In this document: positions 1-64,000 of the stretch, one piece after another
How positions within the stretch are numbered: position 1 is the stretch's first letter
How the letters are laid out: each line of letters opens with the position of its first letter
Source of the DNA: a virus
Lineage: Duplodnaviria > Heunggongvirae > Uroviricota > Caudoviricetes
Direction: 5' to 3' (one strand)
Length of the DNA stretch: 64,000 nucleotides
IMG/VR virus record: IMGVR_UViG_3300025682_000004
The notes under the pieces: generated by a model
Databases searched by the model: none
The model's input: only the letters and a program-made list of their open reading frames with translations
Told to the model about the DNA's origin: nothing
Program-made: the position numbers and the translations under genes

Positions 1-34
1 AAATCTCACACTACATATACACCCAACCGTTATG
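1..34. repeat. About 33-nt direct repeat, copy 1 (aaatctcacactacatatacacccaaccgttat)
   Basis: Near-identical copy at 779-812 with two mismatches. A partly inverted related segment lies around 668-712. Confidence 0.6.
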
Positions 35-106
35 TGTAAGTGTTCCGTTCATCATTCTAATCAACATTTTGGTTGAAAATTTTAAAATAAAAATCCCACC
101 CACTTT

Positions 107-571
107 TTAATTATTGATAACAATTACTTCATATTCACTTTTCCATATAGCATCAAATCTTTTTCCGCTACTAAAACCAGTCTTTTTAAGAAATGTTGGT
201 ATACAAATTAAAACATTAACATCATTAACATCAATTTCTATGATTTCATCACTTGTTATATTTTTGTTGAATATTTTTTTATACCAACCAATCATTTTGT
301 TTACTCCACGATAATCATATGTGTATGAAACAAATTTGTTTTTAGGTTTACCAATTCTATATAGTATATTATTTGGTGTTTCTTTATACTCTTTTGGTAT
401 GTTTAACTTTAATAATTTTTCACCAATTTCTTGCCTTTTTTCAGTATCATCTAATGAAGATATAATCCAATCAGAAACTAAATCATAAATAATTTTATCA
501 CTATCATATTGAGTATTTTCATTCAAATATTCTCGTATTGTGGTTTTAATAAACTGTTTCAAATCTTTCAT
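107..571 (-). CDS. hypothetical protein
   Basis: 154-aa ORF with no motif I recognise. Confidence 0.4.
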   Translation of the reverse strand: MKDLKQFIKTTIREYLNENTQYDSDKIIYDLVSDWIISSLDDTEKRQEIGEKLLKLNIPKEYKETPNNILYRIGKPKNKFVSYTYDYRGVNKMIGWYKKIFNKNITSDEIIEIDVNDVNVLICIPTFLKKTGFSSGKRFDAIWKSEYEVIVINN

Positions 572-778
572 TGTTTTCTTTTATATATAAATATTAAAAT
601 TTAAAAAATCCACCCCTATTTTTCTTTTAAAATTTTTGTTTAGTTCTCCGATTAAACATTCTACCTTAATAATCCACACCTACACATAACAAGGTGTATA
701 CGTAATGTGAGGTTCGTCTGTTTATTGTACGTTATTTCTTTTAATTTGTTTCATCAGTTAAGTGAAAGTTAGTATTTC

Positions 779-812
779 AAATCTCACACTACATATACAC
801 CCAGCCGTTATA
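779..812. repeat. About 33-nt direct repeat, copy 2
   Basis: Matches 1-34. Together the copies bracket ORF 107-571. Confidence 0.6.
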
Positions 813-819
813 AGTAATT

Positions 820-1035
820 TTATTTTTGTTTTGATTTAATTATATTTATTTGTGTTGTCAATTCTTGTGCTATTTCAAATTCTTCGTACTTAATAAAATA
901 TGGTAGTAAATAAAACTCTAAAATTTCAATTCTTTTATCATCTTCCATACCACCCATTTCAAAATTTGATTTTTTTATTTCTTCATAAGAGTTCCACATT
1001 GATTTGTGAAGTATATCATAATTACTAATTTCCAT
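820..1035 (-). CDS. hypothetical small protein
   Basis: 71-aa ORF. Confidence 0.25.
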   Translation of the reverse strand: MEISNYDILHKSMWNSYEEIKKSNFEMGGMEDDKRIEILEFYLLPYFIKYEEFEIAQELTTQINIIKSKQK

Positions 1036-1097
1036 ATTCTAATATTTTATAAGGTAAAACAAAAATAATACATACTTATAACAACAAATATATTGTA

Positions 1098-1490
1098 TTA
1101 AAACGACAATATATTTGCAACCGGTATTCCATTATCAATATTTAAATTATTCAAAGCAATTAAAATTGCTTTATCAGATAAACCATTATCATACCAATCA
1201 ATTGGGCTTATAATATTACAAGCACCACCCCTTGAAGTATTTTTAAATTCATTTAATAATACTTCAGAAATAAATTTTCCTGTAACACCTTTCTGACATG
1301 CAATTAAAAGTGGCAATTCTTTTGAAATCTTATACATTTTATTAATTTCTTTTCGAATTGCAACAATCTGTTCATCCCTACTATGATAATAAGTCGCACT
1401 ACTCTTACTACCAGATGCAACAGTAAGACCATCAATTAAAGTTTGTTTAATAGTTCCCAACATTTTTTGGGTTAAAACTAAATTTTCCAT
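1098..1490 (-). CDS. hypothetical protein
   Basis: 130-aa ORF with no recognisable motif. Confidence 0.4.
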   Translation of the reverse strand: MENLVLTQKMLGTIKQTLIDGLTVASGSKSSATYYHSRDEQIVAIRKEINKMYKISKELPLLIACQKGVTGKFISEVLLNEFKNTSRGGACNIISPIDWYDNGLSDKAILIALNNLNIDNGIPVANILSF

Positions 1491-1721
1491 AATTAAACCA
1501 ATTTAAAATTATAATATATTTTACGAATGTATTTAAAAAATGTTACAAAAAAAGCAAAAAAAAAGAAGTAACTTGGTTATATTTTTTTGTAAATATATTT
1601 GCACATATTACTGAAAATACATCCAGTTCTTCTTCTATAAAAAAGGGAATAGTTTAGAAATATTTTCTTTTTTTGCAAGTTTAAACTACTTGTGCCTAAA
1701 CCAATTCGGCTAATTATCCAT

Positions 1722-1797
1722 TATGGTAGGATAATATCGGATTCGAACCGATATTTACTGTAAACATTTCTAGTTTTCCCAAACTGCGGGGAGTGTA
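1722..1797 (-). other. tRNA-like fragment or possible tRNA pseudogene (T-arm and 3' acceptor-like region only)
   Basis: ggattcgaacc on the plus strand is the reverse complement of a canonical T-loop (GGTTCGAATCC), flanked by a 5-bp stem. I could not find a matching 5' acceptor strand or anticodon arm. An adjacent hairpin attatcc/ggataat lies at 1713-1735. Confidence 0.25.
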
Positions 1798-1860
1798 GGA
1801 CTCGAACCTACAAATCATTGTATCCAAAACAATTGCATTTTCCTAACTGTAAATACTATT
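1787..1860 (-). tRNA. tRNA-like (anticodon arm consistent with UGG/Pro) with no canonical 5' half found; possibly truncated
   Basis: Minus-strand read has T arm gtagg-ttcgagt-cctac, a 5-nt variable loop, and anticodon arm attgt-tttggat-acaat (loop positions 3-5 are UGG). The 3' acceptor actcccc has its only complement (ggggagt) far away at 1914-1920. Confidence 0.3.
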
Positions 1861-1944
1861 AGTTCTTATATCAAATAAGTAATTGTATAATATTTTTTGT
1901 ATTAATTTTGCTAACTCCCCATTTATATAAAGAACGTTTTTTTG

Positions 1945-2030
1945 TAGCGGTGATGGGAATCGAACCCATTTAAACCCAATAGGGACTCCGTGCTTATGAG
2001 GCAGGCGAGATACCATTTCTCCACACCGCA
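1945..2030 (-). tRNA. tRNA gene, class II-like (long variable arm), apparent anticodon CAU
   Basis: Folded by hand: 6-bp acceptor gcggtg/caccgc with a 1:72 mismatch, D arm gaga-aatggta-tctc, anticodon arm cctgc-ctcataa-gcacg, about 19-nt variable region, T arm atggg-ttcgatt-cccat. The combination of CAU with a long extra arm is unusual, so the assignment is uncertain. Confidence 0.45.
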
Positions 2031-2063
2031 ATTTCAAAAAACAGAAAATTTGTTTGTTATTTT

Positions 2064-2136
2064 TTTACAATGTTGGAATCGAACCAACAATATTTCATAT
2101 TGTGAATGAACACTCTATCCATTGAGTTAATTGTAC
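2064..2136 (-). tRNA. tRNA gene, 73 nt with canonical numbering; loop gives anticodon ACA with C at position 33
   Basis: Hand fold gives acceptor tacaat/attgta, U8, D arm actc-aatggata-gagt, anticodon arm ttcat-tcacaat-atgaa, 5-nt variable loop, T arm gttgg-ttcgatt-ccaac. The odd anticodon loop suggests a non-standard tRNA or pseudogene. Confidence 0.5.
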
Positions 2137-2300
2137 TGTATTAACAACCAGTTTCTGTTTACATATCTTAAAAGAACATATCTTCAATAATCACTGCAAA
2201 GATAAATAAAAAAAATTAAAATGCAAATTTTTAGAAAAATATTATTTGTAGATATAAATACGATAATTTTTATAAAATGTTACAAAATTTAATAAAATTT

Positions 2301-4037
2301 TCATTCTTTTTTTATAACATCTTGATTTTTACGTAATTTTTCTAATAATGATTCTATTTCATCATCATTATTATCAAAATAAATTTTATTATCTACCTTT
2401 AAATTATTAGAATTCGATTCTAAATTTAAGTTATTTTCTATTTCTTTTTCATCCAAATTATTTACATCATCTTTATTTTCATTCGTTTCTTCCCTGTTTT
2501 TTAACAATAAATCATTAATTCTATCAGATTCTTCTTTTTCTTTTAGATTATTTGTAGTGCAAATTGCTTCATGTATTTTCATTGTTGATGATTTTTCTTC
2601 TAACATTTTACTAGCCTTTTCATCAAAAGTTTCTTTATCTTTTTCATTATAATGTTTTAAATTTTTATATGTTTTTGAATATTTATATCTACTATCTTCA
2701 ATTACAATTTGCATTGTGTCGTTATTAAAAATACAATCTTCAAATCTTTGACCATCTTGTGCAAATCTTGCTTTAATAATAAAAATATTTGCTAAATGCG
2801 CTTCTTTTTGTTCATCAGTTTTAGCGACACTCATAAAAAAATGTGATTTTTGAATTCTTTTTATATTACCACCTGATTGATGTGGTTCTATAAATTCTGC
2901 ACCAAAACCAGAACGATTACTTTGAATAGCAGACCAAGCAGGAATATCTAAATCACCAGCAAGTGATTCAAATCCCTTTACAATTATTAATTCTGCATCA
3001 TTTCTATCGTATGCTTTTTTGTGTGGTTCTAAACAATCAAGATAATCAAGAACCAATAAATCAAATTTAAAACCATATTTTTTTTCATAACCAATCATCC
3101 AATTTCGAATATCTAATATTGTTGTATTATCTTGACTAAATCTTTTAATAACTAACTTGCCCTTACCTTTTAATTGTTTTACTTTTTCATATACAACATT
3201 ACTAACTCTTTCGTTTTCATCTTCATCATCCAATTTACTCAATGCTGATTTAGCCCATATTGTATAATGTTTACGTTTTATTTGGTCTTTAGTATCTTCA
3301 AATATTATTTGTGCTACGTTTTTTTCATTTTCATATGCAGTGTTTGCAATAACAGTTAATAAGGTTGTTTTTCCAACACCCGATGGAGATAAAATTAAAC
3401 CAATTTCACCCCTACCCAAACCACCACCACTTAATGCATCAATTACACCAACACCAGTTGGTATTGTTTTTCTAAATTCTTTTCTTAATGCAATATCAAT
3501 TCCTTCAATAACTTCTTCAGAATCATCTTCAGAATCAATCAACGATATTGTTCTTATTTTTTCTTCAATTAAACCAACAACATATTTATTTTTAATATCA
3601 CCCGTTTTTACATTTTCATGAATATAATCTGATAATTTACGATATTCTTGTTGTTTAATAAAAATGTTTGTACTTTTTCTAATAACATCCCCATCATACA
3701 ACATTTGCTTATTAATAATCCTTTCATTCCATAATTCAAGACGTTTAATTATAGAAAACAACGATTCTTCTTCTATTGAATTATTTGGTGTTTTATATGT
3801 ATTTATTGCTTGATAAATGCTTTTATTCTGAAGATTAGGAACTTTTTCAAATTCTTTATAAAATTCTAAAATTATTATAAACAATCTTTTTAAAATTGGG
3901 TCATCAAAATATTCAATTTCTAAATTAAGAATTGTTTTTTCTGCAAATTCTGGTTCAACCAATAATTGCCACATTAATTTTTGTTGAAATTCATATCCCA
4001 AATATGCTGTAAATGTATTTTCTACAACACCATCCAT
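2301..4037 (-). CDS. DnaB-family replicative helicase (T4 gp41-like)
   Basis: RecA-like core: Walker A SPSGVGKTT, Walker B LLVLDYLD, and SAIQSNRSG resembling the DnaB H4 motif (QxNR). The N-terminal domain is divergent. Confidence 0.6.
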   Translation of the reverse strand: MDGVVENTFTAYLGYEFQQKLMWQLLVEPEFAEKTILNLEIEYFDDPILKRLFIIILEFYKEFEKVPNLQNKSIYQAINTYKTPNNSIEEESLFSIIKRLELWNERIINKQMLYDGDVIRKSTNIFIKQQEYRKLSDYIHENVKTGDIKNKYVVGLIEEKIRTISLIDSEDDSEEVIEGIDIALRKEFRKTIPTGVGVIDALSGGGLGRGEIGLILSPSGVGKTTLLTVIANTAYENEKNVAQIIFEDTKDQIKRKHYTIWAKSALSKLDDEDENERVSNVVYEKVKQLKGKGKLVIKRFSQDNTTILDIRNWMIGYEKKYGFKFDLLVLDYLDCLEPHKKAYDRNDAELIIVKGFESLAGDLDIPAWSAIQSNRSGFGAEFIEPHQSGGNIKRIQKSHFFMSVAKTDEQKEAHLANIFIIKARFAQDGQRFEDCIFNNDTMQIVIEDSRYKYSKTYKNLKHYNEKDKETFDEKASKMLEEKSSTMKIHEAICTTNNLKEKEESDRINDLLLKNREETNENKDDVNNLDEKEIENNLNLESNSNNLKVDNKIYFDNNDDEIESLLEKLRKNQDVIKKE

Positions 4038-4056
4038 TTTTTATATAAAATTATTG

Positions 4057-4596
4057 TTAATAAGAATATTGCATATTTATAATATCACACATTTTCATTT
4101 TTTCGAAAATCTGATTTGTAATATCAACAACACATTCAACAATATCAACAGACCATCGAACATCAGGATTAAATCTATCAACATAAAATAATCTTTCTAC
4201 AATTGGATTGTCATTAACATATAACCCAATTTTACATTCAACACCTTTTATGATTTTATCTTCAATATGTAAAATGATTGGTTTTGGTTGATATTTTAAT
4301 TCTTCTCTTTGTTTTTTAGGAAAAGAATTAATTATATGATTATTATAATTTAAAAAATCATAATGTGTTAAATTTTCTGAATTAATACTATCCTTACCTA
4401 CATAATATATATGACTATATTGTTGTTTGGATAATAGTTTTTGTAATCTTGTTATTATTTTTGGTAAAATATCTCTAATATCCACTGAATATCTAACATA
4501 CGGACTAAAAACATTTCCATCAAAAATTTTTTCACATAAAATTATATCACCCTGTGATAAAGAAAATTTAAAAATATTAACATCTTTTTCTTCCAT
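4057..4596 (-). CDS. hypothetical protein
   Basis: 179-aa ORF. Confidence 0.35.
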   Translation of the reverse strand: MEEKDVNIFKFSLSQGDIILCEKIFDGNVFSPYVRYSVDIRDILPKIITRLQKLLSKQQYSHIYYVGKDSINSENLTHYDFLNYNNHIINSFPKKQREELKYQPKPIILHIEDKIIKGVECKIGLYVNDNPIVERLFYVDRFNPDVRWSVDIVECVVDITNQIFEKMKMCDIINMQYSY

Positions 4597-4664
4597 TTTC
4601 GTATAATTTAAAAAGTTTTATTGTATAAAAATATATTATATTTTAATAATAAACAAAAAAAATA

Positions 4665-5708
4665 TTATTTTTTATAATATTCAGTTAATAATTTTTTTTC
4701 ATTCATAATTACAGTATAAAACGGTTCAACGTAATTAGGAAAAGTGCTACCATAAACACTTAAAAAATCATCTTCAATCATCATATTATACAAATTTTTA
4801 CTCCCCCTATTTTCTGGAGATAATGGTACTTCTAATTGTAATAATTCTTCCTTTGCTTTTTCATTAAGTATTGGATTTTTTAAATTAACTAATTTATAAT
4901 TTGTTTTTAATCTATTCACATTGTTCAATAAATTATCCAATGCCTTTATTGGTTTTTTATTTTCTTTTAATCTATTTTCATTAAATTCTTTTGCTTTAAT
5001 ACAAATTTCACGAACAGTCAATTTTTTAAATTTTAATTCTGGAAAATATTTCAATAAACTTTTTTCACCCAATCCATCAATACCTTTTATATTATCTGAA
5101 GCATCGCCACAAATTATTTTATAAACTAAAGCATTTGTATAATGATGACTAAAGTGCATAATATAATTAATTTTATTTATTGGTTGTTCTTTATTTGGAA
5201 ATAAAATTAAAATATTTAAATCTAATAATTGAAGAAAATCTTTGTCATTTGAATATAATAAAATTTCTTCTTTATCATGATATTCAATACAATATTTTGC
5301 AATTAAATCATCACCTTCTATTTCGTCAACTTCTATTTGTCTTAAAAATAATTCTTCTGCATATGCTTGTATTCTTTTTTTCTGTTTTAATATTGATTCT
5401 TCTTTTTCTTTTTCTTTTTTTATTTCAACATCACTCATTTCAATTTTACGATACCATTCTTTGTTTTTTCTATTCGATTTGTAATTACTATCAATTCTAT
5501 GTCTATATATTCCACTATTTTCACCATCCCAAACTAAAACAACTTTATTAATTTTATGTGTTTTTATTAATTTACGAACAGTTGTTAAAAATTGATATAA
5601 TCCACCAATATGTCCAAATTTCACGGTGTAAGTATCTCTTGCACCGTGAAATGAACGTTGTAATAAGTATGATGAATCAACCAATAATGTCCTAATCTTC
5701 ATCTTCAA
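4665..5708 (-). CDS. 5'-3' exonuclease / flap endonuclease (T4 RNase H / T5 D15-like)
   Basis: N-terminal PIN-like region LLVDSSYLLQRSFHG, DKDFLQLL, and the H3TH motif ICGDASDNIKGIDGLGEKS characteristic of FEN and Pol I 5'-nuclease families. Confidence 0.8.
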   Translation of the reverse strand: MKMKIRTLLVDSSYLLQRSFHGARDTYTVKFGHIGGLYQFLTTVRKLIKTHKINKVVLVWDGENSGIYRHRIDSNYKSNRKNKEWYRKIEMSDVEIKKEKEKEESILKQKKRIQAYAEELFLRQIEVDEIEGDDLIAKYCIEYHDKEEILLYSNDKDFLQLLDLNILILFPNKEQPINKINYIMHFSHHYTNALVYKIICGDASDNIKGIDGLGEKSLLKYFPELKFKKLTVREICIKAKEFNENRLKENKKPIKALDNLLNNVNRLKTNYKLVNLKNPILNEKAKEELLQLEVPLSPENRGSKNLYNMMIEDDFLSVYGSTFPNYVEPFYTVIMNEKKLLTEYYKK

Positions 5709-6834
5709 AATCCATATGTTCTACAATATCATCTTCAAATGATATTTTTCCTTCCCCATCAATGTTCTTTGTTGAAAGAACTAAATCATTTTCATTAATA
5801 GAATCATCACCAAAAAGATTTCTAAAATAAAGAATATGTTTTTTCTTGAAATCAGGAATATCATCAGGATGTACAAAACCCAATGGTGTTGAAACAATTC
5901 TACCTTGCATTGATATACCACCCAACGGACCGTCAATATGGTTTTTTGCAACACCAATTTTTGTATCAATACCATATGAAACAACACGTTTTTTACTCTC
6001 AGCAACTGCTGCTTTAGTTCCATGTGTAATAATTCCACCAAAATGATATATTAACCTAGAACCTAAATACCAAGTTTCACCACCTTTATGTTTTACCACA
6101 CCTTTATTCATATTATCAATCCAAATTTTTTGAACTGCTGCTACAGTATTTGTATATTTTCTATTACCCTTTCTACTACTTGGTATTATATTATTTAACA
6201 AATACATAAAAGATTTTTCATATGCACCAGCATTCCACATATTGTTTTGTGTATCGTCTTTTTCTGCTGCATCAATTGTTTTTATACAATTTAATGTACC
6301 AATAGAATCAATTGCAAATAATAAATCGTATGGTAATTCACCAGATTCTTGCATGTCTAAAAAATAATAAAAACATTTTGCTAAATCTTCAATTGATGCT
6401 TCATTTCTATTTTTATTTTGTTTTTTTCCAAATTCAGTCAAAAGATAATCATTATCCACTCTTATATAATTATCAAAATCAAAACCCAACTCACTTAATC
6501 GATAATTACCTTTACCCATATTATTTTCTGTATCTATTAGAATAGGTAAAATTCCCATTTTTTGAGATTCAACTAATGTTTCACAAATTGCTGTTGACTT
6601 TCCTGTATTTGTATGTCCACGAAATAAATTAACATAACCCTTTGCTACACCAGGAAGACCTGTTGCTTTTTTAAAACCTGAAGATAAAGTAATCCATTCT
6701 AATGGTTTATTGGGTACATCTTCAACATTTGCCTTTTTCTTAAAGTTCTCTAAAGAAAATGTTTTTTTGGGTGTTGGTTTTCTTTTATTTCCTTGAATAC
6801 CATCACTATCTAAATTTAAAGAATCGTTTTTCAT
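5692..6834 (-). CDS. RecA/UvsX-like recombination ATPase
   Basis: Walker A GHTNTGKST, and a RecA-style Walker B FAIDSIGTL (compare UvsX VFIDSIGNM). GGETWYLGSRL resembles the RecA L2-region pattern. Confidence 0.5.
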   Translation of the reverse strand: MKNDSLNLDSDGIQGNKRKPTPKKTFSLENFKKKANVEDVPNKPLEWITLSSGFKKATGLPGVAKGYVNLFRGHTNTGKSTAICETLVESQKMGILPILIDTENNMGKGNYRLSELGFDFDNYIRVDNDYLLTEFGKKQNKNRNEASIEDLAKCFYYFLDMQESGELPYDLLFAIDSIGTLNCIKTIDAAEKDDTQNNMWNAGAYEKSFMYLLNNIIPSSRKGNRKYTNTVAAVQKIWIDNMNKGVVKHKGGETWYLGSRLIYHFGGIITHGTKAAVAESKKRVVSYGIDTKIGVAKNHIDGPLGGISMQGRIVSTPLGFVHPDDIPDFKKKHILYFRNLFGDDSINENDLVLSTKNIDGEGKISFEDDIVEHMDFEDED

Positions 6835-6914
6835 TATATATAAATTTTATTAAAATTAAATAAAAAAAAATCCAATTGGTATTTTAATCAACACCAATTG
6901 GATTTAAAAATAAA

Positions 6915-8171
6915 TTAAAATGGTAAATCATCATAATCATCAGAATCCATATCATAATCAGAAAAATCACTTATTTCTGAATCATCATTTGAATCATTCT
7001 CATTCAAATCATCTTCATTTTCCATAACATCACTACCTAAATCAGTAGCATCATCATCATATGTTCCAACATCAGATTCGGTTATATTGCTTATTGTTAC
7101 ACGTGGATATTCAACATCCTCTAAATCAGAAGCATATTCAAAATTATCATCTTCAGTTGAATCTAAATTCATTTTACGTGTATTTGCTAATTCTTCCAAA
7201 TCAGGTCTATTTGGAAATACCCAACGTTTATTTTTTGCATCAGTATCATCCCAATATGGATTAGTACCACTTACAACCATTTCTAAAAATTCAAATGGTG
7301 TTATATTTGGTGCTTTCTTTGGTAAGAAAACATCTCTCCAACTAATATCATCATCAAGCCATTGTTTCATCACAAGAGGGTCTTGTGATAATTTAGATTT
7401 TCCTCTTGCTGTAATTGCTGATATTGCCTTATAAACACGACCATTAAATTCACTATCAGTCATTATAATATTTAAATCAGTTCCATTATATGGGTCTGAA
7501 AAATCTGCTTGATTCATCATCATATAATCTTCTAAAATTGGAAGTAGTTTATCAAGAGTTCCTTGATTTTTATAATTGTGTTTAAATCTCCAAAATTTAA
7601 CACCATCCTTTTCAGCACCTTTATCAATACCACGAATTATATAAAATTTCTTTGCTTCCCATTTAATGGCTTCTTTATATATTTCATCGTTTTTTGCCTT
7701 TATTCTTTTTTGAACATCATTCATTTCCTCTTTCTTAACACCAATTAATGATGGGTCTTGTTGTGATAATAGTTTTTTATACTTTGCACATAGAGGACAT
7801 GGTGCTGGAACTAAAATTGGATTATTGTTTTGGTCTAACATAGGTTTACCATCACTACCAATTTTTGGAACTCTAGGGTCATTGTGTGCAGGACAATAAA
7901 GAATTGTACCATGCTTTTTTACACCACCCGCAATGTTTGTAGTAACAACATGAAAATAGGCTTCTTCAATATGTTTTCTACCTTGTTTTGGTGGTAATAT
8001 TCTAAACGTTTCTTTCGTATTTCTAGGCACAAAATACTTAGCAAGAATATTTTCACGGGATGATGTTTTTTTGTTTGCTTGTGATTGTTTTTTTTGATAG
8101 TCAGCAAACATTTTTTTCAGTTGTGATAAATCACCACCTTGTGGTGATTTTCCTTCAGTTACATTACTCAT
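6915..8171 (-). CDS. ssDNA-binding protein, gp32-like Zn-finger SSB with acidic C-terminal tail
   Basis: CPAH...CPLC matches the gp32 His/Cys Zn site spacing. The last about 60 residues are D/E/S-rich and end in DDLPF, resembling the bacterial SSB tip DDDIPF. Confidence 0.6.
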   Translation of the reverse strand: MSNVTEGKSPQGGDLSQLKKMFADYQKKQSQANKKTSSRENILAKYFVPRNTKETFRILPPKQGRKHIEEAYFHVVTTNIAGGVKKHGTILYCPAHNDPRVPKIGSDGKPMLDQNNNPILVPAPCPLCAKYKKLLSQQDPSLIGVKKEEMNDVQKRIKAKNDEIYKEAIKWEAKKFYIIRGIDKGAEKDGVKFWRFKHNYKNQGTLDKLLPILEDYMMMNQADFSDPYNGTDLNIIMTDSEFNGRVYKAISAITARGKSKLSQDPLVMKQWLDDDISWRDVFLPKKAPNITPFEFLEMVVSGTNPYWDDTDAKNKRWVFPNRPDLEELANTRKMNLDSTEDDNFEYASDLEDVEYPRVTISNITESDVGTYDDDATDLGSDVMENEDDLNENDSNDDSEISDFSDYDMDSDDYDDLPF

Positions 8172-8276
8172 AATTTCAGTTTTTTAAGTTACAGTTATTA
8201 TTTTTACAATTAAAATTAAATTACAATACAAATATATTTCAGTTTTTTCAAATATACAAATAAATTCAACTAATAA

Positions 8277-9692
8277 TTAAAAAAATCCATCATTTACTAT
8301 TTCAAACGATAATGGTTGTTTTATATCAAAATATTCGCCCGATTTTAACTTAATTTGAATATAATAAACTTGTGGTATTAACCACGATGTATCTAAATTA
8401 AAATAATATCCAAATTTGGTTCTATTTACACTAGTAAATGGTATTACATCAATTTCATATCCATCACTAATTTTTATATATACTCTATATTCAATATTTA
8501 ATGGAATAAAATTGTTTTGGTTTGTATACAATTCTTTAACCGATATTTTTATTTTCCTTATATCACCAGATTTTATTTGTTCAGATTCTTTAATTCCCCA
8601 AAAATTAAAATGATAATTTTCTAAATTTAGTTGTGATTCTTCATTAATTATAAAATATTTTTCTGGTGATATCAAATAAAATTTACTATAATAATTACTT
8701 TCAACTCCATTCATTGTTAAATTCCATTCATCTACAAATAAAACACTATCAGGATATTCATTTGAATTTATTTTATATTCAACAAAATAAATTCCATTAC
8801 CAACATTCGTAATTGAATCACCACTAATGGTTTCAATAAAATTATTATTATTATCATATATATTTACATGATTAACAATAATTTCATTATTATTTAAAAT
8901 ACTAATAGAATTTGTATATAAATATAATCTATTTTTTTTATCTAAATAAAAATAATTTCTATCATCTAATATGATATCATCATAAATTGTTTCAACATAC
9001 GGTTCATACCACGTGTTTGTTTTATTTGTATGAAAAGCAACTGCATGTCTAAAATCTGTTTCCAAAGATTCATATAAGTCTAAAAACTTAATCCCTAAAC
9101 CAAAAGAATCACCACTAAAAACAGTATTACCACTATATTCATTTTCAAATAATCTTTGGTTTACATAATCAGTAATATCAATTTCAATATTTTCATTACC
9201 CTTTTCAAATCTTTGATTTCCAATAATTTCAGTATTACCAGTTGAATAAACACCATCTACATTCCAAAATAAATTTGTTTTTCTATTAAACCAATTGGAT
9301 GCATGTTTTGATGATTTATCAGCAAATGTATCATCATATAATAAATCATAACCATTTCCTTCATCCCAATCTTCAGAAAGATTAAAAACTTCCAATTCAA
9401 AACTACTTGCTCTTTCAATCATTTCCGAATATGATTTTTTTCCAACATATTTTAAATCCCTACCAATTGTATTTGTCATGTGTAAAATATGTTTTTTAAT
9501 ATTGTTTTGAATAATAATACCCCTTTCTATTCTTTTTCTTAATAAAGAAAAATCAATATCAAAAATATATCTACTAACACAACCATCATAAGTACCATAT
9601 GATATTTCGGTAACAGGATTTTGAGAATTATTTGTTGTATTATTTGTTATTAAAGTATTTGACTTTTTAAAATAACTTCTAATTCTACTCAT
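8277..9692 (-). CDS. hypothetical protein, possibly virion-associated
   Basis: 471-aa ORF preceded by the TATTTATATTA promoter-like motif (9703-9717 on the opposite strand). Confidence 0.35.
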   Translation of the reverse strand: MSRIRSYFKKSNTLITNNTTNNSQNPVTEISYGTYDGCVSRYIFDIDFSLLRKRIERGIIIQNNIKKHILHMTNTIGRDLKYVGKKSYSEMIERASSFELEVFNLSEDWDEGNGYDLLYDDTFADKSSKHASNWFNRKTNLFWNVDGVYSTGNTEIIGNQRFEKGNENIEIDITDYVNQRLFENEYSGNTVFSGDSFGLGIKFLDLYESLETDFRHAVAFHTNKTNTWYEPYVETIYDDIILDDRNYFYLDKKNRLYLYTNSISILNNNEIIVNHVNIYDNNNNFIETISGDSITNVGNGIYFVEYKINSNEYPDSVLFVDEWNLTMNGVESNYYSKFYLISPEKYFIINEESQLNLENYHFNFWGIKESEQIKSGDIRKIKISVKELYTNQNNFIPLNIEYRVYIKISDGYEIDVIPFTSVNRTKFGYYFNLDTSWLIPQVYYIQIKLKSGEYFDIKQPLSFEIVNDGFF

Positions 9693-9792
9693 AATGATAA
9701 ATTTATTCTAATATAAATAGTAATATTTTCAACAACAACAAAAAAAGACTACAATAAGTAGTCCTTTTTCAAAAAAGAAATATTATTTAAAT

Positions 9793-11868
9793 TTATTTTT
9801 CTCTATATTTTTTCCATAATTCAAAAAATTCTTCTTTTTCATCATCCCTTAAACTATTAAAATCTTTCTTTTCATATTCCTGATATTTTTTTATTTCATC
9901 ATCATTATTATCAGAACTTTGACCACCCACAACCGATTTTGCATTATCAGAACCAACAATTTCTTCAGTTAAATCACCAACATTTATTGGCTTATAACCC
10001 AACAATTCATCTACCAATTCCTTTTCATTATCATATTCACTTGCTTCCTTACTTGCATTAAATTGTGCGCTTATTTCTGGGTCTTCTTTAACAGTATAAT
10101 ATTTAGGGTCTTCAGTTAAATGGTCTAATGCTATTTCCAATGCAATCATAGGGTCATTAGTATGTTCCATTTCAACCTTCATTCCCAATTTAATTTGTTC
10201 TGGGTCAAATTCCAATGGTGACTTATCATCACCAAGACCACCTTCAATTTGGTCACCGATTTCATCCCTTTTTTTTGCAAGATTTTCAATATCTAAATTA
10301 TTTTTTTCAGTTGTTTCAATTTCTTCTTCTGATTCAATAATAAAACCACCATCAGTTTCTGAAAACCTCATAATTCTTTTCATGTTAGTATCTTTCAATG
10401 AAAATAGATATATTCTAAATCTTGTATATGGTTTTTTTGTATTCATATCAAAAGGCATTATAAAAGGTTTACCTTCTCTTGCTAAAACACCTATTTGAAA
10501 TGTACCTTCTATTCCATTTACTTCAACAACATCACCAATATTAAGATTTTCATTATCTTCAGCATTCTTAATGACATCATCTTCAGATTCATTCATACTT
10601 CTTATATGTTCTTTAAATAATACAACGACTAAATCTCTTATCAAATTATGATATTTTTCTTTTGGTATTTTGAATTTATTAATACCATATTTATTAGTGA
10701 TTATATTATCTGCTCTTTTTATTAAAAACGTTTTAAATTCATCACTAGTTGAATTAAAATACTTCCATTCAATATAATCAACATTTGTGTTTTTTAATTT
10801 ATTTTCACTTAAATAATTATCAGCCCATGATGGATATACACGTGTTTTATTTTTAGCCATTCTCATTCCTTTTTTTCTTTTTTCGGGTTCTTTATTTAAA
10901 TTAGAAATTCTATTTACTTCTCTTTCAACTTCAGATTTTGACGGAAAATAATTTGGATTTTTTTGTGTTTTATTTTTCATCATTAAATTATCAAATGCTT
11001 TATTATATAATTCATCATCTTCTGATGAACTTTCCATATTTTCATAATCTAAATTAGATATGTTTTCATCATCATAATCATTTTCTAAATCTTTATACTT
11101 CATTGCATCCTTATCACTATATTTATTTACTAAATTGGAATCATCATCAAAATCAATATCATTATTTAAATTATTTCCAAAATTATCATCATAATCTAAT
11201 CCATCATCCAAATCTTCATCATCTAAATCATCATAATTAAAATCATCATCAAAATCATCATTATTTTCAGTAACATATGAATTTAATTCGGGTGAGTTTA
11301 CTCTAAGATTCGGATTTGTTGGTTTTTCATCAACATAGGATTTATGATTTTGTAATTCTTCTGTACTTCTTTTATATGGAATATTATCAATTAATTTAAT
11401 AACTTCATCCAAATCATCAACCTTTGATTTCATATCATCTTCAAAATTAATATAATTAGAAATAAAATCAATAATTTCTGTATTATAATCATCATTAAAT
11501 TCTTTTAGTGTGTTTTCATCAATGTTTAATGAATCACCATCATTGCCCATAAAAAAATTAATTAATTTTGAATCTTCAATTTCAATTACACCATCAGTTT
11601 CCCTTTCAATAAATTCACTTTTGAAAACAAAATTAATTTCTCTATTATTTTCACCTAAACAATCAATTGTTGTATAACATTCATTTGATTCAATATCATT
11701 TGTTATTCTTTTAATTTCAATTTCATCATTAAGTAGTTGATTGAATACTATTTTTAAATTTTCTATTGGATTATTTATTATATTTTCCTCATTTAAAGTA
11801 ATTTTATTTACTCTTTGAAGCATTTCAAATAATCTTTCTTTACTACCAATTGGACTAAAAACTCTCAT
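9793..11868 (-). CDS. hypothetical highly acidic protein with D/E/N/Y low-complexity tracts
   Basis: 691-aa ORF. The central region carries runs such as DDFDDDFNYDDLDDEDLDDGLDYDDNF. Confidence 0.4.
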   Translation of the reverse strand: MRVFSPIGSKERLFEMLQRVNKITLNEENIINNPIENLKIVFNQLLNDEIEIKRITNDIESNECYTTIDCLGENNREINFVFKSEFIERETDGVIEIEDSKLINFFMGNDGDSLNIDENTLKEFNDDYNTEIIDFISNYINFEDDMKSKVDDLDEVIKLIDNIPYKRSTEELQNHKSYVDEKPTNPNLRVNSPELNSYVTENNDDFDDDFNYDDLDDEDLDDGLDYDDNFGNNLNNDIDFDDDSNLVNKYSDKDAMKYKDLENDYDDENISNLDYENMESSSEDDELYNKAFDNLMMKNKTQKNPNYFPSKSEVEREVNRISNLNKEPEKRKKGMRMAKNKTRVYPSWADNYLSENKLKNTNVDYIEWKYFNSTSDEFKTFLIKRADNIITNKYGINKFKIPKEKYHNLIRDLVVVLFKEHIRSMNESEDDVIKNAEDNENLNIGDVVEVNGIEGTFQIGVLAREGKPFIMPFDMNTKKPYTRFRIYLFSLKDTNMKRIMRFSETDGGFIIESEEEIETTEKNNLDIENLAKKRDEIGDQIEGGLGDDKSPLEFDPEQIKLGMKVEMEHTNDPMIALEIALDHLTEDPKYYTVKEDPEISAQFNASKEASEYDNEKELVDELLGYKPINVGDLTEEIVGSDNAKSVVGGQSSDNNDDEIKKYQEYEKKDFNSLRDDEKEEFFELWKKYREK

Positions 11869-11870
11869 AA

Positions 11871-12320
11871 TTATTCAAATATTATAGGATTATTTTTACC
11901 ATATTCTCTCATAAAAACTGCTGCTAATGCATTGGCTTCATTTTCAATATCACTACCATCATCATTTGAATTAACATCTAATTTATTTTCTAAATTCTGT
12001 TTATGATGGACTATTTCATGTGCTAATGTTCTTAAAACATCTGCCAAATTTCTATTTACCATTACAACAACAATTTCTTTTAAATCTGGTGTATATTTAC
12101 CAAATGATTTCATTTTTTTTGCTGCAAAATCATCATTAGATATTTTTATATTTGGTAAATTATCCATAATATCCAATTTATTTCCAACAAAATTCACAAA
12201 ATCATTAAGGATTTTCATTTTTTTTTCTGGTGATAATTTAGATTCATTAATATAATTAACTTTTTTAAATAAATCAAAAAATCTTTCTTTACTATGTTGA
12301 TTTCCTTTTAACACCATCAC
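11871..12320 (-). CDS. small protein with HExxH motif (putative Zn metallopeptidase / SprT-like)
   Basis: LAHEIVHH motif only. Confidence 0.25.
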   Translation of the reverse strand: MMVLKGNQHSKERFFDLFKKVNYINESKLSPEKKMKILNDFVNFVGNKLDIMDNLPNIKISNDDFAAKKMKSFGKYTPDLKEIVVVMVNRNLADVLRTLAHEIVHHKQNLENKLDVNSNDDGSDIENEANALAAVFMREYGKNNPIIFE

Positions 12321-13024
12321 TAATCAATTTCAGTAAAACTATTTTTTATATCAATTCTTGATTTTTGTGGTAAATCATCAAAATCTGCAATAAAAGTACC
12401 ATCAGGTAATTCTCTAACACCATTTTCCATATTATCACCAGTATTATATTTATTATTAAACCAATTATTACTCCACATATCGTTTAAATTAAAATAATAT
12501 GGATAACTAACATTTTTTCTTGATGTTAATTTTTCAACGGTTGATGGTTCACGAACTTCTTCCACATCAGAATTTAAAACATCCAATTTTGAATTTAACG
12601 ATTGAACCATATTGTTAAGATTTTCCAATTCACTATGAATAGTTTTCATGGCTTCAATATTATGTCTAATAATATCATTTTGAATATTATCAACATTTTC
12701 TTGAGGTTCATTTACAGGTTCATTATTTAATTCATTATTTGGATTTTCATTGGGATTTTCTGCATCAAATGAAGGTATTGGCGTTTCTGCTGGAACTCCA
12801 CCAGTATCATCCTCTTGTTTTTCAGGATTATTAATTTTTGGTTTTTTTTCTAAATTATCATCATTTACAACATCATCCGCTTCATTAGTATTTGGAATTT
12901 CGTCAAATTCATCTAAATTACTAATTGGTATATATCTAGCAGATTCGTTAATTTTATAATCTACAACATATTTTATTCTATCCAAATGCTTATCTATTGG
13001 ATTTAAACTAATATTTTTTTTCAT
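12320..13024 (-). CDS. hypothetical protein with predicted coiled-coil
   Basis: 234-aa ORF with a heptad-like central region. Confidence 0.35.
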   Translation of the reverse strand: MKKNISLNPIDKHLDRIKYVVDYKINESARYIPISNLDEFDEIPNTNEADDVVNDDNLEKKPKINNPEKQEDDTGGVPAETPIPSFDAENPNENPNNELNNEPVNEPQENVDNIQNDIIRHNIEAMKTIHSELENLNNMVQSLNSKLDVLNSDVEEVREPSTVEKLTSRKNVSYPYYFNLNDMWSNNWFNNKYNTGDNMENGVRELPDGTFIADFDDLPQKSRIDIKNSFTEID

Positions 13025-13250
13025 ATGAATGTTATTAATAAACCTCTCTTAGTAATTGTTTACCATTTTCTGCAATAATGATTTTATCAAGACGTTCAAT
13101 AATAGAATTATCACTTTTTTTTATAACCCTTTTATTAAATTCTTTATTTTGGGTTTCTTGATTTTCATTATCAATAAAATCGTCAATTACTTTATCAATT
13201 TTATTTTCCATAGCAATTATAATTTATTTATTATAAATACTACTTAACAT

Positions 13251-13892
13251 TCATTTTGATAATATTGTAACTATATATCTTTTTAATTTGGTAAAATCAG
13301 GAAGTAGTTTTTTATATTTATTATAAATTTCACCATCAACATCATAATAACCATACTTATAACATCTATTAGAAATAGAAGTATTTAATAATTCAACATC
13401 AAATTGAAAAAACTTATAAATATTTAAATTAATACCCCATATTTTATTATCAAATAATACATAAATTATTTCATCTTTATACTGATAAAACAAATCTATT
13501 GTTTTTGGTAATACATCCATTAAATCTTCAACATTTCTTAAATGGAAAAAAACAGGGTCTAAATCAACATACATATATTTTGGTGAAAAATAAAATTCTG
13601 GTAATAAATTTATAAATTTCTCAATACCTTTAATGTGTGATGATTTATTCTCATTAAAAGAAAATTCCCAATACAGTTCATTGGTTATTATTTTCTTTTT
13701 TAGAATATCGGCATTTTGTATAATTTCATTATCTTGATTTGTTGATTTCATAAAATTCCATCCAACGTATAATGTTGGTAAAGATTTATCAATAATTGAA
13801 TATTCAATTGGTTCTTTTATGTAGTTAACATAATCAACCATAATATGATTTACCAATTCATCTTCATAAATAATATTACCAATCTTTACCAT
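13251..13892 (-). CDS. hypothetical protein
   Basis: 213-aa ORF whose start overlaps the stop of the epimerase gene (operon-like). Confidence 0.35.
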   Translation of the reverse strand: MVKIGNIIYEDELVNHIMVDYVNYIKEPIEYSIIDKSLPTLYVGWNFMKSTNQDNEIIQNADILKKKIITNELYWEFSFNENKSSHIKGIEKFINLLPEFYFSPKYMYVDLDPVFFHLRNVEDLMDVLPKTIDLFYQYKDEIIYVLFDNKIWGINLNIYKFFQFDVELLNTSISNRCYKYGYYDVDGEIYNKYKKLLPDFTKLKRYIVTILSK

Positions 13893-14800
13893 TTTTTTAA
13901 ATAATTTAAATATTTTAAATATTCACTAATTCCATATTCTAAACTCTTAAATTTAATAGAATAACCAATTTCTTTTAATTTATCAATTTTTGCTTCTGTA
14001 AAATTTTGATATTTATCTGATATACTATCTGGAATATCAATATACTTAATATTAGGTGGTATTCCTAAATTGTGAAAAATAATATTAGCAATATCATTAA
14101 ACGACCTTGCAATTCCTGTTCCAACATTATAAATACCTGATTTTGGTAATCTATTTATTAAAAATATTATAACATTTACAACATCATCAATATGAATAAA
14201 ATCTCTTTTCTGTTCACCATCCAAAATATTAAATGTGTTTGATTTAAATAATTTTACATACCCATTATCAATAATTTGATTATATATTTGATATATCATT
14301 GAAGACATTCTAAGTTTATATTCTTCAAATTTACCATACACATTAAAAAACTTCAAACCATACCAATTCTTAGGTGATTTATGTTCTAATTGTGACCATA
14401 AATCAAAATTATGTTTTGACCAACCATATAAATTCAATGGTTTTAATTTCCAAATATCCGATTTATCATCAAAACCATAACTACCATCACCATACGTTGC
14501 AGCAGAACTAGCATAAATTAATGTTATATCATATTTAGAACATAGTTTCCAAATAAACATAGACATACCTAAATTATATTCATAAAAAAGTTCACTATTT
14601 TCTAATGTAGTATCTGTAATTGCACCCAAATGAATAATAGTTTTAATACTACTAGCATTATTTGTTAACCAAATATAAATATCATTTAAACTTTCTCTTT
14701 TAGTATCAAGAATTTTAATTGGTAATTTATTATTCGTTATAGAAAATTCAAACACTAAATTTCTACCAATAAAACCATCACCACCAGTAATTACAATCAT
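13886..14800 (-). CDS. hldD: ADP-L-glycero-D-manno-heptose 6-epimerase-like (HldD/RfaD family, SDR)
   Basis: N-terminal Rossmann MIVITGGDGFIGRNL. YASSAATYG, NVYG and NVGTG blocks align with E. coli RfaD (YASSAATYG, NVYGPRE, NLGTG) in the same order. Confidence 0.75.
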   Translation of the reverse strand: MIVITGGDGFIGRNLVFEFSITNNKLPIKILDTKRESLNDIYIWLTNNASSIKTIIHLGAITDTTLENSELFYEYNLGMSMFIWKLCSKYDITLIYASSAATYGDGSYGFDDKSDIWKLKPLNLYGWSKHNFDLWSQLEHKSPKNWYGLKFFNVYGKFEEYKLRMSSMIYQIYNQIIDNGYVKLFKSNTFNILDGEQKRDFIHIDDVVNVIIFLINRLPKSGIYNVGTGIARSFNDIANIIFHNLGIPPNIKYIDIPDSISDKYQNFTEAKIDKLKEIGYSIKFKSLEYGISEYLKYLNYLKKW

Positions 14801-15222
14801 AATTTCTTTATTTTATTAATAATATCGGTTGTTGATTTTCCGTTTGTTTTTGGATAATAAACAACACCATATTTTGAATACTCAGAACCAATAACTGTTT
14901 TATTTTTATATTCATCACCAACAACCATACAATCAATTTTTAAGTTCTTTATATAATTTTTTAATTCATCATCCGTATTAAATATAGCAACAACATCAAC
15001 CATATTTAAACTTGACATTATTTTAACTCTTGTTTCTAAATCATTTATTGGACGATTATCCCCTTTTAATTCTTTTATACGTTCATCACTATCTAAACCA
15101 ACAAATAGTTTATTTAATTTATTTTGTTTCTTTTTAGTAACACCATATCTTTTTGCAAACCACAATAAATCAATATGACCACTATGAAGAATATCAAAAC
15201 AACCATTTACCCAAACTCTCAT
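14797..15222 (-). CDS. hldC: D-beta-D-heptose 1-phosphate adenylyltransferase-like (HldE domain II / HldC; cytidylyltransferase fold)
   Basis: VWVNGCFDILHSGHIDLL matches the (H/T)xGH nucleotidyltransferase signature of the RfaE C-domain (GCFDLLHAGH). The 141-aa size fits a stand-alone HldC. Confidence 0.7.
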   Translation of the reverse strand: MRVWVNGCFDILHSGHIDLLWFAKRYGVTKKKQNKLNKLFVGLDSDERIKELKGDNRPINDLETRVKIMSSLNMVDVVAIFNTDDELKNYIKNLKIDCMVVGDEYKNKTVIGSEYSKYGVVYYPKTNGKSTTDIINKIKKL

Positions 15223-15509
15223 AATTCATCAATTTTTATTGCCTTATCATCTATTAATAAATCAAAGGCTGGTTTATTATTCATTATTAATTCATTATAT
15301 TTACAACCCCAATCAGATAGTTGTTTTTTTGTTAAATTAGTCCAATCTAAACCACTTTTCATACCCCTTCCTGTCCAATATATTATTATATTACCATCAT
15401 CATATAGTTTATTTACCTTTTTGATGTTTTCAAAATTTGGTATTGAATTAACATAATCATTTCCATTCGTATAACATATTGTATTATCAATATCTACATA
15501 AATTATCAT
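15219..15509 (-). CDS. minimal HAD-superfamily phosphatase (GmhB-like role proposed)
   Basis: DIDNT (HAD motif I, DxDxT), WTGRG (motif II Thr) and a K...DD motif III/IV. Only 96 aa. Its position between kinase and adenylyltransferase fits the pathway step. Confidence 0.5.
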   Translation of the reverse strand: MIIYVDIDNTICYTNGNDYVNSIPNFENIKKVNKLYDDGNIIIYWTGRGMKSGLDWTNLTKKQLSDWGCKYNELIMNNKPAFDLLIDDKAIKIDEL

Positions 15510-15889
15510 GATTGACTATCACCCTTTCTTATTCTATAACTATCAAAATCAAAATGTTGTGTTGATATTTCAATAATTTCACTATCTTCCAATGCTATTA
15601 TTTGATGTGGGTCACCCTGTTCAATATGAATAACATCACCAATATTAAGTTCTCTTGAATATTCAGTAGCATCATTAGTATCAATATAATTTAATATTAA
15701 TTTTCCTTTATTTACATAAAAGGTTTCTTCTTTTTTTAAATGGTAATGCATACTAAATTTAGAACCAGATTTAAATTGAAGTATTTTACCACAATAATTT
15801 TCATCATTATGTAGTATTATTTCACGACCCCATTTTTTCTCAACAATAGATTCAAAATCCAAATCATTTATGTTTAAAATTTTTATCAT
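15506..15889 (-). CDS. cupin-fold protein (candidate sugar-phosphate isomerase replacing SIS-type GmhA)
   Basis: Cupin motifs G(x)5HxH(x)3E: SMHYHLKKEETFYV ... GDVIHIEQGDPHQ. No SIS-domain gene is in the operon. The function is inferred from context only. Confidence 0.45.
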   Translation of the reverse strand: MIKILNINDLDFESIVEKKWGREIILHNDENYCGKILQFKSGSKFSMHYHLKKEETFYVNKGKLILNYIDTNDATEYSRELNIGDVIHIEQGDPHQIIALEDSEIIEISTQHFDFDSYRIRKGDSQS

Positions 15890-16641
15890 ATATTACTTTT
15901 ATTTATAACACCAACACCTTTTTGGGAAACAACCCAAGAAGCACATTTATTTGCAAAATTAATTGCTTTTGGAATATTTCCAAATTCTAAATAATTTGCC
16001 ACAAAACCTGCAAAAAAAGTATCACCAGCACCCGCTAAATTAATAATAGCATATTGTTGTTCAACATGATATAAAACATCATTATGTCTAGCACCTTCAT
16101 CCCCCAAGGTAATAATTAATTCACCCTTAAAATCATCAATTAAATACTTTGAATTATTATTAAACTCATTTTCATTAACTTTTATGAATTCTATACCATC
16201 TGCCCATTTTCCAAACTTTTTTTTGCTATCTAAAAAAACTAATTTGTGTTTATTTGTTATATTTGTTATAGTATTTTCAGTAAGAAAACCTTTATCATAA
16301 TCTGAAATTACAATAGCATCATAATCATTAAAATTAATATTAACTAAATATTCTTCTGCTTTTTCAACAATCCTATCATAACCATCAACCCTAAGTAACA
16401 TTTGATTTGTTTTTTTATCAACAAATCTTAATTTATGTGGTTTTACCATAGTATTTGTAATTATATCACACGAAATACCTAAACCTTCTAAATTATTTTT
16501 AACATTACTTGCCATACCACTAGATTGAACACCATACAAACTCTTAAAAATAGGCACTGGTGCTTCAGGACTAATTCTTTCACAAACACCATATTGAAAT
16601 TCATCAATACAACTATCACCAATAACTAATACTTTATCCAT
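15886..16641 (-). CDS. hldA: D-beta-D-heptose 7-phosphate kinase-like (HldE domain I / HldA; PfkB family)
   Basis: N-terminus KVLVIGDSCIDEFQYGVCERISPEAPVPIF closely parallels RfaE domain I (VLVVGDVMLDRYWYG...RISPEAPVPVV). C-terminal PfkB motif LAGAGDTFFAGF. Confidence 0.75.
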   Translation of the reverse strand: MDKVLVIGDSCIDEFQYGVCERISPEAPVPIFKSLYGVQSSGMASNVKNNLEGLGISCDIITNTMVKPHKLRFVDKKTNQMLLRVDGYDRIVEKAEEYLVNINFNDYDAIVISDYDKGFLTENTITNITNKHKLVFLDSKKKFGKWADGIEFIKVNENEFNNNSKYLIDDFKGELIITLGDEGARHNDVLYHVEQQYAIINLAGAGDTFFAGFVANYLEFGNIPKAINFANKCASWVVSQKGVGVINKSNI

Positions 16642-16671
16642 AATATTATTTTTTTACATAATAAATATAGT

Positions 16672-16911
16672 TTAACAAACCCAAATATATGTTGGTGTTG
16701 CATTAAATCTTCTTGTGGGTGTTTTATATCCCAAAGGTTTTAAAAAATCATCAATTTCTTTAAATTCTTCACTTGTTGCTGCTTCACAAATAATAACAGG
16801 TAATTTGTTTTTTATTAAATTTATACCACCATCAAGTATTTTTCTTTCAGCACCTTCAGTATCTATTTTAATCAACACAACATTTTCATTTAATGAAATT
16901 TCATCATCCAA
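16672..16911 (-). pseudogene. FkbM-family methyltransferase, C-terminal fragment (gene split by IS insertion)
   Basis: LIKIDTEGAERKIL matches the FkbM LKIDVEGAE block. There is no native start codon; the ORF caller used TTG. The upstream in-frame sequence runs straight into the IS end. Confidence 0.55.
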
Positions 16912-16929
16912 TGTATTTGAAATTGTGAA

Positions 16930-18120
16930 CTACCCATTTGCTAAAGACAAATGGGCTTCGGACTTCGCAGATAGTTGAGTATTACTACTTCTTACACCAT
17001 CTCCATCCGTGTTATCGAGCGTCCCACCCGATATTATTTTCAATCCTTCTTTCAGAATGACCTTTGCTGCATTTAAATCACGGTCTAATTTATGTCCATT
17101 TTTGCAAGTCCATTCACGAACCGAAAGATTTAAATCTTGATTTATCCATCCACACACATTACAAGTTTTGCTTGAGGGGTAAAAGCGATTGATTTTAACA
17201 ACTTGTTTATCGTTCCAATCTGCTTTGTACTCCAAGAATCTCACAAATGTACCCCAACTTGCATCTGCAATGTGTTTTGATAATTTTCTATTGCTCATCA
17301 TTCCCTTTACATTAAGGTCTTCCAAAGCAATTATGTCATAATCAGAAACAAGTTGATGCGATACCTTATGCAATACATCTTGTCTTGTGTTGGATATTTT
17401 CTCGTGTATTTTGGCAACTTTTCGTTTTTGTCTTTCAAACGAATTGCTACCTTTTTGCTTACGAGAAAGATGTTTTTGTGCTTTCGCTAAATCTCTTTCA
17501 TATTTCTTGGTATATCTGTTATTCTTGAATTTGATGCCGTCAGAAGTAATGGCAAAATCTTTCAAACCTAAATCCACACCACATACAGCACCAGTTTTTT
17601 CTTTTGGTTGATATTGTTCTTCGGTTAAAATTGAAACATAGTATCTTCCAGTCGGTGTTTTAGTAAAGGTCATTTTGCCAACATCGCCCCTTATTTCACG
17701 GTGAACAATACATTTAATCCCTTCTTTGAATTTAGGTACGTGAATTTTACTACCTTCTAATTTTGTGTGTTGTGGTACGGTGAAACTATTCCTTCTTTTC
17801 TTAGACTTAAATCTTGGAAACTTGGCATTGCCACGAAAGAAGTTAAGGAATGCAGTATCCAAAGACCTTAAAGCAAATTGCAGGGTTTGGCTGTTTACTT
17901 CTTTAAGCCAAGCAGTTTCCTCTTGCTTTTTTAATTCAGTCAAAGTTTTTGCTTGAACATAATAGTTGTCAGACTTCTTGTTTGCCTGATACTGTTCTTT
18001 ACGCTCATTCAGAAAGTAATTGTACACGAACCTAACACACCCGAAGTGTTTATCCAGCAACACTTTTTGGTCTTGTGTCGGTCTTAATTCAAAGCGATAT
18101 GTCCTATATATTGTTTTCAC
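16930..18120 (-). CDS. tnpB: TnpB (OrfB; RuvC-like, RNA-guided nuclease family)
   Basis: RuvC-I GVDLGLKDFA, RuvC-II IALEDLNVKGM, Zn finger CNVCG...CKNGH, RuvC-III DRDLNAAKVI. The C-terminus overlaps the right-end hairpin, where omega-RNA is normally derived. Confidence 0.85.
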   Translation of the reverse strand: MKTIYRTYRFELRPTQDQKVLLDKHFGCVRFVYNYFLNERKEQYQANKKSDNYYVQAKTLTELKKQEETAWLKEVNSQTLQFALRSLDTAFLNFFRGNAKFPRFKSKKRRNSFTVPQHTKLEGSKIHVPKFKEGIKCIVHREIRGDVGKMTFTKTPTGRYYVSILTEEQYQPKEKTGAVCGVDLGLKDFAITSDGIKFKNNRYTKKYERDLAKAQKHLSRKQKGSNSFERQKRKVAKIHEKISNTRQDVLHKVSHQLVSDYDIIALEDLNVKGMMSNRKLSKHIADASWGTFVRFLEYKADWNDKQVVKINRFYPSSKTCNVCGWINQDLNLSVREWTCKNGHKLDRDLNAAKVILKEGLKIISGGTLDNTDGDGVRSSNTQLSAKSEAHLSLANG

Positions 18121-18210
18121 GTTTACAAATATACTATATTTATACTAAATACGCAAGTTTTGTAAAAGTTCCGTCTTTGGGTAAAAACTTTCACAAAAAC
18201 TTGCTTCGTT

Positions 18211-18624
18211 ATGTCTAAAAAATCACAGTACATTTCTACAAATCGTTCAAAGCATTATCTCAAGTGCCATCTTATTTTTGTCTGCAAGTACCGTAAAAAG
18301 TTGCTTGTTGGTCAGTTAAAAGATGATATGCGTTCTATTCTTTTAAACATTACTTCTAATTCAGATTTTGAAATTGAAGTCTTTGAATCTGATTTAGACC
18401 ACATTCACTTTCTTATTCGCTACATTCCTAGTTTATCCATTACTTCAATAGTTCGTAAGTTAAAACAAGAATCTGCCTATCACATTTGGCGTTCATCTCA
18501 CAGGTCATTCTTATTTAAACATTTTTGGAAAGAACACACTTTTTGGTCAGATGGTTATTTCGTTTGCTCAATTGGTGAGGCTTCTCCTGATACCATTCGT
18601 GAGTATATTCTCAATCAGGGCTAG
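18211..18624 (+). CDS. tnpA: TnpA, IS200/IS605 Y1 (HUH) transposase
   Basis: HUH motif HIHFLI, C-terminal Tyr in TIREYIL. The 137-aa size is typical. Confidence 0.85.
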   Translation: MSKKSQYISTNRSKHYLKCHLIFVCKYRKKLLVGQLKDDMRSILLNITSNSDFEIEVFESDLDHIHFLIRYIPSLSITSIVRKLKQESAYHIWRSSHRSFLFKHFWKEHTFWSDGYFVCSIGEASPDTIREYILNQG

Positions 18625-18642
18625 TCGCTTACATCCCACAAA

Positions 18643-19104
18643 CTAAAGATTTGTGGGTTTTACGCTCCGTTTTATAAATAATAAATTGTCATTGTTTTTA
18701 TTTTTTTCAATTACTTTCGATATTCCAGTATTTTGATATGTTTCATATTTAATTAAATTTAATTCATCTTTTTTGTTCCATAAAGCAATATTTCTTAAAA
18801 CATATTGTTTTTTTGAATTTTTTGATAAATTCTCATTTAAAATGTTAAAACAAAAATTTTCTGGTTCAAATATATATAATTTTGTTGAATTACAATGATT
18901 GGCAAAAAATAATGAATGATTTCCTATATTACCACCAACATCAACATAAACACCATTTAAATTTAAATTACTAATATATTCTAATAATTCTTGTTCATAC
19001 CAAGGTATTTGTTTAAAAATATGTTCATTTTCAACTCCTTTAAATGAATATTGAAAATTATCATATTTAAAATTTTTTATAACAACATTATTTTTCATAT
19101 TCAT
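18643..19104 (-). pseudogene. FkbM-family methyltransferase, N-terminal fragment (gene split by IS insertion)
   Basis: YVDVGGNIGNHSLFFA is the FkbM SAM-binding block (DVGANIG). The last about 8 codons (RSVKPTNL-stop) are read from the IS end hairpin. Confidence 0.55.
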
Positions 19105-19258
19105 TCTTTTTATAATGAAATTATTTTATGAATTTTTCTAACTTCAGGATTCATTAATGATTCATGGTCACCATGATATGCAAAACTTTTAATAGGTGTA
19201 AATATTGGTATTTTTAAATCACGCAATCTTATTGACAATTGTCTACCAACACCTGAAC

Positions 19259-19993
19259 TCATTTTATCATTTTTTTTTTTATTGGAAATATTGTAAATTT
19301 TAATTTTTCTAATGTTTTTCTATTTGTAAAAAAACCACAATCAGTAAAAAATGATATATAAATATCATCTGAAATTTTATATGATTTTTTTCCTGTCCAC
19401 GATTCTAACCTACCATCATTAATAATATTAAAAACATAATAATACTCTGACAATAATGATGCGTATTTAAATATTCTACTAAAATTAATATTTAAAAAAT
19501 CATTTGGAATGAAACAATACACATCATAATTCGATTTTTCACACATTTTAAACATCTCATCAAATGTTTTCCAATATTGATGTTTACCTCTATGCTCACT
19601 ATTCACAATAAAACGATTATCATCCAAAACATAATCTGACCTATCATCAAATATATAATAATCAATATTATTATATTCTTTTATTTCATTTAATATCATA
19701 GTCAACATGTCAATTCTCATATAATTTGAGATTAACACCAATGTTTTTAATTCTGTATTATGTTTTTTGTTATTAAAAATATAAGCATAATCATATGTAT
19801 TACTAATATTGTTAACATCAACATCATTGACTATTAAATTATCATTAATGTTTTTTTGGTTAATATATATTTTATTGTCATTAATATTATTTTCAATAAA
19901 AATATTATTAGAATTAATAATATTAATCCTTTTTTTTATTATTCTCTTAATATTGTTTTTATTTTTTCTCATTATTATCACAATTATAATCAA
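19259..19993 (-). CDS. hypothetical protein, possibly a nucleotide-sugar transferase
   Basis: 244-aa ORF with an I/N-rich N-terminus and DD-containing segments. No secure motif. Confidence 0.3.
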   Translation of the reverse strand: MIIIVIIMRKNKNNIKRIIKKRINIINSNNIFIENNINDNKIYINQKNINDNLIVNDVDVNNISNTYDYAYIFNNKKHNTELKTLVLISNYMRIDMLTMILNEIKEYNNIDYYIFDDRSDYVLDDNRFIVNSEHRGKHQYWKTFDEMFKMCEKSNYDVYCFIPNDFLNINFSRIFKYASLLSEYYYVFNIINDGRLESWTGKKSYKISDDIYISFFTDCGFFTNRKTLEKLKFTIFPIKKKMIK

Positions 19994-20579
19994 TCTCGGT
20001 GTAGTTAATCTTACTTTTATTATTAAAATAATTTGGAAATTTTAATTTTTGTAAATTAAAATTTAATTCTGGAAACACATCAATATGCGACACAATTACA
20101 TTTAAACACTTTTTTAATTGATAACCACGTTTAAGCATTTCTTGATTTATCATAAAATCCCAATAAACAGATTCATCACAAACCCAATAATTAATATCAT
20201 CAATTACTTTTCTTCTCTGTATATTAACACAAGTTACCGTATTAACATCACCAAAAAAAACACCATTATATTCTTGAATATTTATTGGTTGAATTATATT
20301 ACCAACACCCGTTCTTTTTAACATTAATTGACCAATATTTCGAAAGGCATCCATTATATTCACAATTTTATCCAAAAAATTTTCTGTTATTGGTGGACGA
20401 TCATTATCCCATTGCATAGTATAAACACAATCATCATCCAAATTTTCATAACCCAATTTAGTCCCACCAAAATCACCTGAATTATAATCTAAAAAAATTG
20501 GCTTTATTTTATAATATCCATCAACTACAATAGATTTTAACCATTGTGTTGTACCATCAGTACTATTATTATCAATCAC
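19959..20579 (-). CDS. glycosyltransferase-like protein (GT-A fold fragment/short form)
   Basis: N-terminal IDNNSTDGT resembles the GT2 DDGSTD block. Its start overlaps the stop of the upstream gene by ATGA. Confidence 0.35.
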   Translation of the reverse strand: MIDNNSTDGTTQWLKSIVVDGYYKIKPIFLDYNSGDFGGTKLGYENLDDDCVYTMQWDNDRPPITENFLDKIVNIMDAFRNIGQLMLKRTGVGNIIQPINIQEYNGVFFGDVNTVTCVNIQRRKVIDDINYWVCDESVYWDFMINQEMLKRGYQLKKCLNVIVSHIDVFPELNFNLQKLKFPNYFNNKSKINYTEIDYNCDNNEKK

Positions 20580-21295
20580 ACCTTTAAAAATACGTTATTA
20601 ATAAAATTAGTTTGCACACTATCATCGTTTTTGTGTTTATCAAAAACATAATTATCTTCAGGATATTGTTTTTTGTGTTTTAAATACCCTTCAACATGTG
20701 ACAAAACATACCGTTTTATCCCATTTTTTTTCGCAAAATAATTAACATATAAATCATCCATTGATACATTACCACAGTAATCATACCATTTATCTAAATC
20801 ATTATAAAAATTACGTTTAAATAAACTACCACAATTACTAACAATATCGACTTCTTGATCCAATAAAACAGTACCTAACGCCCTATAAACAATTCTATCT
20901 CTATAATAACTATTAATAATACCTTTCAATAATACAACACCATGTAATGAAACATGTGCATTATATTTCTCACAACCATTAATTAATTTACCTAAATAAT
21001 CGTGTGGATATATTAAATCATCATCAGCCAACGCAATATAATAATTATTACCATGAGCAATATATTTTAATTTTTCATTACTACCCTTTTCATTATTACC
21101 CCTATATAATTTAATTCGCATATCATCGCCCAATTCTTTATTAATATATTCCCATTGCTCATCAGTCCAATTATTACACGTAATTGTTGCTGTACCAAAT
21201 TCTGGTTGACTTCTTAGCGAATTAATTGCAACAACGGCATGACCTTGTCGCCATAATGATGCAATGTAAATATCTACTTTACTATTCATAATCAT
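20576..21295 (-). CDS. putative glycosyltransferase
   Basis: ALADDD (DxD-like) and a position between other GT genes. Weak evidence. Confidence 0.35.
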   Translation of the reverse strand: MIMNSKVDIYIASLWRQGHAVVAINSLRSQPEFGTATITCNNWTDEQWEYINKELGDDMRIKLYRGNNEKGSNEKLKYIAHGNNYYIALADDDLIYPHDYLGKLINGCEKYNAHVSLHGVVLLKGIINSYYRDRIVYRALGTVLLDQEVDIVSNCGSLFKRNFYNDLDKWYDYCGNVSMDDLYVNYFAKKNGIKRYVLSHVEGYLKHKKQYPEDNYVFDKHKNDDSVQTNFINNVFLKV

Positions 21296-23396
21296 TTGGT
21301 TTTTTTCCTAAATTTGGAACACCTTGTGTTTTTGTTAACACTTGGTTAATCCATTTCTGTTTTAATTTTTTATTTTCTAATTGTTTAATAGCCCTATAAT
21401 CACCAAAATTCCAAGACACCCAATCAATTGGTAAATATTTCGAATGAAACATAAAACCAATACCAGATATATTCCCTGCAATAATTTTTCCAAAACCATT
21501 ATCATCTGGAACTATTCTTCCATTAATGTTTACTCTCCAAAGCAATAATTCATCTTCATTTTCAATATGATTCACTATTATACTTAAAGAATTTTCATTA
21601 ATAAACATATCATCATCATCTAAATACATAATCCAACCTTCTTTTACATAGTTATGTAAAACATTTATGTGTAAATTCCAAGGTGCAGGATATGATGCCA
21701 AATTATCTGGTTTTGGTTGAACTTCTTGTAATTCTAATTTAATATAATCATCACAATAATCACAATCAATATCACTACCAACAATATGATTAATATTTTT
21801 ATATGTTTGATTTAAAATTGAATCTCTACATATTTTAAAATGTTTAGGTCTATCGTGTGTTCTTGTTATAATATTAATAATTGGATTTTTATTTTCTTTA
21901 TTTCTTTTAATTTCTCTTTCTTTATTTTCAAAATCGTTTACAAAATTCATCAATCTATTATAATCAACCATAAATCTTTCATTACCACCCAAAATTTTAT
22001 TTCTACTTATAGATTCATAATGAATTGCAACAGCATCACTAACTGTAATATTTTTTAATCCATCGTATTTACATTTAATATTTAATTCAACATCTTCCAA
22101 ACATTCAATATAGTTTTCATTAAACCCACCATATTTTAAAAATAAATCTTTTTTAATTAACATAAACCCACCAGTATTTCCCAATGAATCGTAATTAATA
22201 CCAGTAAAATAATTTTCAGTTTTTCTAATATCTTTATGTGTAAGTCTTAAAATATTATTTTCTTTATACATTAAAATCCCATTATGTTGAATACTACCAT
22301 CCCCATAATGTAATCTAATACCAATAGTACCAACAGTATCTTTATTTTGATTATAAATTTCAATACATCTACTAAGACTATCATTTAATAATTTTATATC
22401 ATCATTACAAAATAGTATTAATTCTGTATCATTAGATGTATGATTTTTTACTACATCATTATTTATTTTAGCAAAATTATAATAATTATATTTTATTAAT
22501 TTAATTTTATTTGAAAGAAATGAATCATATTCCTTAATTACACTTTCATCACTACCCGTATCAGCAATAATTATTTCATAATTATCATAATTAACAACAT
22601 TATTCCAAGAATAAATATTATTTTTAATATACTTTAAATTATTTTTTGTTGGAATAATTACTGTTACTTTTGGCTCTGTTAATAAATTAACAATTAAATC
22701 ATTATATTCTGGTAATATTGTTATTGGTAATTCATCATAATATTTTTCCGCTAATTGTTTTCTATTTTCATCCCATTGTTGATTTGTTTCACCAATTGAT
22801 TTATGTAATATTCTAATATCTGTTGTTACACCAATATTACAACCATCAAGCCAATTTGGAATACAAAATGATAAATCATAAAGATGAAACCCTTTAAATT
22901 CTTCATCAAATCTATGTACAATCGTATCGGGATTAAAAGAAATAAAAAGACCATCAACCAAAACAACTGGTGTAATCACACCCTTTTTTTCTTTAGAATA
23001 TTCACTTGTCCAAATAGAATATCCATCCGTATGGTCAACAATACCAACCATTTTTGTTCTATCTTCCCACCATACACAGGATTCAGGTAAATAGGTACTA
23101 CCTGCAACACCAATAATATCAAAATTTGTTTGATTAAATTTAAAAAGCAATAATTTACCCCAATCTCTCGTACCTATAATAATATCATTATGACAAACAA
23201 CAAATATAGAATCCTTTTTATAATGTTCTTTAATCGCTTTATTATAAATTTCAGTAAGACTATACTGATTAAAATTTGAATAGCAAATTACATCATGTTT
23301 AACTTTACCAATGGTATTGTTAATATGTTTAATAAATTTCTGATTTTCTTCTTCAGATAAATGGGATGAAAAAACAACAACAATATTATTTTTCAT
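21282..23396 (-). CDS. multidomain glycosyltransferase (at least two GT2-like modules)
   Basis: Central module KVTVIIPTKNNLKYIKNNI...YEIIIADTGSDESV is a classic GT2 N-terminal pattern. The N-terminal and C-terminal regions each have additional GT-A-like DxD segments (FHLYDLSF, MYLDDDDMF). Confidence 0.6.
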   Translation of the reverse strand: MKNNIVVVFSSHLSEEENQKFIKHINNTIGKVKHDVICYSNFNQYSLTEIYNKAIKEHYKKDSIFVVCHNDIIIGTRDWGKLLLFKFNQTNFDIIGVAGSTYLPESCVWWEDRTKMVGIVDHTDGYSIWTSEYSKEKKGVITPVVLVDGLFISFNPDTIVHRFDEEFKGFHLYDLSFCIPNWLDGCNIGVTTDIRILHKSIGETNQQWDENRKQLAEKYYDELPITILPEYNDLIVNLLTEPKVTVIIPTKNNLKYIKNNIYSWNNVVNYDNYEIIIADTGSDESVIKEYDSFLSNKIKLIKYNYYNFAKINNDVVKNHTSNDTELILFCNDDIKLLNDSLSRCIEIYNQNKDTVGTIGIRLHYGDGSIQHNGILMYKENNILRLTHKDIRKTENYFTGINYDSLGNTGGFMLIKKDLFLKYGGFNENYIECLEDVELNIKCKYDGLKNITVSDAVAIHYESISRNKILGGNERFMVDYNRLMNFVNDFENKEREIKRNKENKNPIINIITRTHDRPKHFKICRDSILNQTYKNINHIVGSDIDCDYCDDYIKLELQEVQPKPDNLASYPAPWNLHINVLHNYVKEGWIMYLDDDDMFINENSLSIIVNHIENEDELLLWRVNINGRIVPDDNGFGKIIAGNISGIGFMFHSKYLPIDWVSWNFGDYRAIKQLENKKLKQKWINQVLTKTQGVPNLGKKPNDYE

Positions 23397-23445
23397 TTAT
23401 AAAAAATTTAATATTTTGCAATATTAATATAAATAAATTAAATTA

Positions 23446-23766
23446 TCAAATAAATTGTTGCATATGATTTTTTAAAATTAATTCATAATCATAAATTGCC
23501 CTCTCTAATGGGAATGGTATTCTAATCAATGCATTATCAGGAATATCAAATTCATTTGTATATTCATTATTGGCATATAATATTAAAAAATCGTAAAAAG
23601 GATTATTATAATATTTTTGTGATAATTTATCTAACCTATCACTACCACTACTCCAAAAAATATACTTATCACTAGTATTAACAGGTAAATCAACAAAAGG
23701 CATGGGTTCAATTGAACCATCAGGCTTTTTTAATATGGCATATCTATTATAATCTAATTTTGGCAT
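23446..23766 (-). CDS. hypothetical protein
   Basis: 106-aa ORF. Confidence 0.3.
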   Translation of the reverse strand: MPKLDYNRYAILKKPDGSIEPMPFVDLPVNTSDKYIFWSSGSDRLDKLSQKYYNNPFYDFLILYANNEYTNEFDIPDNALIRIPFPLERAIYDYELILKNHMQQFI

Positions 23767-23777
23767 AATAATAAAAT

Positions 23778-26700
23778 TTATGATAAATTATTATTTGTTT
23801 TTAATTCGTTATATCTACTTTTCATATTATCAATAATATCCTTTTTTATTTCTTTAAAATATGCTTGTTGTTCCCTTGCAATTCTACTTGCCTTTTTATA
23901 AATCCCTGTATTAGTAAAAGTTGAATTGGCATAATAGTTATACGATACAGCATTTTGAAGTGCATCGATAGGTCCTGACAGTGATTGACCACCCAATACA
24001 TTCATTTGTAATGTAACCTTTGCAATCATTGGTTGCATACCAAATCCTTCAGGATTCATATCCCATGTTGTATCGTTGTAATCAACAGTAACATTATTAA
24101 TAATTACCTTTGTATAAAAGAAATCACCAACCCTTAAAATACATATTGGTTGCTTACCAAAAACTGAATTTTTTGATGTTAAATTATCTTTATCTTTTAT
24201 ATTTCTATTTCTAACTGAAGAACCTTGTCTAGTACATTGCTGTAAAAACGTTAATCTTTTATGAAAATCCTCTGGTGTTTGAGAATGATACATGGGTTTA
24301 TAATGATTCGTTTTTATTGATTCAAAATTATCAAAAATCGCTTTATCTTCTTTTGTTCTTTCTGTAAATATATTATCCTTTCTATTTCTTGCTCTATATA
24401 ATGTTGTATATAAATTTTCTAATTCTTTTTCTAATTCTTTTATTTCTAATTCATATTGATTGTCACTAACAGTACCATCTTCAGATATTGTTTTTCCATT
24501 ATGAACAAAACTTAATTCAACCCTTCTATCACCTTTTACTTCATTAATATTTTTATCATCTACATCATCACTATAATTAGAACCTTTATTTACTATTTCA
24601 ATAAAAATATCTTCATCAACAAAATCATTATTAGGAAATAATGCATTTAATCTTTTTAAAATAAAAATTTTTGCTGCTTCAAGTCTTCTTTCAACCAAAA
24701 TTGTATTATAACCAACTATATTATCACCATGTCTTGATGCATAACCTTCAAGTTTAATACCAATAACCTTTTTATTATTATTATCAACATAAACTTCTTT
24801 TAATGTCTTATTCAATAAACAATTTTCATTAATTGCATTATATTGTGATGTATCTGCACTTAAAACATATATATTGTCATTTAATCCTGAACTACCTTCA
24901 TCACCCTCTATTGTAGAATTTTTATTACTTATTTCATATTTATTATTATATATATAATCAATAACATTTGAAACCCCACCTTCTTTTGGATAATCATTTG
25001 GAAAATAAATTGAAGGTAAATTTTCTAAATTTAATCCATCAGCAACTATTTCACCAGAATTAATTAAATTATCTTTTTTTATATTATCTATTTCTTGTTT
25101 TATATCTTCAATTCTTTTTGTTAAATCACTAATACTAACACTATCTTCATAATAATCATCACCCCCAAAAGCAAAGAAATTAGCAATTTTCTTTTTATAT
25201 TCTTCTTCACCCATATAGTTAATTAAATGAGGTGGATGGTCAATAAGGAGAACAAAAGAAAGTGTTGCACTTCTTTCTGAATTCATATATGTATATATTG
25301 GTTCATTTCTACCCACCATAACAGTAGAGTCAAATTTTGCTGTTGAAGTTTCATTAAGTTCAATTCCGTATGGTGGAAACCACATAATACGACCGTTGAA
25401 CGGTCCTACCTCACTTATCGGTATTTGAGAACCATCTTCATCATCAATATAACCAATATTATTTAATTCATCCTTAACAGCAGTAACAGCAAGATTTTCA
25501 ATGCTAAACATCATGTTTTTATTATCAACATTTCCTTTATCATCTCTAATTGGATGTATTTTTGGCATTACTGAATTATATATTACAGAATCTTTATTAT
25601 TACCACTCTTATTATATGCTATATTACCATCAAACCTAATTGCCTTTACAAATTTATCATATTTATCCAATGCATTATGCTGACGAATACCTTCTTTTCT
25701 ACCTTTAAAATTTTTTGATGAATATTTTGTTAATTCTTTTTCCCATACAGGAGAACCATTAAATCCATATATTCTTTTATTTAAATCTCTATATATTTTT
25801 TTGGTCATATCAACATAAAAACCAGATGATACGTTTAATAAATTTTTAGTATATTCAAGTAAACCTCTTTTAATTTTGAAATTTTCAATATTATTATTAA
25901 TTAATTCTTTTGTATATTTATCCCTTGAATTATCTAAATTAAAATGTACAATTTGTCCAACACCATCCTTACCCCAAATTAAGTTATTTTGAATATCATC
26001 TTCAGAATCATAATTAGTTATAAAATCTTTAGGAATTTCTGTTAACTCTTGATTAGTTGTTTTACCATAAAAAAATGATATATCATGAATATCTGAAACA
26101 TATTCTTCTGCACCAGCATATGTTTCAGGTAATTTATCTGAATATGTTTTAATCATATCAGAACCATATAATATTGAATATGGATTATAAAAAAAATCAA
26201 ATCTTTTTCCTTTCAATTCATCAATTAAATCTTTTTGTCCTTTTATATTATATTTAACACGATATTCATATAACGAATTAAATTTATAAAAATTAAAATT
26301 TAGTTGTCTAAACAATTCATTTAATTGACCTTTACCTGTATAATCAACAATTTCATTTTCGTTTATAATATGTTCATAATTACTATCAATACGTTGTGAT
26401 TTATAAAATGATGGTGATAATAAATTATCAACAAAATCAAAACCAGTAATATTTAATTTAGTAATACTATAATCAGCAGGTTTACTAAAAATTGGTTCAT
26501 TCGTAAATAAATTTTGAATATTAATACTTGGTAGATAATCGGCAGTAGTACGTGCTGCTTGTGATACAGCATTAAATGTCATTTGTTTACCTAACATAAC
26601 ACTACCAATACTTTCCAATGGTGTTATGTTACCAAATAATCCAAAATCAATTCCACGACCAATTAAAGTATTTGATAAATTTAATGAATTATATTGAGGT

Positions 26701-27026
26701 ATAACATCAAGAAGTGCATTTCCAAAATTACCTAATTTAGTATCATTATTAAATCTAAATAAATTTCCAGCACTTGATGTAGCATAATCTTTATAATCTA
26801 AATCAAAACTATATCTATTTTCTTTAAGATTTCTATATAATATAAAATTTATAAATTCATCAAAAGTATAAACACCATCACCATAATGGATATTATTTTT
26901 ATTGTCAAAATTATTTAAATTTAAAATTACATTAAGAAATTCTTCAAGAGTATAATTTATATCATTATAAATAATATAATCTTTTCTTATTAAATTTGAA
27001 CTATTTTCAGGTAAATTAATATCCAT
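23778..27026 (-). CDS. large virion (tail/baseplate?) protein with OmpA/MotB-like peptidoglycan-binding-type segment
   Basis: 1082 aa, directly downstream of the tape measure gene. KLEGYASRHGDNIVGYNTILVERRLEAAKIFI resembles the OmpA_C consensus (GHTD..G....N..LS..RA..V). Confidence 0.4.
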   Translation of the reverse strand: MDINLPENSSNLIRKDYIIYNDINYTLEEFLNVILNLNNFDNKNNIHYGDGVYTFDEFINFILYRNLKENRYSFDLDYKDYATSSAGNLFRFNNDTKLGNFGNALLDVIPQYNSLNLSNTLIGRGIDFGLFGNITPLESIGSVMLGKQMTFNAVSQAARTTADYLPSINIQNLFTNEPIFSKPADYSITKLNITGFDFVDNLLSPSFYKSQRIDSNYEHIINENEIVDYTGKGQLNELFRQLNFNFYKFNSLYEYRVKYNIKGQKDLIDELKGKRFDFFYNPYSILYGSDMIKTYSDKLPETYAGAEEYVSDIHDISFFYGKTTNQELTEIPKDFITNYDSEDDIQNNLIWGKDGVGQIVHFNLDNSRDKYTKELINNNIENFKIKRGLLEYTKNLLNVSSGFYVDMTKKIYRDLNKRIYGFNGSPVWEKELTKYSSKNFKGRKEGIRQHNALDKYDKFVKAIRFDGNIAYNKSGNNKDSVIYNSVMPKIHPIRDDKGNVDNKNMMFSIENLAVTAVKDELNNIGYIDDEDGSQIPISEVGPFNGRIMWFPPYGIELNETSTAKFDSTVMVGRNEPIYTYMNSERSATLSFVLLIDHPPHLINYMGEEEYKKKIANFFAFGGDDYYEDSVSISDLTKRIEDIKQEIDNIKKDNLINSGEIVADGLNLENLPSIYFPNDYPKEGGVSNVIDYIYNNKYEISNKNSTIEGDEGSSGLNDNIYVLSADTSQYNAINENCLLNKTLKEVYVDNNNKKVIGIKLEGYASRHGDNIVGYNTILVERRLEAAKIFILKRLNALFPNNDFVDEDIFIEIVNKGSNYSDDVDDKNINEVKGDRRVELSFVHNGKTISEDGTVSDNQYELEIKELEKELENLYTTLYRARNRKDNIFTERTKEDKAIFDNFESIKTNHYKPMYHSQTPEDFHKRLTFLQQCTRQGSSVRNRNIKDKDNLTSKNSVFGKQPICILRVGDFFYTKVIINNVTVDYNDTTWDMNPEGFGMQPMIAKVTLQMNVLGGQSLSGPIDALQNAVSYNYYANSTFTNTGIYKKASRIAREQQAYFKEIKKDIIDNMKSRYNELKTNNNLS

Positions 27027-27482
27027 TGGTATATAATCCTATATATTTTTAATAAATACTTGTTAAATTGTTTTATATGTATTATCTTTACATTGGGAAA
27101 ATATATTCTTTTTCGAAAAATTTAATTTTGAATTAAACCAATTCCTTTATTGAGGTGTGTTAATAATTTTTAATTTTTAAATTATGAATTATAATGGTAA
27201 GATTTTTTTAAATGAAAAAAATTTTAAATTTTTGAATATAATATGCCCTTCATCTAAGTTTTTTGTTAAATTCGTAGAATTTAATTATAAACATTATAAC
27301 TTTGATTTTGTTTCGTAGAAACGAAAAAAGATTTTGAATAGAATTTTTATTTACTTTTATTTGAAATAAATAAATATTACCTTTTTATTGTTTTTACATT
27401 GAAAATAAAAATCTTGGCAAAGTTATAAAAAATTTTTGACATTTGCAAATTTTTATTGTTTTTATTTTTATTAAATTATTTT

Positions 27483-30083
27483 TTAATTTACCTTACCAAG
27501 TTTAGCATCATTTGATTTTTGAACAGCAATTCTATTCGTAAATGATTTATTCATTAATTTTTCACCATCAACTTCAAGCGTTACATCAGTTTGAATAGGT
27601 ATTGTATTTTTTTCAAATTCTACTTTTAAAGGTGTTTTTAATAATGCTGCAAGTTCAGCAAATACACTACCTTTATTTGTATTCACACTTGAAATTAATT
27701 TAACTGCACTTTCAACGGCTTCAAAATCTTCTTTTGTTCCAGACATTACTGCTTTTATATTACCAAAAGCATTACCTACCTTTTCAACAGCATCGGCATG
27801 TTTTGCTATTGTTTTCATTGTTAATGCAAATACTCCCAAACCTAAAGCACCTGCTGTAAAACCCATCATTGCTAATGATAATGCCTTAACACCAAGTCCA
27901 ACACTAAGCATTGCATCACCAGCACCTTTACTTTTTTCAATCATTTCACCAATTCCTTTTGCCATAATTCCTATTCCAACAGCAGCAATACCAACAGCAG
28001 CACCTATTCCTAAAGCAGCAACACTAAGTGCATATAATCCTGGAGCAGCAAGTGCACCAGCAGCACCTGCAATAGCAATACCAAGAGCAGCAGCAGGAAA
28101 CGAAATGGCTAATGTCATGGCAATTCCTTTTAAAACAGATAATTGTTTTTCATCCAATTTGCTCATAGAATCGGCAAGTTTACTAATACCAACAGCAGCA
28201 AGTGCAACACCGCCACCAATTCCTAAAGCAGCAGCACCAATACCTGCACCAGTACCAAGTCTTTTCATTCCAATACCCTTTGCTTCAGCACCAGCACCAA
28301 TACCCCTACCCTTTGCTTCAGCACCAGCACCAATACCCCTACCCTCTGCTTCAGCACCAGCACCAATACCCCTTCTCATATCTGCTAAACCACTACTTCC
28401 TTTTCCTGTTGTTGGTGTTAATGAATCACCAATACCAACACTTTTACTAAAAAGACTAGAAAGACCACCAGAATTAGTTGCTGCTAAATTTCTAAAACTT
28501 AATTTATTATATGATATGTAATTATCAAATGCTCTATTAAGAAGTTTTGAAGAAAGAAAAAATAATTTAGCACCAGCAAATAATGTGGTAGCAGCAATAA
28601 CAATACCCTTTCCTTCAAATAATTTATCTGAATACTTACTTATCCATAACAATGCTTTATTTATATTATTTAATAATGGTAATAATCCTGCTTTTAACAT
28701 TTCTATTGTTGCTTTAAATGTTTCATCAAAAGTCATTGCTTCTTTTGCACGGTCTTTTAATAGTTTTTGTTCTTGTGCAAAAGATTTAGCCTGTTGTATT
28801 GTTAATTCACTGATATTTTTCATATCTTCACCAAGTTGAACTTGAAATTTACCAGTTTGTTGATTAAAAAATGCAGCACCTTCAATTAGTTGTTTTTGTT
28901 CATTTGTTAAACCCATACCAGATAATTCCTGTGACATTTTTCCGATATCAAATGCTCTTAATGCCATTTCTGTCATTTTATCCGTAGTAATACCCAATGC
29001 TTTACCAGCAGCAGCAAGCCTATCACGGTCAGCAGGACTAATAAATTTTTCAAAAGTACCTTCACTATTTTTACGAAGTGTAACAATACCCTTTGTCATT
29101 TCCCCAATTTTTGCTTGAAGTTTAGCAGGGTCATTACGTGCAAAATATAGTGTTTCAAACATATCCAATTTAGCAAATTCACCACCCATTACCTGTAAAT
29201 TTGCTACCATACCAATAGCCCCTTCAAGTGTTCTTGCAATTTCAGCAGAATTTAATGCATCGGAAATATCAACTTTAAATTTTTCAGCATATTCTGCCAT
29301 TTCTCTAAAACCTCTAACACCCTGTTGAAAATGGAAGGTTTGTAGTTTTTTAAAATTATCAGTAATATTTTTTAATACTTTTGTGGTATTAACACCCATT
29401 CTTTCAGAAGTATCAACAACACCCTGAACATAATCTAAAGCACCTTTTGTATTAATACCAATTGCTTCAAATTGTGCTGAAAGTTTAGTTGCCTGTTCAA
29501 TTCCAAGACCAGTACCTTTACCAATAACAGTAATATCCTTAACCATATCTGATGTTAATGCACGTGACCTACCTGTTTCATCGGCAAATCCAGTCATCAT
29601 GGTTTGAATAACTTCAAGATTACCACCCAATCTAGCAACAAACATTGCACTTCTTTCAAAAGAACCTCGCATTAATTCTGCTTTGTTCCCACTCATTCCT
29701 AGATTAAGAATGGTATTTTTTATGATTTTATCCTGTTGTTGTAAATATTTATAACCACTTACTAATAAATCAAAACTATGTTTTAATGAACTTATAATAT
29801 GTTTTCTTCTTTTATATTCATTATCAAGTTCGTTATTTAATTCTTTTTGAATATCAATTAATTTATTGTATTGTTTTAATTGTTCGTCTGTTAAACCTTT
29901 AGTATTATTTTTTAATTGATTTACAATTTTTTCATTATTTGCAATAATTTCAACAGTAATTGCTCTAGCACGTTCATAATCACCAAGATTAATTAAAGAT
30001 TTTCTTGATTTTTGAAGTTCTTTATTTAATTTTTGATATTCTTCAAATGTTTTTCTAACTTCTTCAGGTGACATTTTGCTCAT
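27483..30083 (-). CDS. tail tape measure protein (gp29-like role)
   Basis: 866 aa with an N-terminal coiled-coil-rich region, multiple hydrophobic/TM-like Gly/Ala stretches, and internal 11-aa tandem repeats (GIGAGAEAKGR x3). Confidence 0.55.
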   Translation of the reverse strand: MSKMSPEEVRKTFEEYQKLNKELQKSRKSLINLGDYERARAITVEIIANNEKIVNQLKNNTKGLTDEQLKQYNKLIDIQKELNNELDNEYKRRKHIISSLKHSFDLLVSGYKYLQQQDKIIKNTILNLGMSGNKAELMRGSFERSAMFVARLGGNLEVIQTMMTGFADETGRSRALTSDMVKDITVIGKGTGLGIEQATKLSAQFEAIGINTKGALDYVQGVVDTSERMGVNTTKVLKNITDNFKKLQTFHFQQGVRGFREMAEYAEKFKVDISDALNSAEIARTLEGAIGMVANLQVMGGEFAKLDMFETLYFARNDPAKLQAKIGEMTKGIVTLRKNSEGTFEKFISPADRDRLAAAGKALGITTDKMTEMALRAFDIGKMSQELSGMGLTNEQKQLIEGAAFFNQQTGKFQVQLGEDMKNISELTIQQAKSFAQEQKLLKDRAKEAMTFDETFKATIEMLKAGLLPLLNNINKALLWISKYSDKLFEGKGIVIAATTLFAGAKLFFLSSKLLNRAFDNYISYNKLSFRNLAATNSGGLSSLFSKSVGIGDSLTPTTGKGSSGLADMRRGIGAGAEAEGRGIGAGAEAKGRGIGAGAEAKGIGMKRLGTGAGIGAAALGIGGGVALAAVGISKLADSMSKLDEKQLSVLKGIAMTLAISFPAAALGIAIAGAAGALAAPGLYALSVAALGIGAAVGIAAVGIGIMAKGIGEMIEKSKGAGDAMLSVGLGVKALSLAMMGFTAGALGLGVFALTMKTIAKHADAVEKVGNAFGNIKAVMSGTKEDFEAVESAVKLISSVNTNKGSVFAELAALLKTPLKVEFEKNTIPIQTDVTLEVDGEKLMNKSFTNRIAVQKSNDAKLGKVN
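28270..28380. repeat. 3 x 33-nt tandem coding repeat within the tape measure gene
   Basis: ctttgcttcagcaccagcaccaatacccctacc is repeated. It encodes GIGAGAEA(E/K)GR on the minus strand. Confidence 0.7.
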
Positions 30084-30154
30084 AGTGATAATATTTTACT
30101 ATAAATAGTTATTGGTAAATTTTAATAAAATTTTAAATTACGATTATTATAAAT

Positions 30155-30192
30155 AAAAAAAGACCAAAATTTTAAAATCTTGGTCTTTTTTT
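30155..30192. terminator. hairpin plus T-run, bidirectional terminator-like
   Basis: agaccaa...ttggtct stem followed by ttttttt, and T-rich on the other strand. Lies between gene 30360-31289 and the tape measure start. Confidence 0.4.
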
Positions 30193-30359
30193 GATTTCTT
30201 TTTCTTGTAGTTTTTTTAATTCTTCCATTTCTTTTTCAAACAGATATAAAAAATATCTTCTTCGATAAACGGGTATATTTTCAATATATTCGCTTTGAAA
30301 TTTAGCGTGTTTAGTAAGAACATAAATTTCTTCATTTACCATTTTTTTATAATCTTCCG

Positions 30360-31289
30360 CTAGATGCTTGGGAAAAAAAAATCTAAACCAATTGTTAAAT
30401 TAGCATTGAAAGTATATCCATCTTTAGCAGTAAAGACATAATCCATATCAACATCAGGACTAACATCCAACATTTTTTTACGAATTGCGTATGCATCCAA
30501 TGCTGGCATTGCATCAACAAACTTACTAATATATGTTTTATTAGTATTACCATCTATTGATACAATACTTGCAACTAATCTCATGGTAGAATACTGACTA
30601 AATTCTTCATTTTTTGCTTCTTTTAAAGATTCAGCAGTTTTATATATTCTTGTATCTTCACCAACAGTTAATAGTTTAAAAAGTACATTTTTTTTACGCA
30701 TTGGTAAATCAACACTAAACAAACCATTATCGTTTGGTTTTTCTTCAATTTTTTTATATTTAAGTTTTGTTAAATCAACTGTTGTTTTAAATGGAACACC
30801 TGTTCTTGGGTCAGTTACTTGAACAGTATAATCAGAACCATAACTTGTTATACGTAAAAACAGTAAAATTGCATTACGGTCACCTGGTAATAAATCTTCT
30901 GGATTAACATTTGGTGTTTTTATTTTTCTTTTCAATAGTAAGTCTAAAACAACACCACTTTCAATTAATGATGAAGTAGTTAATAAATCTTCATCTTTTG
31001 ATGTCATATATTCGACATTTATTTCAGAAAGACCATTTTTATAAAATAAACCTTTAGATGGTAATTTAACAATTTCATAAGTTGTAATTAAATCTGGGTC
31101 GGTTTCTTTAGACATGGCTTTTTCAAATTCTTCATGATTAAATTGTTGTAAATTAGGTGTATTTTCTTGTGGTTTTGGAATGTTGATTTGATTTGTATTT
31201 TCATTTTCAACATTATCTTTTTGACTTCTATATTTTTTTAGAAGGTCAGAAATACCCTTTTTTTGAGAAAAATTTTTTTCTTCAGACAT
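30360..31289 (-). CDS. hypothetical protein (tail-associated by position)
   Basis: 309-aa ORF. Confidence 0.35.
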   Translation of the reverse strand: MSEEKNFSQKKGISDLLKKYRSQKDNVENENTNQINIPKPQENTPNLQQFNHEEFEKAMSKETDPDLITTYEIVKLPSKGLFYKNGLSEINVEYMTSKDEDLLTTSSLIESGVVLDLLLKRKIKTPNVNPEDLLPGDRNAILLFLRITSYGSDYTVQVTDPRTGVPFKTTVDLTKLKYKKIEEKPNDNGLFSVDLPMRKKNVLFKLLTVGEDTRIYKTAESLKEAKNEEFSQYSTMRLVASIVSIDGNTNKTYISKFVDAMPALDAYAIRKKMLDVSPDVDMDYVFTAKDGYTFNANLTIGLDFFFPSI

Positions 31290-31413
31290 TTTTATAAATT
31301 TTTATAAATAACCATTATTTTTTTTATAAATACTACAAAAAAATAAAATTATAAAAATTTCAAGATTTTTATAAAAAAAACGTATTATATATATAGAAAA
31401 ATATTAATTAAAA

Positions 31414-31692
31414 ATGAGTAATATGATTTTAGTTATTTATGTTGGTGTTGCTAATATTAGATTAGCAGATATTGAAGATTTTGTAAAAAAAGTTACAAAA
31501 AAAATTACACCTGAAAGATTTGAAGGTGAAATAATAGTTATACCAACAAATACAATTGATACTAAAATTGAATGTATTAATCCGAGATATGTTACTGAAG
31601 AAGCATTAATTAAAGAACATAATGAAATGATGAAAAAATTAAATAATTTACTTAATTATCAAATAAATGAATTAGAAAATGAAAATAAATAA
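31414..31692 (+). CDS. hypothetical protein
   Basis: 92-aa ORF. Confidence 0.3.
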   Translation: MSNMILVIYVGVANIRLADIEDFVKKVTKKITPERFEGEIIVIPTNTIDTKIECINPRYVTEEALIKEHNEMMKKLNNLLNYQINELENENK

Positions 31693-32431
31693 AAAAAATG
31701 TTGGAATTGATATTGATGAAATATTAAGGGCGAAATGGTTACAATTTGATAAGTATTATGTTGAAGAATTTGGTTTAGATGGTGTTCCAAAAGAACAGGA
31801 ATATGTTTATGATTTCTTTAATAATTATAAATTTAATGATGTTGAAGAAATAATTAAAGAACTTAAAGAGCCAGAAGATATTCCAGAAAATATAAGTCCA
31901 TTAGAATATCAATTGAATGATAAAAATGAAGCACCTGCTGATTTTTTATTATTTAAAAAGGAGAATAAAATAAAATTAACATCAAAAGAAGTTTATAATA
32001 GATTCATGTATGAAGATTACTTATTTGAAATACATGGTTCAGCACCGATGATGTATAGAAATATGGATGTTGATGTTAATAAATTTTATGATAAATATTG
32101 TGATACTGTTAATTTTACATTATTTTCTGTTGAAAATAGATTTAGTATACCACCCACATTATTCTTTTTAAGTAAAATTAAAAGTAGATTTGAAAACATT
32201 CGATTTGTAAAAAAATCTATTGAAATGTGGAATAATATTGATATTTTAATAACAACAGACCCAGAAATATTAAAATTAGGAACACCTTGGTTTAAAAAAC
32301 TAATAAAAGTAAAAAGACCATATAATGAAAAGTTTAATTCATATTCAATGGAAATTTTACAAATAGCAGAATTAATAGAAAATAAGGATTTTGAAAAAAT
32401 AATAAAATATAAAAAAAATGAAAATGGATAA
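31679..32431 (+). CDS. hypothetical protein
   Basis: 250-aa ORF, translationally coupled to its neighbours. Confidence 0.35.
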   Translation: MKINKKNVGIDIDEILRAKWLQFDKYYVEEFGLDGVPKEQEYVYDFFNNYKFNDVEEIIKELKEPEDIPENISPLEYQLNDKNEAPADFLLFKKENKIKLTSKEVYNRFMYEDYLFEIHGSAPMMYRNMDVDVNKFYDKYCDTVNFTLFSVENRFSIPPTLFFLSKIKSRFENIRFVKKSIEMWNNIDILITTDPEILKLGTPWFKKLIKVKRPYNEKFNSYSMEILQIAELIENKDFEKIIKYKKNENG

Positions 32432-33596
32432 AAATATTGAAAAATCAATTGAAGATGTTGAAAAAGAAAAATTTGAAAAAATTAAAATTTCTTTAAATAA
32501 TTTAGAAAATAAAAAATCTAAATTTATTTTTTGTATACCCGAATCACAATCACCAGTAGCAAGTATATATGAGTTATATTTTCATGCCACTGTTGTAAAA
32601 AGAATGGGATATGATGTAATTATATTCACAGAAAAAAATGATTATGTAAAACCTAATTGGATTGAGAGTGAATTAACCGATATTAAACATTTATCAATGG
32701 ATGAAAATAATAAATTAAGTGTCGGTCCTGAAGATATTATGATAATTCCTGAAGTTTATTCAAATATCATGGAACATACTAAAAATTTACCTTGTTTAAG
32801 AATAGGATTTTTACAATCTATTGATTATATGTTAAATAGTTTAATACCAGGTATAAATTGGGAAATGTTTGGTATTAATAATATTATTACTACTTCAAAA
32901 ACACTTGAGGAATTTATTGAATTATATTTTGGAAAAAAATATAAAACTAAATCATATACAATAGGAATTCCTGATTATTTTGAAAAAACAGAAAGACCAA
33001 AAAAACCAGTAGTATCAATTATTGGTAGAAATCCAAATGAAATTAGTAAATTAGTTAAATTGTTTTTTCTTAAATACCCTGAATTTAATTGGATTACTTT
33101 TGACCCAATGTTAACTAAAAGTAAACCACCACAACAAATGCGTAGGGTTGATTTTGCAAAAAGATTGAGTGAAAATTTTGCTGCTGTTTGGATTGATAGA
33201 ATCTCAAGTTTTGGTACATTTCCTCTTGAATGTATGAAATCAGGCGTTGTTCCTATTTGTTTAAAACCAGATATTATTCCTGAATATATGGTTGAAAGAA
33301 GTGAAGATGGTGATAAACCAATAAAAGCAATTGATAATTGTGGCGTTTGGACTAATAATTATTATGATTTACCAATTTTAATTGCAGATACATTAGTCAA
33401 ATTTTTAGATGATAATATATCTAAAGAAATTTATGATAATATGGATAAGATTGCATCAAAATACAATCAAGATAATTCTGAAAAAGAATTGGTTGAGATT
33501 TATAGTGGATATGTAAACGAAAGAATTAATTTATTTAAATCCGCATTAGAATCTAATAAAAATAACAATAATGAAAATACTAAAGAAAATGAATAG
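32418..33596 (+). CDS. hypothetical protein (glycan-related by context)
   Basis: 392-aa ORF upstream of, and overlapping, a GT2-like gene. Confidence 0.3.
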   Translation: MKMDKNIEKSIEDVEKEKFEKIKISLNNLENKKSKFIFCIPESQSPVASIYELYFHATVVKRMGYDVIIFTEKNDYVKPNWIESELTDIKHLSMDENNKLSVGPEDIMIIPEVYSNIMEHTKNLPCLRIGFLQSIDYMLNSLIPGINWEMFGINNIITTSKTLEEFIELYFGKKYKTKSYTIGIPDYFEKTERPKKPVVSIIGRNPNEISKLVKLFFLKYPEFNWITFDPMLTKSKPPQQMRRVDFAKRLSENFAAVWIDRISSFGTFPLECMKSGVVPICLKPDIIPEYMVERSEDGDKPIKAIDNCGVWTNNYYDLPILIADTLVKFLDDNISKEIYDNMDKIASKYNQDNSEKELVEIYSGYVNERINLFKSALESNKNNNNENTKENE

Positions 33597-34392
33597 TACA
33601 TCAATAATAATTCCAATACATGAATTTAATGATAATATTTCAACATATTTAAATAAAGCGATTGAATCAATTATAAATCAACAAGAAGTTGAAAAACCAG
33701 ACGTTTTAATTGTTTATTCATCAACAATAGAAAATGAAATTAATAATTTTATTAAAGAAAAATATTTTAATTATAATTTTAAACTAATAAAAAATAATGG
33801 AAATACTGATTATCAATCTCAGGTAAATCTTGCTGTTGATAGTGTTAATACTGATTATTTTACTGTTCTTGAATTTGATGACGAATTGGGGTTAACGTAT
33901 TTAAAAAATATTAATGAATATGTAAAAGCATATCCCAACATTGATATTTTTTTAATAATGATGATTGAAGTAACAAATGAAAATAAAGGTATTAAATTAA
34001 CTAATGAAATGGTTTGGTCACAACAATTTGTTGGTGAAAATGGTGAATTGGGATATTTGAATTTAAATTCAATAAAACAATATACTGATTTTAAATTAAG
34101 TGGTGCTGCAATAAAAAAATCTGAATTTATTAATTTGGGTAGATATAAAAGAAACATAAAACTAACTTTTATGTATGAATTTATTCTTAGAGCATTAAAT
34201 AATGCATCTAAAATATTTGCAATACCAAAAATCGGATATAGACATTTAATTAATCGTGAAGGTAGTTTATTTGATGGATATTTAAAAAATATGCCAATGG
34301 ATGAACGAAAATTTTGGTTTGAAACTGCGTTTAAAGAGTCTAATTTCACTACAGATAGAGAAATTGATATAAGTAAACTTCAAGAAAAATAA
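33571..34392 (+). CDS. glycosyltransferase family 2-like
   Basis: SIIIPIHEFNDNISTYLNKAIESIINQ resembles the GT2 N-terminus (IIIPxyN...L.SL..Q), with a downstream EFDDE acidic motif. Confidence 0.45.
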   Translation: MKILKKMNSTSIIIPIHEFNDNISTYLNKAIESIINQQEVEKPDVLIVYSSTIENEINNFIKEKYFNYNFKLIKNNGNTDYQSQVNLAVDSVNTDYFTVLEFDDELGLTYLKNINEYVKAYPNIDIFLIMMIEVTNENKGIKLTNEMVWSQQFVGENGELGYLNLNSIKQYTDFKLSGAAIKKSEFINLGRYKRNIKLTFMYEFILRALNNASKIFAIPKIGYRHLINREGSLFDGYLKNMPMDERKFWFETAFKESNFTTDREIDISKLQEK

Positions 34393-34492
34393 ACATTTTT
34401 ATTTATAAATTTATTTAAATATAAATATATAATAAAAAATGAATATGAAAAATATGTGAAAATATCATATTATTTTTAATGTTTTTTATTGA

Positions 34493-35353
34493 ATGGAAAA
34501 AGAAGAAACTAATCAATATTTTGGTGAAAAAGAAGAAAGGGCTGTTATAAATTATATTAAATCAAATTCTAAAGAAGAAAAAAATAGAATTTATAATGAG
34601 ATTTTAATAGAACCATTTAGAAAAATGATACAGTCAATATTAAGAAGATATCCAATACATATTGGTAATTATGAAATGGAAGAAATTGAATCAAATGCTC
34701 TTAGCCATATGATTGACCAAATGGTTAAATATAAACCATATATTATTGAATTTTATCATGATGAAAAATGGATTAAATTGGGTGATGGTTATAGATTCTT
34801 ATATAAAAAAAATGCTGATGAAAAATTACTTTCGTTAAAAAATAATAATGAAAATATTAAATATAGAATTTTCTGTTCTAAAGCATATAGTTATTGTCAA
34901 ACAATTGTTCGTAATTACTATAAAGACCATAGTAAAAAAACATATAACGATAAGATGGTTAATTTATGCTACGATGAATATATAGAAGAAATTAATAAAG
35001 AAAATGACTATATTTATGAAATGGATATTGATTATCTTAATAAATTAGAAATATTAATTAATAATATTATAAAAAAAATTCAAAATAAATTAGAAAACGA
35101 TAAAAATTTAAAAAAAAATGAAATTATTGTTGGGGATGCTATAATAAATATTTTATCAAATTGGCAAGAATTATTTATGGAAGAAACACCAGAAGGTAAT
35201 TATAATAAAAAAATAACAAATAAATTTACAAAAAATAAAATTCTATTATTTTTAAAAGAACAAACAGGATTAAACACAAAAGAAATAAGAATGGGAATAA
35301 AACCATTTAAAGATATTTATTTTTTTGAAAAAAAAGAAATATATGATGATTAA
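34493..35353 (+). CDS. possible late-transcription sigma factor (T4 gp55-like)
   Basis: The N-terminal 90 aa parallel gp55 block order (RAVINYIK ~ LLQAIIDWK; ILIEPFRKMIQSILRRY ~ IGLAIMLIAEGLSKRF; EMEEIESNAL ~ EMIADGIEAS). From recall only. Confidence 0.35.
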   Translation: MEKEETNQYFGEKEERAVINYIKSNSKEEKNRIYNEILIEPFRKMIQSILRRYPIHIGNYEMEEIESNALSHMIDQMVKYKPYIIEFYHDEKWIKLGDGYRFLYKKNADEKLLSLKNNNENIKYRIFCSKAYSYCQTIVRNYYKDHSKKTYNDKMVNLCYDEYIEEINKENDYIYEMDIDYLNKLEILINNIIKKIQNKLENDKNLKKNEIIVGDAIINILSNWQELFMEETPEGNYNKKITNKFTKNKILLFLKEQTGLNTKEIRMGIKPFKDIYFFEKKEIYDD

Positions 35354-35397
35354 TAAATTTTAATTATTACTATTTATATGTACTAAAACTAATAATT

Positions 35398-35778
35398 ATG
35401 GCAAGACCTAAACGTAAAGAATTAAAATTTGATGAAGAAAGTGTTAATAAACTACTTCAAGAAATATATAATGAATCCCATAATATTAAAGCAAAAATCA
35501 CTAGATTATTTACTAAATGGGAATTAAAAGTAAAAGACAATGGAGAAGTTGCTGCTATTGGTGACCAAATTGTTAAACTTATTGCTGCTGAAGCAAAAAA
35601 TCAAGACCAAAAAATAATGTTACTTAAATATCTTAAAGAAGTTGTTTTTGAGAAAAAAACCGAAAAAACATCTTCTGATGATGAAGAAAAGGGTGATGTT
35701 ACTGATGCAAGAAGAAATGAATTATTATCATTTGTTGCAAAAGAAATAGAACGTAAAAGAAAAGAAAGTAATGAGTAG
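35398..35778 (+). CDS. hypothetical protein
   Basis: 126-aa charged ORF. TATTTATATG motif 18-27 nt upstream. Confidence 0.35.
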   Translation: MARPKRKELKFDEESVNKLLQEIYNESHNIKAKITRLFTKWELKVKDNGEVAAIGDQIVKLIAAEAKNQDQKIMLLKYLKEVVFEKKTEKTSSDDEEKGDVTDARRNELLSFVAKEIERKRKESNE

Positions 35779-37108
35779 AATTAACAATAAAAGAAATGTC
35801 TTTTCAGACATTAAAGCATTTTCTTCTAAATCTGGAAATAAACCAGAAGTAAAAGATAGTTATTCTTCTGTTAATAATTCTAAAGATTCTATTTCATTTA
35901 TGTTGGATGTATTAAAAGCAATTGCAGGAACTGAAGCATTAAAATTTTTAATTGGTTCTTTTCTTGTTGATATATTAAATAATTCAGAATCTCAATTAAA
36001 AAGTGGATTAAAAAAACAATTTGTTCAATCAAATGCCGATAACTCATTACCAGAATTTGATGTAAATGTTAAGGTAAAAACTCTCGATAGTAAAAAAAAA
36101 TTAAAAGTATTGCCAACAGATGAAGAAAAGGGTGGAAATTTATTGTATGGTGATTCGAATAATAATGGTGATAGAATGTTAAGAAATGCCATTAATAATC
36201 CAAGTTCAAATATTCCTTGTCACAATACATTAGTAAATTATAATCCTGATAATGATAGTTTTTTATTAAAGCCTATAGATGTAAATGTTGGTGATTATTT
36301 TAATAATTTTATTGATAATACAAATATAATAAATTCAGATGAAATTGTTGGCAATGCAATGGATAAATTATTTGGAACATTATCTAAATCACAAAATAAA
36401 ACAAAAGAAGAGGTTTTAGATGAACTTTTAACTGAAAAAATATTAGAAAATGTTTTAAATGATGAAGATAATCCATATGATGTTAATATAGAAAATTATC
36501 CTGATTTAGATTTAGAAGCGGAACAAATTTCTAATGGTTTAGTAACTTATGATATTAATTGTAAAATAGTTCAAGGTTTTATACCTGAAGAAATTGAATA
36601 CGAAGTATATTATGGTGAATTACCAATGGAATCATTACAAAAAATGATGGTGGATATAAATGATTCTAATAAAAATCCTAATGAAGTTGGTAATATTGTT
36701 AGTGATATAATGGAAAATAGCATAAATACTTCTGATGATTCCGATAAAAGAAGTTTTAAGGACGGTTTTTTTGTTAAATTTATAAAAACAATTATTCTTA
36801 AATTATTAGAAGCAGTTACAACAGCACCACAAGTAAGAATGTTAATGGCAATATATAGTGCTATTGTTAATAATGGTGAAGTTATGTTAGAAAAAGCAAA
36901 AGATGATTTAAAAAAATGGAAAAGAATTATTTTTTGTATGAAAAAAGAAATTATGCTTATTGTAGGTGCATTTATTTTTGCTTTAGTTGTTAAATATTTA
37001 GTTAAATTAATTAAACCAGAAATAAAAGAACGAATGAAAGAAAGATTAGAATCTTGGGAAAATAGTCTTATGTCATTAGTTTCAACAATAAAATCTAAAA
37101 TATTATGA
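35771..37108 (+). CDS. hypothetical protein with C-terminal transmembrane segment
   Basis: 445-aa ORF with a hydrophobic stretch LIVGAFIFALVVKYLV near the C-terminus. Confidence 0.35.
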   Translation: MSRINNKRNVFSDIKAFSSKSGNKPEVKDSYSSVNNSKDSISFMLDVLKAIAGTEALKFLIGSFLVDILNNSESQLKSGLKKQFVQSNADNSLPEFDVNVKVKTLDSKKKLKVLPTDEEKGGNLLYGDSNNNGDRMLRNAINNPSSNIPCHNTLVNYNPDNDSFLLKPIDVNVGDYFNNFIDNTNIINSDEIVGNAMDKLFGTLSKSQNKTKEEVLDELLTEKILENVLNDEDNPYDVNIENYPDLDLEAEQISNGLVTYDINCKIVQGFIPEEIEYEVYYGELPMESLQKMMVDINDSNKNPNEVGNIVSDIMENSINTSDDSDKRSFKDGFFVKFIKTIILKLLEAVTTAPQVRMLMAIYSAIVNNGEVMLEKAKDDLKKWKRIIFCMKKEIMLIVGAFIFALVVKYLVKLIKPEIKERMKERLESWENSLMSLVSTIKSKIL

Positions 37109-37286
37109 TTATAGACCAAAAAGTTAATAAACAAATAGTTGGTGTGTATTTAATTGATGGTAATGTTAATGGTACACAAATGGCTACAACTTCTAAACCT
37201 AATTTAGTTAGAAAAATATTAACAAGATTAATATTGGGTTGGAAATGGGTTAATGTAAAAAAATTAAAAACATTAAAATAAATATA

Positions 37287-37694
37287 ATGAATATTGATTA
37301 TACCAATATTGATTCTATTATTGGTGGTTTTACTAAAATTTTAAAATTATCATCAATTGGAAGTCCACCACCAATACCAACACCATTAATTTTGGTTGGT
37401 GTTCCACAACGTGGTGGTTTATCTGCAAGTAAAATTGCACATGAAATTATTAAAAGAAAAAGTGAAGCAGGATTACCAATTGGTGTATTACCAAATGGCA
37501 ATGCAAATCCTGATGAAATTATGGAAAAAATTAGAGTTGAAGAAATAATTAAAGCACTTCAAACTGATGCAATTATTAGTGTTGCTATACCACCAGGAAT
37601 AACATTATCTGCTGCGGGAATATCACCAGCAGGTCCTGTTTCAGTATATGGTTCAACAATTACGATAACAAAAGGATATGGTATAATACAATAA
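37287..37694 (+). CDS. hypothetical Gly/Pro-rich protein
   Basis: 135-aa ORF with GSPPPIPTP and GIPPGITLSAAGISPAGP. Confidence 0.3.
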   Translation: MNIDYTNIDSIIGGFTKILKLSSIGSPPPIPTPLILVGVPQRGGLSASKIAHEIIKRKSEAGLPIGVLPNGNANPDEIMEKIRVEEIIKALQTDAIISVAIPPGITLSAAGISPAGPVSVYGSTITITKGYGIIQ

Positions 37695-37698
37695 AAAT

Positions 37699-37902
37699 AT
37701 GGATTTAACAGATTATACACAAATAGAATTACTAAAATATAGTAATGATATTAGAAGTGAACACGAATCACTTAAACAAGAAATTATTAAAGATTTATTG
37801 ACGGTTGAAGAATTACAAAATAAAATAAACGAAAATTTAAAAATTTTAGAAGATTTAAAAACATTAAATAGTTTAATACACGAAGAATTAGATAAAAGAT
37901 AA
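37699..37902 (+). CDS. hypothetical small coiled-coil protein
   Basis: 67-aa ORF. Confidence 0.25.
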   Translation: MDLTDYTQIELLKYSNDIRSEHESLKQEIIKDLLTVEELQNKINENLKILEDLKTLNSLIHEELDKR

Positions 37903-37906
37903 TAAT

Positions 37907-38818
37907 ATGTTAGATAGTTATATAAATAAAATAACACATACTAGTAATCCATTAAGAAAATCACCATCTACAATAGTACCACAAAGAACAATTTTTTATG
38001 GTACTGTTTTAGATATTGATGATAAGACTGATGGTATGAGAATTAAAGTATATATTCCAGATTTAGATAGTCAAATAGATAAAGATAATCCTGAAAATTT
38101 ATCGTGGTGTTATCCCTTATTACCAAAATTTTTTCATGTATATCCAAAAATTAATGAAACGGTTAGGGTATTCATTGAAGATATTAGTTTTAATCAAAAA
38201 GGTAGATTTTGGTTAGGTAGTATTATATCACAACCACATAAAATTGGTGGTGATTATATTTTTAGTGCAAGGTCTAATATTGATAAAGAAATGGGATTAG
38301 CACCTGAAAAAGCACCATCTACATATCCAGATGCTGAAGGTATTTACCCTACAAAAACAGATGTTGCAATTATTGGTCGTGTTAATACTGATGTTATATT
38401 AAGATTAAATGAAGTTCATATACGTGCAGGAAAACATGAAAATGATAATCCTTTAAAATTAAACATAAAAAATCCAGCACAAATTAGTTTAGTTTTTGAA
38501 CCAAATATAGAAAAAAAAGATGAATATCAAAGTAATATTATCATGACCAGTGATAAAATTGCTTTAATTTCACATGATGGTAATCCAAATTTAAAAACAA
38601 CAAAATTAAAATTTGAAGATAGAAAAAGAATATTTGATAATACACATCCTTTAGTTCGTGGTGATGTGTTATTAGAAATTTTAGAAATATTTAGAAATGT
38701 TTTAATTAATCATATTCATGGATATTCTGCATTACCAGCAGAAAAAACAGAAATAATTAGAATGTTGGAAGAACTACAATTTGAACCAATGCTTCAAAAA
38801 AATATTGTTATTAATTAA
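37907..38818 (+). CDS. hypothetical virion protein
   Basis: 303-aa ORF in the structural block. Confidence 0.35.
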   Translation: MLDSYINKITHTSNPLRKSPSTIVPQRTIFYGTVLDIDDKTDGMRIKVYIPDLDSQIDKDNPENLSWCYPLLPKFFHVYPKINETVRVFIEDISFNQKGRFWLGSIISQPHKIGGDYIFSARSNIDKEMGLAPEKAPSTYPDAEGIYPTKTDVAIIGRVNTDVILRLNEVHIRAGKHENDNPLKLNIKNPAQISLVFEPNIEKKDEYQSNIIMTSDKIALISHDGNPNLKTTKLKFEDRKRIFDNTHPLVRGDVLLEILEIFRNVLINHIHGYSALPAEKTEIIRMLEELQFEPMLQKNIVIN

Positions 38819-38858
38819 AAAAAGCAATTATATAATTAAATATAATTGCTTTTAAACT
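38813..38858. terminator. bidirectional hairpin terminator between convergent genes
   Basis: 12-bp perfect stem aaagcaattata / tataattgcttt (38821-38832, 38841-38852), flanked by aaaaaa on one side and tttt on the other. Confidence 0.55.
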
Positions 38859-38874
38859 TAAGAATAAATAATAT

Positions 38875-39363
38875 TTACATATTAAGAATACATCTCCAAG
38901 GTTGTAATTCTAATGAAATTTCAGTTAGGTCATCACTACTATAATCATTATCACCAAAATCAATACTAATAATTTGACAATCTTCAAGTGTCCATTTTTC
39001 AATAGCAATACCCGTTGGGTCTAACGATTCTAATGTTATGGTTTTTTTATAACCAGCAGCATAACCCATACGACCAGTTATGGATTCTGCATGTAAACGA
39101 ACCCATTCCATGAGAATTTGTGAGGAAGAAGGACCGATTGGGTCAAGAAAAGTAACATTAACCGAATCCCATGTATATCTACCCGCAACATAATTCTGTT
39201 CATTCATGTATGGTATTTCAATTTTATTTATTTTCATTGAAGGTCTTTTAAATTTACGAATTGCCCAAGTTTCAATACCAATATCAGTACCAAAATGAGC
39301 AAAATATCTATTTTTTCTTTTTGGTTCGTGTTGCATTGGCACTTTTATTAACATATCACCCAT
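38875..39363 (-). CDS. tail tube protein (T4 gp19-like)
   Basis: Block-wise similarity to gp19: IEIPYMNEQNYVAGRYTWDSVNVTFLD ~ IPVGFMNRKINVAGDRTFDDWTVTVMND; GYKKTITLESLD ~ EYKKSAIVRQYARD; C-terminal LEDCQIISIDFGDNDYSSDDLTEISLELQPW ~ LWPTNVGELQLDWDSNNEIQTFEVTLALDYWE. Confidence 0.6.
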   Translation of the reverse strand: MGDMLIKVPMQHEPKRKNRYFAHFGTDIGIETWAIRKFKRPSMKINKIEIPYMNEQNYVAGRYTWDSVNVTFLDPIGPSSSQILMEWVRLHAESITGRMGYAAGYKKTITLESLDPTGIAIEKWTLEDCQIISIDFGDNDYSSDDLTEISLELQPWRCILNM

Positions 39364-39396
39364 ATCATATATATTTAATTAATTCAAATTTATTTT

Positions 39397-39408
39397 TTTT
39401 ATAAATAG
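39397..39408 (-). promoter_or_regulatory. candidate promoter motif (reverse complement ctatttataaaa) upstream of the tail tube gene
   Basis: Plus-strand ttttataaatag lies 34-45 nt upstream of the gp19-like ATG on the minus strand. Confidence 0.3.
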
Positions 39409-39424
39409 TTTTAATTCTCTTTTT

Positions 39425-39751
39425 TTATTCTGGAATTATACCTGTTCTTAAATATTGTCTATATTCAGATTTACTTAAATCAGCAATGGATTTTTTTGGT
39501 TTTTCGACAATTATTTCATTTTCTTTTTCAATTGTTTCATTTTCTATATATTCTATTTCTGAAAAATTATCGTTTTTTATATTTTCTTCCATACTATATT
39601 CATTTTCAGGAATTTCTTGATTAATTTCAATTTTATCATTAAAAATATACATATTTTGATATTGTGGAATACTATTAACAATTCTATTGTTAATGTTAAA
39701 AGTATTGGGGTCAATTAAAATGACATTACTAGTACCATCACTCATTTTCAA
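39425..39751 (-). CDS. hypothetical protein
   Basis: 108-aa ORF. Confidence 0.3.
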   Translation of the reverse strand: MKMSDGTSNVILIDPNTFNINNRIVNSIPQYQNMYIFNDKIEINQEIPENEYSMEENIKNDNFSEIEYIENETIEKENEIIVEKPKKSIADLSKSEYRQYLRTGIIPE

Positions 39752-39830
39752 TAAATTTTAATATAAATACACTGTTTTTTTTTATTTTACTTTAATTGGG
39801 TTTTAACTATTTATTATTAAAAATAGAAAG

Positions 39831-40214
39831 TTGAATCAAAACGGTATATATTGGTATAATGATATGTTTTTTTATCTATTTGGTGGTTTGATGATTTTTA
39901 TAATCACTATGTTAGTTTTCTTATATTTAAAATTACAAGAAAAAATAAAAGAAAATAAACAATTACAACAACAACATATTGCAAAAATAGATATAATTAG
40001 AAAAGAACAATCAATTACGTTAGAAAACATAAGAATTGAAATGTTAAAACGTGAAGATGAAAGAAATCGACAATGGTTTGAATCAGAAAAAGAAACACTT
40101 CATGTTTTAAATGGTATTTCAATAGTGTTAGATTTATACGATAAAATGGATAAGGTTGGTAATGAGGAAATTTTAAAAAAATTAGACCAAATAATTGAAA
40201 AAATAAATGGATAA
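39831..40214 (+). CDS. hypothetical membrane/coiled-coil protein
   Basis: 127-aa ORF with N-terminal TM segment YLFGGLMIFIITMLVFLYL. Confidence 0.3.
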   Translation: MNQNGIYWYNDMFFYLFGGLMIFIITMLVFLYLKLQEKIKENKQLQQQHIAKIDIIRKEQSITLENIRIEMLKREDERNRQWFESEKETLHVLNGISIVLDLYDKMDKVGNEEILKKLDQIIEKING

Positions 40215-40381
40215 TTATAAAATAAAAAATGATTTGAAAAAAATAGAAAGATTTAAAGAAGTAAATGAATCAATAAATCTTATTATAAAAAAAATGAAAT
40301 ATTGTTTATTTCTTAATGAAGATAAAAATATTATTCAAAGAATGGATAATATAATCATTAAATCAAATCATTAATTTTAAC

Positions 40382-40394
40382 TATTTATATAAAA
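40382..40394 (+). promoter_or_regulatory. candidate promoter motif TATTTATATAAAA upstream of the prohead protease gene
   Basis: The same motif class recurs 10-45 nt upstream of many virion genes on both strands (see findings). Confidence 0.3.
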
Positions 40395-40402
40395 TATATA
40401 AT

Positions 40403-41098
40403 ATGAGCAGAATATTACGAAAAGGTGATATTGGTTTTGGTATATTAATTGAAAATGATGCAGGATTTATAACACACGAATTAAACAATAATATACTAAA
40501 TGAAGATTTTAAAATAAACCCAAATGAACCAATTTTAATTGATTGTATTTTACAAAAATGGGGAGTTAAAAATAAAAACGATAGGATTTATCCAAAAGAA
40601 GTATTAGTACCACAAGTAGAAATTTATCAGGAATTAATAAAAAACAATAGTTCTGTTTCAGAAGCAGACCATCCTGAGAGTAGCATAATTTCTTTACAAA
40701 ATATATCCCATTTATTAACAAAAATGTGGTGGGGTTCTGGTGAAAACGAAAATATATTATATGGAACAATAAAATTAATAGTAAGTCCTGGTTTTTTAAA
40801 ATATGGTATTGTTTCTGTTATTGGTGATAAAATTCTTTTATATTTACAAAATAAAATAAGATTGGGTATATCTAGTAGAGGTGTTGGTAGTTTAAAAGAA
40901 ATAAATGGTGAAAATATTGTACAAAATGATTTTGAATTAATTGGATTTGATTTGGTGGCAACACCAAGTACCCCTGGTGCATATTTATTTCCAAAAAGAC
41001 ATGATGATAAAAATTTTAATGAATTTTATGTGATTGAAAAAAAACCACAACTATTCGAAAATAAAATAATAAAAACATTAGATGATTTTTTACTTTAA
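40403..41098 (+). CDS. prohead core protease (T4 gp21-like)
   Basis: WGVKNKNDRIYPKEV ~ gp21 CGVRNRNNRVYPRKV; EADHPESS ~ ELDHPDNS; LGISSRGVGS ~ IGISSRGLGN. Confidence 0.7.
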   Translation: MSRILRKGDIGFGILIENDAGFITHELNNNILNEDFKINPNEPILIDCILQKWGVKNKNDRIYPKEVLVPQVEIYQELIKNNSSVSEADHPESSIISLQNISHLLTKMWWGSGENENILYGTIKLIVSPGFLKYGIVSVIGDKILLYLQNKIRLGISSRGVGSLKEINGENIVQNDFELIGFDLVATPSTPGAYLFPKRHDDKNFNEFYVIEKKPQLFENKIIKTLDDFLL

Positions 41099-41176
41099 AT
41101 AAAGTAAAAATCGTCTTTTTATCAATTAGTTTGTATTTATATTAAAATTATACTATTAGGTTGATATTTTATTGTT

Positions 41177-42748
41177 ATGAGTGATATAAAAAAAACATCA
41201 ATTCTTAAAGAAGCATTATCTGATTATGATGAAATCATGAATGCTGCTAAAATTGTTGCGAATAAAAAATTAGAAGAAGAATATTCAAAACGATTTAATG
41301 AAATTATAAATGAAGAATTAAATAAAAATAAAACAAAAAAATCCTATAAAAAAATGGATGATAATAAAGAATCTGATGAAGATGATGAAATTAATCAAAA
41401 AGAAGAATCTGTTATGAAAAAGAATGAAAAAGAAACTAAAAAAGTTAAAAAAACCACAGATGAATTAGAAAAACAAAAAGTGGTTGATGAAGATGTAAAA
41501 ATTACTGATACTGTTGGTGATAGTAACCCATATGAGAAAAAAGTTAACGAAAATAACGTTTCTGAAGAAAAAAATAAAGAAATTATGGGCGATGTTGAAT
41601 CTAATACACCAAATATTGCAACTAAAAAAAGCAAAGATGGTGATACATTCAAAGAAAAAACACCAAAAAAAGAAAACATCAAGGAAGAATTTGACATAAC
41701 AGAATTGGATGTTAATCGAGTGGGTAATGCATTAGAATGTGCAAATGAAAGTGATGAATTTCAAATTGATGATGACGAAACATTTAGTTTAAATGATATT
41801 GAAAAAGAAATTAATGCATTAAATTCTGAAGATGAATTAGATGACTTAAATTCTGATGAAGAATTAGATGACTTAAATTCTGATGAAGAATTAGAAAATT
41901 CAGATTCTAATGAAATCAAACCAACATCTAATAATTTGAATGATAAACTATATGAATTGCGTAATCAATTAGATGAAATTATTCAAAATTTTGATTCTAA
42001 TATTCAAGAAGACGATGAACTTCAAGATATTGAAATTGATGATGAATTAGATAATCAACTTCAAGATATTGAAATTGATGATGAATTAGATAATCAACTT
42101 CAAGAAATTGAAATTACTGATGATGATATCGATGCAGCACTTGCTGATAATGAAATCGATGAAACATTAGGAATGTCATATCCCAATAAAAGGGCTACAA
42201 CTGGAAATATTCCTGATAAAGAATATCAAACACAAGGAAATGTTCAACGTATGCGTTTTTCTATGAGGGAATCTGAAAGAAGGATTAATGGTTTAATTAA
42301 TGAGAATAAAAAACTCACAAAAAAATTAAATGAAAATAAAAAATACAAACAAACCGTATCCAAATTATTAGAACAATATAAAACCGCACTTGAAAAATAT
42401 CGAAATCAATTGAAAGAAATGGCAACATTTAATACCAATTTAGCACACGTCAACAACTTATTGGTAAACGAAAATCTTGCCCTTACACAAAATGATAAAA
42501 TTAATATTATCAACAACTTTAAAAAAATTGATAATATTGCTGAGTCACAGAAAAAGTATAACGAATTACTTGTAGAAATGCAAAAAAAACCAAATACTTT
42601 AACTGAAAGCATTGAAACGAAAGTGTCTGCTTCAATACAATCGTCTTCAAAGCAAAAACTTGACGAAGTTGTTGAAAAAACTGCATATGAAAATAATCAA
42701 CATATCGAAAAAATTAAAAAGTTGATTAATTACGGAAGCAAAAAATAA
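41177..42748 (+). CDS. acidic prohead scaffold-like protein (gp22-like role) with tandem repeats
   Basis: 523 aa, highly D/E-rich with coiled-coil character. Located between the protease and major capsid genes as in T4. Confidence 0.5.
   Translation: MSDIKKTSILKEALSDYDEIMNAAKIVANKKLEEEYSKRFNEIINEELNKNKTKKSYKKMDDNKESDEDDEINQKEESVMKKNEKETKKVKKTTDELEKQKVVDEDVKITDTVGDSNPYEKKVNENNVSEEKNKEIMGDVESNTPNIATKKSKDGDTFKEKTPKKENIKEEFDITELDVNRVGNALECANESDEFQIDDDETFSLNDIEKEINALNSEDELDDLNSDEELDDLNSDEELENSDSNEIKPTSNNLNDKLYELRNQLDEIIQNFDSNIQEDDELQDIEIDDELDNQLQDIEIDDELDNQLQEIEITDDDIDAALADNEIDETLGMSYPNKRATTGNIPDKEYQTQGNVQRMRFSMRESERRINGLINENKKLTKKLNENKKYKQTVSKLLEQYKTALEKYRNQLKEMATFNTNLAHVNNLLVNENLALTQNDKINIINNFKKIDNIAESQKKYNELLVEMQKKPNTLTESIETKVSASIQSSSKQKLDEVVEKTAYENNQHIEKIKKLINYGSKK
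41820..41905 (+). repeat. about 30-nt tandem coding repeat (SEDELDDLN x2 to 3)
   Basis: aattctgatgaagaattagatgacttaaat is repeated. Confidence 0.7.
42020..42135 (+). repeat. 39-nt tandem coding repeat (LQDIEIDDELDNQ x2 to 3)
   Basis: cttcaagatattgaaattgatgatgaattagataatcaa is repeated. Confidence 0.7.
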
Positions 42749-42774
42749 CAAAAAATAAATAAAAATTTAAAACA

Positions 42775-44457
42775 ATGGGATTTTTAATGGAAAGTGGCGA
42801 AGTTGGTAACATTGGTATTAAACAACTTCGTGAACAAAGAGAAATTACGACAAACCGTTGGGAAAAAATTGGATTACTTGAAGGATTAGATGGCAATATT
42901 AAAGAAAATTGCGCTCAATTATTCGAAAACCAATTATCTCATATGCTTAAAGAATCTTCTGATTCTACATCAAGCGGTCAATTTGAAACAGTTGCATTCC
43001 CTGTTATTCGTAGGGTGTTTGCAAAATTATTAGCAAACGATATTGTTTCAGTACAAGCACTTAACTTACCTTTAGGTAGATTATATTTTATCAATCCAAA
43101 GGCTAGTACACGTGTACAAGATAGTACACATACAACAACACTTGGTAATATTCATACATCACCTGATGGTGCATATGGAAATGCTGCTGAAAAAACATCA
43201 ACAAGTTCAACTAATTTTGAAACTCGTTCATTATACGATGCATTCTATGCAACTGAATATAATGATGAAGGTACTTCATTATTCGATTTATCAAAAGGTA
43301 GTATTGATAGTAAATCAATTACTGGTTTAACTGCTAAAGGTTATACAGCAGGAGATAAATTCGTTACTCTTGAAATCACAGGATTTACTACTGATAATGC
43401 AGGTAAATTGGTAGGTCCTGCTGGCGCACCAATGGATACCGAATCATTCCTTGCTGGATTAAAAGTAACAGCAAATAAAACTTTTACAGCACCAAGTGGT
43501 TATACAAGTGAAAATATTGCAAGTGGAAATCCAATACCATTTAACGTAAAAGTTCAAAAATATGGACAGGGTATTGTGGATAAAAATGGTAAAATTGTTG
43601 TTTTACTTGATGTTCAATATCCTGGTAAAGATGGTTATCATGCATTAACCATTCCAACTGGAACTATTTATACTGCAACATATAGAACATATAGCGACCT
43701 TGAACAAGATTCAAGAATGGCAGAAGTAACATTCGTTCTTGATTATGTTACTGTAAGTGTTGAAACTCGTAAAATGAGAGCAATGTGGACACCTGAATTA
43801 GCACAAGACGTTTCTGCATTCCATAATATTGATGCTGAAGCAGAATTAACTGCATTGTTATCAGAACAAATGGCTGCTGAAATTGACCGTGAAATATTAC
43901 GTGACTTAAGACGTGGTGCTGCATGGACTGCTCGTTGGGATTATAACGGATTAAGAAAAGGAACTAATACTTATTATGGTGTACAAAAAGACTGGAATCA
44001 AACGTTAATTACTAAAATTAACCAAATTTCAGCACAAATTAATAAGTCAACATTACGTGGTGGTGCATCATGGATAGTTGTATCTCCTGAAGTTTCTGCT
44101 GTTTTTGATGACTTAGAATATTTCCACGTTTCAAATGCTTCACCTGAACAAGATAAGTATAATATGGGTATTGAAAAAATTGGTACAATAGGTGGACGTT
44201 ATGTTGTTTACCGTGACCCATATTCAGCACCTAATACTGTTCTTATTGGACATAAAGGAACTAGCATATTGGAAACCGGCTATATTTATGCACCATATAT
44301 ACCTATGCAATTAACACCTGTAATGTATAATCCATTTGATTTTACACCAATTCGTGGTATTTTAACACGTTATGCTAAGAAAATGGTTCTAAACCGTTAC
44401 TATGGTAAAATCTTATGTGATGGATTAACAACATTTGGTGTTGGTGATTTATCCTAG
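42775..44457 (+). CDS. major capsid protein (T4 gp23-like)
   Basis: ETVAFPVIRRVFAKLLANDIVSVQALNLPLGRLYF ~ gp23 GPAVMGMVRRAIPNLIAFDICGVQPMNSPTGQVFAL; RKMRAMWTPELAQDVSAFHNIDAEAEL ~ KSRQLKAAYSIELAQDLRAVHGMDADAEL. Confidence 0.8.
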   Translation: MGFLMESGEVGNIGIKQLREQREITTNRWEKIGLLEGLDGNIKENCAQLFENQLSHMLKESSDSTSSGQFETVAFPVIRRVFAKLLANDIVSVQALNLPLGRLYFINPKASTRVQDSTHTTTLGNIHTSPDGAYGNAAEKTSTSSTNFETRSLYDAFYATEYNDEGTSLFDLSKGSIDSKSITGLTAKGYTAGDKFVTLEITGFTTDNAGKLVGPAGAPMDTESFLAGLKVTANKTFTAPSGYTSENIASGNPIPFNVKVQKYGQGIVDKNGKIVVLLDVQYPGKDGYHALTIPTGTIYTATYRTYSDLEQDSRMAEVTFVLDYVTVSVETRKMRAMWTPELAQDVSAFHNIDAEAELTALLSEQMAAEIDREILRDLRRGAAWTARWDYNGLRKGTNTYYGVQKDWNQTLITKINQISAQINKSTLRGGASWIVVSPEVSAVFDDLEYFHVSNASPEQDKYNMGIEKIGTIGGRYVVYRDPYSAPNTVLIGHKGTSILETGYIYAPYIPMQLTPVMYNPFDFTPIRGILTRYAKKMVLNRYYGKILCDGLTTFGVGDLS

Positions 44458-44477
44458 TAGGTACTTAACTTTATTAA

Positions 44478-44510
44478 AGGGGGATGTTAAACACATCCCT
44501 TTTTTTATTT
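44478..44510 (+). terminator. rho-independent terminator after the capsid gene
   Basis: 7-bp GC-rich stem gggatgt/acatccc (44481-44487 / 44493-44499) with loop taaac, followed by ttttttta. Confidence 0.7.
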
Positions 44511-44545
44511 CCAAAATAATACTATTTTTGTAAAAATGTTTTTCT

Positions 44546-46003
44546 ATGGAAGCACACCAACATAAAATTAGAATAAAAAAATCAAAAGAAGAAATATTAG
44601 ATTTTAATTATAAAAACATTTCTTTAGATAATACAGAAATTAAATTAATTGATAAAAACACTGCAAGTAAAATTATAATAGAATATGAATGGTTAAAAAC
44701 AATGCCATATATTGTTAAATATTGTTTTGGTATATATTTTAATACAGAAAATGGTCAAAAACTAGGTGGTGTTTTAGTTTTTAGTAATGATTATACAGAA
44801 AATACTGGTGTTTGGGATAAATATGGATTTACAAATAAAATTTTATTATTAAGCAGGGGTGTTTGTTTATGGTGGACACCAAAAAATACAGCATCTTTTT
44901 TTATTTCTAGGGTTTGTAAATGGTTAAAAAATAATACAAAATATAGAATAATAACAGCAACTGTTGACCCAGCAGCAGGTGAAATCGGAACAATTTATCA
45001 ATCATTAAATTGGTTATATGTTGGTGTTATGTCTGGTAATTATTCCAATAATAAAGAAACAAAAAGATTTTCAGTATTAATTGATGGTAAATTAAGATAT
45101 AGTAGATGGGTTAGAAATAAATTGGGTACGATGAAAAAAAATGTTATTTTAAAACACTATCCCAATGCAATATTTTTACCACAATATAGAAAACATAGAT
45201 ATTTTTATTTTATAGACACACCAAGAAATAATAAAAAACATAAAACATCTATAAATCATTTAATATTACCATATCCTAAAAGAAATGATGAAATTATTGG
45301 CGTTATTTATAAAATAAAAAACAAAATAAACAACAAATTATATATTGGACAAACAATTCGTTCAATAAATGAAAAAATATTAGAATATAAAAATGGTTTG
45401 GGTAATGATTATATTAATAATGCATTCAATAAGTATGGTTGGGATAATTTTGAATTTACAATAATTGATACGGCAAAAACAATTCAAGAACTAAACAATA
45501 AAGAAATTAAATATATTAGTGATTATAAATCAAACCAAAAAGAATTTGGTTATAATATTGAAGGTGGTGGTAAAAATATAATACCAACAAAAGAAACTTT
45601 AGATAAAATGTCTATTTCTCATTTAGGTATTAAACAATCTAAAGAATGGATTAATAAAAGAATTTCAAAAGCAGGTAGTAATGATGCAAAAAAATACGGT
45701 AGAAAAAAAACAAAGCAAGATAAATTAATTTTAAGTAAAAATTCTTCTAAATATTGGTTAGGTAAAAACCATACAGAAGAAACTAAACAAAAAATTAGTA
45801 AAACAAAAAAACAAATTGGATTGTCTGAAAAACAAAAAGAAATAATTTGCAAAAAGGTATTTAAAGTTAATTTAAAAACTAATGAAATTATTGAATTTGA
45901 ATCAACAAAAAAGGCGAGTGTTTTTGAAAATGTTAATCAATCCACAATATCAAGATGGTGTAAAAATGAAAAAAGAGTAAATGGTTATTTATGGAAAAAT
46001 TAA
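44546..46003 (+). CDS. GIY-YIG homing-endonuclease-like protein with unusual N-terminal extra domain and C-terminal NUMOD-type DNA-binding repeats
   Basis: GIY-YIG core at about residues 250-330: GVIYKIKNKINNKLYIGQT...R...E...N. C-terminal repeats SISHLGIKQSKEWINK and WLGKNHTEETKQKISK resemble NUMOD3. The first about 240 aa form an unrecognised domain. Confidence 0.55.
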   Translation: MEAHQHKIRIKKSKEEILDFNYKNISLDNTEIKLIDKNTASKIIIEYEWLKTMPYIVKYCFGIYFNTENGQKLGGVLVFSNDYTENTGVWDKYGFTNKILLLSRGVCLWWTPKNTASFFISRVCKWLKNNTKYRIITATVDPAAGEIGTIYQSLNWLYVGVMSGNYSNNKETKRFSVLIDGKLRYSRWVRNKLGTMKKNVILKHYPNAIFLPQYRKHRYFYFIDTPRNNKKHKTSINHLILPYPKRNDEIIGVIYKIKNKINNKLYIGQTIRSINEKILEYKNGLGNDYINNAFNKYGWDNFEFTIIDTAKTIQELNNKEIKYISDYKSNQKEFGYNIEGGGKNIIPTKETLDKMSISHLGIKQSKEWINKRISKAGSNDAKKYGRKKTKQDKLILSKNSSKYWLGKNHTEETKQKISKTKKQIGLSEKQKEIICKKVFKVNLKTNEIIEFESTKKASVFENVNQSTISRWCKNEKRVNGYLWKN

Positions 46004-46293
46004 AATATTAGTGGTTTGAATATATAAGCAGGTTTACCTTATAAAAATTATTAATTTAACTAATATAATTTAATATCTCTTTATAATAAACATTTAGATA
46101 ATATTTTTAGAGTATATTTTTAATATTTCAAGAAATTTATTTTTAATATCATTTACATTAGATTCAATTAGTTTTAAGAATTTCTCTAACTTCATCAGAT
46201 GAATTCTTATATACTTCTTTTAAGGTTTTATTTGTTTCTTCCATCATTTAATTATTTTTATAATATACGATAAATAATTTAAATTGTTACAAA

Positions 46294-46566
46294 TTATTCA
46301 ACAAAGTCAATTGTTTTAAAATTTTCCAATTCTAACGATAATTTTTCATAAATATCAATCAACTCATTTAATTTTTCATGTATTTTATACATAATATTAG
46401 CAATTTGGTTAATATTTATATTTAATAAAAAGACATCATTATAAAAATCTATCCAATTATTATTTATTTTATATTGACCAATAAATGTTAAATTTTTTTC
46501 TATGGGATTAAATTTAACTAATATTCTTCTATCACTATATTTTTCAAAATTTACTTTCCATTCCAT
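46294..46566 (-). CDS. hypothetical protein
   Basis: 90-aa ORF. Confidence 0.3.
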   Translation of the reverse strand: MEWKVNFEKYSDRRILVKFNPIEKNLTFIGQYKINNNWIDFYNDVFLLNININQIANIMYKIHEKLNELIDIYEKLSLELENFKTIDFVE

Positions 46567-46578
46567 AAATTTAAAATT

Positions 46579-49500
46579 TTAAGAGATATCTGTCCAATTT
46601 CTATCAAAGATTAATTCATTTTTTGCTCTTGTATATGCAACATATTCTAAATTTTTTTCTTGTAAAAATTCCCAATTTTTTGTTGTTTTCATTGGTAATA
46701 AATCTGGTCTTATTATAAAGACCCTATTTGCTTCAAGACCCTTTATTTTATGTATTGTACTTAAGCAAATTCCTTGAATTTCATCACTAAAAATTAAACC
46801 AATTTTATTTTTTAAATCAACAATACTATTTGATAATTTTGCTAAAAAAAGTAATGTTGTTACTTTATCTTCTAATGTAACATAACCACTATGTTCATTT
46901 GGGTTTAAAATACCTTCCTTTTTTAATTCTTTTCTATATTTAATTAATTCTCTATCCCAAAAAAGAATTAAATTGTCAATAGATTTAATATCACCAATTA
47001 ATTCAATTAACTGAACACCAATATCAGAACCTTTCACAATTGCTTTTTTTTCTTGTTCTAAAAATTCAAAAAATAATTTAATTAATGGTATTGTTGTTCT
47101 ACATAAAACAAAATCACCACTTTCTGCTTCTTTTAAAACATTACCATCCCTTACAATACCATCAGGTGCATTGGGTAGTGCTTTTATATCAGGTACAATT
47201 TCTTGTGCTTTTTTTATTACATTTTTTGAACATCTGAATGACGTTGATAATGGTAGTGTTTTAGTATTTGGGAATTTACTAAACCATTCAAACGCTTTTT
47301 CATCTGCTGCATTAAATCCATATATACAATTATGTGTTAATATATTATCAGCAACATATGTTTCGTATTTATCAATTTCTAAAGAATAAACTAAACCAGA
47401 ATATTTTTCATATTTTAATTCATATATTTTTTGAATGTTGTGCAAATTTGCATTTAAACTGCAAATTTGCATTAAATCTGGAATAATATTAATTGCATAT
47501 ATTTCTAAAAAATTTTGATTATAATCCATATTCCAATTAGAATTCCATATCGGGTAGTTTGAATTTTTATTAAAATCATTAAATATTTTATCTTTATTTG
47601 CTAAATAATAATTAGCATCTTTATATGCATAATACAAAGAATAGTACGATTTTAAAATCCAAATTTTATTAACATCACTTTTATTCTTAAAAATTTTAAA
47701 AAAATCAATCTCATTTCTTATTGTGAATATACGTATGTGTTGAGTTTCATCCATCAATTCAAACAAACACAATACAAATTGTAATTGTTTTGTTTTTTTT
47801 ATTTTAACCAAACATTTATGTTCTGGTGTATATTTAGATTCACATCCTCTTGAAATTATTTTTATTAAATTTCCATTATAATACCTACAACCAATATTGT
47901 TAATTTTACTTTTAATAAAGGAATTACTTTTTCTATCGTAAGAAATAATTAAATCACCAACATTTAAATTTTCAATATCCTTTTCTGTATTATCATTCAT
48001 TAATATTTTTGTTCCTTTAGGTTGACATTGATAATAATCACCAACAGATATTAATCTACCTATATATTTACCAGTAGTTTTATCTTTTTTTATTAATTTT
48101 TCTACAATTTTTATTTGACAACGATTTAAATCTTGAACTTCATCAATAAAAATATAATCTTGAGGAAACATCCAAATACTACTATCTATTGCTGGTAAAT
48201 ATATCATATCAATAAAATCATAATTTTTTCTATCAATTGTTGATTCTTCTAATATTTTTAATATTCTTTTAATATCTTTATTTTCTTTAATTGGTATATT
48301 ATATTTTTCAGCAATATTTGGAATAAATTCTGAATTTGTTGTTAATGTTAATCTACATAAATTAACCATTTTTTTTATATTATTTAAATATAAAGAAATA
48401 TCATCGTTATCATCAAATTCATCGTTTAATTTCCAATTTTTTGATTTTGATTGTATTATTTTATCAATTTTAAATTCATCGAATTGTATTTTATCACCAT
48501 ATTTTCTTTTAATTGCAGACGTACCTAAACCATAAGTTGTATAACATCTAACATATTCGGGTAATTTTGTTTTTAATTCTTCTTGTATGTGTTTATTGAA
48601 CGCTAAAAACATAATAGATTTATCTTTAGGTAATAATTTTACTGCATCAACTATGGTTGAAGTATTGTGTGTGATTGTAAAATCACCCAATAAAAATCTA
48701 CCATTACCATTTAAAGTAAATCCAAAATATAAACCTTGTGATATAATATTTTCTTTTATTTTAAAAGAAAATAAATTATTGTAATTTGTTTTTTGTTTTC
48801 TTTTATATACTAAAGGTAATATGCTAGTATTTCCATTAATGTCAATTTTCCAAAAAATGTTATTTCGAAAAGAAAATATCTTTTTCTCTTTATATATAAA
48901 ACCTAAACTTTCACATAAAAATTTCAAATTAACTATTTTCCTTTTTGAAATTATTGTTAGTTTGGATGTCCTGTTTTTTTTATTATAATAAACATCAAAA
49001 ATACCCGCCAAGATTTTTTTTCTATTTTCAATAGAATTTATTAGATATTTGTCTGGTATTGATAAATGAATATTCTTTTTGTTTTTATCAATATTAAAAA
49101 TAATACACTTTTGAAAATCATCGGAATAAAAACCCTTTTCATATTTTTTATTTAAACAAACACTTGTTTTATTTAAAACAAAAAAAGAATTATCTTTTAA
49201 CTCCAACAATTTTTCTATTATTTTTCTTGTTAACCTAAAATCGACAAATAAAAATTGTTTTATATTATTTTTTAAATTATATCCTAACCATAATCCTAAT
49301 AAATATGGATTTATTTCTGTTTTATTTTCTTGAAATTCAACAATGGATTTTTTTAATTTAATATTTTTTAAATAACCATTCCATTTTTTTGAATATTTGA
49401 GTTCATTTAGTGGTGTATCTAACAAAATTTTAGAAATTTCATTGTAATGTGTAATTACATGAACATCATTACAAACCCAAGAATATCCTATTTCATTTTT

Positions 49501-49749
49501 TATTTTATATAGTTTACCATATCCAATATTTTTATTCAATACTTTACGAGGCGATGAATCATCACCCATTAAAAAATCACCAATTTTTATATCTTGAACC
49601 CTTTTTATTGTTCCATCATACATCAATACTGGTGTATCATATCCAAGACATTTACCTGTACCAGCATATGCTTTTATTAAAATATTTTCAGGTCTTTTTT
49701 TTGTAAATAAAAATATTCTTTCTTGTTCTTTTGTTGGTTTATTAATCAT
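46579..49749 (-). CDS. SF1 DNA helicase (Dda/UvrD-like) precursor containing two inteins
   Basis: Exteins join to give Walker A AYAGTGK|TSTIV and motif III VGDYYQ|CIYGFNAA (compare UvrD VGDDDQSIYGWRGA). The C-terminus has LSTIHKIKGLEAN and YVAYTRAKN (motifs V/VI). The predicted mature size is about 494 aa. Confidence 0.7.
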   Translation of the reverse strand: MINKPTKEQERIFLFTKKRPENILIKAYAGTGKCLGYDTPVLMYDGTIKRVQDIKIGDFLMGDDSSPRKVLNKNIGYGKLYKIKNEIGYSWVCNDVHVITHYNEISKILLDTPLNELKYSKKWNGYLKNIKLKKSIVEFQENKTEINPYLLGLWLGYNLKNNIKQFLFVDFRLTRKIIEKLLELKDNSFFVLNKTSVCLNKKYEKGFYSDDFQKCIIFNIDKNKKNIHLSIPDKYLINSIENRKKILAGIFDVYYNKKNRTSKLTIISKRKIVNLKFLCESLGFIYKEKKIFSFRNNIFWKIDINGNTSILPLVYKRKQKTNYNNLFSFKIKENIISQGLYFGFTLNGNGRFLLGDFTITHNTSTIVDAVKLLPKDKSIMFLAFNKHIQEELKTKLPEYVRCYTTYGLGTSAIKRKYGDKIQFDEFKIDKIIQSKSKNWKLNDEFDDNDDISLYLNNIKKMVNLCRLTLTTNSEFIPNIAEKYNIPIKENKDIKRILKILEESTIDRKNYDFIDMIYLPAIDSSIWMFPQDYIFIDEVQDLNRCQIKIVEKLIKKDKTTGKYIGRLISVGDYYQCQPKGTKILMNDNTEKDIENLNVGDLIISYDRKSNSFIKSKINNIGCRYYNGNLIKIISRGCESKYTPEHKCLVKIKKTKQLQFVLCLFELMDETQHIRIFTIRNEIDFFKIFKNKSDVNKIWILKSYYSLYYAYKDANYYLANKDKIFNDFNKNSNYPIWNSNWNMDYNQNFLEIYAINIIPDLMQICSLNANLHNIQKIYELKYEKYSGLVYSLEIDKYETYVADNILTHNCIYGFNAADEKAFEWFSKFPNTKTLPLSTSFRCSKNVIKKAQEIVPDIKALPNAPDGIVRDGNVLKEAESGDFVLCRTTIPLIKLFFEFLEQEKKAIVKGSDIGVQLIELIGDIKSIDNLILFWDRELIKYRKELKKEGILNPNEHSGYVTLEDKVTTLLFLAKLSNSIVDLKNKIGLIFSDEIQGICLSTIHKIKGLEANRVFIIRPDLLPMKTTKNWEFLQEKNLEYVAYTRAKNELIFDRNWTDIS
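47329..48027 (-). mobile_element. intein 2 (233 aa) inserted in helicase motif III
   Basis: Starts with Cys after VGDYYQ and ends ...ILTHN followed by Cys. Contains a Cys/His cluster (CRYY...GCESKYTPEHKC). Its endonuclease type is unclear. Confidence 0.55.
48664..49650 (-). mobile_element. intein 1 (329 aa) with LAGLIDADG-type homing endonuclease motifs, inserted in Walker A
   Basis: Starts with Cys after GTGK and ends ...ITHN followed by Thr. Internal blocks LLGLWLGYNL and ILAGIFDVYY resemble the two LAGLIDADG motifs. Confidence 0.65.
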
Positions 49750-50230
49750 TTGTAGAAATCCAATTATTGTTTAAAATCCCATTTTTTAATTTATATGTTT
49801 TCATTTCATTAAGAACCAAAACAGTTAATCCTTCTTTTCTTTCAAAAATTTTATTGTTATAATATATATATTTCATATCTAAATTATACAATTCTTCAAT
49901 ATTTTCCACCTGTATGTGATAATTTGAATTCAAAGAAAATGCAATATCTCCTTTATCTTTCATATTATTCCATAAAATTTTTGCAATTTCATCACTTATT
50001 TGTCCTAATAGTTTAATAGTATTATTCATGTGTTTAATTGCATTTTCAGAAAACTTATCATTCTTTTCAACATATATTTTTTCCAATAAATATCTTGTTA
50101 ATTCTATTGCAAAAAATCTATCTTCTGGATTATTTTCATAATCATTTGATAAATCCACACAAGGTCTACCATTTTCATTTAATGTAATATCATATTCAAT
50201 ATTAAACATAATAAAAATAATATAATGCAA
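49742..50230 (-). CDS. hypothetical protein
   Basis: 162-aa ORF. Confidence 0.3.
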   Translation of the reverse strand: MHYIIFIMFNIEYDITLNENGRPCVDLSNDYENNPEDRFFAIELTRYLLEKIYVEKNDKFSENAIKHMNNTIKLLGQISDEIAKILWNNMKDKGDIAFSLNSNYHIQVENIEELYNLDMKYIYYNNKIFERKEGLTVLVLNEMKTYKLKNGILNNNWISTND

Positions 50231-50329
50231 ATATATATTATTAATTCTAATAAGACAACTAATTATAGCAATTTTTAGTATTTATATTAAAGAAATAAAT
50301 TTAAATAATCCAATTATTAAATTATAAAT

Positions 50330-51451
50330 ATGGCACTTATATCAACAACAGAAAAAAATAAACTTTATTTAAAAGTTAAACATGTTTTAGGATATCCATT
50401 AAGACCTTTTGAAATAACTAATGAAATGATGGATTCATATCTTGAAATTGTTATTGAAGATTATTCTTCGTTAGTTAATAATTGGTTAATTAAACAACAA
50501 TGGGTTAGTTTGGAAGGATTAAATAGGGAAAATAGTGATTTTTTGGCTGCATTTACTCATAAATCCAATGCATATATGAAAAGTTTTACATATGCTTATT
50601 CTAAACAATTGGGATTAGGTACAAATGCACCAGGAGCAAAAGGTTGGGAATTAAAAAGAGATTTTATTATAACTGAAGAAAACACACAACACTATTTAAT
50701 ACCTAAAGGTCGTGAAGTTAATGAAGTTTTATGGGAAACACCACCAATTATTGATGGTGGTCTAGTAGACCCATTTGCATTAAATGCTTGGAGTTCTGGA
50801 TTAATGGGTATGTCTTATTTAGGTCGTCCTGCATTATATGTTCAACCAACATTTTCAACATTATTGGCAGCACAAGACCGTAGAATGAAACAAAGAGTAT
50901 TACAATCAATTTTAACATATAGAATTACAGGATTAGAAACTGGTGAAAAATTATTACATTTATATCCAGTACCAAATGATAGATATGAAATTGCAAATAG
51001 TTGGGGAAAACATTATGCTGGTAGAAAAGTATGGTATTGGTATTATGATACAAACAATGGTAAAGATAGAGATAGATGTCTTGAAGAAAATGATGATGTC
51101 GTAAGATTACCATCAGACCCACCAACAAAAGTATTAAAATGGGAAGATATGAATGATGTTGCACAACAACAAATAAGAAATTTATTAATTGCTCAAGTGA
51201 AAATTGTTATTGGTGGTGTTAGAGGATTTTATAGTGGTGAATTGGGTGTTAGTGAAAAACAACTAACAATGGATTATCGTCATTTACTTGAAGAAGGTAC
51301 AAAACTTAAAGAAGACACTGAAAGATTTATTATTGAACAATTGGATAAAATAAGTCAGGTTAATTTAACGGAAGAACGTGCGAAAATTGCAGAAAATGTT
51401 AATAGGGAACGTGGTTTTCAACCTTTACAATATCCTATTATTGTAATTTAA
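50330..51451 (+). CDS. hypothetical virion protein
   Basis: 373-aa ORF. TATAAATA sits immediately at, and overlaps, the ATG. Confidence 0.35.
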   Translation: MALISTTEKNKLYLKVKHVLGYPLRPFEITNEMMDSYLEIVIEDYSSLVNNWLIKQQWVSLEGLNRENSDFLAAFTHKSNAYMKSFTYAYSKQLGLGTNAPGAKGWELKRDFIITEENTQHYLIPKGREVNEVLWETPPIIDGGLVDPFALNAWSSGLMGMSYLGRPALYVQPTFSTLLAAQDRRMKQRVLQSILTYRITGLETGEKLLHLYPVPNDRYEIANSWGKHYAGRKVWYWYYDTNNGKDRDRCLEENDDVVRLPSDPPTKVLKWEDMNDVAQQQIRNLLIAQVKIVIGGVRGFYSGELGVSEKQLTMDYRHLLEEGTKLKEDTERFIIEQLDKISQVNLTEERAKIAENVNRERGFQPLQYPIIVI

Positions 51452-51679
51452 GTTTGAATTTCATATTCCACAATCATAAATATGATAATAATTCAATGAT
51501 GACATTATTTTTCTAAACTTTTTTTTATAAATAATTATCTATTATTATAATTCTCATTACCATATCTTTCTTTTTTTGTTTTTTTCATTTTAATAACATT
51601 TTCCCTATTTTTCATTGGATTGTTTTCACCAAATTTTTTATATTTATCATTTGTATTTATATAAAAGATATTTTTTTAT

Positions 51680-52243
51680 ATGAAAAAAAGAAAACAATTT
51701 ATTGACCTAGAATCAAATCGAATGGGTTTATTTATGAACAATAATTCATTTGATTTGGATATTATGTATGGTAGAAATTATTTACAAACAGATAATGCTC
51801 AAGAAATTATACTATATAAAATAAATGTTATTGAAAGTAAAACACATGACCTTTATGGTCAAGCAAAAGCAAAAGATAAAAAATATTTACCACCAGTAAG
51901 ATTGTCCGTTATGGTTAATGTTGAACAAAGTAAGCAAGAATATTATGGTAATAATCAAAGCGGTATTGTTCGTGATGATACGGGTAGTTTGATTTTTGGT
52001 GTTTATTTAAAAGAATTGGAAGATAAAAAAATTGATATTGATAGGGGCGATATTGTTATGTATAACATGAGTGGTGAAAAAAATAGATTTTATGAAGTTG
52101 AAAATGCTAATAATGTTACCGATGAAACAACTAAAACAATTGGTGGATTTAAACCATATTGGAAACGTGTAACGGCAGTTCCAGTGCGTAGTGATGTTGT
52201 CGCATTATTCGAAGGTGGTGAACATGGAGAATTTAGAGTTTAA
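51680..52243 (+). CDS. hypothetical protein
   Basis: 187-aa ORF with a TATTTATATAAAAG motif 13-26 nt upstream. Confidence 0.3.
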   Translation: MKKRKQFIDLESNRMGLFMNNNSFDLDIMYGRNYLQTDNAQEIILYKINVIESKTHDLYGQAKAKDKKYLPPVRLSVMVNVEQSKQEYYGNNQSGIVRDDTGSLIFGVYLKELEDKKIDIDRGDIVMYNMSGEKNRFYEVENANNVTDETTKTIGGFKPYWKRVTAVPVRSDVVALFEGGEHGEFRV

Positions 52244-52835
52244 TTTTATTTTTTATAAATCTTCTCCAAATAAATGAATAAAATGGTTGCCAATCGTTAA
52301 ACTCAACAATACAAATCTCACCATTTTTTAATGTTTTATTTTCTTTATCATCACAATATTTATATTTTTCAACATCATTCCAATATATTCTATAAAAATC
52401 ATCATCCGTTTCAAAAGAAAGCGAATGATTTAATTTTTCAATATGATTAAAATTTTTTTGAATAAAATTATCTCTACAATCTATTGCAAATAAACTATTA
52501 AATGTTGGTGATGATTTAATAAATAACGAAAAATTATTACCGTAATCTTTTCTTGCTATTAAATTTAGTGCCTTCCAATATGTTCTAGGTAATTCATAAT
52601 CCCATTCTTTTTGTGTTGTGGCATATTCACATATCAATTTCTTTTTTCTATCACCACTAATTTGTATTAATATAATATCGTTTTTATTGTATTGATTTTC
52701 ACATTGAATTTCAAAAAAAATACCACATTTAACAAAAAAAAGTGGCATGTTTTTATTCAAATAATGACACATTATAAATTCATTTTGATGATTAATTTTA
52801 TAATATTCATCAACCGCATTATAATTTTTCCCCAT
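52233..52835 (-). CDS. hypothetical protein
   Basis: 200-aa ORF. Confidence 0.3.
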   Translation of the reverse strand: MGKNYNAVDEYYKINHQNEFIMCHYLNKNMPLFFVKCGIFFEIQCENQYNKNDIILIQISGDRKKKLICEYATTQKEWDYELPRTYWKALNLIARKDYGNNFSLFIKSSPTFNSLFAIDCRDNFIQKNFNHIEKLNHSLSFETDDDFYRIYWNDVEKYKYCDDKENKTLKNGEICIVEFNDWQPFYSFIWRRFIKNKIKL

Positions 52836-53076
52836 TATTTAACAAATGTTTATTCTTAATTTTATTCAATTCTTCTGATAATATTTTGTGTTGGTCTTCT
52901 GATTGAATACCTAAATCATCACCAAATTCAATGAAAATATCAATAACAAATTTAATATATTCTTTTTCTTTATTAGATAAATAAATGCTTTTTTTTATAA
53001 AAAGAAATAATCCTATTGAAAGAAATAGAATTATTAATATTAATAAAATAATTAATATAATGCATATTATTGTCAT
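52819..53076 (-). CDS. small membrane protein
   Basis: 85 aa with an N-terminal strongly hydrophobic 25-residue segment. Confidence 0.3.
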   Translation of the reverse strand: MTIICIILIILLILIILFLSIGLFLFIKKSIYLSNKEKEYIKFVIDIFIEFGDDLGIQSEDQHKILSEELNKIKNKHLLNNGEKL

Positions 53077-53100
53077 TCATTAAATTAATTCAAATTTTAA

Positions 53101-54171
53101 TTACTTTTTTTGGTCTTTAGATAATCCAACAAACAATTCAAAATTTATTTTAGAATGTGATTGATAATTTACCAATTCAAAATCATCAATTGTTAAATTT
53201 GTTATATCTTCAAGTGTGTTTAAATTTTTATTAATTTTCATTTTCGGTAATTCAAAGGGCTTTCTTTTTGTTTGATTTTTAATATTTTCAATATGATTAA
53301 GATAAATATGTGTACATCCACCAATCCATATAGCAACACTTGGAATCATATTACATGCTTTTGCCATTAACATTAATAATAAACTCATTGATGCTAAATT
53401 ATATGGAACACCAAGCGCAACATCACATGAACGTTGATACATGTTTAAATCAAGATAAAATTTGGGTATGTTATTTGTTTCCAATAAATCTAAATTTGTT
53501 TCAAATAACATTTTTGGTAATTTTAATTCTTTTACTGCATATTTAATGCGTTCTTTTTTCGTTAATGGTCTTACAATAAAATGATAAAGTAAATGACAAG
53601 GTGGTAATGCCATGTTATTAAAATCAGATTTATTCCAAGCATTTATAATATGATAACGACTATATGGATTATTTTTTAAACCATCAATAACATCTTTAAC
53701 TTGGTCAATACCATTTTGATTTCTCCATTGATAACCATAAACTTTATCCAAATCACCATATGTATATGTTACATATCTTTCATATGGATGTTCTTTAGTT
53801 GGGTTTGGGTTATTAACTTTTGTTTTTTTTCCTCTTTTTACATTATCAATAAATTCATCAAAAGATATTATAGGTGCGCCTAATTTAACATATTTATCAT
53901 TATACCACCTATAGGCATCATCATTCCATATGTTAACATTATTATTAACTAAATATTTAATATTGGTATCACCACGTAAAAACCATAATAATTCATGTAC
54001 AATACCCTTCCAATACATTTTTTTTGTTGTTAGTAATGGAAATCCGTTTTTCAAATCCATTTTTATAGAACTTTTTGAAATTTCTAAAGTGTTTGGCATA
54101 TTAGCCCTACCACTTTCTTTTTCAACACCATTTTTTAAAATATTATTAACTAAATTTATATATTGTTTCAT
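53101..54171 (-). CDS. thyA: thymidylate synthase (ThyA family) with internal insertion
   Basis: MKQYINLV N-terminus, DGFPLLTTKKMYWKGIVHELLWFLRGDTN, active-site region PPCHLLYHF, and YQRSCDVALGVPYNLASMSLLLMLMA all match ThyA. At 356 aa it is about 90 aa longer than E. coli ThyA. Confidence 0.85.
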   Translation of the reverse strand: MKQYINLVNNILKNGVEKESGRANMPNTLEISKSSIKMDLKNGFPLLTTKKMYWKGIVHELLWFLRGDTNIKYLVNNNVNIWNDDAYRWYNDKYVKLGAPIISFDEFIDNVKRGKKTKVNNPNPTKEHPYERYVTYTYGDLDKVYGYQWRNQNGIDQVKDVIDGLKNNPYSRYHIINAWNKSDFNNMALPPCHLLYHFIVRPLTKKERIKYAVKELKLPKMLFETNLDLLETNNIPKFYLDLNMYQRSCDVALGVPYNLASMSLLLMLMAKACNMIPSVAIWIGGCTHIYLNHIENIKNQTKRKPFELPKMKINKNLNTLEDITNLTIDDFELVNYQSHSKINFELFVGLSKDQKK

Positions 54172-54197
54172 GCTTTTATTTTTTTTGTTTTATGTTT

Positions 54198-54671
54198 TTA
54201 TTTACCCGTACTACCAAAACCACCCCTATCTTTTGAATTTAATTTATCAACTTCAATAAATTCAATTTTATTATCAAAAATCCATTTAAGTTTAGCCCAC
54301 CAAGGTGCTTTCATTGTAGGTCTTATTTCAAACTGACAAATTCTATCACCAGTTGATATTTTTGTTGACCTTAATGCAATAGCACTAAATTTCCAAATAT
54401 CGTTATTACCCGAATAACCATCCGTGTGTTTATCAGGACCGTCAACCACTCCGTAATGATTTCCTTGAATTACACCGAATTTAGAAAAAGTTCCACTTCT
54501 AGGAACAACACTACCCTGATAATATTTTGGTAATTTCATTGATACTCCCAATGGTATTAATGCATGTTCAAATTCATTTAATTCAATATCAATTGATGAT
54601 TTTAAATCAAACCAATTACCATGTGATTCAATTTTACAATTAGGATTATGATATTTGATTAAAATTTTCAT
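54198..54671 (-). CDS. dut: dUTP diphosphatase (dUTPase)
   Basis: VPRSGT (motif II), GVVDG...Y (motif III-like with an insertion), GDRICQFEI (motif IV), DRGGFGSTG (motif V). The start is taken at internal Met 33 of the ORF-track product; the upstream 32 aa look like a spurious extension. Confidence 0.75.
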   Translation of the reverse strand: MKILIKYHNPNCKIESHGNWFDLKSSIDIELNEFEHALIPLGVSMKLPKYYQGSVVPRSGTFSKFGVIQGNHYGVVDGPDKHTDGYSGNNDIWKFSAIALRSTKISTGDRICQFEIRPTMKAPWWAKLKWIFDNKIEFIEVDKLNSKDRGGFGSTGK

Positions 54672-54917
54672 AATTTTATTTATCTTTTGTTTTATAACCT
54701 TTAAGAAAAAACATTTTAAATGGAATAAAAGACTTAATAAAATTATTATTTTTTTCAAAAAATTCACTTCTTTGAAATATTGTTATTATTACAATAAGAT
54801 AATAAACAAATAAAATAATTATAATTCCAAAAATAATTAAACTTATCATGGCTTTATTTTTTTTTTATTAAAATTAAATATTAAAAAATTATTCACTTCC
54901 CTTATTTTATTGTTTGT

Positions 54918-56147
54918 TTATTTGTTTTTATTCAAATCTTCCATCTTTTTCATAACATCCAATCCCATGCTAACACCAATCATATCCATTGGATTTGCAC
55001 CACCTTTACCTTCATTTCCCACAATAATCATTGTTGGTACTTTAATTTTAGCAAGTTCAGTTGCAACACCAACTTTTGTTTTATATTCCCATTCAACACG
55101 TTCTTGTGGTGTAAGTCCTGCGGAAACCTTAAGTCTTGCTGCTTCTGCTTCACCTTGACCCTTTGAAATTAATGCTTTACGTTCTTCTTCTGCTTCTTTT
55201 GCCTTAAACATTGCTACTTTATATGCTTTTTCTGCATTAAGTTCTGCGACTTCTTTTTCTTTCTGTGCAATTGTCACTTGTTTAATTTTATCAACTTCTT
55301 GGTCTGCTTTTTCTTTAGCAATTCGTGTTTCACCTTTGGCTTTTTCTGTAATAGCATCTTGTTGTGCTTTTTGTGCATCCTTTCTTGAATCAATTAATGC
55401 TATTAATTTATCATCAAAATCCATATCCTTAATATTAAATTGTGGTAAAGTGATATCATATTTACCAAGCAACGATTCTTTCATTATTATAGGTTTTCCT
55501 GTAGTATCTCTATTTACACTATAATGTTTAATTTCTTGATTTTGACCTGCTGAATTTGTAATAAATTCACTTCTTACTTTAGATTCATATAAACCAAATA
55601 ATGCTTGTTCTTTCGATAATCGAATAAATTCAGAACGTTTATTGGAATATGCTTCTTCAGCAGACATTAATGTGGCAGTATTTTTTAATGCTTCCGTAAT
55701 TTGTTGTTTAATCATATACTGAAGATTAGAATTATTACCATATTTAATATGAAGTTCAATTTGAATTTCTGGAACTAATGGTATTTCATATAAACCAACA
55801 AAATCAATATCGGCATAACCATTCGGAAATAGTACACGTTCAGGTTTAATTTCTCTATTAGTAAGACTTTTATCACCCTTTTCTTTACTTAATATTACAT
55901 CATCAGTAATTCGATATGTAGTAATTTTTCCAAAATTTTGCATATAAGTACCAGGTGTATTTCTAACACTCAACTTACCACTAATTAATGATTGTTTAAC
56001 TTGATAATATCCTGCATTGTTTGTTTCAAATAGTTTAAAAATTGCAATAAGAATTAATGCAGAAATTACAACAAGTGATGTAATCATCATAATTGAACGA
56101 GATTTCATAGCGTTCATTTTTGTTTGATTTTCATTTCTTCTTTCCAT
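54918..56147 (-). CDS. SPFH/band-7 (HflK/C-prohibitin-like) membrane protein
   Basis: N-terminal TM helix IMMITSLVVISALILIAIF, an SPFH-like core, then a long Ala/Glu/Lys coiled-coil (EKAKGETRIAKEKADQEVDKIKQ...). Confidence 0.6.
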   Translation of the reverse strand: MERRNENQTKMNAMKSRSIMMITSLVVISALILIAIFKLFETNNAGYYQVKQSLISGKLSVRNTPGTYMQNFGKITTYRITDDVILSKEKGDKSLTNREIKPERVLFPNGYADIDFVGLYEIPLVPEIQIELHIKYGNNSNLQYMIKQQITEALKNTATLMSAEEAYSNKRSEFIRLSKEQALFGLYESKVRSEFITNSAGQNQEIKHYSVNRDTTGKPIIMKESLLGKYDITLPQFNIKDMDFDDKLIALIDSRKDAQKAQQDAITEKAKGETRIAKEKADQEVDKIKQVTIAQKEKEVAELNAEKAYKVAMFKAKEAEEERKALISKGQGEAEAARLKVSAGLTPQERVEWEYKTKVGVATELAKIKVPTMIIVGNEGKGGANPMDMIGVSMGLDVMKKMEDLNKNK

Positions 56148-56166
56148 TTCTTTATAATTTTAATAG

Positions 56167-56472
56167 TTAAAAATTTTTTGTTAAATTATCTAAATTATTA
56201 AAAATTTCATTTATTTTATTTTCAGTAATATCTTCATTATTTAAACGTTCAAAATATTCATTATCAATATCTTCATTAAACTTTATCAGTTCATCTATCT
56301 TTGATAATGCAAATTTTGCTTGTGTACCATTGTCTATTATAATTTTTCTATCTTTAAATTTTGAATCACTTGATGGTAATTTATAATTTTCTTCATCGGA
56401 ATAAAATTCAAGTATTTTCTTAACTAAAAGAAATAAATTATCATATTGTTCAATTGTGATATTATTCATCAT
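56167..56472 (-). CDS. hypothetical protein
   Basis: 101-aa ORF. Confidence 0.3.
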   Translation of the reverse strand: MMNNITIEQYDNLFLLVKKILEFYSDEENYKLPSSDSKFKDRKIIIDNGTQAKFALSKIDELIKFNEDIDNEYFERLNNEDITENKINEIFNNLDNLTKNF

Positions 56473-56806
56473 CCAAAATTTGATTATTTTTTTTCCATTC
56501 TGAAATTATTTTTTTTATTTCATCAATTTCATTGGGATATAGTTTATACTCTTTATATGTTGGATATTTTTCATTATTTCTTATATTACTATGAAAATAT
56601 TTTCCTTGGGATTCTGCATTTTCAAAATCATCATAAATTTCTTGGGTTATGTTTAAATATGAATATGTATTTCCTTTATTAAAGACAATATAAAGTTTTT
56701 CACTTTTGGGAAAATATGTACTTTTTAATATATTTTGTGAATTATATATTGCATCAACATATCCAATTTCATTATTTTCTATATGTACCTTTTTTTCAAC
56801 TAACAT
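56462..56806 (-). CDS. KTSC-domain-like protein
   Basis: LYIVFNKGNTYSYLNITQEIYDDFENAESQGKYFHSNI matches the KTSC pattern (Y.Y..V...F..A.SKG.YF...I). Confidence 0.45.
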   Translation of the reverse strand: MLVEKKVHIENNEIGYVDAIYNSQNILKSTYFPKSEKLYIVFNKGNTYSYLNITQEIYDDFENAESQGKYFHSNIRNNEKYPTYKEYKLYPNEIDEIKKIISEWKKNNQILDDE

Positions 56807-56946
56807 GTTTTATTTTTTTTATACAAAGATATTTTTAATTTTATAAAAAACAAAATTTCAAAAAAATTTACATTAATATTATATAAATCCAATAAACATA
56901 TAACCATTATTAATAAAAAAATAAGTATTTATAAAAAAAACTAATA

Positions 56947-57711
56947 ATGGCACTTCCAAAAAAAAATAAAACAAAACTTGATATTCGACCACCAAAAATT
57001 GGTAGTGAATACCTTAAATATGGTATGGATAGAATTGAAGAATTGATGAATGCTACCGATATTAAAACGAATTATTTACCAAGAACAATTCTTTTAGAAG
57101 ATATGGATAGGGGTATATTTAACCATATCAATTCAAAAAATCTTAAAATTGTGATTGATGGTAAAATAGTTCCCACATTCTATTTGGATAATGACAGATG
57201 GGGTGAATATAGTAAAACTTGGAAGTTTGTTGACGATGATAAAAACGTACCAACACCATATGTAACCATTAGAAGAATTAATAAAGAAATTGGTACTAGA
57301 TTGGGTAATAAATATTTAGTGCCACAACTTCGTAAATTTAAGTATATGGATGTTCCAATACTTGATGAAGGAGAAGTAATCTATTTAAGATTTAAAATGC
57401 CAGAACCCGTTAATGTTGATTTAACATATGAAGTTGTTTTATTCACCAAATATCGTGTTGATGTTAATCAGTATGATGAACAGGTGTTAAGAAATTTTGC
57501 ATCACGTCAAGACTATATCCATATTAATGGTAATCCTTTACCTTTACTTTTTGAAGGATTTACTGAATCAAACCCAATTGAAAATATTGATGGTGATAGA
57601 TATTTTGTTTCTAAATACACATTAAAACTATTGGGCTATATTCGTGATGAAAAGGATTATGAAATTGTAAAAACCACAAGAAAACCAAGATTTACAACAA
57701 CAATTATATAA
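56947..57711 (+). CDS. hypothetical virion protein
   Basis: 254-aa ORF with a TATTTATAAAAAAAA motif upstream. Confidence 0.35.
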   Translation: MALPKKNKTKLDIRPPKIGSEYLKYGMDRIEELMNATDIKTNYLPRTILLEDMDRGIFNHINSKNLKIVIDGKIVPTFYLDNDRWGEYSKTWKFVDDDKNVPTPYVTIRRINKEIGTRLGNKYLVPQLRKFKYMDVPILDEGEVIYLRFKMPEPVNVDLTYEVVLFTKYRVDVNQYDEQVLRNFASRQDYIHINGNPLPLLFEGFTESNPIENIDGDRYFVSKYTLKLLGYIRDEKDYEIVKTTRKPRFTTTII

Positions 57712-57715
57712 TACA

Positions 57716-58531
57716 CTATTGTTCATTAGTATATGTTCCAGTATTAGGATTAAATTTATTCCCACCTTCTGGATATTTTTGTTGAATATAGTTAGTTTTA
57801 TTAAATGTATTATTAATTTTATCAACATATTGTGATTTTGGTAATTCATAGGCTTTAAATTCAGATAAAATTGGTGGTTGTGGTTTAAAGTACCATGTTT
57901 TTTCTTTTTTATTAAAAATAACATCAAAATACATTATTTCTTCAGTATTATTAATCAACTGATTATTATATTTTGCATAATTATAAAATAATGATAAAAT
58001 ACCCGTTTCTGCATTATAGAAACTTAACTTTAAAAAACAACCAAATTCGTTTTTTTCTTGTTTATTTATATATGATATTGGAACATCAAAAAAAGATAGT
58101 TGTGTATCTTTTGTTGTTGTTATTATATATTTCGGTTTATTATCATTAGCATAGTCAATAAATTTTGTGAAATATGTTCTAAAAATTTTATTTTGTGTGT
58201 TGGAATTAAAACTATCATAAAAATCAAATATAAAAAAACTATTTTGAATAAATTTTGTTTTATATGTCACAAACATTTTATTTTCAAAAGGAAATTCGTT
58301 GTAGTGTGATGTTTTACCTTTGAAATAAAAATAAAATATTTGAGAACCACCAACATTAGATTTTTTAAATCTACAGACTTCTTCATCAATAATTGGATTA
58401 ATTAAAGAATTACCTACATTTTCAACTAAATTATTCAATGAATTAATAATAATATCATTTTTAGAATTTAATTGAAAATTTATATTTAAATCTTTTCCTG
58501 AAAATTTTAATCTTTTTTTATTTATAAGCAT
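57716..58531 (-). CDS. hypothetical protein
   Basis: 271-aa ORF overlapping the start of the next gene. Confidence 0.3.
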   Translation of the reverse strand: MLINKKRLKFSGKDLNINFQLNSKNDIIINSLNNLVENVGNSLINPIIDEEVCRFKKSNVGGSQIFYFYFKGKTSHYNEFPFENKMFVTYKTKFIQNSFFIFDFYDSFNSNTQNKIFRTYFTKFIDYANDNKPKYIITTTKDTQLSFFDVPISYINKQEKNEFGCFLKLSFYNAETGILSLFYNYAKYNNQLINNTEEIMYFDVIFNKKEKTWYFKPQPPILSEFKAYELPKSQYVDKINNTFNKTNYIQQKYPEGGNKFNPNTGTYTNEQ

Positions 58532-60159
58532 GGTTTTCCAATATCATCTAAATTATTTTTTGGTTTAATTGAAGTAATTTCACCGTTTTTTGTATACCAA
58601 AGTTCATCAAATATATTTTTTGTTGTAATATCATTTAAATCGGGTGTAACTGAAAATATTGTTGGTGTAAAAATATAATGATTATCATTTAAAAACGGAT
58701 GGTCTACACCAATATTCGTTAATGGTTCAAAATAACCTTCTGGTAAAATTTCTCTCCAAATATATGTATTATTATTCAAAATATCAATTGCATGTTTTGG
58801 TATTTGTTCAATATTTTCATATATACTATCATTAGAACTAATACTATAAACATCACTGCTTAAATATCTTAATCTTATCGGTATAAATGGATTATATTTC
58901 CAAACTAATCTTATTTTTAAATTATCTTCATTATAATGAAAAGTATATATATTGAATTTTTGTTCTAACAATAATTCTTGATTATAATTTTTTTTATCAT
59001 ATTTAACAATATCAGAAATATATTCATTTTCATTATTAGTAACATAATCACCAATTGATAATAATTTACTGTTTAAAATTTTCATTTCATATTCATCATC
59101 TTCTTCATCATACATCCAAGTGCAAAATTTTAACAATTCTGAATCATTATTACCATTATTTGATTCTATATATTTAGCATATAAATATAATTCAGTTATT
59201 GGGTATTCATCATCTTTTGCAAAATCAGAAAGTTTAATTGTTTTATCAATATCCCAATAATAAATTTGTTCGTTATATACATTTTTTGAAAAACCAGCAT
59301 TATGAATAGTAAAATCGTTAGGCGTTGCTAATACTTTAAATTTTCTTTTAATATTTTGAGAATCATTGTATAATTCAATTTTTATATAGTCTAAATAAAC
59401 TTTTAGGGAATTACCTTTTACTATAATAACTATTTTACGTATAGGATTTTCATTGTCAATATCACAAGTATATGTTTTTTCACCATCTTCTGTAAGAGAA
59501 ACATTAAAATCTTTATAATTATCATCATCAAATTTTAATAAAACCCTAAAACTATCATTTTCAACATTACCATATACAGTTGTTTTAGTTTTAAAAACCA
59601 AAGTACCATAGGATTCTATTATGTTTTTTGTCATTTGAATCGTACCATTTTGTAACATACCACTAGGATGTACTATTAATTCTGCTTGATTTGCTAATGT
59701 TTGTGACATATAAGAATCTCCCTTAACAATAACATCCCATCCTCTTGGATAATCCGTTGGTTCTGATATTACCCAATCATCAAAATTTTCATCAATTAAT
59801 ATTTTTGGCTGTTCTTCTACTTCATCTAAATTTAATTCTGGTTTAACTAAATAAAAATCAAATGAATTTAAAATATTTTTAGAATTATTTTCACTTGGTT
59901 TAAAAAAATCCTTTAATTCATTATAACCAAATTTGAGGTTATTTAATAGCGAAATCCATTCAAATTTACCATAAAATCTATAATTATCACTATTTTCTCT
60001 TTCTTTTATATATTGTTCACTAGAACTAATAGTTTTATGAACATCATATTCAACAATTTCAGATATTTCATTCGTTAATGATATATTATCATGCAAATCA
60101 GTATTTGTAGAATCTATATTTTTTTTATCACCCAATAATATTTTTACCTGTTTATCCAT
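58522..60159 (-). CDS. large structural protein, paralog A (tail fiber/baseplate-type candidate)
   Basis: 545 aa. Shares blocks with ORF 62491-63828: YRFYGKFEWISLLNNLKFGY ~ YRIYGRIDYVSMLNGLKLDY; NSFDFYLVKP ~ NSFKFYVVKP; VWKYNPFIPIRLRYLSSD ~ VWKYNPLIPLRLRYLSND. TATTTATATAAA motif upstream. Confidence 0.4.
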   Translation of the reverse strand: MDKQVKILLGDKKNIDSTNTDLHDNISLTNEISEIVEYDVHKTISSSEQYIKERENSDNYRFYGKFEWISLLNNLKFGYNELKDFFKPSENNSKNILNSFDFYLVKPELNLDEVEEQPKILIDENFDDWVISEPTDYPRGWDVIVKGDSYMSQTLANQAELIVHPSGMLQNGTIQMTKNIIESYGTLVFKTKTTVYGNVENDSFRVLLKFDDDNYKDFNVSLTEDGEKTYTCDIDNENPIRKIVIIVKGNSLKVYLDYIKIELYNDSQNIKRKFKVLATPNDFTIHNAGFSKNVYNEQIYYWDIDKTIKLSDFAKDDEYPITELYLYAKYIESNNGNNDSELLKFCTWMYDEEDDEYEMKILNSKLLSIGDYVTNNENEYISDIVKYDKKNYNQELLLEQKFNIYTFHYNEDNLKIRLVWKYNPFIPIRLRYLSSDVYSISSNDSIYENIEQIPKHAIDILNNNTYIWREILPEGYFEPLTNIGVDHPFLNDNHYIFTPTIFSVTPDLNDITTKNIFDELWYTKNGEITSIKPKNNLDDIGKPCL

Positions 60160-60268
60160 AAAACACTTTCTGTTTATATAAATAGTTATTAAAATAATAT
60201 AATATTTTGTAACATTTTTTTACTATTTTCGTATCACTAAATAAACTAACAAAAAAATATTTAAAGCC

Positions 60269-60784
60269 ATGAAAAAACTAATTTATTTTATGATGATTGC
60301 AATAGTTGTAGCAACCAGTTGTAAAAAAGAAGAAATCGTTGAACCCGAACCACCAAAACCAATTCCCATTATTAGTTTTGAAGAACTAATTGGTTACTGG
60401 ACTACAATTAAATGGGAATATGATGGTAATACATATACGGAATGTGATGATGTTAAATTCCTTATGTGGCTTAATGATAAAGGTGCAATACTTTTAGAAA
60501 TTGAATTTAATAATGACTATCCTTGGACGGATGATAATGGTGTACCTTGGGGCTATGGTTTATTTCATGATATGTGTGGTGGTAATTGGGGTAGTCAAAA
60601 TTATTATTTTATAGATATTGAAAAAAATCAAATTATTTTTGCTGACCATCTTAGTCTTGAAATTCGTGTATTATTTCAAGTATTGGAATACAACAAAGAA
60701 GAACAAATACTGAAATTTGAATTAACTAAAACTAAACCTAGTATGAGTTTTATTAATTCAATTTATACAATGAAAAAACTGTAA
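60269..60784 (+). CDS. lipoprotein (signal peptide plus lipobox-like ATSC)
   Basis: MKKLIYFMMIAIVVATSCKKEE has a hydrophobic signal followed by Cys. Confidence 0.5.
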   Translation: MKKLIYFMMIAIVVATSCKKEEIVEPEPPKPIPIISFEELIGYWTTIKWEYDGNTYTECDDVKFLMWLNDKGAILLEIEFNNDYPWTDDNGVPWGYGLFHDMCGGNWGSQNYYFIDIEKNQIIFADHLSLEIRVLFQVLEYNKEEQILKFELTKTKPSMSFINSIYTMKKL

Positions 60785-60805
60785 ATGTTTAGCATTAAGT
60801 TCAAA

Positions 60806-60845
60806 CTCACCACTACTATCAATAGTGGTGAGTTTGGATTATTCA
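60806..60845 (+). terminator. rho-independent terminator-like hairpin
   Basis: 12-bp perfect stem aaactcaccact / agtggtgagttt with a 9-nt loop, immediately after the lipoprotein stop. Confidence 0.5.
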
Positions 60846-61007
60846 ATTTAGTCTTTATATAATTATAATTAGTAGAATTATAAAAATTTATGATTTTTTA
60901 TAGAATGAAAAGTATTTATTAAAAAATATAATTATTAACGTTTCATTTTAAACAAAATAATATAAAATTAGAACATTGTAAATATTTACAAAAATTTAAA
61001 AATTTTT

Positions 61008-61541
61008 ATGAAAATAATAATAAGAATATTTTTATATTTTCAACATATTTGGAAATTATTTATTGGTTTTCTATCAAAGAAAAAAATTCATAGTAATAAT
61101 CCACAACTTAGTAGATTGATGGAATCAAATTTAAGTTTTAAAGAGTTAGAAATTAAAAGAAAAAAATTAATAAACAAAAAACTAAAGTTGTGTGCTGAAT
61201 TAAACGCATTTAAATACAATAAAATGGAACGTGGAATAGATTATAATATTTTAGACTTCAACGAAAAGAACGATAAAATTTCTCAAATAAATTCTTTGTT
61301 GAAAGGCATAGAAGTTAAATTAAGAAAAATTGGTTATGTTTATGAATATATAAAAGAAATAGTTGCAAAGAATGAATTTAACGAAAAAATATTATTGAAA
61401 AATAGGTGTGAAATTATACTTGAAAAAAAATATGAATTACCATTAAATCAAGAAGATTTCATTGAAATATTTAAACTTTTAGATTTGAATGATGATGAAA
61501 ATTTAATATCAATAAGACATATTAAATCTATTAATAGTTAA
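61008..61541 (+). CDS. hypothetical protein
   Basis: 177-aa ORF. Confidence 0.3.
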   Translation: MKIIIRIFLYFQHIWKLFIGFLSKKKIHSNNPQLSRLMESNLSFKELEIKRKKLINKKLKLCAELNAFKYNKMERGIDYNILDFNEKNDKISQINSLLKGIEVKLRKIGYVYEYIKEIVAKNEFNEKILLKNRCEIILEKKYELPLNQEDFIEIFKLLDLNDDENLISIRHIKSINS

Positions 61542-61655
61542 TGGATTTAACATACCTATTATTGGCAGTAATAAATTTGAAATAAAAAATATTACTTAAT
61601 AATATTAATTTAATGTTTGATATTGATGATGAAATTGAAATAAAAAAATATTAAA

Positions 61656-62297
61656 ATGAAAAGAATAAAAAATTTTATAAATGTTAAAATATTACCATAT
61701 TTAAGAAGTGGATATGGTTATTACTATTACCTTTGTTTTAAGAATTTTATAATAAAACTCATAAAACCAAAGAAAATAATAGCCATTAAATGGAGAATTA
61801 CTATTGATGAAGAATTTAAATACGTCACGTATGTTGAAAAATGTTTAATTACAAGGTATATAGGAAGAATAAGAAACAATATACTATTTGATAATAAAGA
61901 CACTTTTCATTTTAAATTTAATAATATACCCACAGCACCATCATCAATATATGAAAAGGATGTAATTAATCCAGAAATCAAACCCCAAAACGATTTTTAT
62001 TTTGTTGAAAAAAACTGTTTGATTGAATATATAGTGGATGAATTTAATGATAATTCAATTGTTTTTCATTCTGAAAATTTCACACATTTCAAGATTGGTA
62101 ATTCAGAATGGATACCCATTGAAAATATTGACTATAGGTATGGTGGATTATGTTTATTTTCGTTTGAACATAAATTATTTGCAATTATTGAAACTGATTT
62201 AATTTCAGAAGTAAGTAAAAATGAAATTGGTAATTTAATAGAAAAAGATTTAAAGGAATTAACACTTTCTTTTCAAAAAATTAAACAAAAAATATAA
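61656..62297 (+). CDS. hypothetical protein
   Basis: 213-aa ORF. Confidence 0.3.
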   Translation: MKRIKNFINVKILPYLRSGYGYYYYLCFKNFIIKLIKPKKIIAIKWRITIDEEFKYVTYVEKCLITRYIGRIRNNILFDNKDTFHFKFNNIPTAPSSIYEKDVINPEIKPQNDFYFVEKNCLIEYIVDEFNDNSIVFHSENFTHFKIGNSEWIPIENIDYRYGGLCLFSFEHKLFAIIETDLISEVSKNEIGNLIEKDLKELTLSFQKIKQKI

Positions 62298-62490
62298 AAA
62301 TTTAAATAATTATTAAACATAAAGAAATTAATTTGTATGGAATTGAATATTTTTTAGTACCAAAATCCACCAAATATGATATTATAAAAACCTAACCAAA
62401 GAATATTGAATCCTCACATGGTCTTTGGAAAATCTTTGAAGAACCAAAAAGAGTTAAAAAAACACAAATTATAATTAATGTTTTAGAAAA

Positions 62491-63828
62491 TCATTTAATG
62501 TTAAGAACATCTGCCACAAATTTTATACAATCAGATTCCCCCAACCCTTTATAAAAATAAAAATCTGAGTCGGGTTGGTTTGTGGGAATACCATATAATT
62601 TTCCACCATTTAATGGGCAAGCAACACCACCCCATGATGGTGAGTTTACACCGTTACGATAATAACCCAATTCATTAACATCGATATTAAAAACATCATC
62701 AATATATTTAAATCCCTTTTTCTCTATACTATTAAAACTTTTAATATGGTTTTCTGGTACTTCAATAAAATCAGTCCAGTGTAAATTGGGTCGTATAAAT
62801 CTTTTGGTATTGATATCATTTGCTGCAATTGGATAACTATTATCATTAATCGATTGAACTTCACCGCTAATTTCTGTATCATAACTAAAACATGTGTTAA
62901 TTCTTAACCCACCAAATTCAGCACTACTAACATAACTCAAATCATTACTTAAATATCTCAACCTAAGTGGTATTAGTGGGTTATATTTCCAAACAATACC
63001 TGAATTTTGATTATCTGAATTTTTATGATATGTTTTTATGTATAAAGTCTGAGTACTGTTAATGTTTTGTTTAAATTCATTTTCGTTATAATAAACCAAA
63101 TCACCAATAATTTGATTTGTATTTGTTTCAACAACGTCACCAACATTAAAATTAAAATCAAATGTCGATGGTAATGTCATTTTTTTCTCAATACCATTAG
63201 ATTCCCATGTTGTACCAGAAATAGTTTCAGATGTATTAAATCCGTTACTTTTTTTAATATAACAAGGCATTAAATATAATTCAGTTAATGGAAATCCTAA
63301 ATAATCATACATTTCTCTAACATCAATGTCAATATTAACATTAAACGCATAAACTTGCTTACCAAAAATATTATTTGTAAAACCTGCAGGATATATATCA
63401 ATATTGTTTGGTGTTGCGATTACTTCAAATTTTCTAATATATTTTTTTATTGATAAATCACTACTATATAATGAAACATATTCTTTATCAGATGGTTTAA
63501 CTACATAAAATTTAAATGAATTAAAAATGTTTTTAGAATTATCAATTCTATATTCATAATAATCTGTTGTATATTTATAATCAAGTTTTAAACCATTTAG
63601 CATTGAAACATAATCAATTCTACCATATATTCTATAAATTGCATTTCTTTCACGTTCAGTTACGTATGTTTCAGATGCGTTCACGTTACTATAAACATCA
63701 TATTCGGTTAATTCAGACTCTCTATTAATTAGTTGAATCTTATCAACGTTATCAACATTAACCGATTTAACGTGTTTAAATTTTCCTAATAATATTTCAA
63801 CCTCTTTTTCCATATACAATAAATACAA
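62491..63828 (-). CDS. large structural protein, paralog B
   Basis: 445 aa, paralogous to 58522-60159 (see the blocks listed there). Confidence 0.4.
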   Translation of the reverse strand: MYLLYMEKEVEILLGKFKHVKSVNVDNVDKIQLINRESELTEYDVYSNVNASETYVTERERNAIYRIYGRIDYVSMLNGLKLDYKYTTDYYEYRIDNSKNIFNSFKFYVVKPSDKEYVSLYSSDLSIKKYIRKFEVIATPNNIDIYPAGFTNNIFGKQVYAFNVNIDIDVREMYDYLGFPLTELYLMPCYIKKSNGFNTSETISGTTWESNGIEKKMTLPSTFDFNFNVGDVVETNTNQIIGDLVYYNENEFKQNINSTQTLYIKTYHKNSDNQNSGIVWKYNPLIPLRLRYLSNDLSYVSSAEFGGLRINTCFSYDTEISGEVQSINDNSYPIAANDINTKRFIRPNLHWTDFIEVPENHIKSFNSIEKKGFKYIDDVFNIDVNELGYYRNGVNSPSWGGVACPLNGGKLYGIPTNQPDSDFYFYKGLGESDCIKFVADVLNIK

Positions 63829-63908
63829 TTAATATAAAAATTTTATATTTTTTTGTAACATTATTAAAATACCATCGTATTATACATCAAACTTAAATAC
63901 TGAAAACT

Positions 63909-64000
63909 ATGAAAAGACTGAACTTAATTATCATGATGTTCGCAATGGTATTGGTTAATACCGCTTGCGATGAAAAGGAAGAACCAACCCCAACGTTCAA
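63909..64000 (+). CDS. partial lipoprotein gene (5' end only), locally GC-richer
   Basis: MKRLNLIIMMFAMVLVNTACDEKEEPTPTF has a signal peptide plus Cys. It runs off the window. Confidence 0.35.
   Translation, partial: MKRLNLIIMMFAMVLVNTACDEKEEPTPTF

What the first reader, a model, noticed from the sequence alone, without database searches (positions are those of the whole stretch)
44546..46003. GIY-YIG nuclease with an extra about 240-aa N-terminal domain, directly after the major capsid gene
Canonical GIY-YIG homing endonucleases (I-TevI, Seg proteins) place the catalytic domain at the extreme N-terminus and the DNA-binding modules C-terminal. Here the GIY-YIG core (GVIYKI...YIGQT) starts near residue 250 of a single uninterrupted ORF. 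It is followed by NUMOD3-like repeats. The N-terminal 240 aa (with CxxWW and VDPAAGEIGTIYQSLNW segments) match nothing I can place. This is either a new domain fusion or a frameshifted pair of genes. Its location just 3' of the gp23-like capsid gene and its terminator is a classic free-standing homing endonuclease site.
Basis: partly seen in the sequence, partly recalled or inferred. Interest (0 to 1): 0.55.

Follow-up and report, generated by a model that had tools for sequence, protein, structure and literature searches.

The report
Mom DNA-modifier fused to homing endonuclease
One gene of an uncultivated jumbo phage joins a Mom-type DNA-base-modifying enzyme to a complete GIY-YIG homing endonuclease in a single protein; I found no description of this conserved combination in the searchable literature, it behaves like a mobile gene cassette, and it suggests that some selfish nucleases carry their own DNA-marking domain.

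Summary
The ORF at 44546..46003 is real, uninterrupted and not a frameshift. The identical 485-aa protein is encoded on at least 21 independent contigs.

The "unplaceable" N-terminal 245 aa is a full-length Mom-family domain (Pfam PF25680, E 4e-26). The best structural match of the model is the phage Mu Mom crystal structure 8BV8. Six residues later a complete I-TevI/Seg-type GIY-YIG homing endonuclease begins.

More than 100 protein clusters (45-78% identity) share the fusion, with catalytic residues of both domains invariant. All examined copies lie in one slot, between the gp23-like capsid gene and a convergent UvrD helicase, in 200-360 kb AT-rich phages.

The slot is polymorphic and does not follow the capsid phylogeny. 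It can hold Mom-GIY, X-GIY, Vsr-like-nuclease-X, GIY alone, or none of these. This is how a free-standing homing endonuclease gene behaves.

Domain X is the C-terminal domain of Hef-like EDxHD homing endonucleases of cultured phages. Three independent tests show that it too is Mom-like.

Best reading: a mobile endonuclease cassette carrying a fused adenine-modifying domain. Whether the modification protects against the linked nuclease is untested. This is a new variant of a known kind.

The parts
42775..44457 (+). gp23-like major capsid protein gene. It is the conserved left flank of the variable slot.
   Evidence: 560-aa ORF. PF07068 Gp23 is recorded on the identical gene in other contigs. 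There are 162 relatives in IMG/VR; the 80 kept are 72-100% identical.
44476..44504 (+). Intrinsic terminator after the capsid gene.
   Evidence: 12-bp stem, 5-nt loop and a T-run. It is the only terminator-like site in 44300-46700, against 0.4 expected. A hairpin plus T-run stands at the same place in related loci.
44546..46003 (+). Single ORF encoding the 485-aa Mom-GIY-YIG fusion protein.
   Evidence: The identical protein is on at least 21 contigs. More than 100 full-length homologous clusters exist. The AlphaFold2 model has mean pLDDT 83.6.
44546..45280 (+). Mom-family GNAT-like domain, residues 1-245. It includes an HTH-like insertion at about residues 170-215 and ends at PYPK, the counterpart of the natural C-terminus of Mu Mom.
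   Evidence: Pfam PF25680 at 92 bits against a cut-off of 27, covering profile positions 3-202 of 202. PHROG 1384. Foldseek top match is 8BV8 Mu Mom, E 9e-11. R104, S117, D141 and Y151 correspond to Mu R111, S124, D149 and Y159; R104, S117 and Y151 are invariant and D141 at least 90% conserved.
45281..45298 (+). Six-residue junction (RNDEII). It contains no in-frame ATG, GTG or TTG.
   Evidence: Read directly from the sequence. It is the least conserved stretch of the protein, with mean top-residue frequency 0.49.
45299..45580 (+). GIY-YIG catalytic domain, residues 252-345.
   Evidence: PF01541 and TIGR01453. Structural match to the I-TevI catalytic domain 1MK0/1LN0, TM 0.75. Y255, Y266, G268, E320 and N337 are invariant and R272 is nearly invariant.
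45581..45835 (+). Flexible linker with NUMOD3-like repeats, residues 346-430.
   Evidence: NUMOD3 at 16.9-18.3 bits, below the 20.4 cut-off. It passes in homologues. pLDDT is 55-70 here.
45836..46000 (+). C-terminal strand plus helix-turn-helix module (NUMOD1-like), residues 431-485. This is the presumed DNA-binding anchor.
   Evidence: PF07453 NUMOD1 is recorded on the homologues P0004 and P0064. pLDDT is about 90, with strands and two helices. The TIGR01453 match runs to residue 480.
45026..45030 (.). Site (GTTAT) where other assemblies of the same phage carry a 314-bp insertion that includes a second copy of these 5 bp. The insertion splits the Mom domain at codon 162.
   Evidence: L087-L090 and L006/L069 are about 99.7-100% identical to the window on both sides of the insertion.
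44809..44812 (.). Site where another variant of the same phage carries a 1977-bp IS607-like element (Resolvase-type TnpA plus TnpB/OrfB_IS605) inside the Mom domain.
   Evidence: L091 and L092 have 100% identical flanks with a 4-bp overlap.
46579..49749 (-). Convergent UvrD-type helicase gene, the conserved right flank of the slot. Here it carries two inteins.
   Evidence: Intein-free homologues of about 491-496 aa flank the slot in related phages.

Best explanation
Proposed identity: the ORF encodes one polypeptide that joins a Mom-type DNA adenine-N6 hypermodification domain to a complete I-TevI/Seg-type GIY-YIG homing endonuclease. The endonuclease part has the catalytic domain, a NUMOD3 linker and a C-terminal HTH. 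The gene is a free-standing mobile endonuclease cassette. It occupies the intergenic slot between the capsid gene and a convergent helicase gene in a clade of uncultivated, AT-rich phages of 200-360 kb.

Proposed working:
- The cassette is expressed late, downstream of the capsid gene.
- The C-terminal modules anchor the protein on DNA.
- The GIY-YIG domain cuts the cassette-less allele of co-infecting relatives. Recombinational repair then copies the cassette in.
- The Mom domain modifies adenines in double-stranded phage DNA after replication. By analogy with Mu Mom it would use an aminoacyl-tRNA donor. This protects the carrier genome from host restriction and possibly from the linked nuclease.

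Shown here: the architecture, conservation of both catalytic centres, inheritance of the fusion as a unit, and polymorphic occupancy that does not follow the capsid phylogeny.

Inferred: both enzymatic activities, late expression, the cleavage target, and any coupling between modification and cleavage.
For: Domains:
- Mom domain: PF25680, E 4e-26, full-length match. Foldseek top match is 8BV8 Mu Mom.
- Endonuclease: TIGR01453 above its cut-off. The I-TevI catalytic domain is matched structurally.

Catalytic residues across 78-91 homologues:
- Mom residues R104, S117 and Y151 are invariant and D141 is at least 90% conserved.
- Nuclease residues Y255, Y266, E320 and N337 are invariant, and R272 is nearly so.

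The fusion is real and old:
- The identical protein is on at least 21 contigs.
- More than 100 clusters at 45-78% identity share the architecture.
- GIY-domain clades match the type of N-terminal domain.
- Mom and GIY pairwise distances correlate at r = 0.66, the same as GIY against the C-terminal region at 0.67.

Mobility:
- The slot is the same in all contexts read.
- Among 66 distinct loci, 16 hold Mom-GIY, 14 X-GIY, 10 nuclease-X, 7 GIY alone and 23 none of these.
- L038 (with the cassette) and L048 (without) share a capsid protein 97.3% identical. L061 and L065 share 98.9% but hold different cassettes.
- Cassette boundaries lie about 30 bp before the ATG and at the stop codon.
- In T4, segD lies between genes 23 and 24 (PMC2988022).

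Mom chemistry: Silva et al. 2026, PMC13219725.
Against: - No activity has been measured.
- Two residues important in Mu Mom are not conserved. Mu H58 corresponds to E48, and the essential Mu R151 corresponds to A143. Mu R154 corresponds to an invariant E146. The donor or the product may therefore differ from Mu's.
- No cleavage target was identified. The co-conversion test on the closest pair with and without the cassette was inconclusive.
- Identity among family members (45-78%) is lower than among capsid proteins (72-83%). This does not by itself separate frequent transfer from fast vertical evolution with loss.
- Disrupted alleles exist in the same phage population (314-bp and IS607-like insertions, both in the Mom half). 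An intact Mom domain is therefore dispensable, at least in the short term.
Confidence: 0.6

Rival explanations
1. Obligate coupling, in the manner of a single-chain restriction-modification enzyme. The Mom-like domain and the nuclease share the C-terminal DNA-binding module. The Mom domain marks the nuclease's own target in the carrier genome, giving self-immunity by modification. The nuclease then cuts only unmarked DNA: cassette-less relatives, competitors or the host. The fusion exists because the two activities must recognise the same sites.
For: - A nuclease joined to a Mom-like domain recurs in four combinations, using two unrelated nuclease folds: Mom-GIY, X-GIY, Vsr-like-X, and Vsr-like-Mom (P0140).
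- The order is always DNA-binding module, then nuclease, then GNAT domain, or its mirror image.
- Phages with two cassettes keep one Mom-like domain per nuclease (L005, L007, L037).
- Campylobacter phages carry 9-11 Hef copies, each with its own X domain.
- The catalytic residues of both halves are conserved.
Against: - No target or modification motif is known.
- Stand-alone GIY proteins (L030, L079) and stand-alone Mom proteins (P0121, 68% identical) exist, so neither half strictly needs the other.
- Alleles with a disrupted Mom half but an intact GIY reading frame persist in the population. That would be self-destructive if the modification were the only immunity.
Confidence: 0.2
2. The Mom-like domain is a non-catalytic accessory of the endonuclease. 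It would be a DNA-binding or base-flipping module recruited from Mom, as might also be the case in Hef-like enzymes, and it would make no modification.
For: - Mu H58 and the essential Mu R151 are replaced in this family.
- The dimerisation residue W48 of Mu does not appear to be conserved. This is my reading of the pairwise alignment.
- The related X domain of the X-GIY proteins lacks the essential serine.
Against: - The counterparts of Mu R111, S124 and Y159 are invariant and that of D149 is at least 90% conserved across the fusion family. The same residues are kept in its stand-alone Mom relatives, 69 of 70 sequences.
- The E48 and W49 state is shared with stand-alone Mom homologues, so it is not specific to the fusion.
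- The Mom half is as constrained as the nuclease half, with mean p-distance 0.35 against 0.37.
Confidence: 0.1
3. A domesticated, non-homing weapon. The nuclease degrades host or competitor DNA and the Mom domain protects the phage's own DNA. This would be analogous to T4 endonuclease II working together with cytosine modification, a comparison from my own knowledge. No gene-drive behaviour is involved.
For: Both catalytic centres are conserved. The position matches late co-expression with the capsid gene.
Against: - The cassette is present in only about a quarter of close relatives and is replaced by other endonuclease cassettes in the same slot. This is the signature of selfish elements, not of a core function.
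- The C-terminal I-TevI-type modules imply site-directed rather than bulk cleavage.
Confidence: 0.07
4. An artefact: a sequencing or assembly frameshift, or a chimera, that joins two separate genes.
For: Some gene callers report shorter products of 402 aa and 324 aa.
Against: Those shorter products come from alleles carrying insertions, not from frameshifts. The intact 485-aa protein is on at least 21 contigs from independent projects. More than 100 diverged homologues keep the same frame through the junction.
Confidence: 0.01

Closest known systems
Phage Mu Mom (PF25680; PDB 8BV8). It transfers glycine from glycyl-tRNA(Gly) to N6 of adenine in double-stranded DNA, giving N6-carbamoylmethyl-dA (Silva et al. 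2026, PMC13219725).
   Same: - Full-length homology of residues about 24-245, running to the C-terminal PYPK of Mu Mom.
- GNAT core plus an HTH-like insertion.
- The counterparts of Mu R111, S124, D149 and Y159 are conserved.
- Mu Mom is the best structural match.

   Different: - Here the domain is the N-terminal half of a nuclease.
- Mu H58 corresponds to E, Y59 to W, the essential R151 to A, and R154 to an invariant E.
- There is no com/Dam-type regulatory context.
- The donor, product and sequence motif are unknown.
I-TevI and the free-standing Seg endonucleases of T4 (GIY-YIG family, TIGR01453). segD lies between T4 genes 23 and 24.
   Same: - Catalytic residues, NUMOD3-type linker and C-terminal HTH.
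- Intergenic position after the capsid gene.
- Patchy distribution among relatives.
- No detectable intron.

   Different: The catalytic domain is not at the N-terminus. It starts at residue 252, behind a 245-aa enzyme domain, and has no start codon of its own. The family is unusually well conserved, with more than 100 intact clusters.
Hef-like EDxHD (Vsr-like) homing endonucleases: Hef of T-even phage U5, CP220 gp054, LIMEstone F-LimX and Proteus phage Pm5461 Hef-like.
   Same: They also combine a homing nuclease with a Mom-like GNAT domain (domain X). Evidence for X being Mom-like:
- hhalign probability 93.5%, E 2.3e-7.
- Pfam Mom hits recorded on matches to the X profile.
- The top structural match of the model is 8BV8.

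In the window's phage clade, X and Mom replace each other in front of the same GIY-YIG module and in the same slot.
   Different: The nuclease fold is Vsr-like PD-(D/E)XK rather than GIY-YIG. The GNAT domain is C-terminal rather than N-terminal. X is too diverged for Pfam Mom to detect in the copies I scanned. The window protein has no EDxHD domain.
Type IIG/IIC restriction-modification fusion enzymes such as MmeI. This comparison is from my own knowledge and is an analogy only.
   Same: A nuclease domain and a DNA-modifying domain lie in one chain together with DNA-recognition modules.
   Different: There is no sequence or fold relationship. The modification domain is a GNAT/Mom type rather than a SAM methyltransferase. 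No evidence exists that modification blocks cleavage. The genetic behaviour is that of a homing element in a phage, not a cellular defence system (no PADLOC hit).

Membership tests
Mom family (PF25680) | Match to the family profile above the curated cut-off, over the whole domain | tested here: met
   92.4 bits against a cut-off of 27.1, covering profile positions 3-202 of 202 at residues 31-245. PHROG 1384, E 1e-25.
Mom family (PF25680) | GNAT fold with the Mom-specific HTH-like insertion between the late strands (Silva et al. 2026) | tested here: met
   The AlphaFold2 model has pLDDT about 90 over this half. The Foldseek top match is 8BV8 (E 9e-11, target TM 0.67-0.72), followed by GNAT acetyltransferases. 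A predicted hairpin and two helices at residues 174-204 lie where the Mu insertion lies.
Mom family (PF25680) | Active-site residues R111, S124, D149 and Y159 (241-aa Mu numbering) | tested here: met
   They correspond to R104, S117, D141 and Y151, conserved in 69 of 70 Mom relatives. In 78 fusion proteins R104, S117 and Y151 are invariant and D141 is at least 90% conserved.
Mom family (PF25680) | Active-site residues H58, Y59 and the essential R151 | tested here: not met
   H58 corresponds to E48 (invariant), Y59 to W49, and R151 to A143. The neighbouring R154 corresponds to an invariant E146. The E48 state is shared with 66 of 70 of the closest Mom homologues, including stand-alone ones.
Mom family (PF25680) | Aminoacyl-tRNA-dependent modification of N6 of adenine in double-stranded DNA | not testable with these tools
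   This needs nucleoside LC-MS or in vitro assays.
GIY-YIG homing endonucleases of the I-TevI/Seg type (TIGR01453) | Family profile above the cut-off, and catalytic Tyr, Tyr, Arg, Glu and Asn | tested here: met
   TIGR01453 at 82 bits against 56. PF01541 at 28 bits against 22.6. Y255, Y266, R272, E320 and N337 are conserved. The I-TevI catalytic domain is matched with TM 0.75.
GIY-YIG homing endonucleases of the I-TevI/Seg type (TIGR01453) | C-terminal modular DNA-binding region (NUMOD3 repeats and a terminal HTH) | tested here: inconclusive
   NUMOD3 scores 16.9-18.3 bits in this protein, below the 20.4 cut-off. Homologues pass NUMOD3 and NUMOD1. The model shows a confident strand-plus-HTH module at residues 438-484.
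GIY-YIG homing endonucleases of the I-TevI/Seg type (TIGR01453) | Catalytic domain at the extreme N-terminus | tested here: not met
   The catalytic domain starts at residue 252. There is no in-frame start codon at the junction.
GIY-YIG homing endonucleases of the I-TevI/Seg type (TIGR01453) | Patchy presence at a fixed site between conserved genes (free-standing type) | tested here: met
   The slot is the same in all contexts read. 16 of 66 distinct loci carry the cassette and 23 carry none of these cassettes. Capsid proteins 97-99% identical flank different slot contents.
GIY-YIG homing endonucleases of the I-TevI/Seg type (TIGR01453) | Residence inside a group I intron (the intron-encoded type) | tested here: not met
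   No Rfam intron family reaches its gathering score anywhere in the window.
GIY-YIG homing endonucleases of the I-TevI/Seg type (TIGR01453) | Site-specific cleavage of the cassette-less allele and over-transmission in mixed infection | not testable with these tools
   The sliding-window identity test for co-conversion was inconclusive.
Hef-like EDxHD homing endonucleases | Vsr-like EDxHD nuclease domain | tested here: not met
   The window protein has no such domain. The domain is present in neighbouring cassette types of related loci (PF18741, weak).
Single-chain restriction-modification enzymes (Type IIG-like) | The modification made by the same chain blocks its own nuclease | not testable with these tools
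   This is an analogy only. There is no PADLOC match.

The most novel reading that the evidence does not exclude
Mom-like GNAT domains are built-in partners of at least two unrelated classes of phage homing endonuclease: this GIY-YIG family, and the widespread Hef-like EDxHD enzymes. They act in cis as a modification-based self-immunity or target-marking function. Such cassettes would be single-polypeptide selfish elements resembling restriction-modification systems, with a 'methylase equivalent' that is a DNA aminoacyl- or acyl-transferase, possibly tRNA-dependent.
Probability: 0.2. Interest if true: 0.85.

Novelty: new variant of a known kind. Interest (0 to 1): 0.62.

Why it matters
**For homing endonucleases.** These enzymes are thought to spare their own genome through differences at the target sequence. 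A nuclease carrying its own DNA-modifying domain would be a different solution. It would link the biology of selfish endonucleases to that of phage DNA hypermodification.

**For Mom.** The mechanism of Mom, a glycyl-tRNA-dependent modification of adenine, was reported in full only in 2026 (PMC13219725, after a 2023 preprint). That paper describes building its profile from 500 sequences containing only Mom domains, and a text search found no mention of fusions. This family has more than 100 intact members, altered active-site residues and a fused nuclease. It is a ready test case for new donors or products, and for whether modification and cleavage are coupled.

**For Hef-like endonucleases.** The C-terminal domain of Hef-like endonucleases has no stated function. 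These enzymes occur in Campylobacter phages, in Limestonevirus (Dickeya) and T4-like (Proteus) phages, and in jumbo Klebsiella and Pseudomonas phages. Showing that the domain is Mom-like gives a testable function to many cultured-phage genes.

Tried and rejected
- **Frameshift or assembly artefact: rejected.** The identical protein is on at least 21 contigs, and diverged homologues keep the reading frame.
- **Intron-encoded endonuclease: rejected.** The window has no Rfam intron hit at gathering score.
- **The 314-bp insertion in variant alleles as a group I intron: rejected.** It has no Rfam hit even at E of 1 or below. It includes a second copy of 5 bp of the window (GTTAT), and no choice of boundaries gives both a U before the 5' splice site and a terminal G.
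- **The 314-bp insertion as a miniature derivative of the IS607-like element found in another allele: no.** The two share no similarity, and neither has other copies in the window or the fetched loci.
- **Known defence-system protein: no PADLOC match**.
- **GenBank phages:** no record holds the two halves joined. None of the 127 matching records covers at least 80% of the query, and there is no nucleotide match.
- **A first hhalign of Mom against X, with low-diversity alignments, was inconclusive** (probability 2%). It became significant only with more diverse alignments.
- **A single-sequence search with the X domain found one protein**. A profile search was needed.
- **Co-conversion or target-site signature at the 3' end of the capsid gene:** identity dips in the last 300 nt or so in one pair but stays within the range of variation along the gene. 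Inconclusive.
- **Candidate promoter motif AWWATACTATT, 30 nt before the ATG:** 4 matches against 1.65 expected, not significant.
- **Sigma-70-type promoters:** no more than chance.
- **Missing Shine-Dalgarno sequence as evidence against translation: rejected.** None of the six neighbouring gene starts inspected has one, the capsid gene included.
Full report
**1.

- The window has one uninterrupted ORF at 44546..46003 on the + strand. It is 485 aa and starts with ATG.
- It lies 88 nt after the stop codon of a 560-aa gp23-like major capsid gene (42775..44457). PF07068 is recorded on the identical gene in other contigs.
- It also follows the only terminator-like hairpin in the region, at 44476-44504.
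- G+C content is about 22%, like the neighbouring genes.
- None of the six gene starts I inspected has a Shine-Dalgarno sequence, the capsid gene included. Its absence here says nothing against translation.

**2. It is not a frameshift**

- The exact 485-aa sequence is indexed in 58 blocks of the assembly collection. It was read on 21 contigs from ENA, NCBI and JGI, including contigs of 220 kb and 240 kb.
- A search of 5.8 billion proteins returned more than 100 clusters at 90% identity that cover 94-100% of the query at 45-78% identity. All carry the same two Pfam domains.
- The two shorter 100%-identical products, P0001 (402 aa) and P0045 (324 aa), are not frameshifts. They come from alleles of the same phage in which the gene is interrupted:
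  - by a 1977-bp IS607-like element at 44809-44812;
  - by a 314-bp insertion that includes a second copy of GTTAT (window 45026-45030).

**3. What the two halves are**

*N-terminal half: a Mom-family domain.*
- Residues 31-245 match Pfam PF25680 (Mom) over the whole profile: 3-202 of 202 positions, 92 bits against a cut-off of 27. They also match PHROG 1384, Mom-like DNA modification protein.
- An AlphaFold2 model built on 78 homologues has mean pLDDT 83.6, and about 90 over both enzyme domains.
- Its best match in the PDB is 8BV8, the crystal structure of phage Mu Mom (E 9e-11). GNAT acetyltransferases follow.
- The homology runs to the natural C-terminus of Mu Mom: PYPK in Mu, P242-K245 here.

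*C-terminal half: a complete GIY-YIG homing endonuclease.*
- After six residues (RNDEII), with no in-frame start codon, a complete I-TevI/Seg-type endonuclease begins. TIGR01453 scores 82 bits against 56, PF01541 also matches, and the I-TevI catalytic domain is matched at TM 0.75.
- A low-confidence linker with NUMOD3-like repeats follows, then a confident C-terminal strand-plus-HTH module.

**4. Are the catalytic centres intact?**

Silva et al. 2026 (PMC13219725) report the following for Mu Mom, using 241-aa numbering:
- It transfers glycine from Gly-tRNA(Gly) to N6 of adenine in double-stranded DNA.
- R111, S124 and R151 are essential.
- H58, Y59, Y159 and W48 are important.
- Residues 175-209 form an essential HTH-like insertion.

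Karambelkar et al. 2020 (PMC7261163) had found the same residues, numbered 10 lower.

Mapping through a 70-sequence alignment:

| Mu Mom residue | Window protein |
|---|---|
| R111 | R104 |
| S124 | S117 |
| D149 | D141 |
| Y159 | Y151 |
| H58 | E48 |
| Y59 | W49 |
| R151 | A143 |
| R154 | E146 |

- Of the first four, R104, S117 and Y151 are invariant and D141 is at least 90% conserved in 78 fusion proteins.
- The E48 state is shared with the closest stand-alone Mom homologues, in 66 of 70 sequences. It marks a Mom subfamily and is not a decay of the fused copy.
- In the nuclease, Y255, Y266, G268, E320 and N337 are invariant, and R272 is nearly so.
- Both halves are about equally constrained. 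Mean p-distance is 0.35 for Mom, 0.37 for GIY and 0.48 for the C-terminal region.

**5. Genomic behaviour**

- In all contexts read, the gene order is prohead protease, scaffold, gp23-like capsid, [slot], then a small ORF and a UvrD helicase on the other strand. The contigs are 200-360 kb.
- The capsid protein is only about 33% identical to that of any isolated phage. The clade is therefore uncultivated.
- I looked at 66 IMG/VR loci with distinct capsid sequences and enough downstream DNA. Some loci hold two cassettes:

| Slot content | Loci |
|---|---|
| Mom-GIY | 16 |
| X-GIY (X is a different N-terminal domain of about 255 aa) | 14 |
| Proteins of 540-650 aa with a weak Vsr-like nuclease match followed by X | 10 |
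| GIY-YIG endonuclease alone | 7 |
| Mom alone or truncated | 2 |
| None of these | 23 |

- Slot content does not follow the capsid tree. L038 (Mom-GIY) and L048 (empty) share a capsid protein 97.3% identical. L061 and L065 share 98.9% but hold different cassettes.
- Similarity between occupied and empty loci stops about 30 bp before the ATG and resumes at the stop codon.
- This is the pattern of free-standing homing endonuclease genes. In T4, segD lies between genes 23 and 24 (PMC2988022).
- The fusion is nevertheless inherited as a unit:
  - In a tree of GIY domains, the short Mom-GIY, long Mom-GIY and X-GIY proteins each form their own clade.
  - Mom and GIY distances correlate as well as GIY and C-terminal distances do (r = 0.66 against 0.67).
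- Decay states also exist, as expected for the life cycle of a homing endonuclease gene:
  - Mom with a truncated GIY domain (L076, 342 aa);
  - a split X / GIY pair (L067);
  - the insertion-disrupted alleles of the window's own phage.

**6. Domain X and the link to Hef**

- X matches the C-terminal part of PHROGs 3339 and 559, which are annotated as homing or HNH endonuclease.
- By tblastn it matches the C-terminal 200 aa or so of Hef-like EDxHD homing endonucleases of cultured phages:
  - Campylobacter phages CP220 and F375, with 9-11 copies per genome in the Fletchervirus records;
  - LIMEstone F-LimX;
  - Proteus phage Pm5461 Hef-like;
  - Klebsiella phage Muenster 'homing endonuclease EDxHD'.
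- Taylor et al. 2011 place Hef-type endonucleases in the Vsr-like EDxHD family (PMC3239194). They say nothing about this extra domain.
- Three independent tests show that X is Mom-like:
  1. Profile-profile comparison of Mom (70 sequences) against X plus cultured Hef (38 sequences) gives probability 93.5% and E 2.3e-7 over 175 columns. The NHxQG His lines up with Mu H58, the ELxR Arg with R111, the SFAD/SYAN position with D149 and the NxY Tyr with Y159. Cultured Hef proteins also keep the Ser (GGASKL) and the Arg of R151 (ANRR).
  2. In a profile search with X, many strong hits already carry a precomputed Pfam Mom (PF25680) annotation, often together with PF18741, a Vsr-like nuclease.
  3. An AlphaFold2 model of one such protein, P0308 (pLDDT 91.3), has 8BV8 Mu Mom as its top PDB match, E 3.5e-7.
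- A true Mom domain also occurs behind a Vsr-like nuclease (P0140), and fused to N6/N4 DNA methyltransferases (P0169, P0153, P0145).
- So Mom-like domains are joined to nucleases of two unrelated folds. In every case the nuclease lies between the DNA-binding modules and the GNAT domain.

**7. Interpretation**

*Firmly supported:*
- The protein is a real, conserved fusion of a Mom-family DNA-modification domain and a complete GIY-YIG homing endonuclease.
- The gene behaves as a mobile cassette in a known type of endonuclease slot.

*Inferred:*
- late expression;
- cleavage of cassette-less relatives, followed by copying of the cassette during repair;
- modification of adenines by the Mom half.

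*Open:* why the two are fused.
- Recurrent, independent fusions, and one Mom-like domain per nuclease in phages with two cassettes, argue for functional coupling. An example would be self-immunity by modification through a shared DNA-binding module.
- Against obligate coupling stand the stand-alone versions of each half (L030; P0121 at 68% identity) and the persisting alleles with a broken Mom half but an intact GIY frame.
- I put 0.6 on the composite-cassette reading and 0.2 on obligate coupling of the restriction-modification type.

**8. Novelty**

- Both domains belong to known families, so this is not categorically new.
- Databases hold these proteins only as 'GIY-YIG nuclease family protein' or 'group I intron endonuclease'.
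- No GenBank phage record holds the fusion.
- None of my full-text searches found a description of a Mom-endonuclease fusion or of the Mom-like nature of the Hef C-terminal domain.
- A text search of the 2026 Mom paper found no mention of fusions. The paper describes building its profile from 500 sequences containing only Mom domains.
- I rate it a new variant of a known kind, with moderately high interest.

Noticed in passing
window 45026-45030; L087-L090, L006, L069: Other assemblies of the same phage, about 99.7-100% identical on both sides, carry a 314-bp insertion that includes a second copy of GTTAT. It splits the Mom domain at codon 162 and encodes a 57-aa ORF on the minus strand. It matches no Rfam family, has no other copy in the window or the fetched loci, and is unrelated to the IS607-like element. 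Its nature is unknown.
   Followed up: partly
window 44809-44812; L091 128-2104, L092: A further variant of the same phage has a 1977-bp IS607-like element inserted in the Mom domain. It carries a Resolvase-type serine recombinase and a TnpB (OrfB_IS605 / Cas12f-like TNB). This would mean a TnpB-bearing IS is active in a jumbo-phage population.
   Followed up: partly
window 46579-49749 (-): The UvrD-type helicase is 1056 aa, against about 491 aa in relatives. It holds two inteins, at residues 34-362 (in the Walker A motif GTGK|C...HN|T) and 575-807 (YYQ|C...HN|C). The slot therefore lies next to another hotspot for mobile elements.
   Followed up: yes
related loci L012, L017, L028, L037, L061 and others; cultured phages L098-L101: The C-terminal domain of Hef-like EDxHD homing endonucleases is a diverged Mom-like GNAT domain. 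These enzymes occur in Campylobacter phages, LIMEstone F-LimX, Proteus phage Pm5461 and Klebsiella phage Muenster. Most of the Mom active-site residues are retained. I found no paper that says this.
   Followed up: yes
L005 6297-9485; L007 7770-10969: Some phages carry two Mom-GIY genes in tandem, a short type of about 485-494 aa and a long type of 566-584 aa. The long type has an extra C-terminal HTH plus a 'CKKT...KFKRK...WY' module. That module also forms the N-terminus of the 545-aa Vsr-like-X proteins.
   Followed up: partly
P0169, P0153, P0145 (representative search): Close Mom homologues are fused to N6/N4 DNA methyltransferase domains, giving two DNA-modifying domains in one chain.
   Followed up: no
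window 1944-2136 (-): Two adjacent tRNA genes. One is a tRNA-Cys called with the unusual anticodon ACA. The other is an 87-nt tRNA-Met, longer than usual.
   Followed up: no
L016 9488-9640, L020 5931-6083, L048 8366-8470 (minus strand): In several 'empty' loci, short fragments lie on the opposite strand downstream of the capsid gene. They resemble residues 14-64 of the capsid protein at 45-54% identity. They may be relics of rearrangement.
   Followed up: no
window 44505-44545 and the equivalent region of related loci: The genes inspected have no Shine-Dalgarno sequence. After the capsid terminator many related loci share a motif of the form TTGT..TGCATnAAnACATAT just before the ATG of whichever cassette is present. 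The window has TATTTTTG at about 44523-44530, which resembles the Bacteroidota -7 promoter consensus TAnnTTTG (from my own knowledge). This may be a hint about the host.
   Followed up: no
window 41177-42748 (+): The scaffold-like protein between the protease and the capsid gene contains acidic tandem repeats (SDEELDDLN three times; QDIEIDDELDNQL repeated).
   Followed up: no
L088 (NCBI GCA_035385645.1, DAOOKN010000002.1): The public assembly that holds this phage contig is labelled 'archaeon' (MAG TPA). The gene content is that of a tailed phage: gp23-like capsid, S77 prohead protease and a UvrD helicase. The bin label is probably wrong.
   Followed up: no

Follow-up and report, generated by a model that had tools for sequence, protein, structure and literature searches.

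Results

The window analysed here, a 64-kb stretch of viral DNA, carries on its minus strand a complete precursor CDS (46579..49749; 1056 aa plus stop) for a UvrD-like SF1 helicase that contains two inteins. A sequence-only reading had described a 1056-aa ORF at 46579-49749, which the minus-strand translation reproduces, and the ORF start is supported by the orthologue alignment. The precursor matches the Pfam families UvrD-helicase, UvrD_C, Hom_end_hint and Intein_splicing. Its N-extein (aa 1-33; 49651..49749, minus strand) ends in the Walker A sequence AYAGTGK and, as far as GK, can be aligned with orthologues that have no intein. The middle extein (aa 363-574; 48028..48663, minus strand) holds the Walker A Thr, motifs Ia and II (FIDEVQD) and the first half of motif III (VGDYYQ), and is colinear with intein-free orthologues. 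The C-extein (aa 808-1056; 46582..47328, minus strand), likewise colinear with orthologues, supplies the rest of motif III (CIYGFNAAD) along with motifs IV, V and VI and the UvrD_C domain, with Pfam matches to UvrD_C and UvrD_C_2.

Once aa 34-362 and aa 575-807 are removed in silico, a UvrD-like SF1 helicase of 494 aa remains, and its computed mass of 57.4 kDa agrees with the roughly 57 kDa anticipated for the spliced product. The boundaries proposed by the sequence-only reading (34-362 splitting AYAGTGK/TSTIV, 575-807 splitting VGDYYQ/CIYGF) proved exact to the residue, and the hallmarks on which it relied (N-terminal Cys, C-terminal HN and a following nucleophile) are present in both inteins. 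Upon in silico splicing the UvrD-helicase Pfam score rises from 36 to 77 bits, with coverage of profile positions 13-268 of 271. The spliced extein reaches 77 bits for PF00580 (cutoff 23) and 43 bits for PF13361 (cutoff 25.6), contains SF1 motifs I, Ia, II, III, IV, V and VI in order, and is colinear with phage helicases annotated as UvrD/PcrA. We class it as an SF1A UvrD/Rep/PcrA-like helicase, for which ATP-dependent DNA unwinding is predicted. In DNA of 21% GC, a stop-free frame would arise by chance with a probability of ~4e-17 over intein 1 and ~3e-12 over intein 2; 19-47 stops occur in the remaining sense frames. The insertions at Walker A and motif III are confirmed as inteins in an SF1 (UvrD-like) helicase.

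Intein 1 (aa 34-362, 329 aa, CLGYD...FTITHN|T; 48664..49650, minus strand) lies between Walker A Lys33 and Thr363. Its Hint domain scores well above the Pfam cutoff (PF05203, Hom_end_hint, 66.8 bits vs. 32.1; E=3.6e-18), its sequence matches the Prp8 and PI-SceI inteins in the PDB, and it keeps 59 of 65 family-conserved columns. Cys34, which directly follows Lys33, is a Cys in 28/28 members of the family. The block B region (aa 88-101, GYSWVCNDVHVITH; 49447..49488, minus strand), which corresponds in the alignment to that of the Prp8 intein, retains Asn94 (27/28 in the family) and His97 (28/28) at family-conserved positions, the Asn in place of the textbook Thr being the norm of this family. 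Every family-conserved column is also kept in blocks F and G (aa 339-362, GLYFGFTLNGNGRFLLGDFTITHN; 48664..48735, minus strand), which end in His361-Asn362 before Thr363 at +1, as in the 28 relatives (HN in 28/28). These features point to a class 1 intein of the Hom_end_hint type with a Hint domain that is predicted to self-splice.

Between the splicing blocks lies the remnant of a nested LAGLIDADG endonuclease (approximately aa 140-330; 48760..49332, minus strand), which we judged by a motif table over 29 family members and a conserved-column test. Two LAGLIDADG-like blocks had been noted here, and aa 149-158 (YLLGLWLGYN; 49276..49305, minus strand) and aa 246-255 (ILAGIFDVYY; 48985..49014, minus strand) do align, as two LAGLIDADG helices at homologous positions, with the true motifs LLGLWLGDG and LLAGIIDTDG of relatives. 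However, both have lost their acidic residue to Tyr: in the first, family LGDG is altered by Asp->Tyr157 and Gly->Asn158, and in the second, family LLAGIIDTDG by Asp->Tyr254 and Gly->Tyr255. At these two sites an acidic residue (Asp, in one member Glu) occurs in 20/28 and 19/28 relatives, respectively. Relatives carry PF05204 and PF14528 according to precomputed Pfam tags, whereas intein 1 of the window yields no Pfam match to LAGLIDADG_3 (PF14528) or Hom_end (PF05204) at E<=1. It also shows indels relative to 340-aa relatives and is only 44-47% identical to its relatives, which share 71-80% among themselves at similar extein divergence. The blocks are relics, and endonuclease activity has probably been lost.

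Intein 2 (aa 575-807, 233 aa, CQPKG...NILTHN|C; 47329..48027, minus strand) belongs to a 'CQPxGT...ILTHN' family specific to SF1 motif III. PF14890 (Intein_splicing) is matched above its cutoff of 35.8, albeit narrowly (40.3 bits in the precursor, 37.6 alone). Its AF2 model (pLDDT 92.9, pTM 0.89) returns 38 Foldseek matches in the PDB at E<=1e-3, all of them inteins, BIL or Hedgehog Hint domains, with a best TM of 0.81 normalised to the target; according to this model, intein 2 has the horseshoe-beta Hint fold. Cys575 and His806-Asn807|Cys808 are present, the terminal residues being invariant in the family (C 134/134, N 134/134). Block B (aa 638-648, SKYTPEHKCLV; 47806..47838, minus strand) keeps both T641 (T in 128/134) and H644 (H in 134/134). 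In blocks F and G (aa 785-807, GLVYSLEIDKYETYVADNILTHN; 47329..47397, minus strand), which end in His806-Asn807 before Cys808 at +1, none of the conserved residues V, Y, S, L, Y, A, D, I, T, H and N has been lost; Ser in place of the textbook Asp in block F is the norm of the family. Across the Hint part only four conserved columns differ, all by mild substitutions (N/G, I/V, I/V, N/G). The +1 residue varies within the family (76 Ser vs. 68 Cys). Intein 2 is accordingly read as a class 1 intein with a Hint domain and is likewise predicted to self-splice. The Cys/His cluster that the sequence-only reading noted in intein 2 is mainly the splicing block B (T641xxH644), followed by C646, which is conserved in the family. 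We considered and rejected this cluster as a metal-binding endonuclease motif: C621 and C636 are not conserved.

The family of intein 2 comprises at least 1747 cluster representatives in an exhaustive HMMER search and sits almost only at SF1 motif III (VGDxxQ|[S/C]IYGF; 119 of 134 full-length members). Within it, intein 2 is a shortened derivative of a ~300-aa form with a conserved nested domain and no plain mini-intein; among 135 members it belongs to the shortest length bin, and it shows five deletions relative to the intein of representative P0035, with ~70 aa lost overall. Its residual nested domain (aa 651-763; 47461..47799, minus strand) measures ~113 aa vs. ~150-170 in intact relatives. 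Most residues that are invariant in the middle domain of the family are gone from it. Six near-invariant residues have been lost (Y->C661, M->F663, G->F675, R->F687, E->S691 and E->A712) and the S..IPQ..F block is deleted. Because AF2 still folds this domain confidently, we use 'decayed' for its conserved residues and not for its fold.

The intact nested domain of the family, with invariant residues Y, R, G, R, W, E, P and N, matched no family by sequence in Pfam, PHROGs, NCBIfam or the PDB; searches of these resources with 32 members gave no GIY-YIG match, and no correspondence was obtained between the invariant residues and the GIY-YIG active site. Aligned by hhalign with the window's own GIY-YIG domain, it gave a probability of 0.13%. 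We considered a GIY-YIG nuclease and did not adopt this assignment.

Presence and absence of the inteins were compared across the 120 best orthologues of the helicase, which are about 70-79% identical to it. Both insertions are absent at exactly these boundaries in 113 of them (476-498 aa in length), whereas six carry the site 1 intein alone and one the site 2 intein alone. At site 1 the uninterrupted sequence of empty alleles is AGK|T(T/S)T (113/120), and at site 2 it is VGDFFQ|GIYGF; occupied site 2 alleles have C or S at +1. The comparison with intein-free homologues that the sequence-only reading had proposed thus yielded no collinear sequence across the inserted regions, and the Hint blocks, whose absence would have spoken against inteins, are present. 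Sixty-nine blocks of the collection contain the identical protein, its contigs reaching 240 kb, and this repeated record argues for a viable lineage. On the four contigs examined the helicase gene is nucleotide-identical, with no within-allele variation. The exact protein is already in NCBI as 'Hint domain-containing homing endonuclease [archaeon]', a label that is misleading on both product and taxon.

IS605 and GIY-YIG elements had also been reported elsewhere in the window, and both were recovered: a TnpB/IS605 gene at 16930-18120 and a GIY-YIG endonuclease gene at 44546-46003, which adjoins the helicase gene. With TnpB, a GIY-YIG endonuclease and two inteins in 64 kb, the description of a genome heavily colonised by selfish elements is reasonable.

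Discussion

The P-loop K|T position of intein 1 is a 'classic' intein site (PMC5050341). Intein 1 shares this GxxxxGK|T site with P-loop LAGLIDADG inteins of the Hom_end_hint type, relatives of the Sce VMA1/PI-SceI and Prp8 inteins (TerL1-a, DnaB-b, MCM-a and RFC-a sites), as well as the Cys1...His-Asn boundaries, PF05203 and similarity to the PI-SceI and Prp8 inteins. Of the 31 relatives found, 27 occupy the Walker A GK|T/S position in thymidine kinase, DnaB-like, RFC-like, ResIII/DEAD and dNK proteins, a distribution that echoes the P-loop-to-P-loop transfer described for inteins (PMC10710043). It differs from these systems in its host, a phage UvrD-like helicase, and in the loss of both acidic residues and of recognisable LAGLIDADG/Hom_end profiles. 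Among UvrD-type hosts, 16 bacterial UvrD inteins have been counted (PMC4760082) and a PcrA-like helicase intein has been mentioned (PMC10710043). The window has the host family and the location in conserved ATPase motifs in common with them; intein 2 belongs to a family placed after the motif III Gln (GDxxQ|[S/C]IY), of which it is the shortest form (233 aa vs. about 260-320), with its nested domain decayed. Our literature search found no published description of this motif III site or of the family's nested domain.

Helicases with two inteins have been described in mycobacterial and cyanobacterial DnaB, at the P-loop site b and site a (PMC6195587, PMC4760082). The window shares with these the occurrence of two independent inteins in one ATPase core, one of them in the P-loop, but DnaB is a hexameric SF4 helicase, whereas the protein studied here is of the SF1 monomeric type, phage-encoded, and has its second site in motif III. 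The combination recurs, as both intein types co-occur in at least five and up to ten of the best 150 intein 2 family representatives, among them P0155, whose extein is 61% identical to that of the window.

We consider it likely that the locus holds two fixed, immobile and still-splicing inteins with decayed nested domains in the UvrD-like helicase of an uncultured T4-like phage. The gene would be translated as a 124-kDa precursor with two unrelated class 1 inteins. Splicing would begin with an N-S acyl shift at Cys1 of each intein, followed by trans-(thio)esterification to Thr363 or Cys808 at +1, cyclisation of the terminal Asn with help from the penultimate His, and an acyl shift to a peptide bond. 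Excision would rebuild AYAGTGK-TSTIV and VGDYYQ-CIYGF (junction peptide, e.g., LISVGDYYQCIYGFNAADEK) and release the active 57-kDa helicase. Both inteins probably entered the conserved ATPase motifs through endonuclease-driven homing, their nested domains decaying later in the phage lineage of the window. They would now be immobile passengers at a late stage of the homing cycle, immobile from the decay of both nested domains and kept in frame because any disruption would destroy the helicase. Late-stage inteins elsewhere combine conserved splicing residues with decayed endonuclease residues in the same way; the window does not differ in principle but has two at the same stage in one gene.

For intein 2, loss of homing presupposes that its nested domain, a putative nuclease, was once an endonuclease. 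GIY-YIG domains have been stated to be 'not known to be present in inteins' (PMC2677866), and the in-frame types listed in a 2025 survey do not include them (10.1101/2025.01.02.630785). The conserved, in-frame, ~150-aa domain could represent a homing endonuclease type new to inteins, perhaps a very divergent GIY-YIG-like one, a suggestion that we make tentatively and regard as rather doubtful. If it holds, intein 2 of the window would be the decayed relic of such a nested endonuclease.

Several other readings of the locus deserve consideration. The insertions could be lineage-specific accessory domains of the helicase fold, comparable to 1B/2B, and variable inserted domains do occur in SF1 helicases, which is the sole reason to entertain this. 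Hint profiles and a Hint fold, canonical C...HN|nucleophile boundaries, close orthologues that lack exactly these segments and the same intein types at the same motifs of unrelated proteins all contradict it, and with the orthologue alignment and the Hint fold match of intein 2 it is already refuted, leaving it practically no probability. One or both inteins might instead have ceased to splice, the phage tolerating a disabled helicase that is in effect a pseudogene. Decay of both nested domains signals that constraint has been relaxed over parts of the inserts, the divergence of intein 1 is unusual (44-47% identity), and a gene that is nucleotide-identical on four contigs offers no selection signal. 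Yet this decay is confined to the nested domains, while the family-conserved splicing residues are kept in both inteins and all seven helicase motifs are intact. Moreover, the 3.2-kb frame has stayed open in 21% GC DNA (for the two inteins by themselves, P is ~1e-12 to 1e-17) and the orthologue is conserved at 73-79% identity in well over 100 related contigs, so that we regard a non-splicing gene as very unlikely.

The inteins might also still be mobile, through their own nested domains or with the help of a free-standing endonuclease acting in trans. Phage group I introns offer a precedent for such collaborative homing, in which endonuclease-less elements rely on free-standing endonucleases. 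The precedent, the candidate GIY-YIG homing endonuclease ORF at 44546-46003, ~0.6 kb from the helicase gene, and the predicted fold of the residual nested domain of intein 2 all lend this some appeal. It is nonetheless quite improbable, as both LAGLIDADG metal-binding positions of intein 1 are Tyr, the nested domain of intein 2 lacks six near-invariant residues and bears a deletion, the inteins contain no out-of-frame or antisense ORF >72 aa, and there is no link between the GIY-YIG enzyme next door and the target sites in the helicase gene. Co-option as conditional switches, by which redox state or metals would govern splicing and hence helicase activation, is compatible with the main explanation. 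Unspliced helicase must be inactive because the inteins sit in ATP-binding motifs, intein 2 pairs Cys1 with a Cys at +1 and could form a redox-sensitive disulfide, the family is split between 76 Ser and 68 Cys at +1, and DnaB inteins, a two-intein helicase among the cases, are documented to splice conditionally (PMC6195587, PMC7360933). However, 113 of the 120 closest orthologues manage intein-free, so no conserved regulatory need is apparent, and neutral persistence after homing fits the pattern. We therefore view regulation as unlikely and retain two immobile, splicing inteins as the preferred reading.

The main value of this analysis lies in a correct annotation, that of a 57-kDa UvrD-like helicase plus two inteins. 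The case is a clear but ordinary example, as P-loop, UvrD-family and two-intein helicase inteins have already been described. Both inteins are compact and probably endonuclease-dead, with Thr and Cys at +1, respectively, and could be candidate protein-engineering tools if they splice well. The only wider question raised here concerns the role of the unclassified nested domain in the large family of motif III inteins. Related phages have alleles that are empty, that keep an intact endonuclease or that have decayed, down to a fully minimised site 1 intein of 153 aa in P0176. With empty, single-intein (with intact endonuclease motifs), double-intein and decayed copies, these related phage helicases give a neat illustration of the homing cycle in nature.

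Two inteins in a phage helicase precursor

The 1056-aa ORF on the minus strand of the window (46579–49749) encodes a UvrD-like SF1 helicase that is interrupted twice. Translating the gene and cutting it at the residues named in the sequence-only reading reproduced that description exactly. Intein 1 (CLGYDTPVLM...GDFTITHN, 329 aa, residues 34–362, window 48664–49650) lies between AYAGTGK and TSTIV of Walker A, and intein 2 (CQPKGTKILM...ADNILTHN, 233 aa, residues 575–807, window 47329–48027) between VGDYYQ and CIYGFNAAD of motif III. Removal of both in silico leaves a 494-aa helicase in which all seven SF1 motifs are present, and its computed mass of 57.4 kDa agrees with the spliced product of about 57 kDa proposed earlier. 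LISVGDYYQCIYGFNAADEK is the predicted tryptic peptide spanning the intein 2 splice junction. In DNA of 21% GC, the odds of a stop-free frame are ~4e-17 across intein 1 and ~3e-12 across intein 2.

The strongest evidence that the insertions are inteins comes from comparison with relatives. Megablast of the helicase gene against cultured phages gave no match. Helicases of cultured phages, including Chryseobacterium phage MA9V-3, Bacteroides phages DAC and SJC, and Pseudomonas phage proteins annotated as PcrA/UvrD, align to the spliced extein as a single colinear piece over 94–98% of its length. Among the 120 best orthologues in a large protein collection (70–79% identical), 113 are 476–498 aa long, six are 833–835 aa and tagged Hom_end_hint/Hom_end/LAGLIDADG_3, and one (P0035, with an intact intein at the motif III site only) is 798 aa and tagged Intein_splicing; occupancy is therefore polymorphic in the population. 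In the alignment the empty alleles read AGK-TTT and FFQ-GIYGF (hyphens mark insertion points), and both insertions start and end exactly where originally placed.

Domain searches agree with this. In Pfam, Hom_end_hint matches residues 34–87 (66.8 bits vs. a cutoff of 32.1), Intein_splicing covers residues 583–807 (40.3 vs. 35.8 bits), and UvrD-helicase and UvrD_C matches surround both inteins in the precursor; splicing in silico raises the UvrD-helicase score from 36 to 77 bits, with coverage of positions 13–268 of 271. A search of solved structures matched the N-terminus of intein 1 to the Prp8 and PI-SceI (VMA1) inteins. Because intein 2 passed its Pfam cutoff narrowly, we additionally modelled its structure on the family alignment (pLDDT 92.9, pTM 0.89). 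All 38 Foldseek matches of the model at E ≤ 1e-3 were Hint-fold proteins: BIL domains, PI-SceI domain I, the Prp8, CDC21, RecA, DnaB and gp41-1 inteins, and Hedgehog. Since the homologues hold no collinear sequence across these regions and the Hint blocks are found, the question of whether the insertions belong to the helicase fold is resolved in favour of inteins; the finding is real and its original interpretation essentially right.

Genomic context

In the assembly collection, 69 blocks contain the identical helicase protein, and the contigs involved reach 240 kb. The context is T4-like, with a Gp23-type capsid whose nearest cultured relatives are only ~30–33% identical, a gp21-type prohead protease, thymidylate synthase (ThyA) and a dUTPase. 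The exact protein is deposited at NCBI as HPC09580.1, [quoted passage not shown]; both product name and taxon are misleading for a helicase with two inteins in a phage-like context.

Other mobile elements occur in the window. An IS605 element had been remarked upon, and a 396-aa TnpB (IS605 OrfB) is indeed encoded at 16930–18120 on the minus strand, with HTH_OrfB_IS605, OrfB_IS605 and Cas12f1-like TNB domain matches at E-values down to 3e-27. A 485-aa ORF (44546–46003, plus strand) that immediately follows the Gp23-like major capsid gene (42775–44457) joins a Mom-like DNA-modification domain (residues 21–261; phrog_1384, PF25680) to a GIY-YIG homing-endonuclease module (residues ~245–484; phrog_314) whose catalytic part resembles I-TevI (PDB 1ln0, E = 0.012); the two may be genuinely fused, or a homing endonuclease may have invaded the end of a mom-like gene. 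The 578-aa DnaB-like, gp41-type helicase (2301–4037, minus strand; DnaB_C at residues 192–377) appears intein-free, as no Hint domain was detected in it. On a related 220-kb contig (L002), which carries a nucleotide-identical helicase gene, a ~5.6-kb block (positions 1601–7085) encoding an 851-aa N6/N4 methyltransferase and a 946-aa ResIII/SWI2_SNF2 helicase takes the place of the window's 200-aa ORF (52233–52835) beside thymidylate synthase. Between strains that are otherwise nearly identical, this block forms a variable island.

Intein 1 belongs to a P-loop family and has a decayed endonuclease

Relatives of intein 1 (P0121–P0151 in the collection), 27–42% identical over the full intein length, occur in many unrelated P-loop NTPases, including thymidine kinase, DnaB-like, AAA_24, RFC-like, ResIII/DEAD and deoxynucleoside kinase proteins. 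In 27 of 31 the insertion point is the Walker A GK-T/S junction, with conserved ends CLGxDTPVLM...GDFTVTHN; two proteins of the collection, P0156 and P0176, carry an intein of this type two residues upstream (AG-...-SGKT). The Walker A K-T site has been called the "classic P-loop intein insertion" (PMC5050341), and the hosts of this clade match the described spread of inteins from P-loop to P-loop between non-homologous proteins (PMC10710043).

Across 28 family members, 65 columns reach at least 80% conservation, and intein 1 keeps 59 of them, including Cys1, the block B Asn/His, blocks F and G, and the terminal His-Asn, and by this measure its splicing module is conserved. Of the six columns lost, four lie in the endonuclease region. 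Most relatives have LGDG and D(T/S)DG in their LAGLIDADG motifs; the window copy reads LGYN and DVYY and therefore has tyrosine at both acidic metal-binding positions. The role of these acidic residues is established for LAGLIDADG endonucleases. Pfam finds neither LAGLIDADG nor Hom_end in intein 1, while its relatives have them. Intein 1 is only 44–47% identical to the same-site inteins of orthologues, which are 71–80% identical among themselves at an extein divergence of 76–79%. From these observations together we infer that the homing endonuclease has very probably lost its activity.

Intein 2 is a reduced member of a large motif III family

A word-indexed protein search with intein 2 gave no matches and missed even P0035. 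With a profile built from intein 2 and the P0035 intein, exhaustive HMMER searching recovered 1747 cluster representatives at E ≤ 1e-3, of which 121 also reached E ≤ 1e-30. In 119 of 134 full-length members the intein follows the Gln of motif III of an SF1 helicase, with the pattern VGDxxQ-CQPxGTK...DGILTHN-[S/C]IYGFxGxD. Several members, among them P0178, P0184, P0190, P0192, P0193 and P0211, have the penultimate His replaced (TSN, TGN, TCN or TNN instead of THN), which suggests that assistance of Asn cyclisation may vary within the family. A literature search for UvrD inteins returned no paper, and no published account of the motif III site was found.

Typical members measure 260–320 aa, and the 233-aa window copy is the sole occupant of the shortest bin. 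Its Hint portions differ from the family consensus by only four mild substitutions (N/G, I/V, I/V and N/G) and retain C1-Q-P, G-T, T641xxH644, VYSL and Y..AD.I.THN. In the middle domain, residues shared by over 120 of the 134 members are replaced (Y to C661, M to F663, G to F675, R to F687, E to S691 and E to A712), and the S..IPQ..F block is missing. Compared with the 304-aa P0035 intein, the window copy shows five deletions. The Cys/His cluster that had been noted here consists of block B plus cysteines not conserved in the family, and we reject it as a zinc or HNH-type motif.

By alignment, intein 2 has left a scar in the extein codons that flank it (window 48028–48045 and 47314–47328). Of 93 matched empty alleles, 91 have Gly at +1, where the window has Cys and P0035 has Ser; at −3/−2, 83 of the 93 have FF, the window has YY and P0035 has FH. 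These differences could reflect co-conversion from a donor or adaptation for splicing. The +1 position is tolerant, as Ser and Cys (76 and 68 cases) are about equally common in occupied family members.

The double arrangement is not unusual. Among the 150 best representatives of the intein 2 family, at least 5 and perhaps as many as 10 have a second intein, of the intein 1 type, in or beside the P-loop. One of these double-intein proteins, P0155, shares 61% extein identity with the window helicase and keeps the conserved motifs in both nested domains; in P0176 the site-1 intein is minimised to 153 aa. Helicases with two inteins (DnaB) and inteins in the UvrD family have been described before (PMC6195587, PMC4760082), and the gene belongs to well-known kinds.

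Proposed mechanism and the nested domain

The precursor would be translated with both ATPase motifs interrupted, and each intein would excise itself via the canonical class 1 pathway, restoring Walker A and motif III and presumably a functional helicase. Both inteins probably arrived by homing and have lost their mobility modules since, and would persist because only precise deletion is tolerable. With the splicing residues kept in both inteins, the data do not favour a splicing-dead pseudogene; synonymous variation gives no information on selection, as the gene is nucleotide-identical on all four contigs compared, each of which carries the identical protein. Nor do they favour residual or trans-assisted mobility, given the losses in both nested domains, or conditional splicing. 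The boundaries, the family assignments, the residues kept or lost and the occupancy polymorphism are direct observations; splicing, helicase function and endonuclease inactivity are inferred. Self-excision of two immobile inteins is the reading best supported.

For the middle domain of 32 intact members of the intein 2 family, searches of Pfam, PHROGs, NCBIfam and PDB sequences gave no match. The P0035 middle domain was modelled with confidence by AF2 (pLDDT 91.8); the model has a beta-beta-alpha-beta-alpha core and found no match in Foldseek. Some actinophage inteins have out-of-frame or antisense endonuclease ORFs; within the inteins of the window and of the intact P0035 locus, none longer than 72 aa was found. 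The motif pattern offers a weak lead towards a GIY-YIG/T5orf172-like domain, a reading that the sequence databases, Foldseek and hhalign (probability 0.13% vs. the window's own GIY-YIG domain) leave unsupported; in-frame GIY-YIG is absent from published lists of intein endonuclease types (PMC2677866; 10.1101/2025.01.02.630785). As an unclassified nested domain of a large motif III intein family, it may merit separate follow-up.

Follow-up and report, generated by a model that had tools for sequence, protein, structure and literature searches.

In bacteria, the SPFH proteins HflK and HflC form a cage around the FtsH protease and modulate it. Other SPFH proteins belong to SPFH-NfeD operons (QmcA-YbbJ, FloA/FloT-NfeD and the archaeal stomatin with its NfeD protease), and those of the stomatin and flotillin types are oriented towards the cytoplasm. 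Phage-encoded SPFH is an already known kind of gene, annotated since 2006, and viral annotations now cover T4-like phages, crAss001, Kayvirus, N4-like and Vi01-like phages and giant viruses. The literature on the phage proteins consists of annotation and speculation, and no functional test of any of them was found.

Here, we analysed a window of 64,000 nucleotides (the whole stretch of DNA under study) that harbours such a gene. The window has a GC content of 24% and encodes a T4-type major capsid protein, a prohead protease and helicases; its source is a large AT-rich T4-like phage. Deposited phages gave no DNA-level match to the window, and the phage is known from metagenomes only. The minus strand carries, in this order, genes for a KTSC-domain protein, a 101-aa ORF, the SPFH protein, a 57-aa membrane ORF, a dUTPase and a thymidylate synthase. 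Two of these, the 101-aa ORF (56167-56472) and the 57-aa ORF (54676-54849), lie within positions 54198-56806 and were absent from the gene list of the preliminary description. The same gene string was seen again in several independent sequencing runs (identical metagenome contigs). Promoter and terminator scans were uninformative at 24% GC (49 promoter-like sites found vs. 46 expected by chance). The span is best explained as a run of co-directional accessory genes, not one system, and its sole functional unit, on the same best explanation, is the SPFH gene with the adjoining 57-aa membrane gene.

The neighbourhoods of SPFH relatives were compared in 64 viral and 80 genome loci. Thymidylate synthase, KTSC and the 101-aa ORF were near the SPFH gene in none of these loci, and a dUTPase was found within 6 kb of it in five loci only, all from one metagenome. 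We consequently rejected the idea that SPFH forms a conserved operon with any of thymidylate synthase, dUTPase and KTSC, and with it the conserved gene string that the preliminary description had implied. On the best explanation, neither the KTSC protein nor the 101-aa ORF is linked to the SPFH pair.

The individual identifications of the flanking genes stood, apart from one gene end. The KTSC-domain protein (114 aa, 56462-56806, minus strand) is encoded by the first gene of the co-directional block and was matched by PF13619 (8e-16, 58 bits against a cutoff of 25) with a full-length domain at residues 22-78; it also matched phrog_3292 and phrog_8113, both of unknown function. The 101-aa ORF, on the same strand, is acidic and has no membrane segment. 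An 11-nt overlap joins it to the end of the KTSC gene, and 19 nt separate its own end from the SPFH start; it had no match in Pfam, PHROG, NCBIfam or PADLOC and was seen in the identical contigs only. The dUTPase, of the trimeric type, was recovered with PF00692 (34.9 bits, cutoff 22) and phrog_135 (4e-24), while its match to TIGR00576 (1.5e-16) was under the strict NCBIfam equivalog cutoff. Its motifs I-V aligned with E. coli Dut, with a 6-residue insertion in motif III. The open frame extends to a GTG at 54767, the end given previously (54198-54767). The ATG at 54671 is the likelier start, which would give a protein of 157 aa (54198-54671, minus strand), and a 157-aa gene was called independently on the identical metagenome contigs. 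Next to it, at 53101-54171 on the minus strand, lies a gene that matched PF00303 (2e-88, 296.5 bits) and phrog_160 (1.4e-98), as expected for the thymidylate synthase described there. The 356-aa product is about 90 residues longer than the profile, and its translation contains the motifs 'LPPCH' and 'GVPYNLAS', of which we take the Cys of the first to be catalytic and the Asn of the second to specify dUMP. It belongs to the ThyA family and may act as a synthase or as a dUMP hydroxymethylase. The dUTPase and the thymidylate synthase would serve dTTP supply and hold dUTP low; together with the KTSC gene, they are ordinary phage accessory genes.

The SPFH/Band-7 protein itself (409 aa, 54918-56147, minus strand) scored 24.3 bits against Pfam Band_7 (PF01145, cutoff 23.6), with the alignment confined to profile positions 75-174, the C-terminal half. 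The Pfam call for this single sequence is marginal; at the level of the family and of the fold the SPFH call is firm. Band_7 matched 49 out of 63 relatives (best 3.6e-16), and phrog_11908, a family of unknown function, matched the window protein (3.6e-37). NCBIfam contained no family matching the window protein or three bacterial relatives. PDB sequence searches with the protein or the family profile gave marginal matches only (E 0.04-0.05), which made a fold search necessary. The AlphaFold model (mean pLDDT 84) has an N-terminal transmembrane helix, an alpha/beta domain (residues 40-245) and a helix some 97 residues long (246-342); after these come a short helix (348-365), a stretch of low confidence (366-385) and a C-terminal helix at 386-407. 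In Foldseek searches against the PDB, all of the top 44 matches to this model were SPFH-fold proteins, mostly cage formers, with HflK/C first (7.7e-10), then erlin, prohibitin, QmcA, stomatin and flotillin. Type-II members that face outward, namely HflK/C, erlin and prohibitin, gave the best matches. The profile and fold searches thus recovered the membrane-anchored SPFH protein originally described; its long helical region, earlier called a coiled-coil, corresponds to the helix of about 97 residues and matches SPFH cage proteins, not a structural tail protein.

The N-terminus of the SPFH protein is positively charged and is followed by one transmembrane helix at approximately residues 19-37 (helix 3-39 in the model); the most hydrophobic stretch of 19 residues begins at residue 19 (mean Kyte-Doolittle 2.88). 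There is no cysteine in the N-terminal region and, consequently, the protein is not a lipoprotein. In the family, Lys/Arg residues averaged 2.33 in the N-terminal flank of the anchor vs. 1.22 in the C-terminal flank, with this bias in 44 sequences and the opposite in 7. From this charge bias, the family is predicted to have its N-terminus inside and its bulk outside the cytoplasm.

The conserved companion of the SPFH gene is a small single-pass membrane protein of 55-80 residues, which falls into two families. Class A was found in bacteria and phages, class B in viral contigs only; class B includes the 57-aa ORF of the window (54676-54849, minus strand) and crAss001 gp92. In the window, 68 nt separate the SPFH gene from the 57-aa ORF downstream of it, whereas relatives have the companion directly upstream. 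For class B, the partner proteins of other phage loci (10 sequences) were made into an HMM, which was run against 796 six-frame segments of the window, and the 57-aa ORF was the sole significant match (E 1.3e-6, next 0.1), with a modest score (24 bits, hydrophobic bias 9.0). Over 155 loci, all 19 matches to this HMM adjoined an SPFH gene on the same strand. The class has the motif 'IYY...IPFYYW'. Independent gene callers also called the 57-aa gene on the identical contigs. A small same-strand membrane ORF was present directly upstream of SPFH in 41 of 55 dereplicated phage loci, vs. a background of 8% (kinship ignored). For class A, an HMM built from bacterial partners only was searched against 28,940 six-frame segments, and each of its 57 matches was the ORF directly upstream of an SPFH gene (57/57, kinship again ignored). 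No recognisable partner was present in about a quarter of the phage loci and in several bacterial clades. Class B had no match among Pfam, PHROG and NCBIfam families, and identification of the partner as NfeD or any other named family was rejected for lack of a match. Apparent in-frame partner-SPFH fusions in two loci (L134 and L154) were artefacts of stop-to-stop segments, the partners being separate upstream ORFs. The best class A match in the window was an 85-aa ORF (52819-53076, minus strand), in which a membrane helix at the N-terminus is followed by a helical, charged tail; the ORF had no Pfam or PHROG match. Its architecture is alike, but the match (E 0.007, 12.3 bits, bias 9.9) was too weak to accept it as a second partner, of class A.

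Class A partners carry on average 0.19 Lys/Arg in the N-side flank vs. 3.9 in the C-side flank of their helix (31/31 sequences). This would place the tail of the class A partner in the cytoplasm, with the SPFH domain predicted outside, and the two could then touch only through their membrane helices and through the short tail at the N-terminus of the SPFH protein.

A first alternative is a lysis-timing device, in which the SPFH cage would hold or organise a holin-like partner, or would organise how a lytic enzyme is secreted, so that lysis fires only late in infection. In crAss001, gp91 (SPFH) is flanked by the class B gp92 and by gp90, a membrane protein with two helices, followed by the peptidoglycan hydrolase gp89. 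In the Staphylococcus phages of the genus Kayvirus, the SPFH gene mbpS and the gene mbpV lie between the endolysin gene lysK and the lytic enzyme gene tgl, and MbpV (102 aa, N-terminal membrane helix plus charged tail) is holin-like according to the authors (PMC7150955). MbpV shares the architecture of class A. Class A partners also matched Rz-like spanin PHROGs, but the matches were weak (best E 3e-4) and fit the shared architecture only. Moreover, housekeeping genes surround the class A and SPFH pair on bacterial chromosomes, a setting that makes a holin role implausible; metabolic accessory genes, not lysis genes, are the commonest neighbours in the 64 viral loci. Within the window, the ORFs scanned (49.7-63.8 kb) included no member of an endolysin or holin family, and neither the 57-aa nor the 85-aa ORF matched a lysis family. 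We consider a role in lysis timing unlikely.

The bacterial copies sit among genes such as ftsH, ubiB-djlA and hslV, and carriers of the class A and SPFH pair include Kangiella, Methylophaga and Thiospirochaeta. The order ftsH, partner, SPFH was observed in Thiospirochaeta perfilievii and two related genomes (Spirochaetales; 3 of 80 genome loci), which count as one event because their FtsH proteins are 86-87% identical, and a general linkage to FtsH in bacterial genomes was rejected. This gene order is the one observation in favour of the effect on FtsH-type proteases or host proteostasis raised in the preliminary description. Other conserved bacterial neighbours (ubiB-djlA in four Methylophaga-like loci, membrane transporter-like genes in spirochaetes) were lineage-specific and uninformative. 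A single SPFH gene was present in the window and in all of the related loci examined. The window pair is best explained as the phage copy of a two-gene module also present on bacterial chromosomes, made up of a type-II-anchored SPFH protein of approximately 400 aa and a small single-pass partner.

Bacterial and phage SPFH members were intermixed in a quick tree, and local gene order around SPFH differs from phage to phage, as would be expected if the phages had acquired a bacterial gene horizontally as a passenger with no role in infection. Nevertheless, at least 64 viral contigs harbour an intact full-length relative (27-68% identity to the window protein), the linked partner has been kept, and the window's gene string recurs identically in the independent sequencing runs. 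The persistence of the family in phages therefore argues for selection, and a mere passenger is highly improbable. In deposited phage genomes, the identity to the window protein reached at most 27-30%. Among cultured phages, the full pair is present in crAss001 (gp91/gp92; host Bacteroides intestinalis), and a related SPFH gene occurs in some phages of Vibrio (Thalassa, pVp-1) and Aeromonas (phage 1233).

The viral relatives lie mostly on large contigs (100-360 kb), and their commonest neighbours across the 64 viral loci, judged by eye, were metabolic accessory genes of a host-like kind (NAMPT-like, PRPP synthase-like, NADAR-like, macro and HD). This setting would suit an SPFH complex acting as a general stabiliser, or ATP-independent chaperone, that keeps the host inner membrane energised and intact through a long infection and has no specific client. 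Published work assigns envelope-stress or chaperone-like roles to bacterial SPFH proteins (FloA-NfeD; the link between B. subtilis YdjI/SamI and PspA). However, general maintenance leaves unexplained the strict link to a specific small partner and the phage-only swap of that partner, and no stress-response genes such as psp were found at the SPFH loci examined. We regard it as rather unlikely.

Counter-defence had been suggested in the preliminary description, and phages classically use small membrane proteins for exclusion. In such a role, the cage would sequester an inner-membrane component needed for the entry of incoming DNA, or a membrane-acting defence effector. A role in adsorption or DNA entry has been speculated for the SPFH lipoprotein of an N4-like phage (PMC13239085). 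Against counter-defence, no PADLOC defence model matched the SPFH protein, the partner, the KTSC protein or the 101-aa, 85-aa and 200-aa ORFs; the module also occurs on bacterial chromosomes outside obvious defence contexts, and a literature search found no link between SPFH proteins and anti-phage defence. Superinfection exclusion or counter-defence is thus very unlikely.

Our preferred reading, held with moderate confidence, is that the SPFH protein and the 57-aa protein are a cage-and-partner membrane module in a phage, the rest of the span being unlinked accessory genes. The SPFH fold, the domain order and the strict adjacency of the partner in phages and bacteria are established. Beyond these, the SPFH protein would be anchored in the cytoplasmic membrane of the host and expose its bulk on the periplasmic face, like HflK/C. 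The long helix would drive oligomerisation, the resulting closed cage would set a patch of membrane apart from its surroundings, and the membrane helix of the partner, in or at the SPFH ring, would be a regulatory or client-recruiting subunit. The cage might then change the substrate access of a host membrane client during infection, with FtsH, on weak evidence, as the leading candidate. By this route the phage could retune membrane-protein quality control, and the class B partner, being phage-only, could turn a bacterial scaffold towards a client chosen by the phage. As a more tentative extension, which we judge possible but doubtful, the pair may represent an undescribed, NfeD-independent two-component SPFH system common to bacteria (Gammaproteobacteria, Spirochaetota and others) and large phages, in which class A was swapped more than once for the phage-only class B, re-aiming the cage at a phage-chosen client, for instance by trapping or shielding FtsH or another inner-membrane machine. 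The problem is narrowed to the SPFH gene with its tiny membrane partner, a pair also found in bacteria, as the unit worth study. Should the pair form a cage that captures a membrane machine of the host, this would be a new viral route to taking over the bacterial inner membrane; SPFH biology would also gain a second kind of partner besides NfeD.

Compared with the systems described above, the window protein is closest in layout to HflK/HflC. Both have a single N-terminal anchor, an SPFH domain, a long helix, a short helix and a C-terminal segment, and HflK/C gave the best Foldseek match. The bulk lies outside the cytoplasm in HflK/HflC, as predicted from the charge bias for the window family, and in one bacterial clade the gene order (ftsH, partner, SPFH) hints at a tie to FtsH here too. 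By contrast, hflK and hflC are a pair of paralogues, whereas this module has one SPFH gene and its own small single-pass partner; the window protein matches no NCBIfam HflK/HflC model, and a PDB profile search reaches HflC only at E 0.05. Prohibitin and erlin share the fold and the length of the helical region and were strong Foldseek matches, but they belong to eukaryotic organelles, are hetero-oligomeric and have no small partner gene. Their sequence similarity is marginal (phmmer to prohibitin-2, E 0.04, in the helical region after the SPFH domain).

The SPFH-NfeD operons resemble the window pair in being a tight pair of an SPFH gene and a gene for a small membrane protein, and QmcA-YbbJ was among the structural matches of the model (8z5g, 4.8e-7). 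Their partner differs: the protein found here, with its 55-80 residues, has no match to PF01957 or any other Pfam or NCBIfam family and no predicted domain of OB-fold size. The orientation differs too, stomatin and flotillin facing the cytoplasm while the window family is predicted to face outward. The annotated phage proteins (crAss001 gp91, the RB43, 44RR and Aeh1 ORFs, Kayvirus MbpS, Vi01-like gp200 and the N4-like 'lipoprotein') are likewise phage-encoded membrane SPFH proteins; some are lipoproteins or members of other SPFH subfamilies, whereas the window protein has no lipobox cysteine. Among them, crAss001 gp91 is a true relative of the window protein (27% identity over 89% of the query, E 1e-19), and it too has a class B partner, gp92.

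No DNA similarity of the region to deposited phages was found, and the T4-type major capsid protein (42775-44457; phrog_138, 4.6e-65) was closest (~30-33% identity) to proteins of Microcystis phage Mel-JY01 and of huge phages from metagenomes, which makes this a divergent, large, T4-like phage known from metagenomes only. The window (GC ~24%) also codes for a DnaB-like helicase, another large helicase and a prohead protease (40403-41098). Directly after the capsid gene, a 485-aa ORF (44546-46003, plus strand) matched a Mom-like DNA modification protein in its N-terminal half (phrog_1384, 1e-25) and homing endonucleases in its C-terminal half (phrog_314, 5e-34); it represents a fusion or else an inserted mobile element. 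A 1056-aa ORF (46579-49749, minus strand) matched a helicase over residues 363-1048 (phrog_1967) and, weakly and N-terminally, a large-terminase family (phrog_36964, 1.8e-8). Two minus-strand ORFs of 545 and 445 aa (58522-60159 and 62491-63828) had no family match; by eye they look like paralogues, sharing an N-terminal '...LTEYDV...ERE...YR.YG...' and a C-terminal 'VWKYNP.IP.RLRYLS'. ARAGORN detected a tRNA-Cys with anticodon ACA and a tRNA-Met(CAT) (2064-2136 and 1944-2030, both minus strand); the normal anticodon of Cys tRNAs is GCA, and ACA is unusual.

The minus strand from 56806 down to 52233 is a co-directional, tightly packed gene block. It encodes a KTSC-domain protein (56462-56806; Pfam 8e-16), a 101-aa ORF without match (56167-56472), a 409-aa SPFH protein (54918-56147), a 57-aa membrane ORF (54676-54849), a dUTPase (54198-54671; Pfam above threshold, phrog_135 4e-24), a thymidylate synthase (53101-54171; Pfam 2e-88), an 85-aa membrane ORF (52819-53076) and a 200-aa ORF (52233-52835), the last two without match. 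The gene identities in the preliminary description were borne out, including that of the dUTPase, but the GTG at 54767, its dUTPase start, probably lies too far upstream; translation more likely begins at the ATG at 54671. This start leaves room for the 57-aa gene, and independent gene callers picked it on three metagenome contigs with an identical string. Aligned to E. coli Dut, the protein keeps all five dUTPase motifs, motif III carrying an insertion of six residues. The thymidylate synthase homologue (356 aa) exceeds the 266-position profile by ~90 residues, apparently through two insertions, and may have a base-modifying activity, as PF00303 also spans hydroxymethylases. Translation starts (54640-54960 and 56120-56960, minus strand) are preceded by A-rich leaders lacking a Shine-Dalgarno motif, which would fit a host that is not dependent on this motif, for instance one of the Bacteroidota.

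The single SPFH sequence matched Pfam Band_7 at 24.3 bits (threshold 23.6), over the C-terminal half of the profile, and no NCBIfam model matched it. A database search returned 384 relatives of about 390-420 aa, and Band_7 was matched by 49 of 63 aligned family members (best 3.6e-16). At the sequence level the call is marginal for the single protein and firm for the family. The AlphaFold model built on the family alignment (mean pLDDT 84) shows an N-terminal helix holding the membrane segment (residues 3-39), an alpha/beta domain (40-245) and a single unbroken helix spanning about 97 residues (246-342); after these, a short helix (348-365) and the final one (386-407) are separated by a stretch of low confidence (366-385). 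The top 44 Foldseek matches in the PDB were all SPFH-fold proteins, in the order HflK/C (7.7e-10), erlin, prohibitin, QmcA, stomatin, flotillin, major vault protein and isolated SPFH domains. This confirms the proposed SPFH protein, and the helical region had no tail-protein match. The N-terminal region contains no cysteine; the protein is therefore signal-anchored rather than a lipoprotein. Searched against 1.84 billion representative proteins, the family profile recovered 1,655 with E values no higher than 1e-3 (1,176 at 1e-10, 656 at 1e-30). This is a compact, divergent SPFH subfamily without a curated name; its PHROG (11908) is annotated as unknown function.

We collected loci carrying an SPFH relative (64 viral, 80 genome and several metagenome contigs). 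No thymidylate synthase, KTSC gene or 101-aa ORF was found within about 6 kb of the relative in these loci, and a dUTPase was present in only five, all from one metagenome. The dUTPase-SPFH-KTSC string, initially described as a gene string, is thus no unit but incidental. By eye, the commonest phage neighbours resembled accessory genes for metabolism as found in large myoviruses (NAMPT-like, PRPP synthase-like, NADAR-like, macro, HD and CCA-adding enzyme-like), and in the window the SPFH gene occupies an accessory-gene region beside two nucleotide-metabolism genes. That it is a mere passenger there is very improbable.

What belongs together is the SPFH gene and a small membrane partner, the 57-aa ORF overlooked initially; the initial observation is confirmed, and its interpretation is supported in part. 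In 41 of 55 dereplicated phage loci, the SPFH gene was immediately preceded on its own strand by an ORF of 125 aa or fewer with a membrane segment, against a background of 8% for other genes of the same loci (binomial p about 1e-33, uncorrected for shared ancestry). The partners sort into two families. Class A (about 70-80 aa) begins with a membrane helix and continues as a helical tail rich in Lys and Glu. Of 28,940 six-frame segments from 155 loci, 57 matched an HMM trained only on bacterial-genome copies (E 0.01 or better), and each of them is the ORF immediately preceding the SPFH gene; two apparent partner-SPFH fusions were rejected as separate ORFs. In class B (about 55 aa), the membrane helix ends in 'IYY' and the C-terminus carries a motif resembling 'ALIPFYYWFK', and all 19 matches of its HMM, including crAss001 gp92 and an uncalled ORF in another locus (L072), adjoin an SPFH gene. 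That HMM was built without the window, and of the window's 796 six-frame segments the 57-aa ORF was its sole significant match (E 1.3e-6, followed by one at 0.1). The partner is 68 nt downstream of the SPFH gene in the window and upstream in the closest relatives (L004, L071 and L072). In architecture, the 85-aa ORF that follows thymidylate synthase resembles class A; it was the top match of the class A HMM in the window, a weak one (E 0.007) with strong compositional bias. Neither class matched NfeD or any family of Pfam or NCBIfam, or a functionally named PHROG; Rz-like spanins matched weakly, at the level of architecture. Class A occurs in bacteria and phages, and class B was seen on viral contigs only. 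Class B appeared at at least three places in a quick neighbour-joining tree (no support values), which suggests repeated replacement of the partner.

In crAss001 (L001, 6700-8128), the SPFH protein gp91 has a class B partner in gp92, annotated as hypothetical (HMM E 1.5e-7); next come gp90, a membrane protein with two helices, and gp89, a peptidoglycan hydrolase. This arrangement, and the position of mbpV and the SPFH gene mbpS between lysK and tgl in Kayvirus (PMC7150955), would suit a cage that times lysis. Such a role is unlikely, being weakened by SPFH-partner pairs on bacterial chromosomes, amid housekeeping genes, in Gammaproteobacteria (Kangiella, Arenicella, Methylophaga, Cellvibrionaceae), Spirochaetota, some Patescibacteria and other groups. 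Two MAG contigs (L105, 362,763 bp, 'Paceibacterota'; L076, 146,658 bp, 'Cytophagales') agree in length and coordinates with IMG/VR viral contigs (L035 and L008, respectively) and are probably phage genomes binned into MAGs. In Thiospirochaeta perfilievii CP035807 (L074, 5581-9203) and two related genomes (L081 and L082), ftsH is followed by a same-strand SPFH gene. L074 and L082 have a 70-75-aa class A partner between the two genes, whereas in L081 no partner was called as an ORF of its own. This is the sole direct genomic link of the subfamily to FtsH. The order is suggestive of an HflK/C-like role, weighted lightly because it represents one evolutionary event among 80 loci.

The SPFH membrane helix is flanked by a mean of 2.33 Lys/Arg before and 1.22 after (44 sequences vs. 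7), and that of class A partners by 0.19 before and 3.9 after (31/31). By the positive-inside rule, the N-terminus of the SPFH protein would be cytoplasmic and the bulk of the protein outside, and the class A partner would be oriented oppositely, with a cytoplasmic tail. The solved assemblies matched by Foldseek (HflK/C, prohibitin, erlin, stomatin, flotillin and QmcA-YbbJ) form cages. In the most likely reading, the SPFH protein would by analogy oligomerise via its long helix to form a closed cage covering a patch of host inner membrane, the partner helix sitting in or at the ring of anchors. Speculatively, the cage could control a host membrane client, with FtsH the leading candidate. General membrane maintenance by the complex is unlikely, and superinfection exclusion or counter-defence still more so.

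SPFH genes of the T4-like phages 44RR, Aeh1 and RB43 were listed in 2006 (PMC1524935). They are also annotated in crAss001 and relatives, some Aeromonas phages, N4-like and Vi01-like phages, Burkholderia phage CSP3 and Xanthomonas phage X1, and many more from phages and giant viruses in BFVD; Vibrio phage relatives are unannotated. We found no functional test of a phage SPFH protein in the literature. The window gene is a newly found, divergent member of an already annotated type, and a phage SPFH gene would not itself surprise a specialist. It does not belong to HflK/C, being a single SPFH gene without HflK/HflC model match; nor does it form an SPFH-NfeD pair, as its partner is not NfeD. To our knowledge, the strict linkage to a partner other than NfeD, with two partner families and one of them confined to phages, is undescribed. 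This partner is the most useful lead, offering a concrete handle for experiments.
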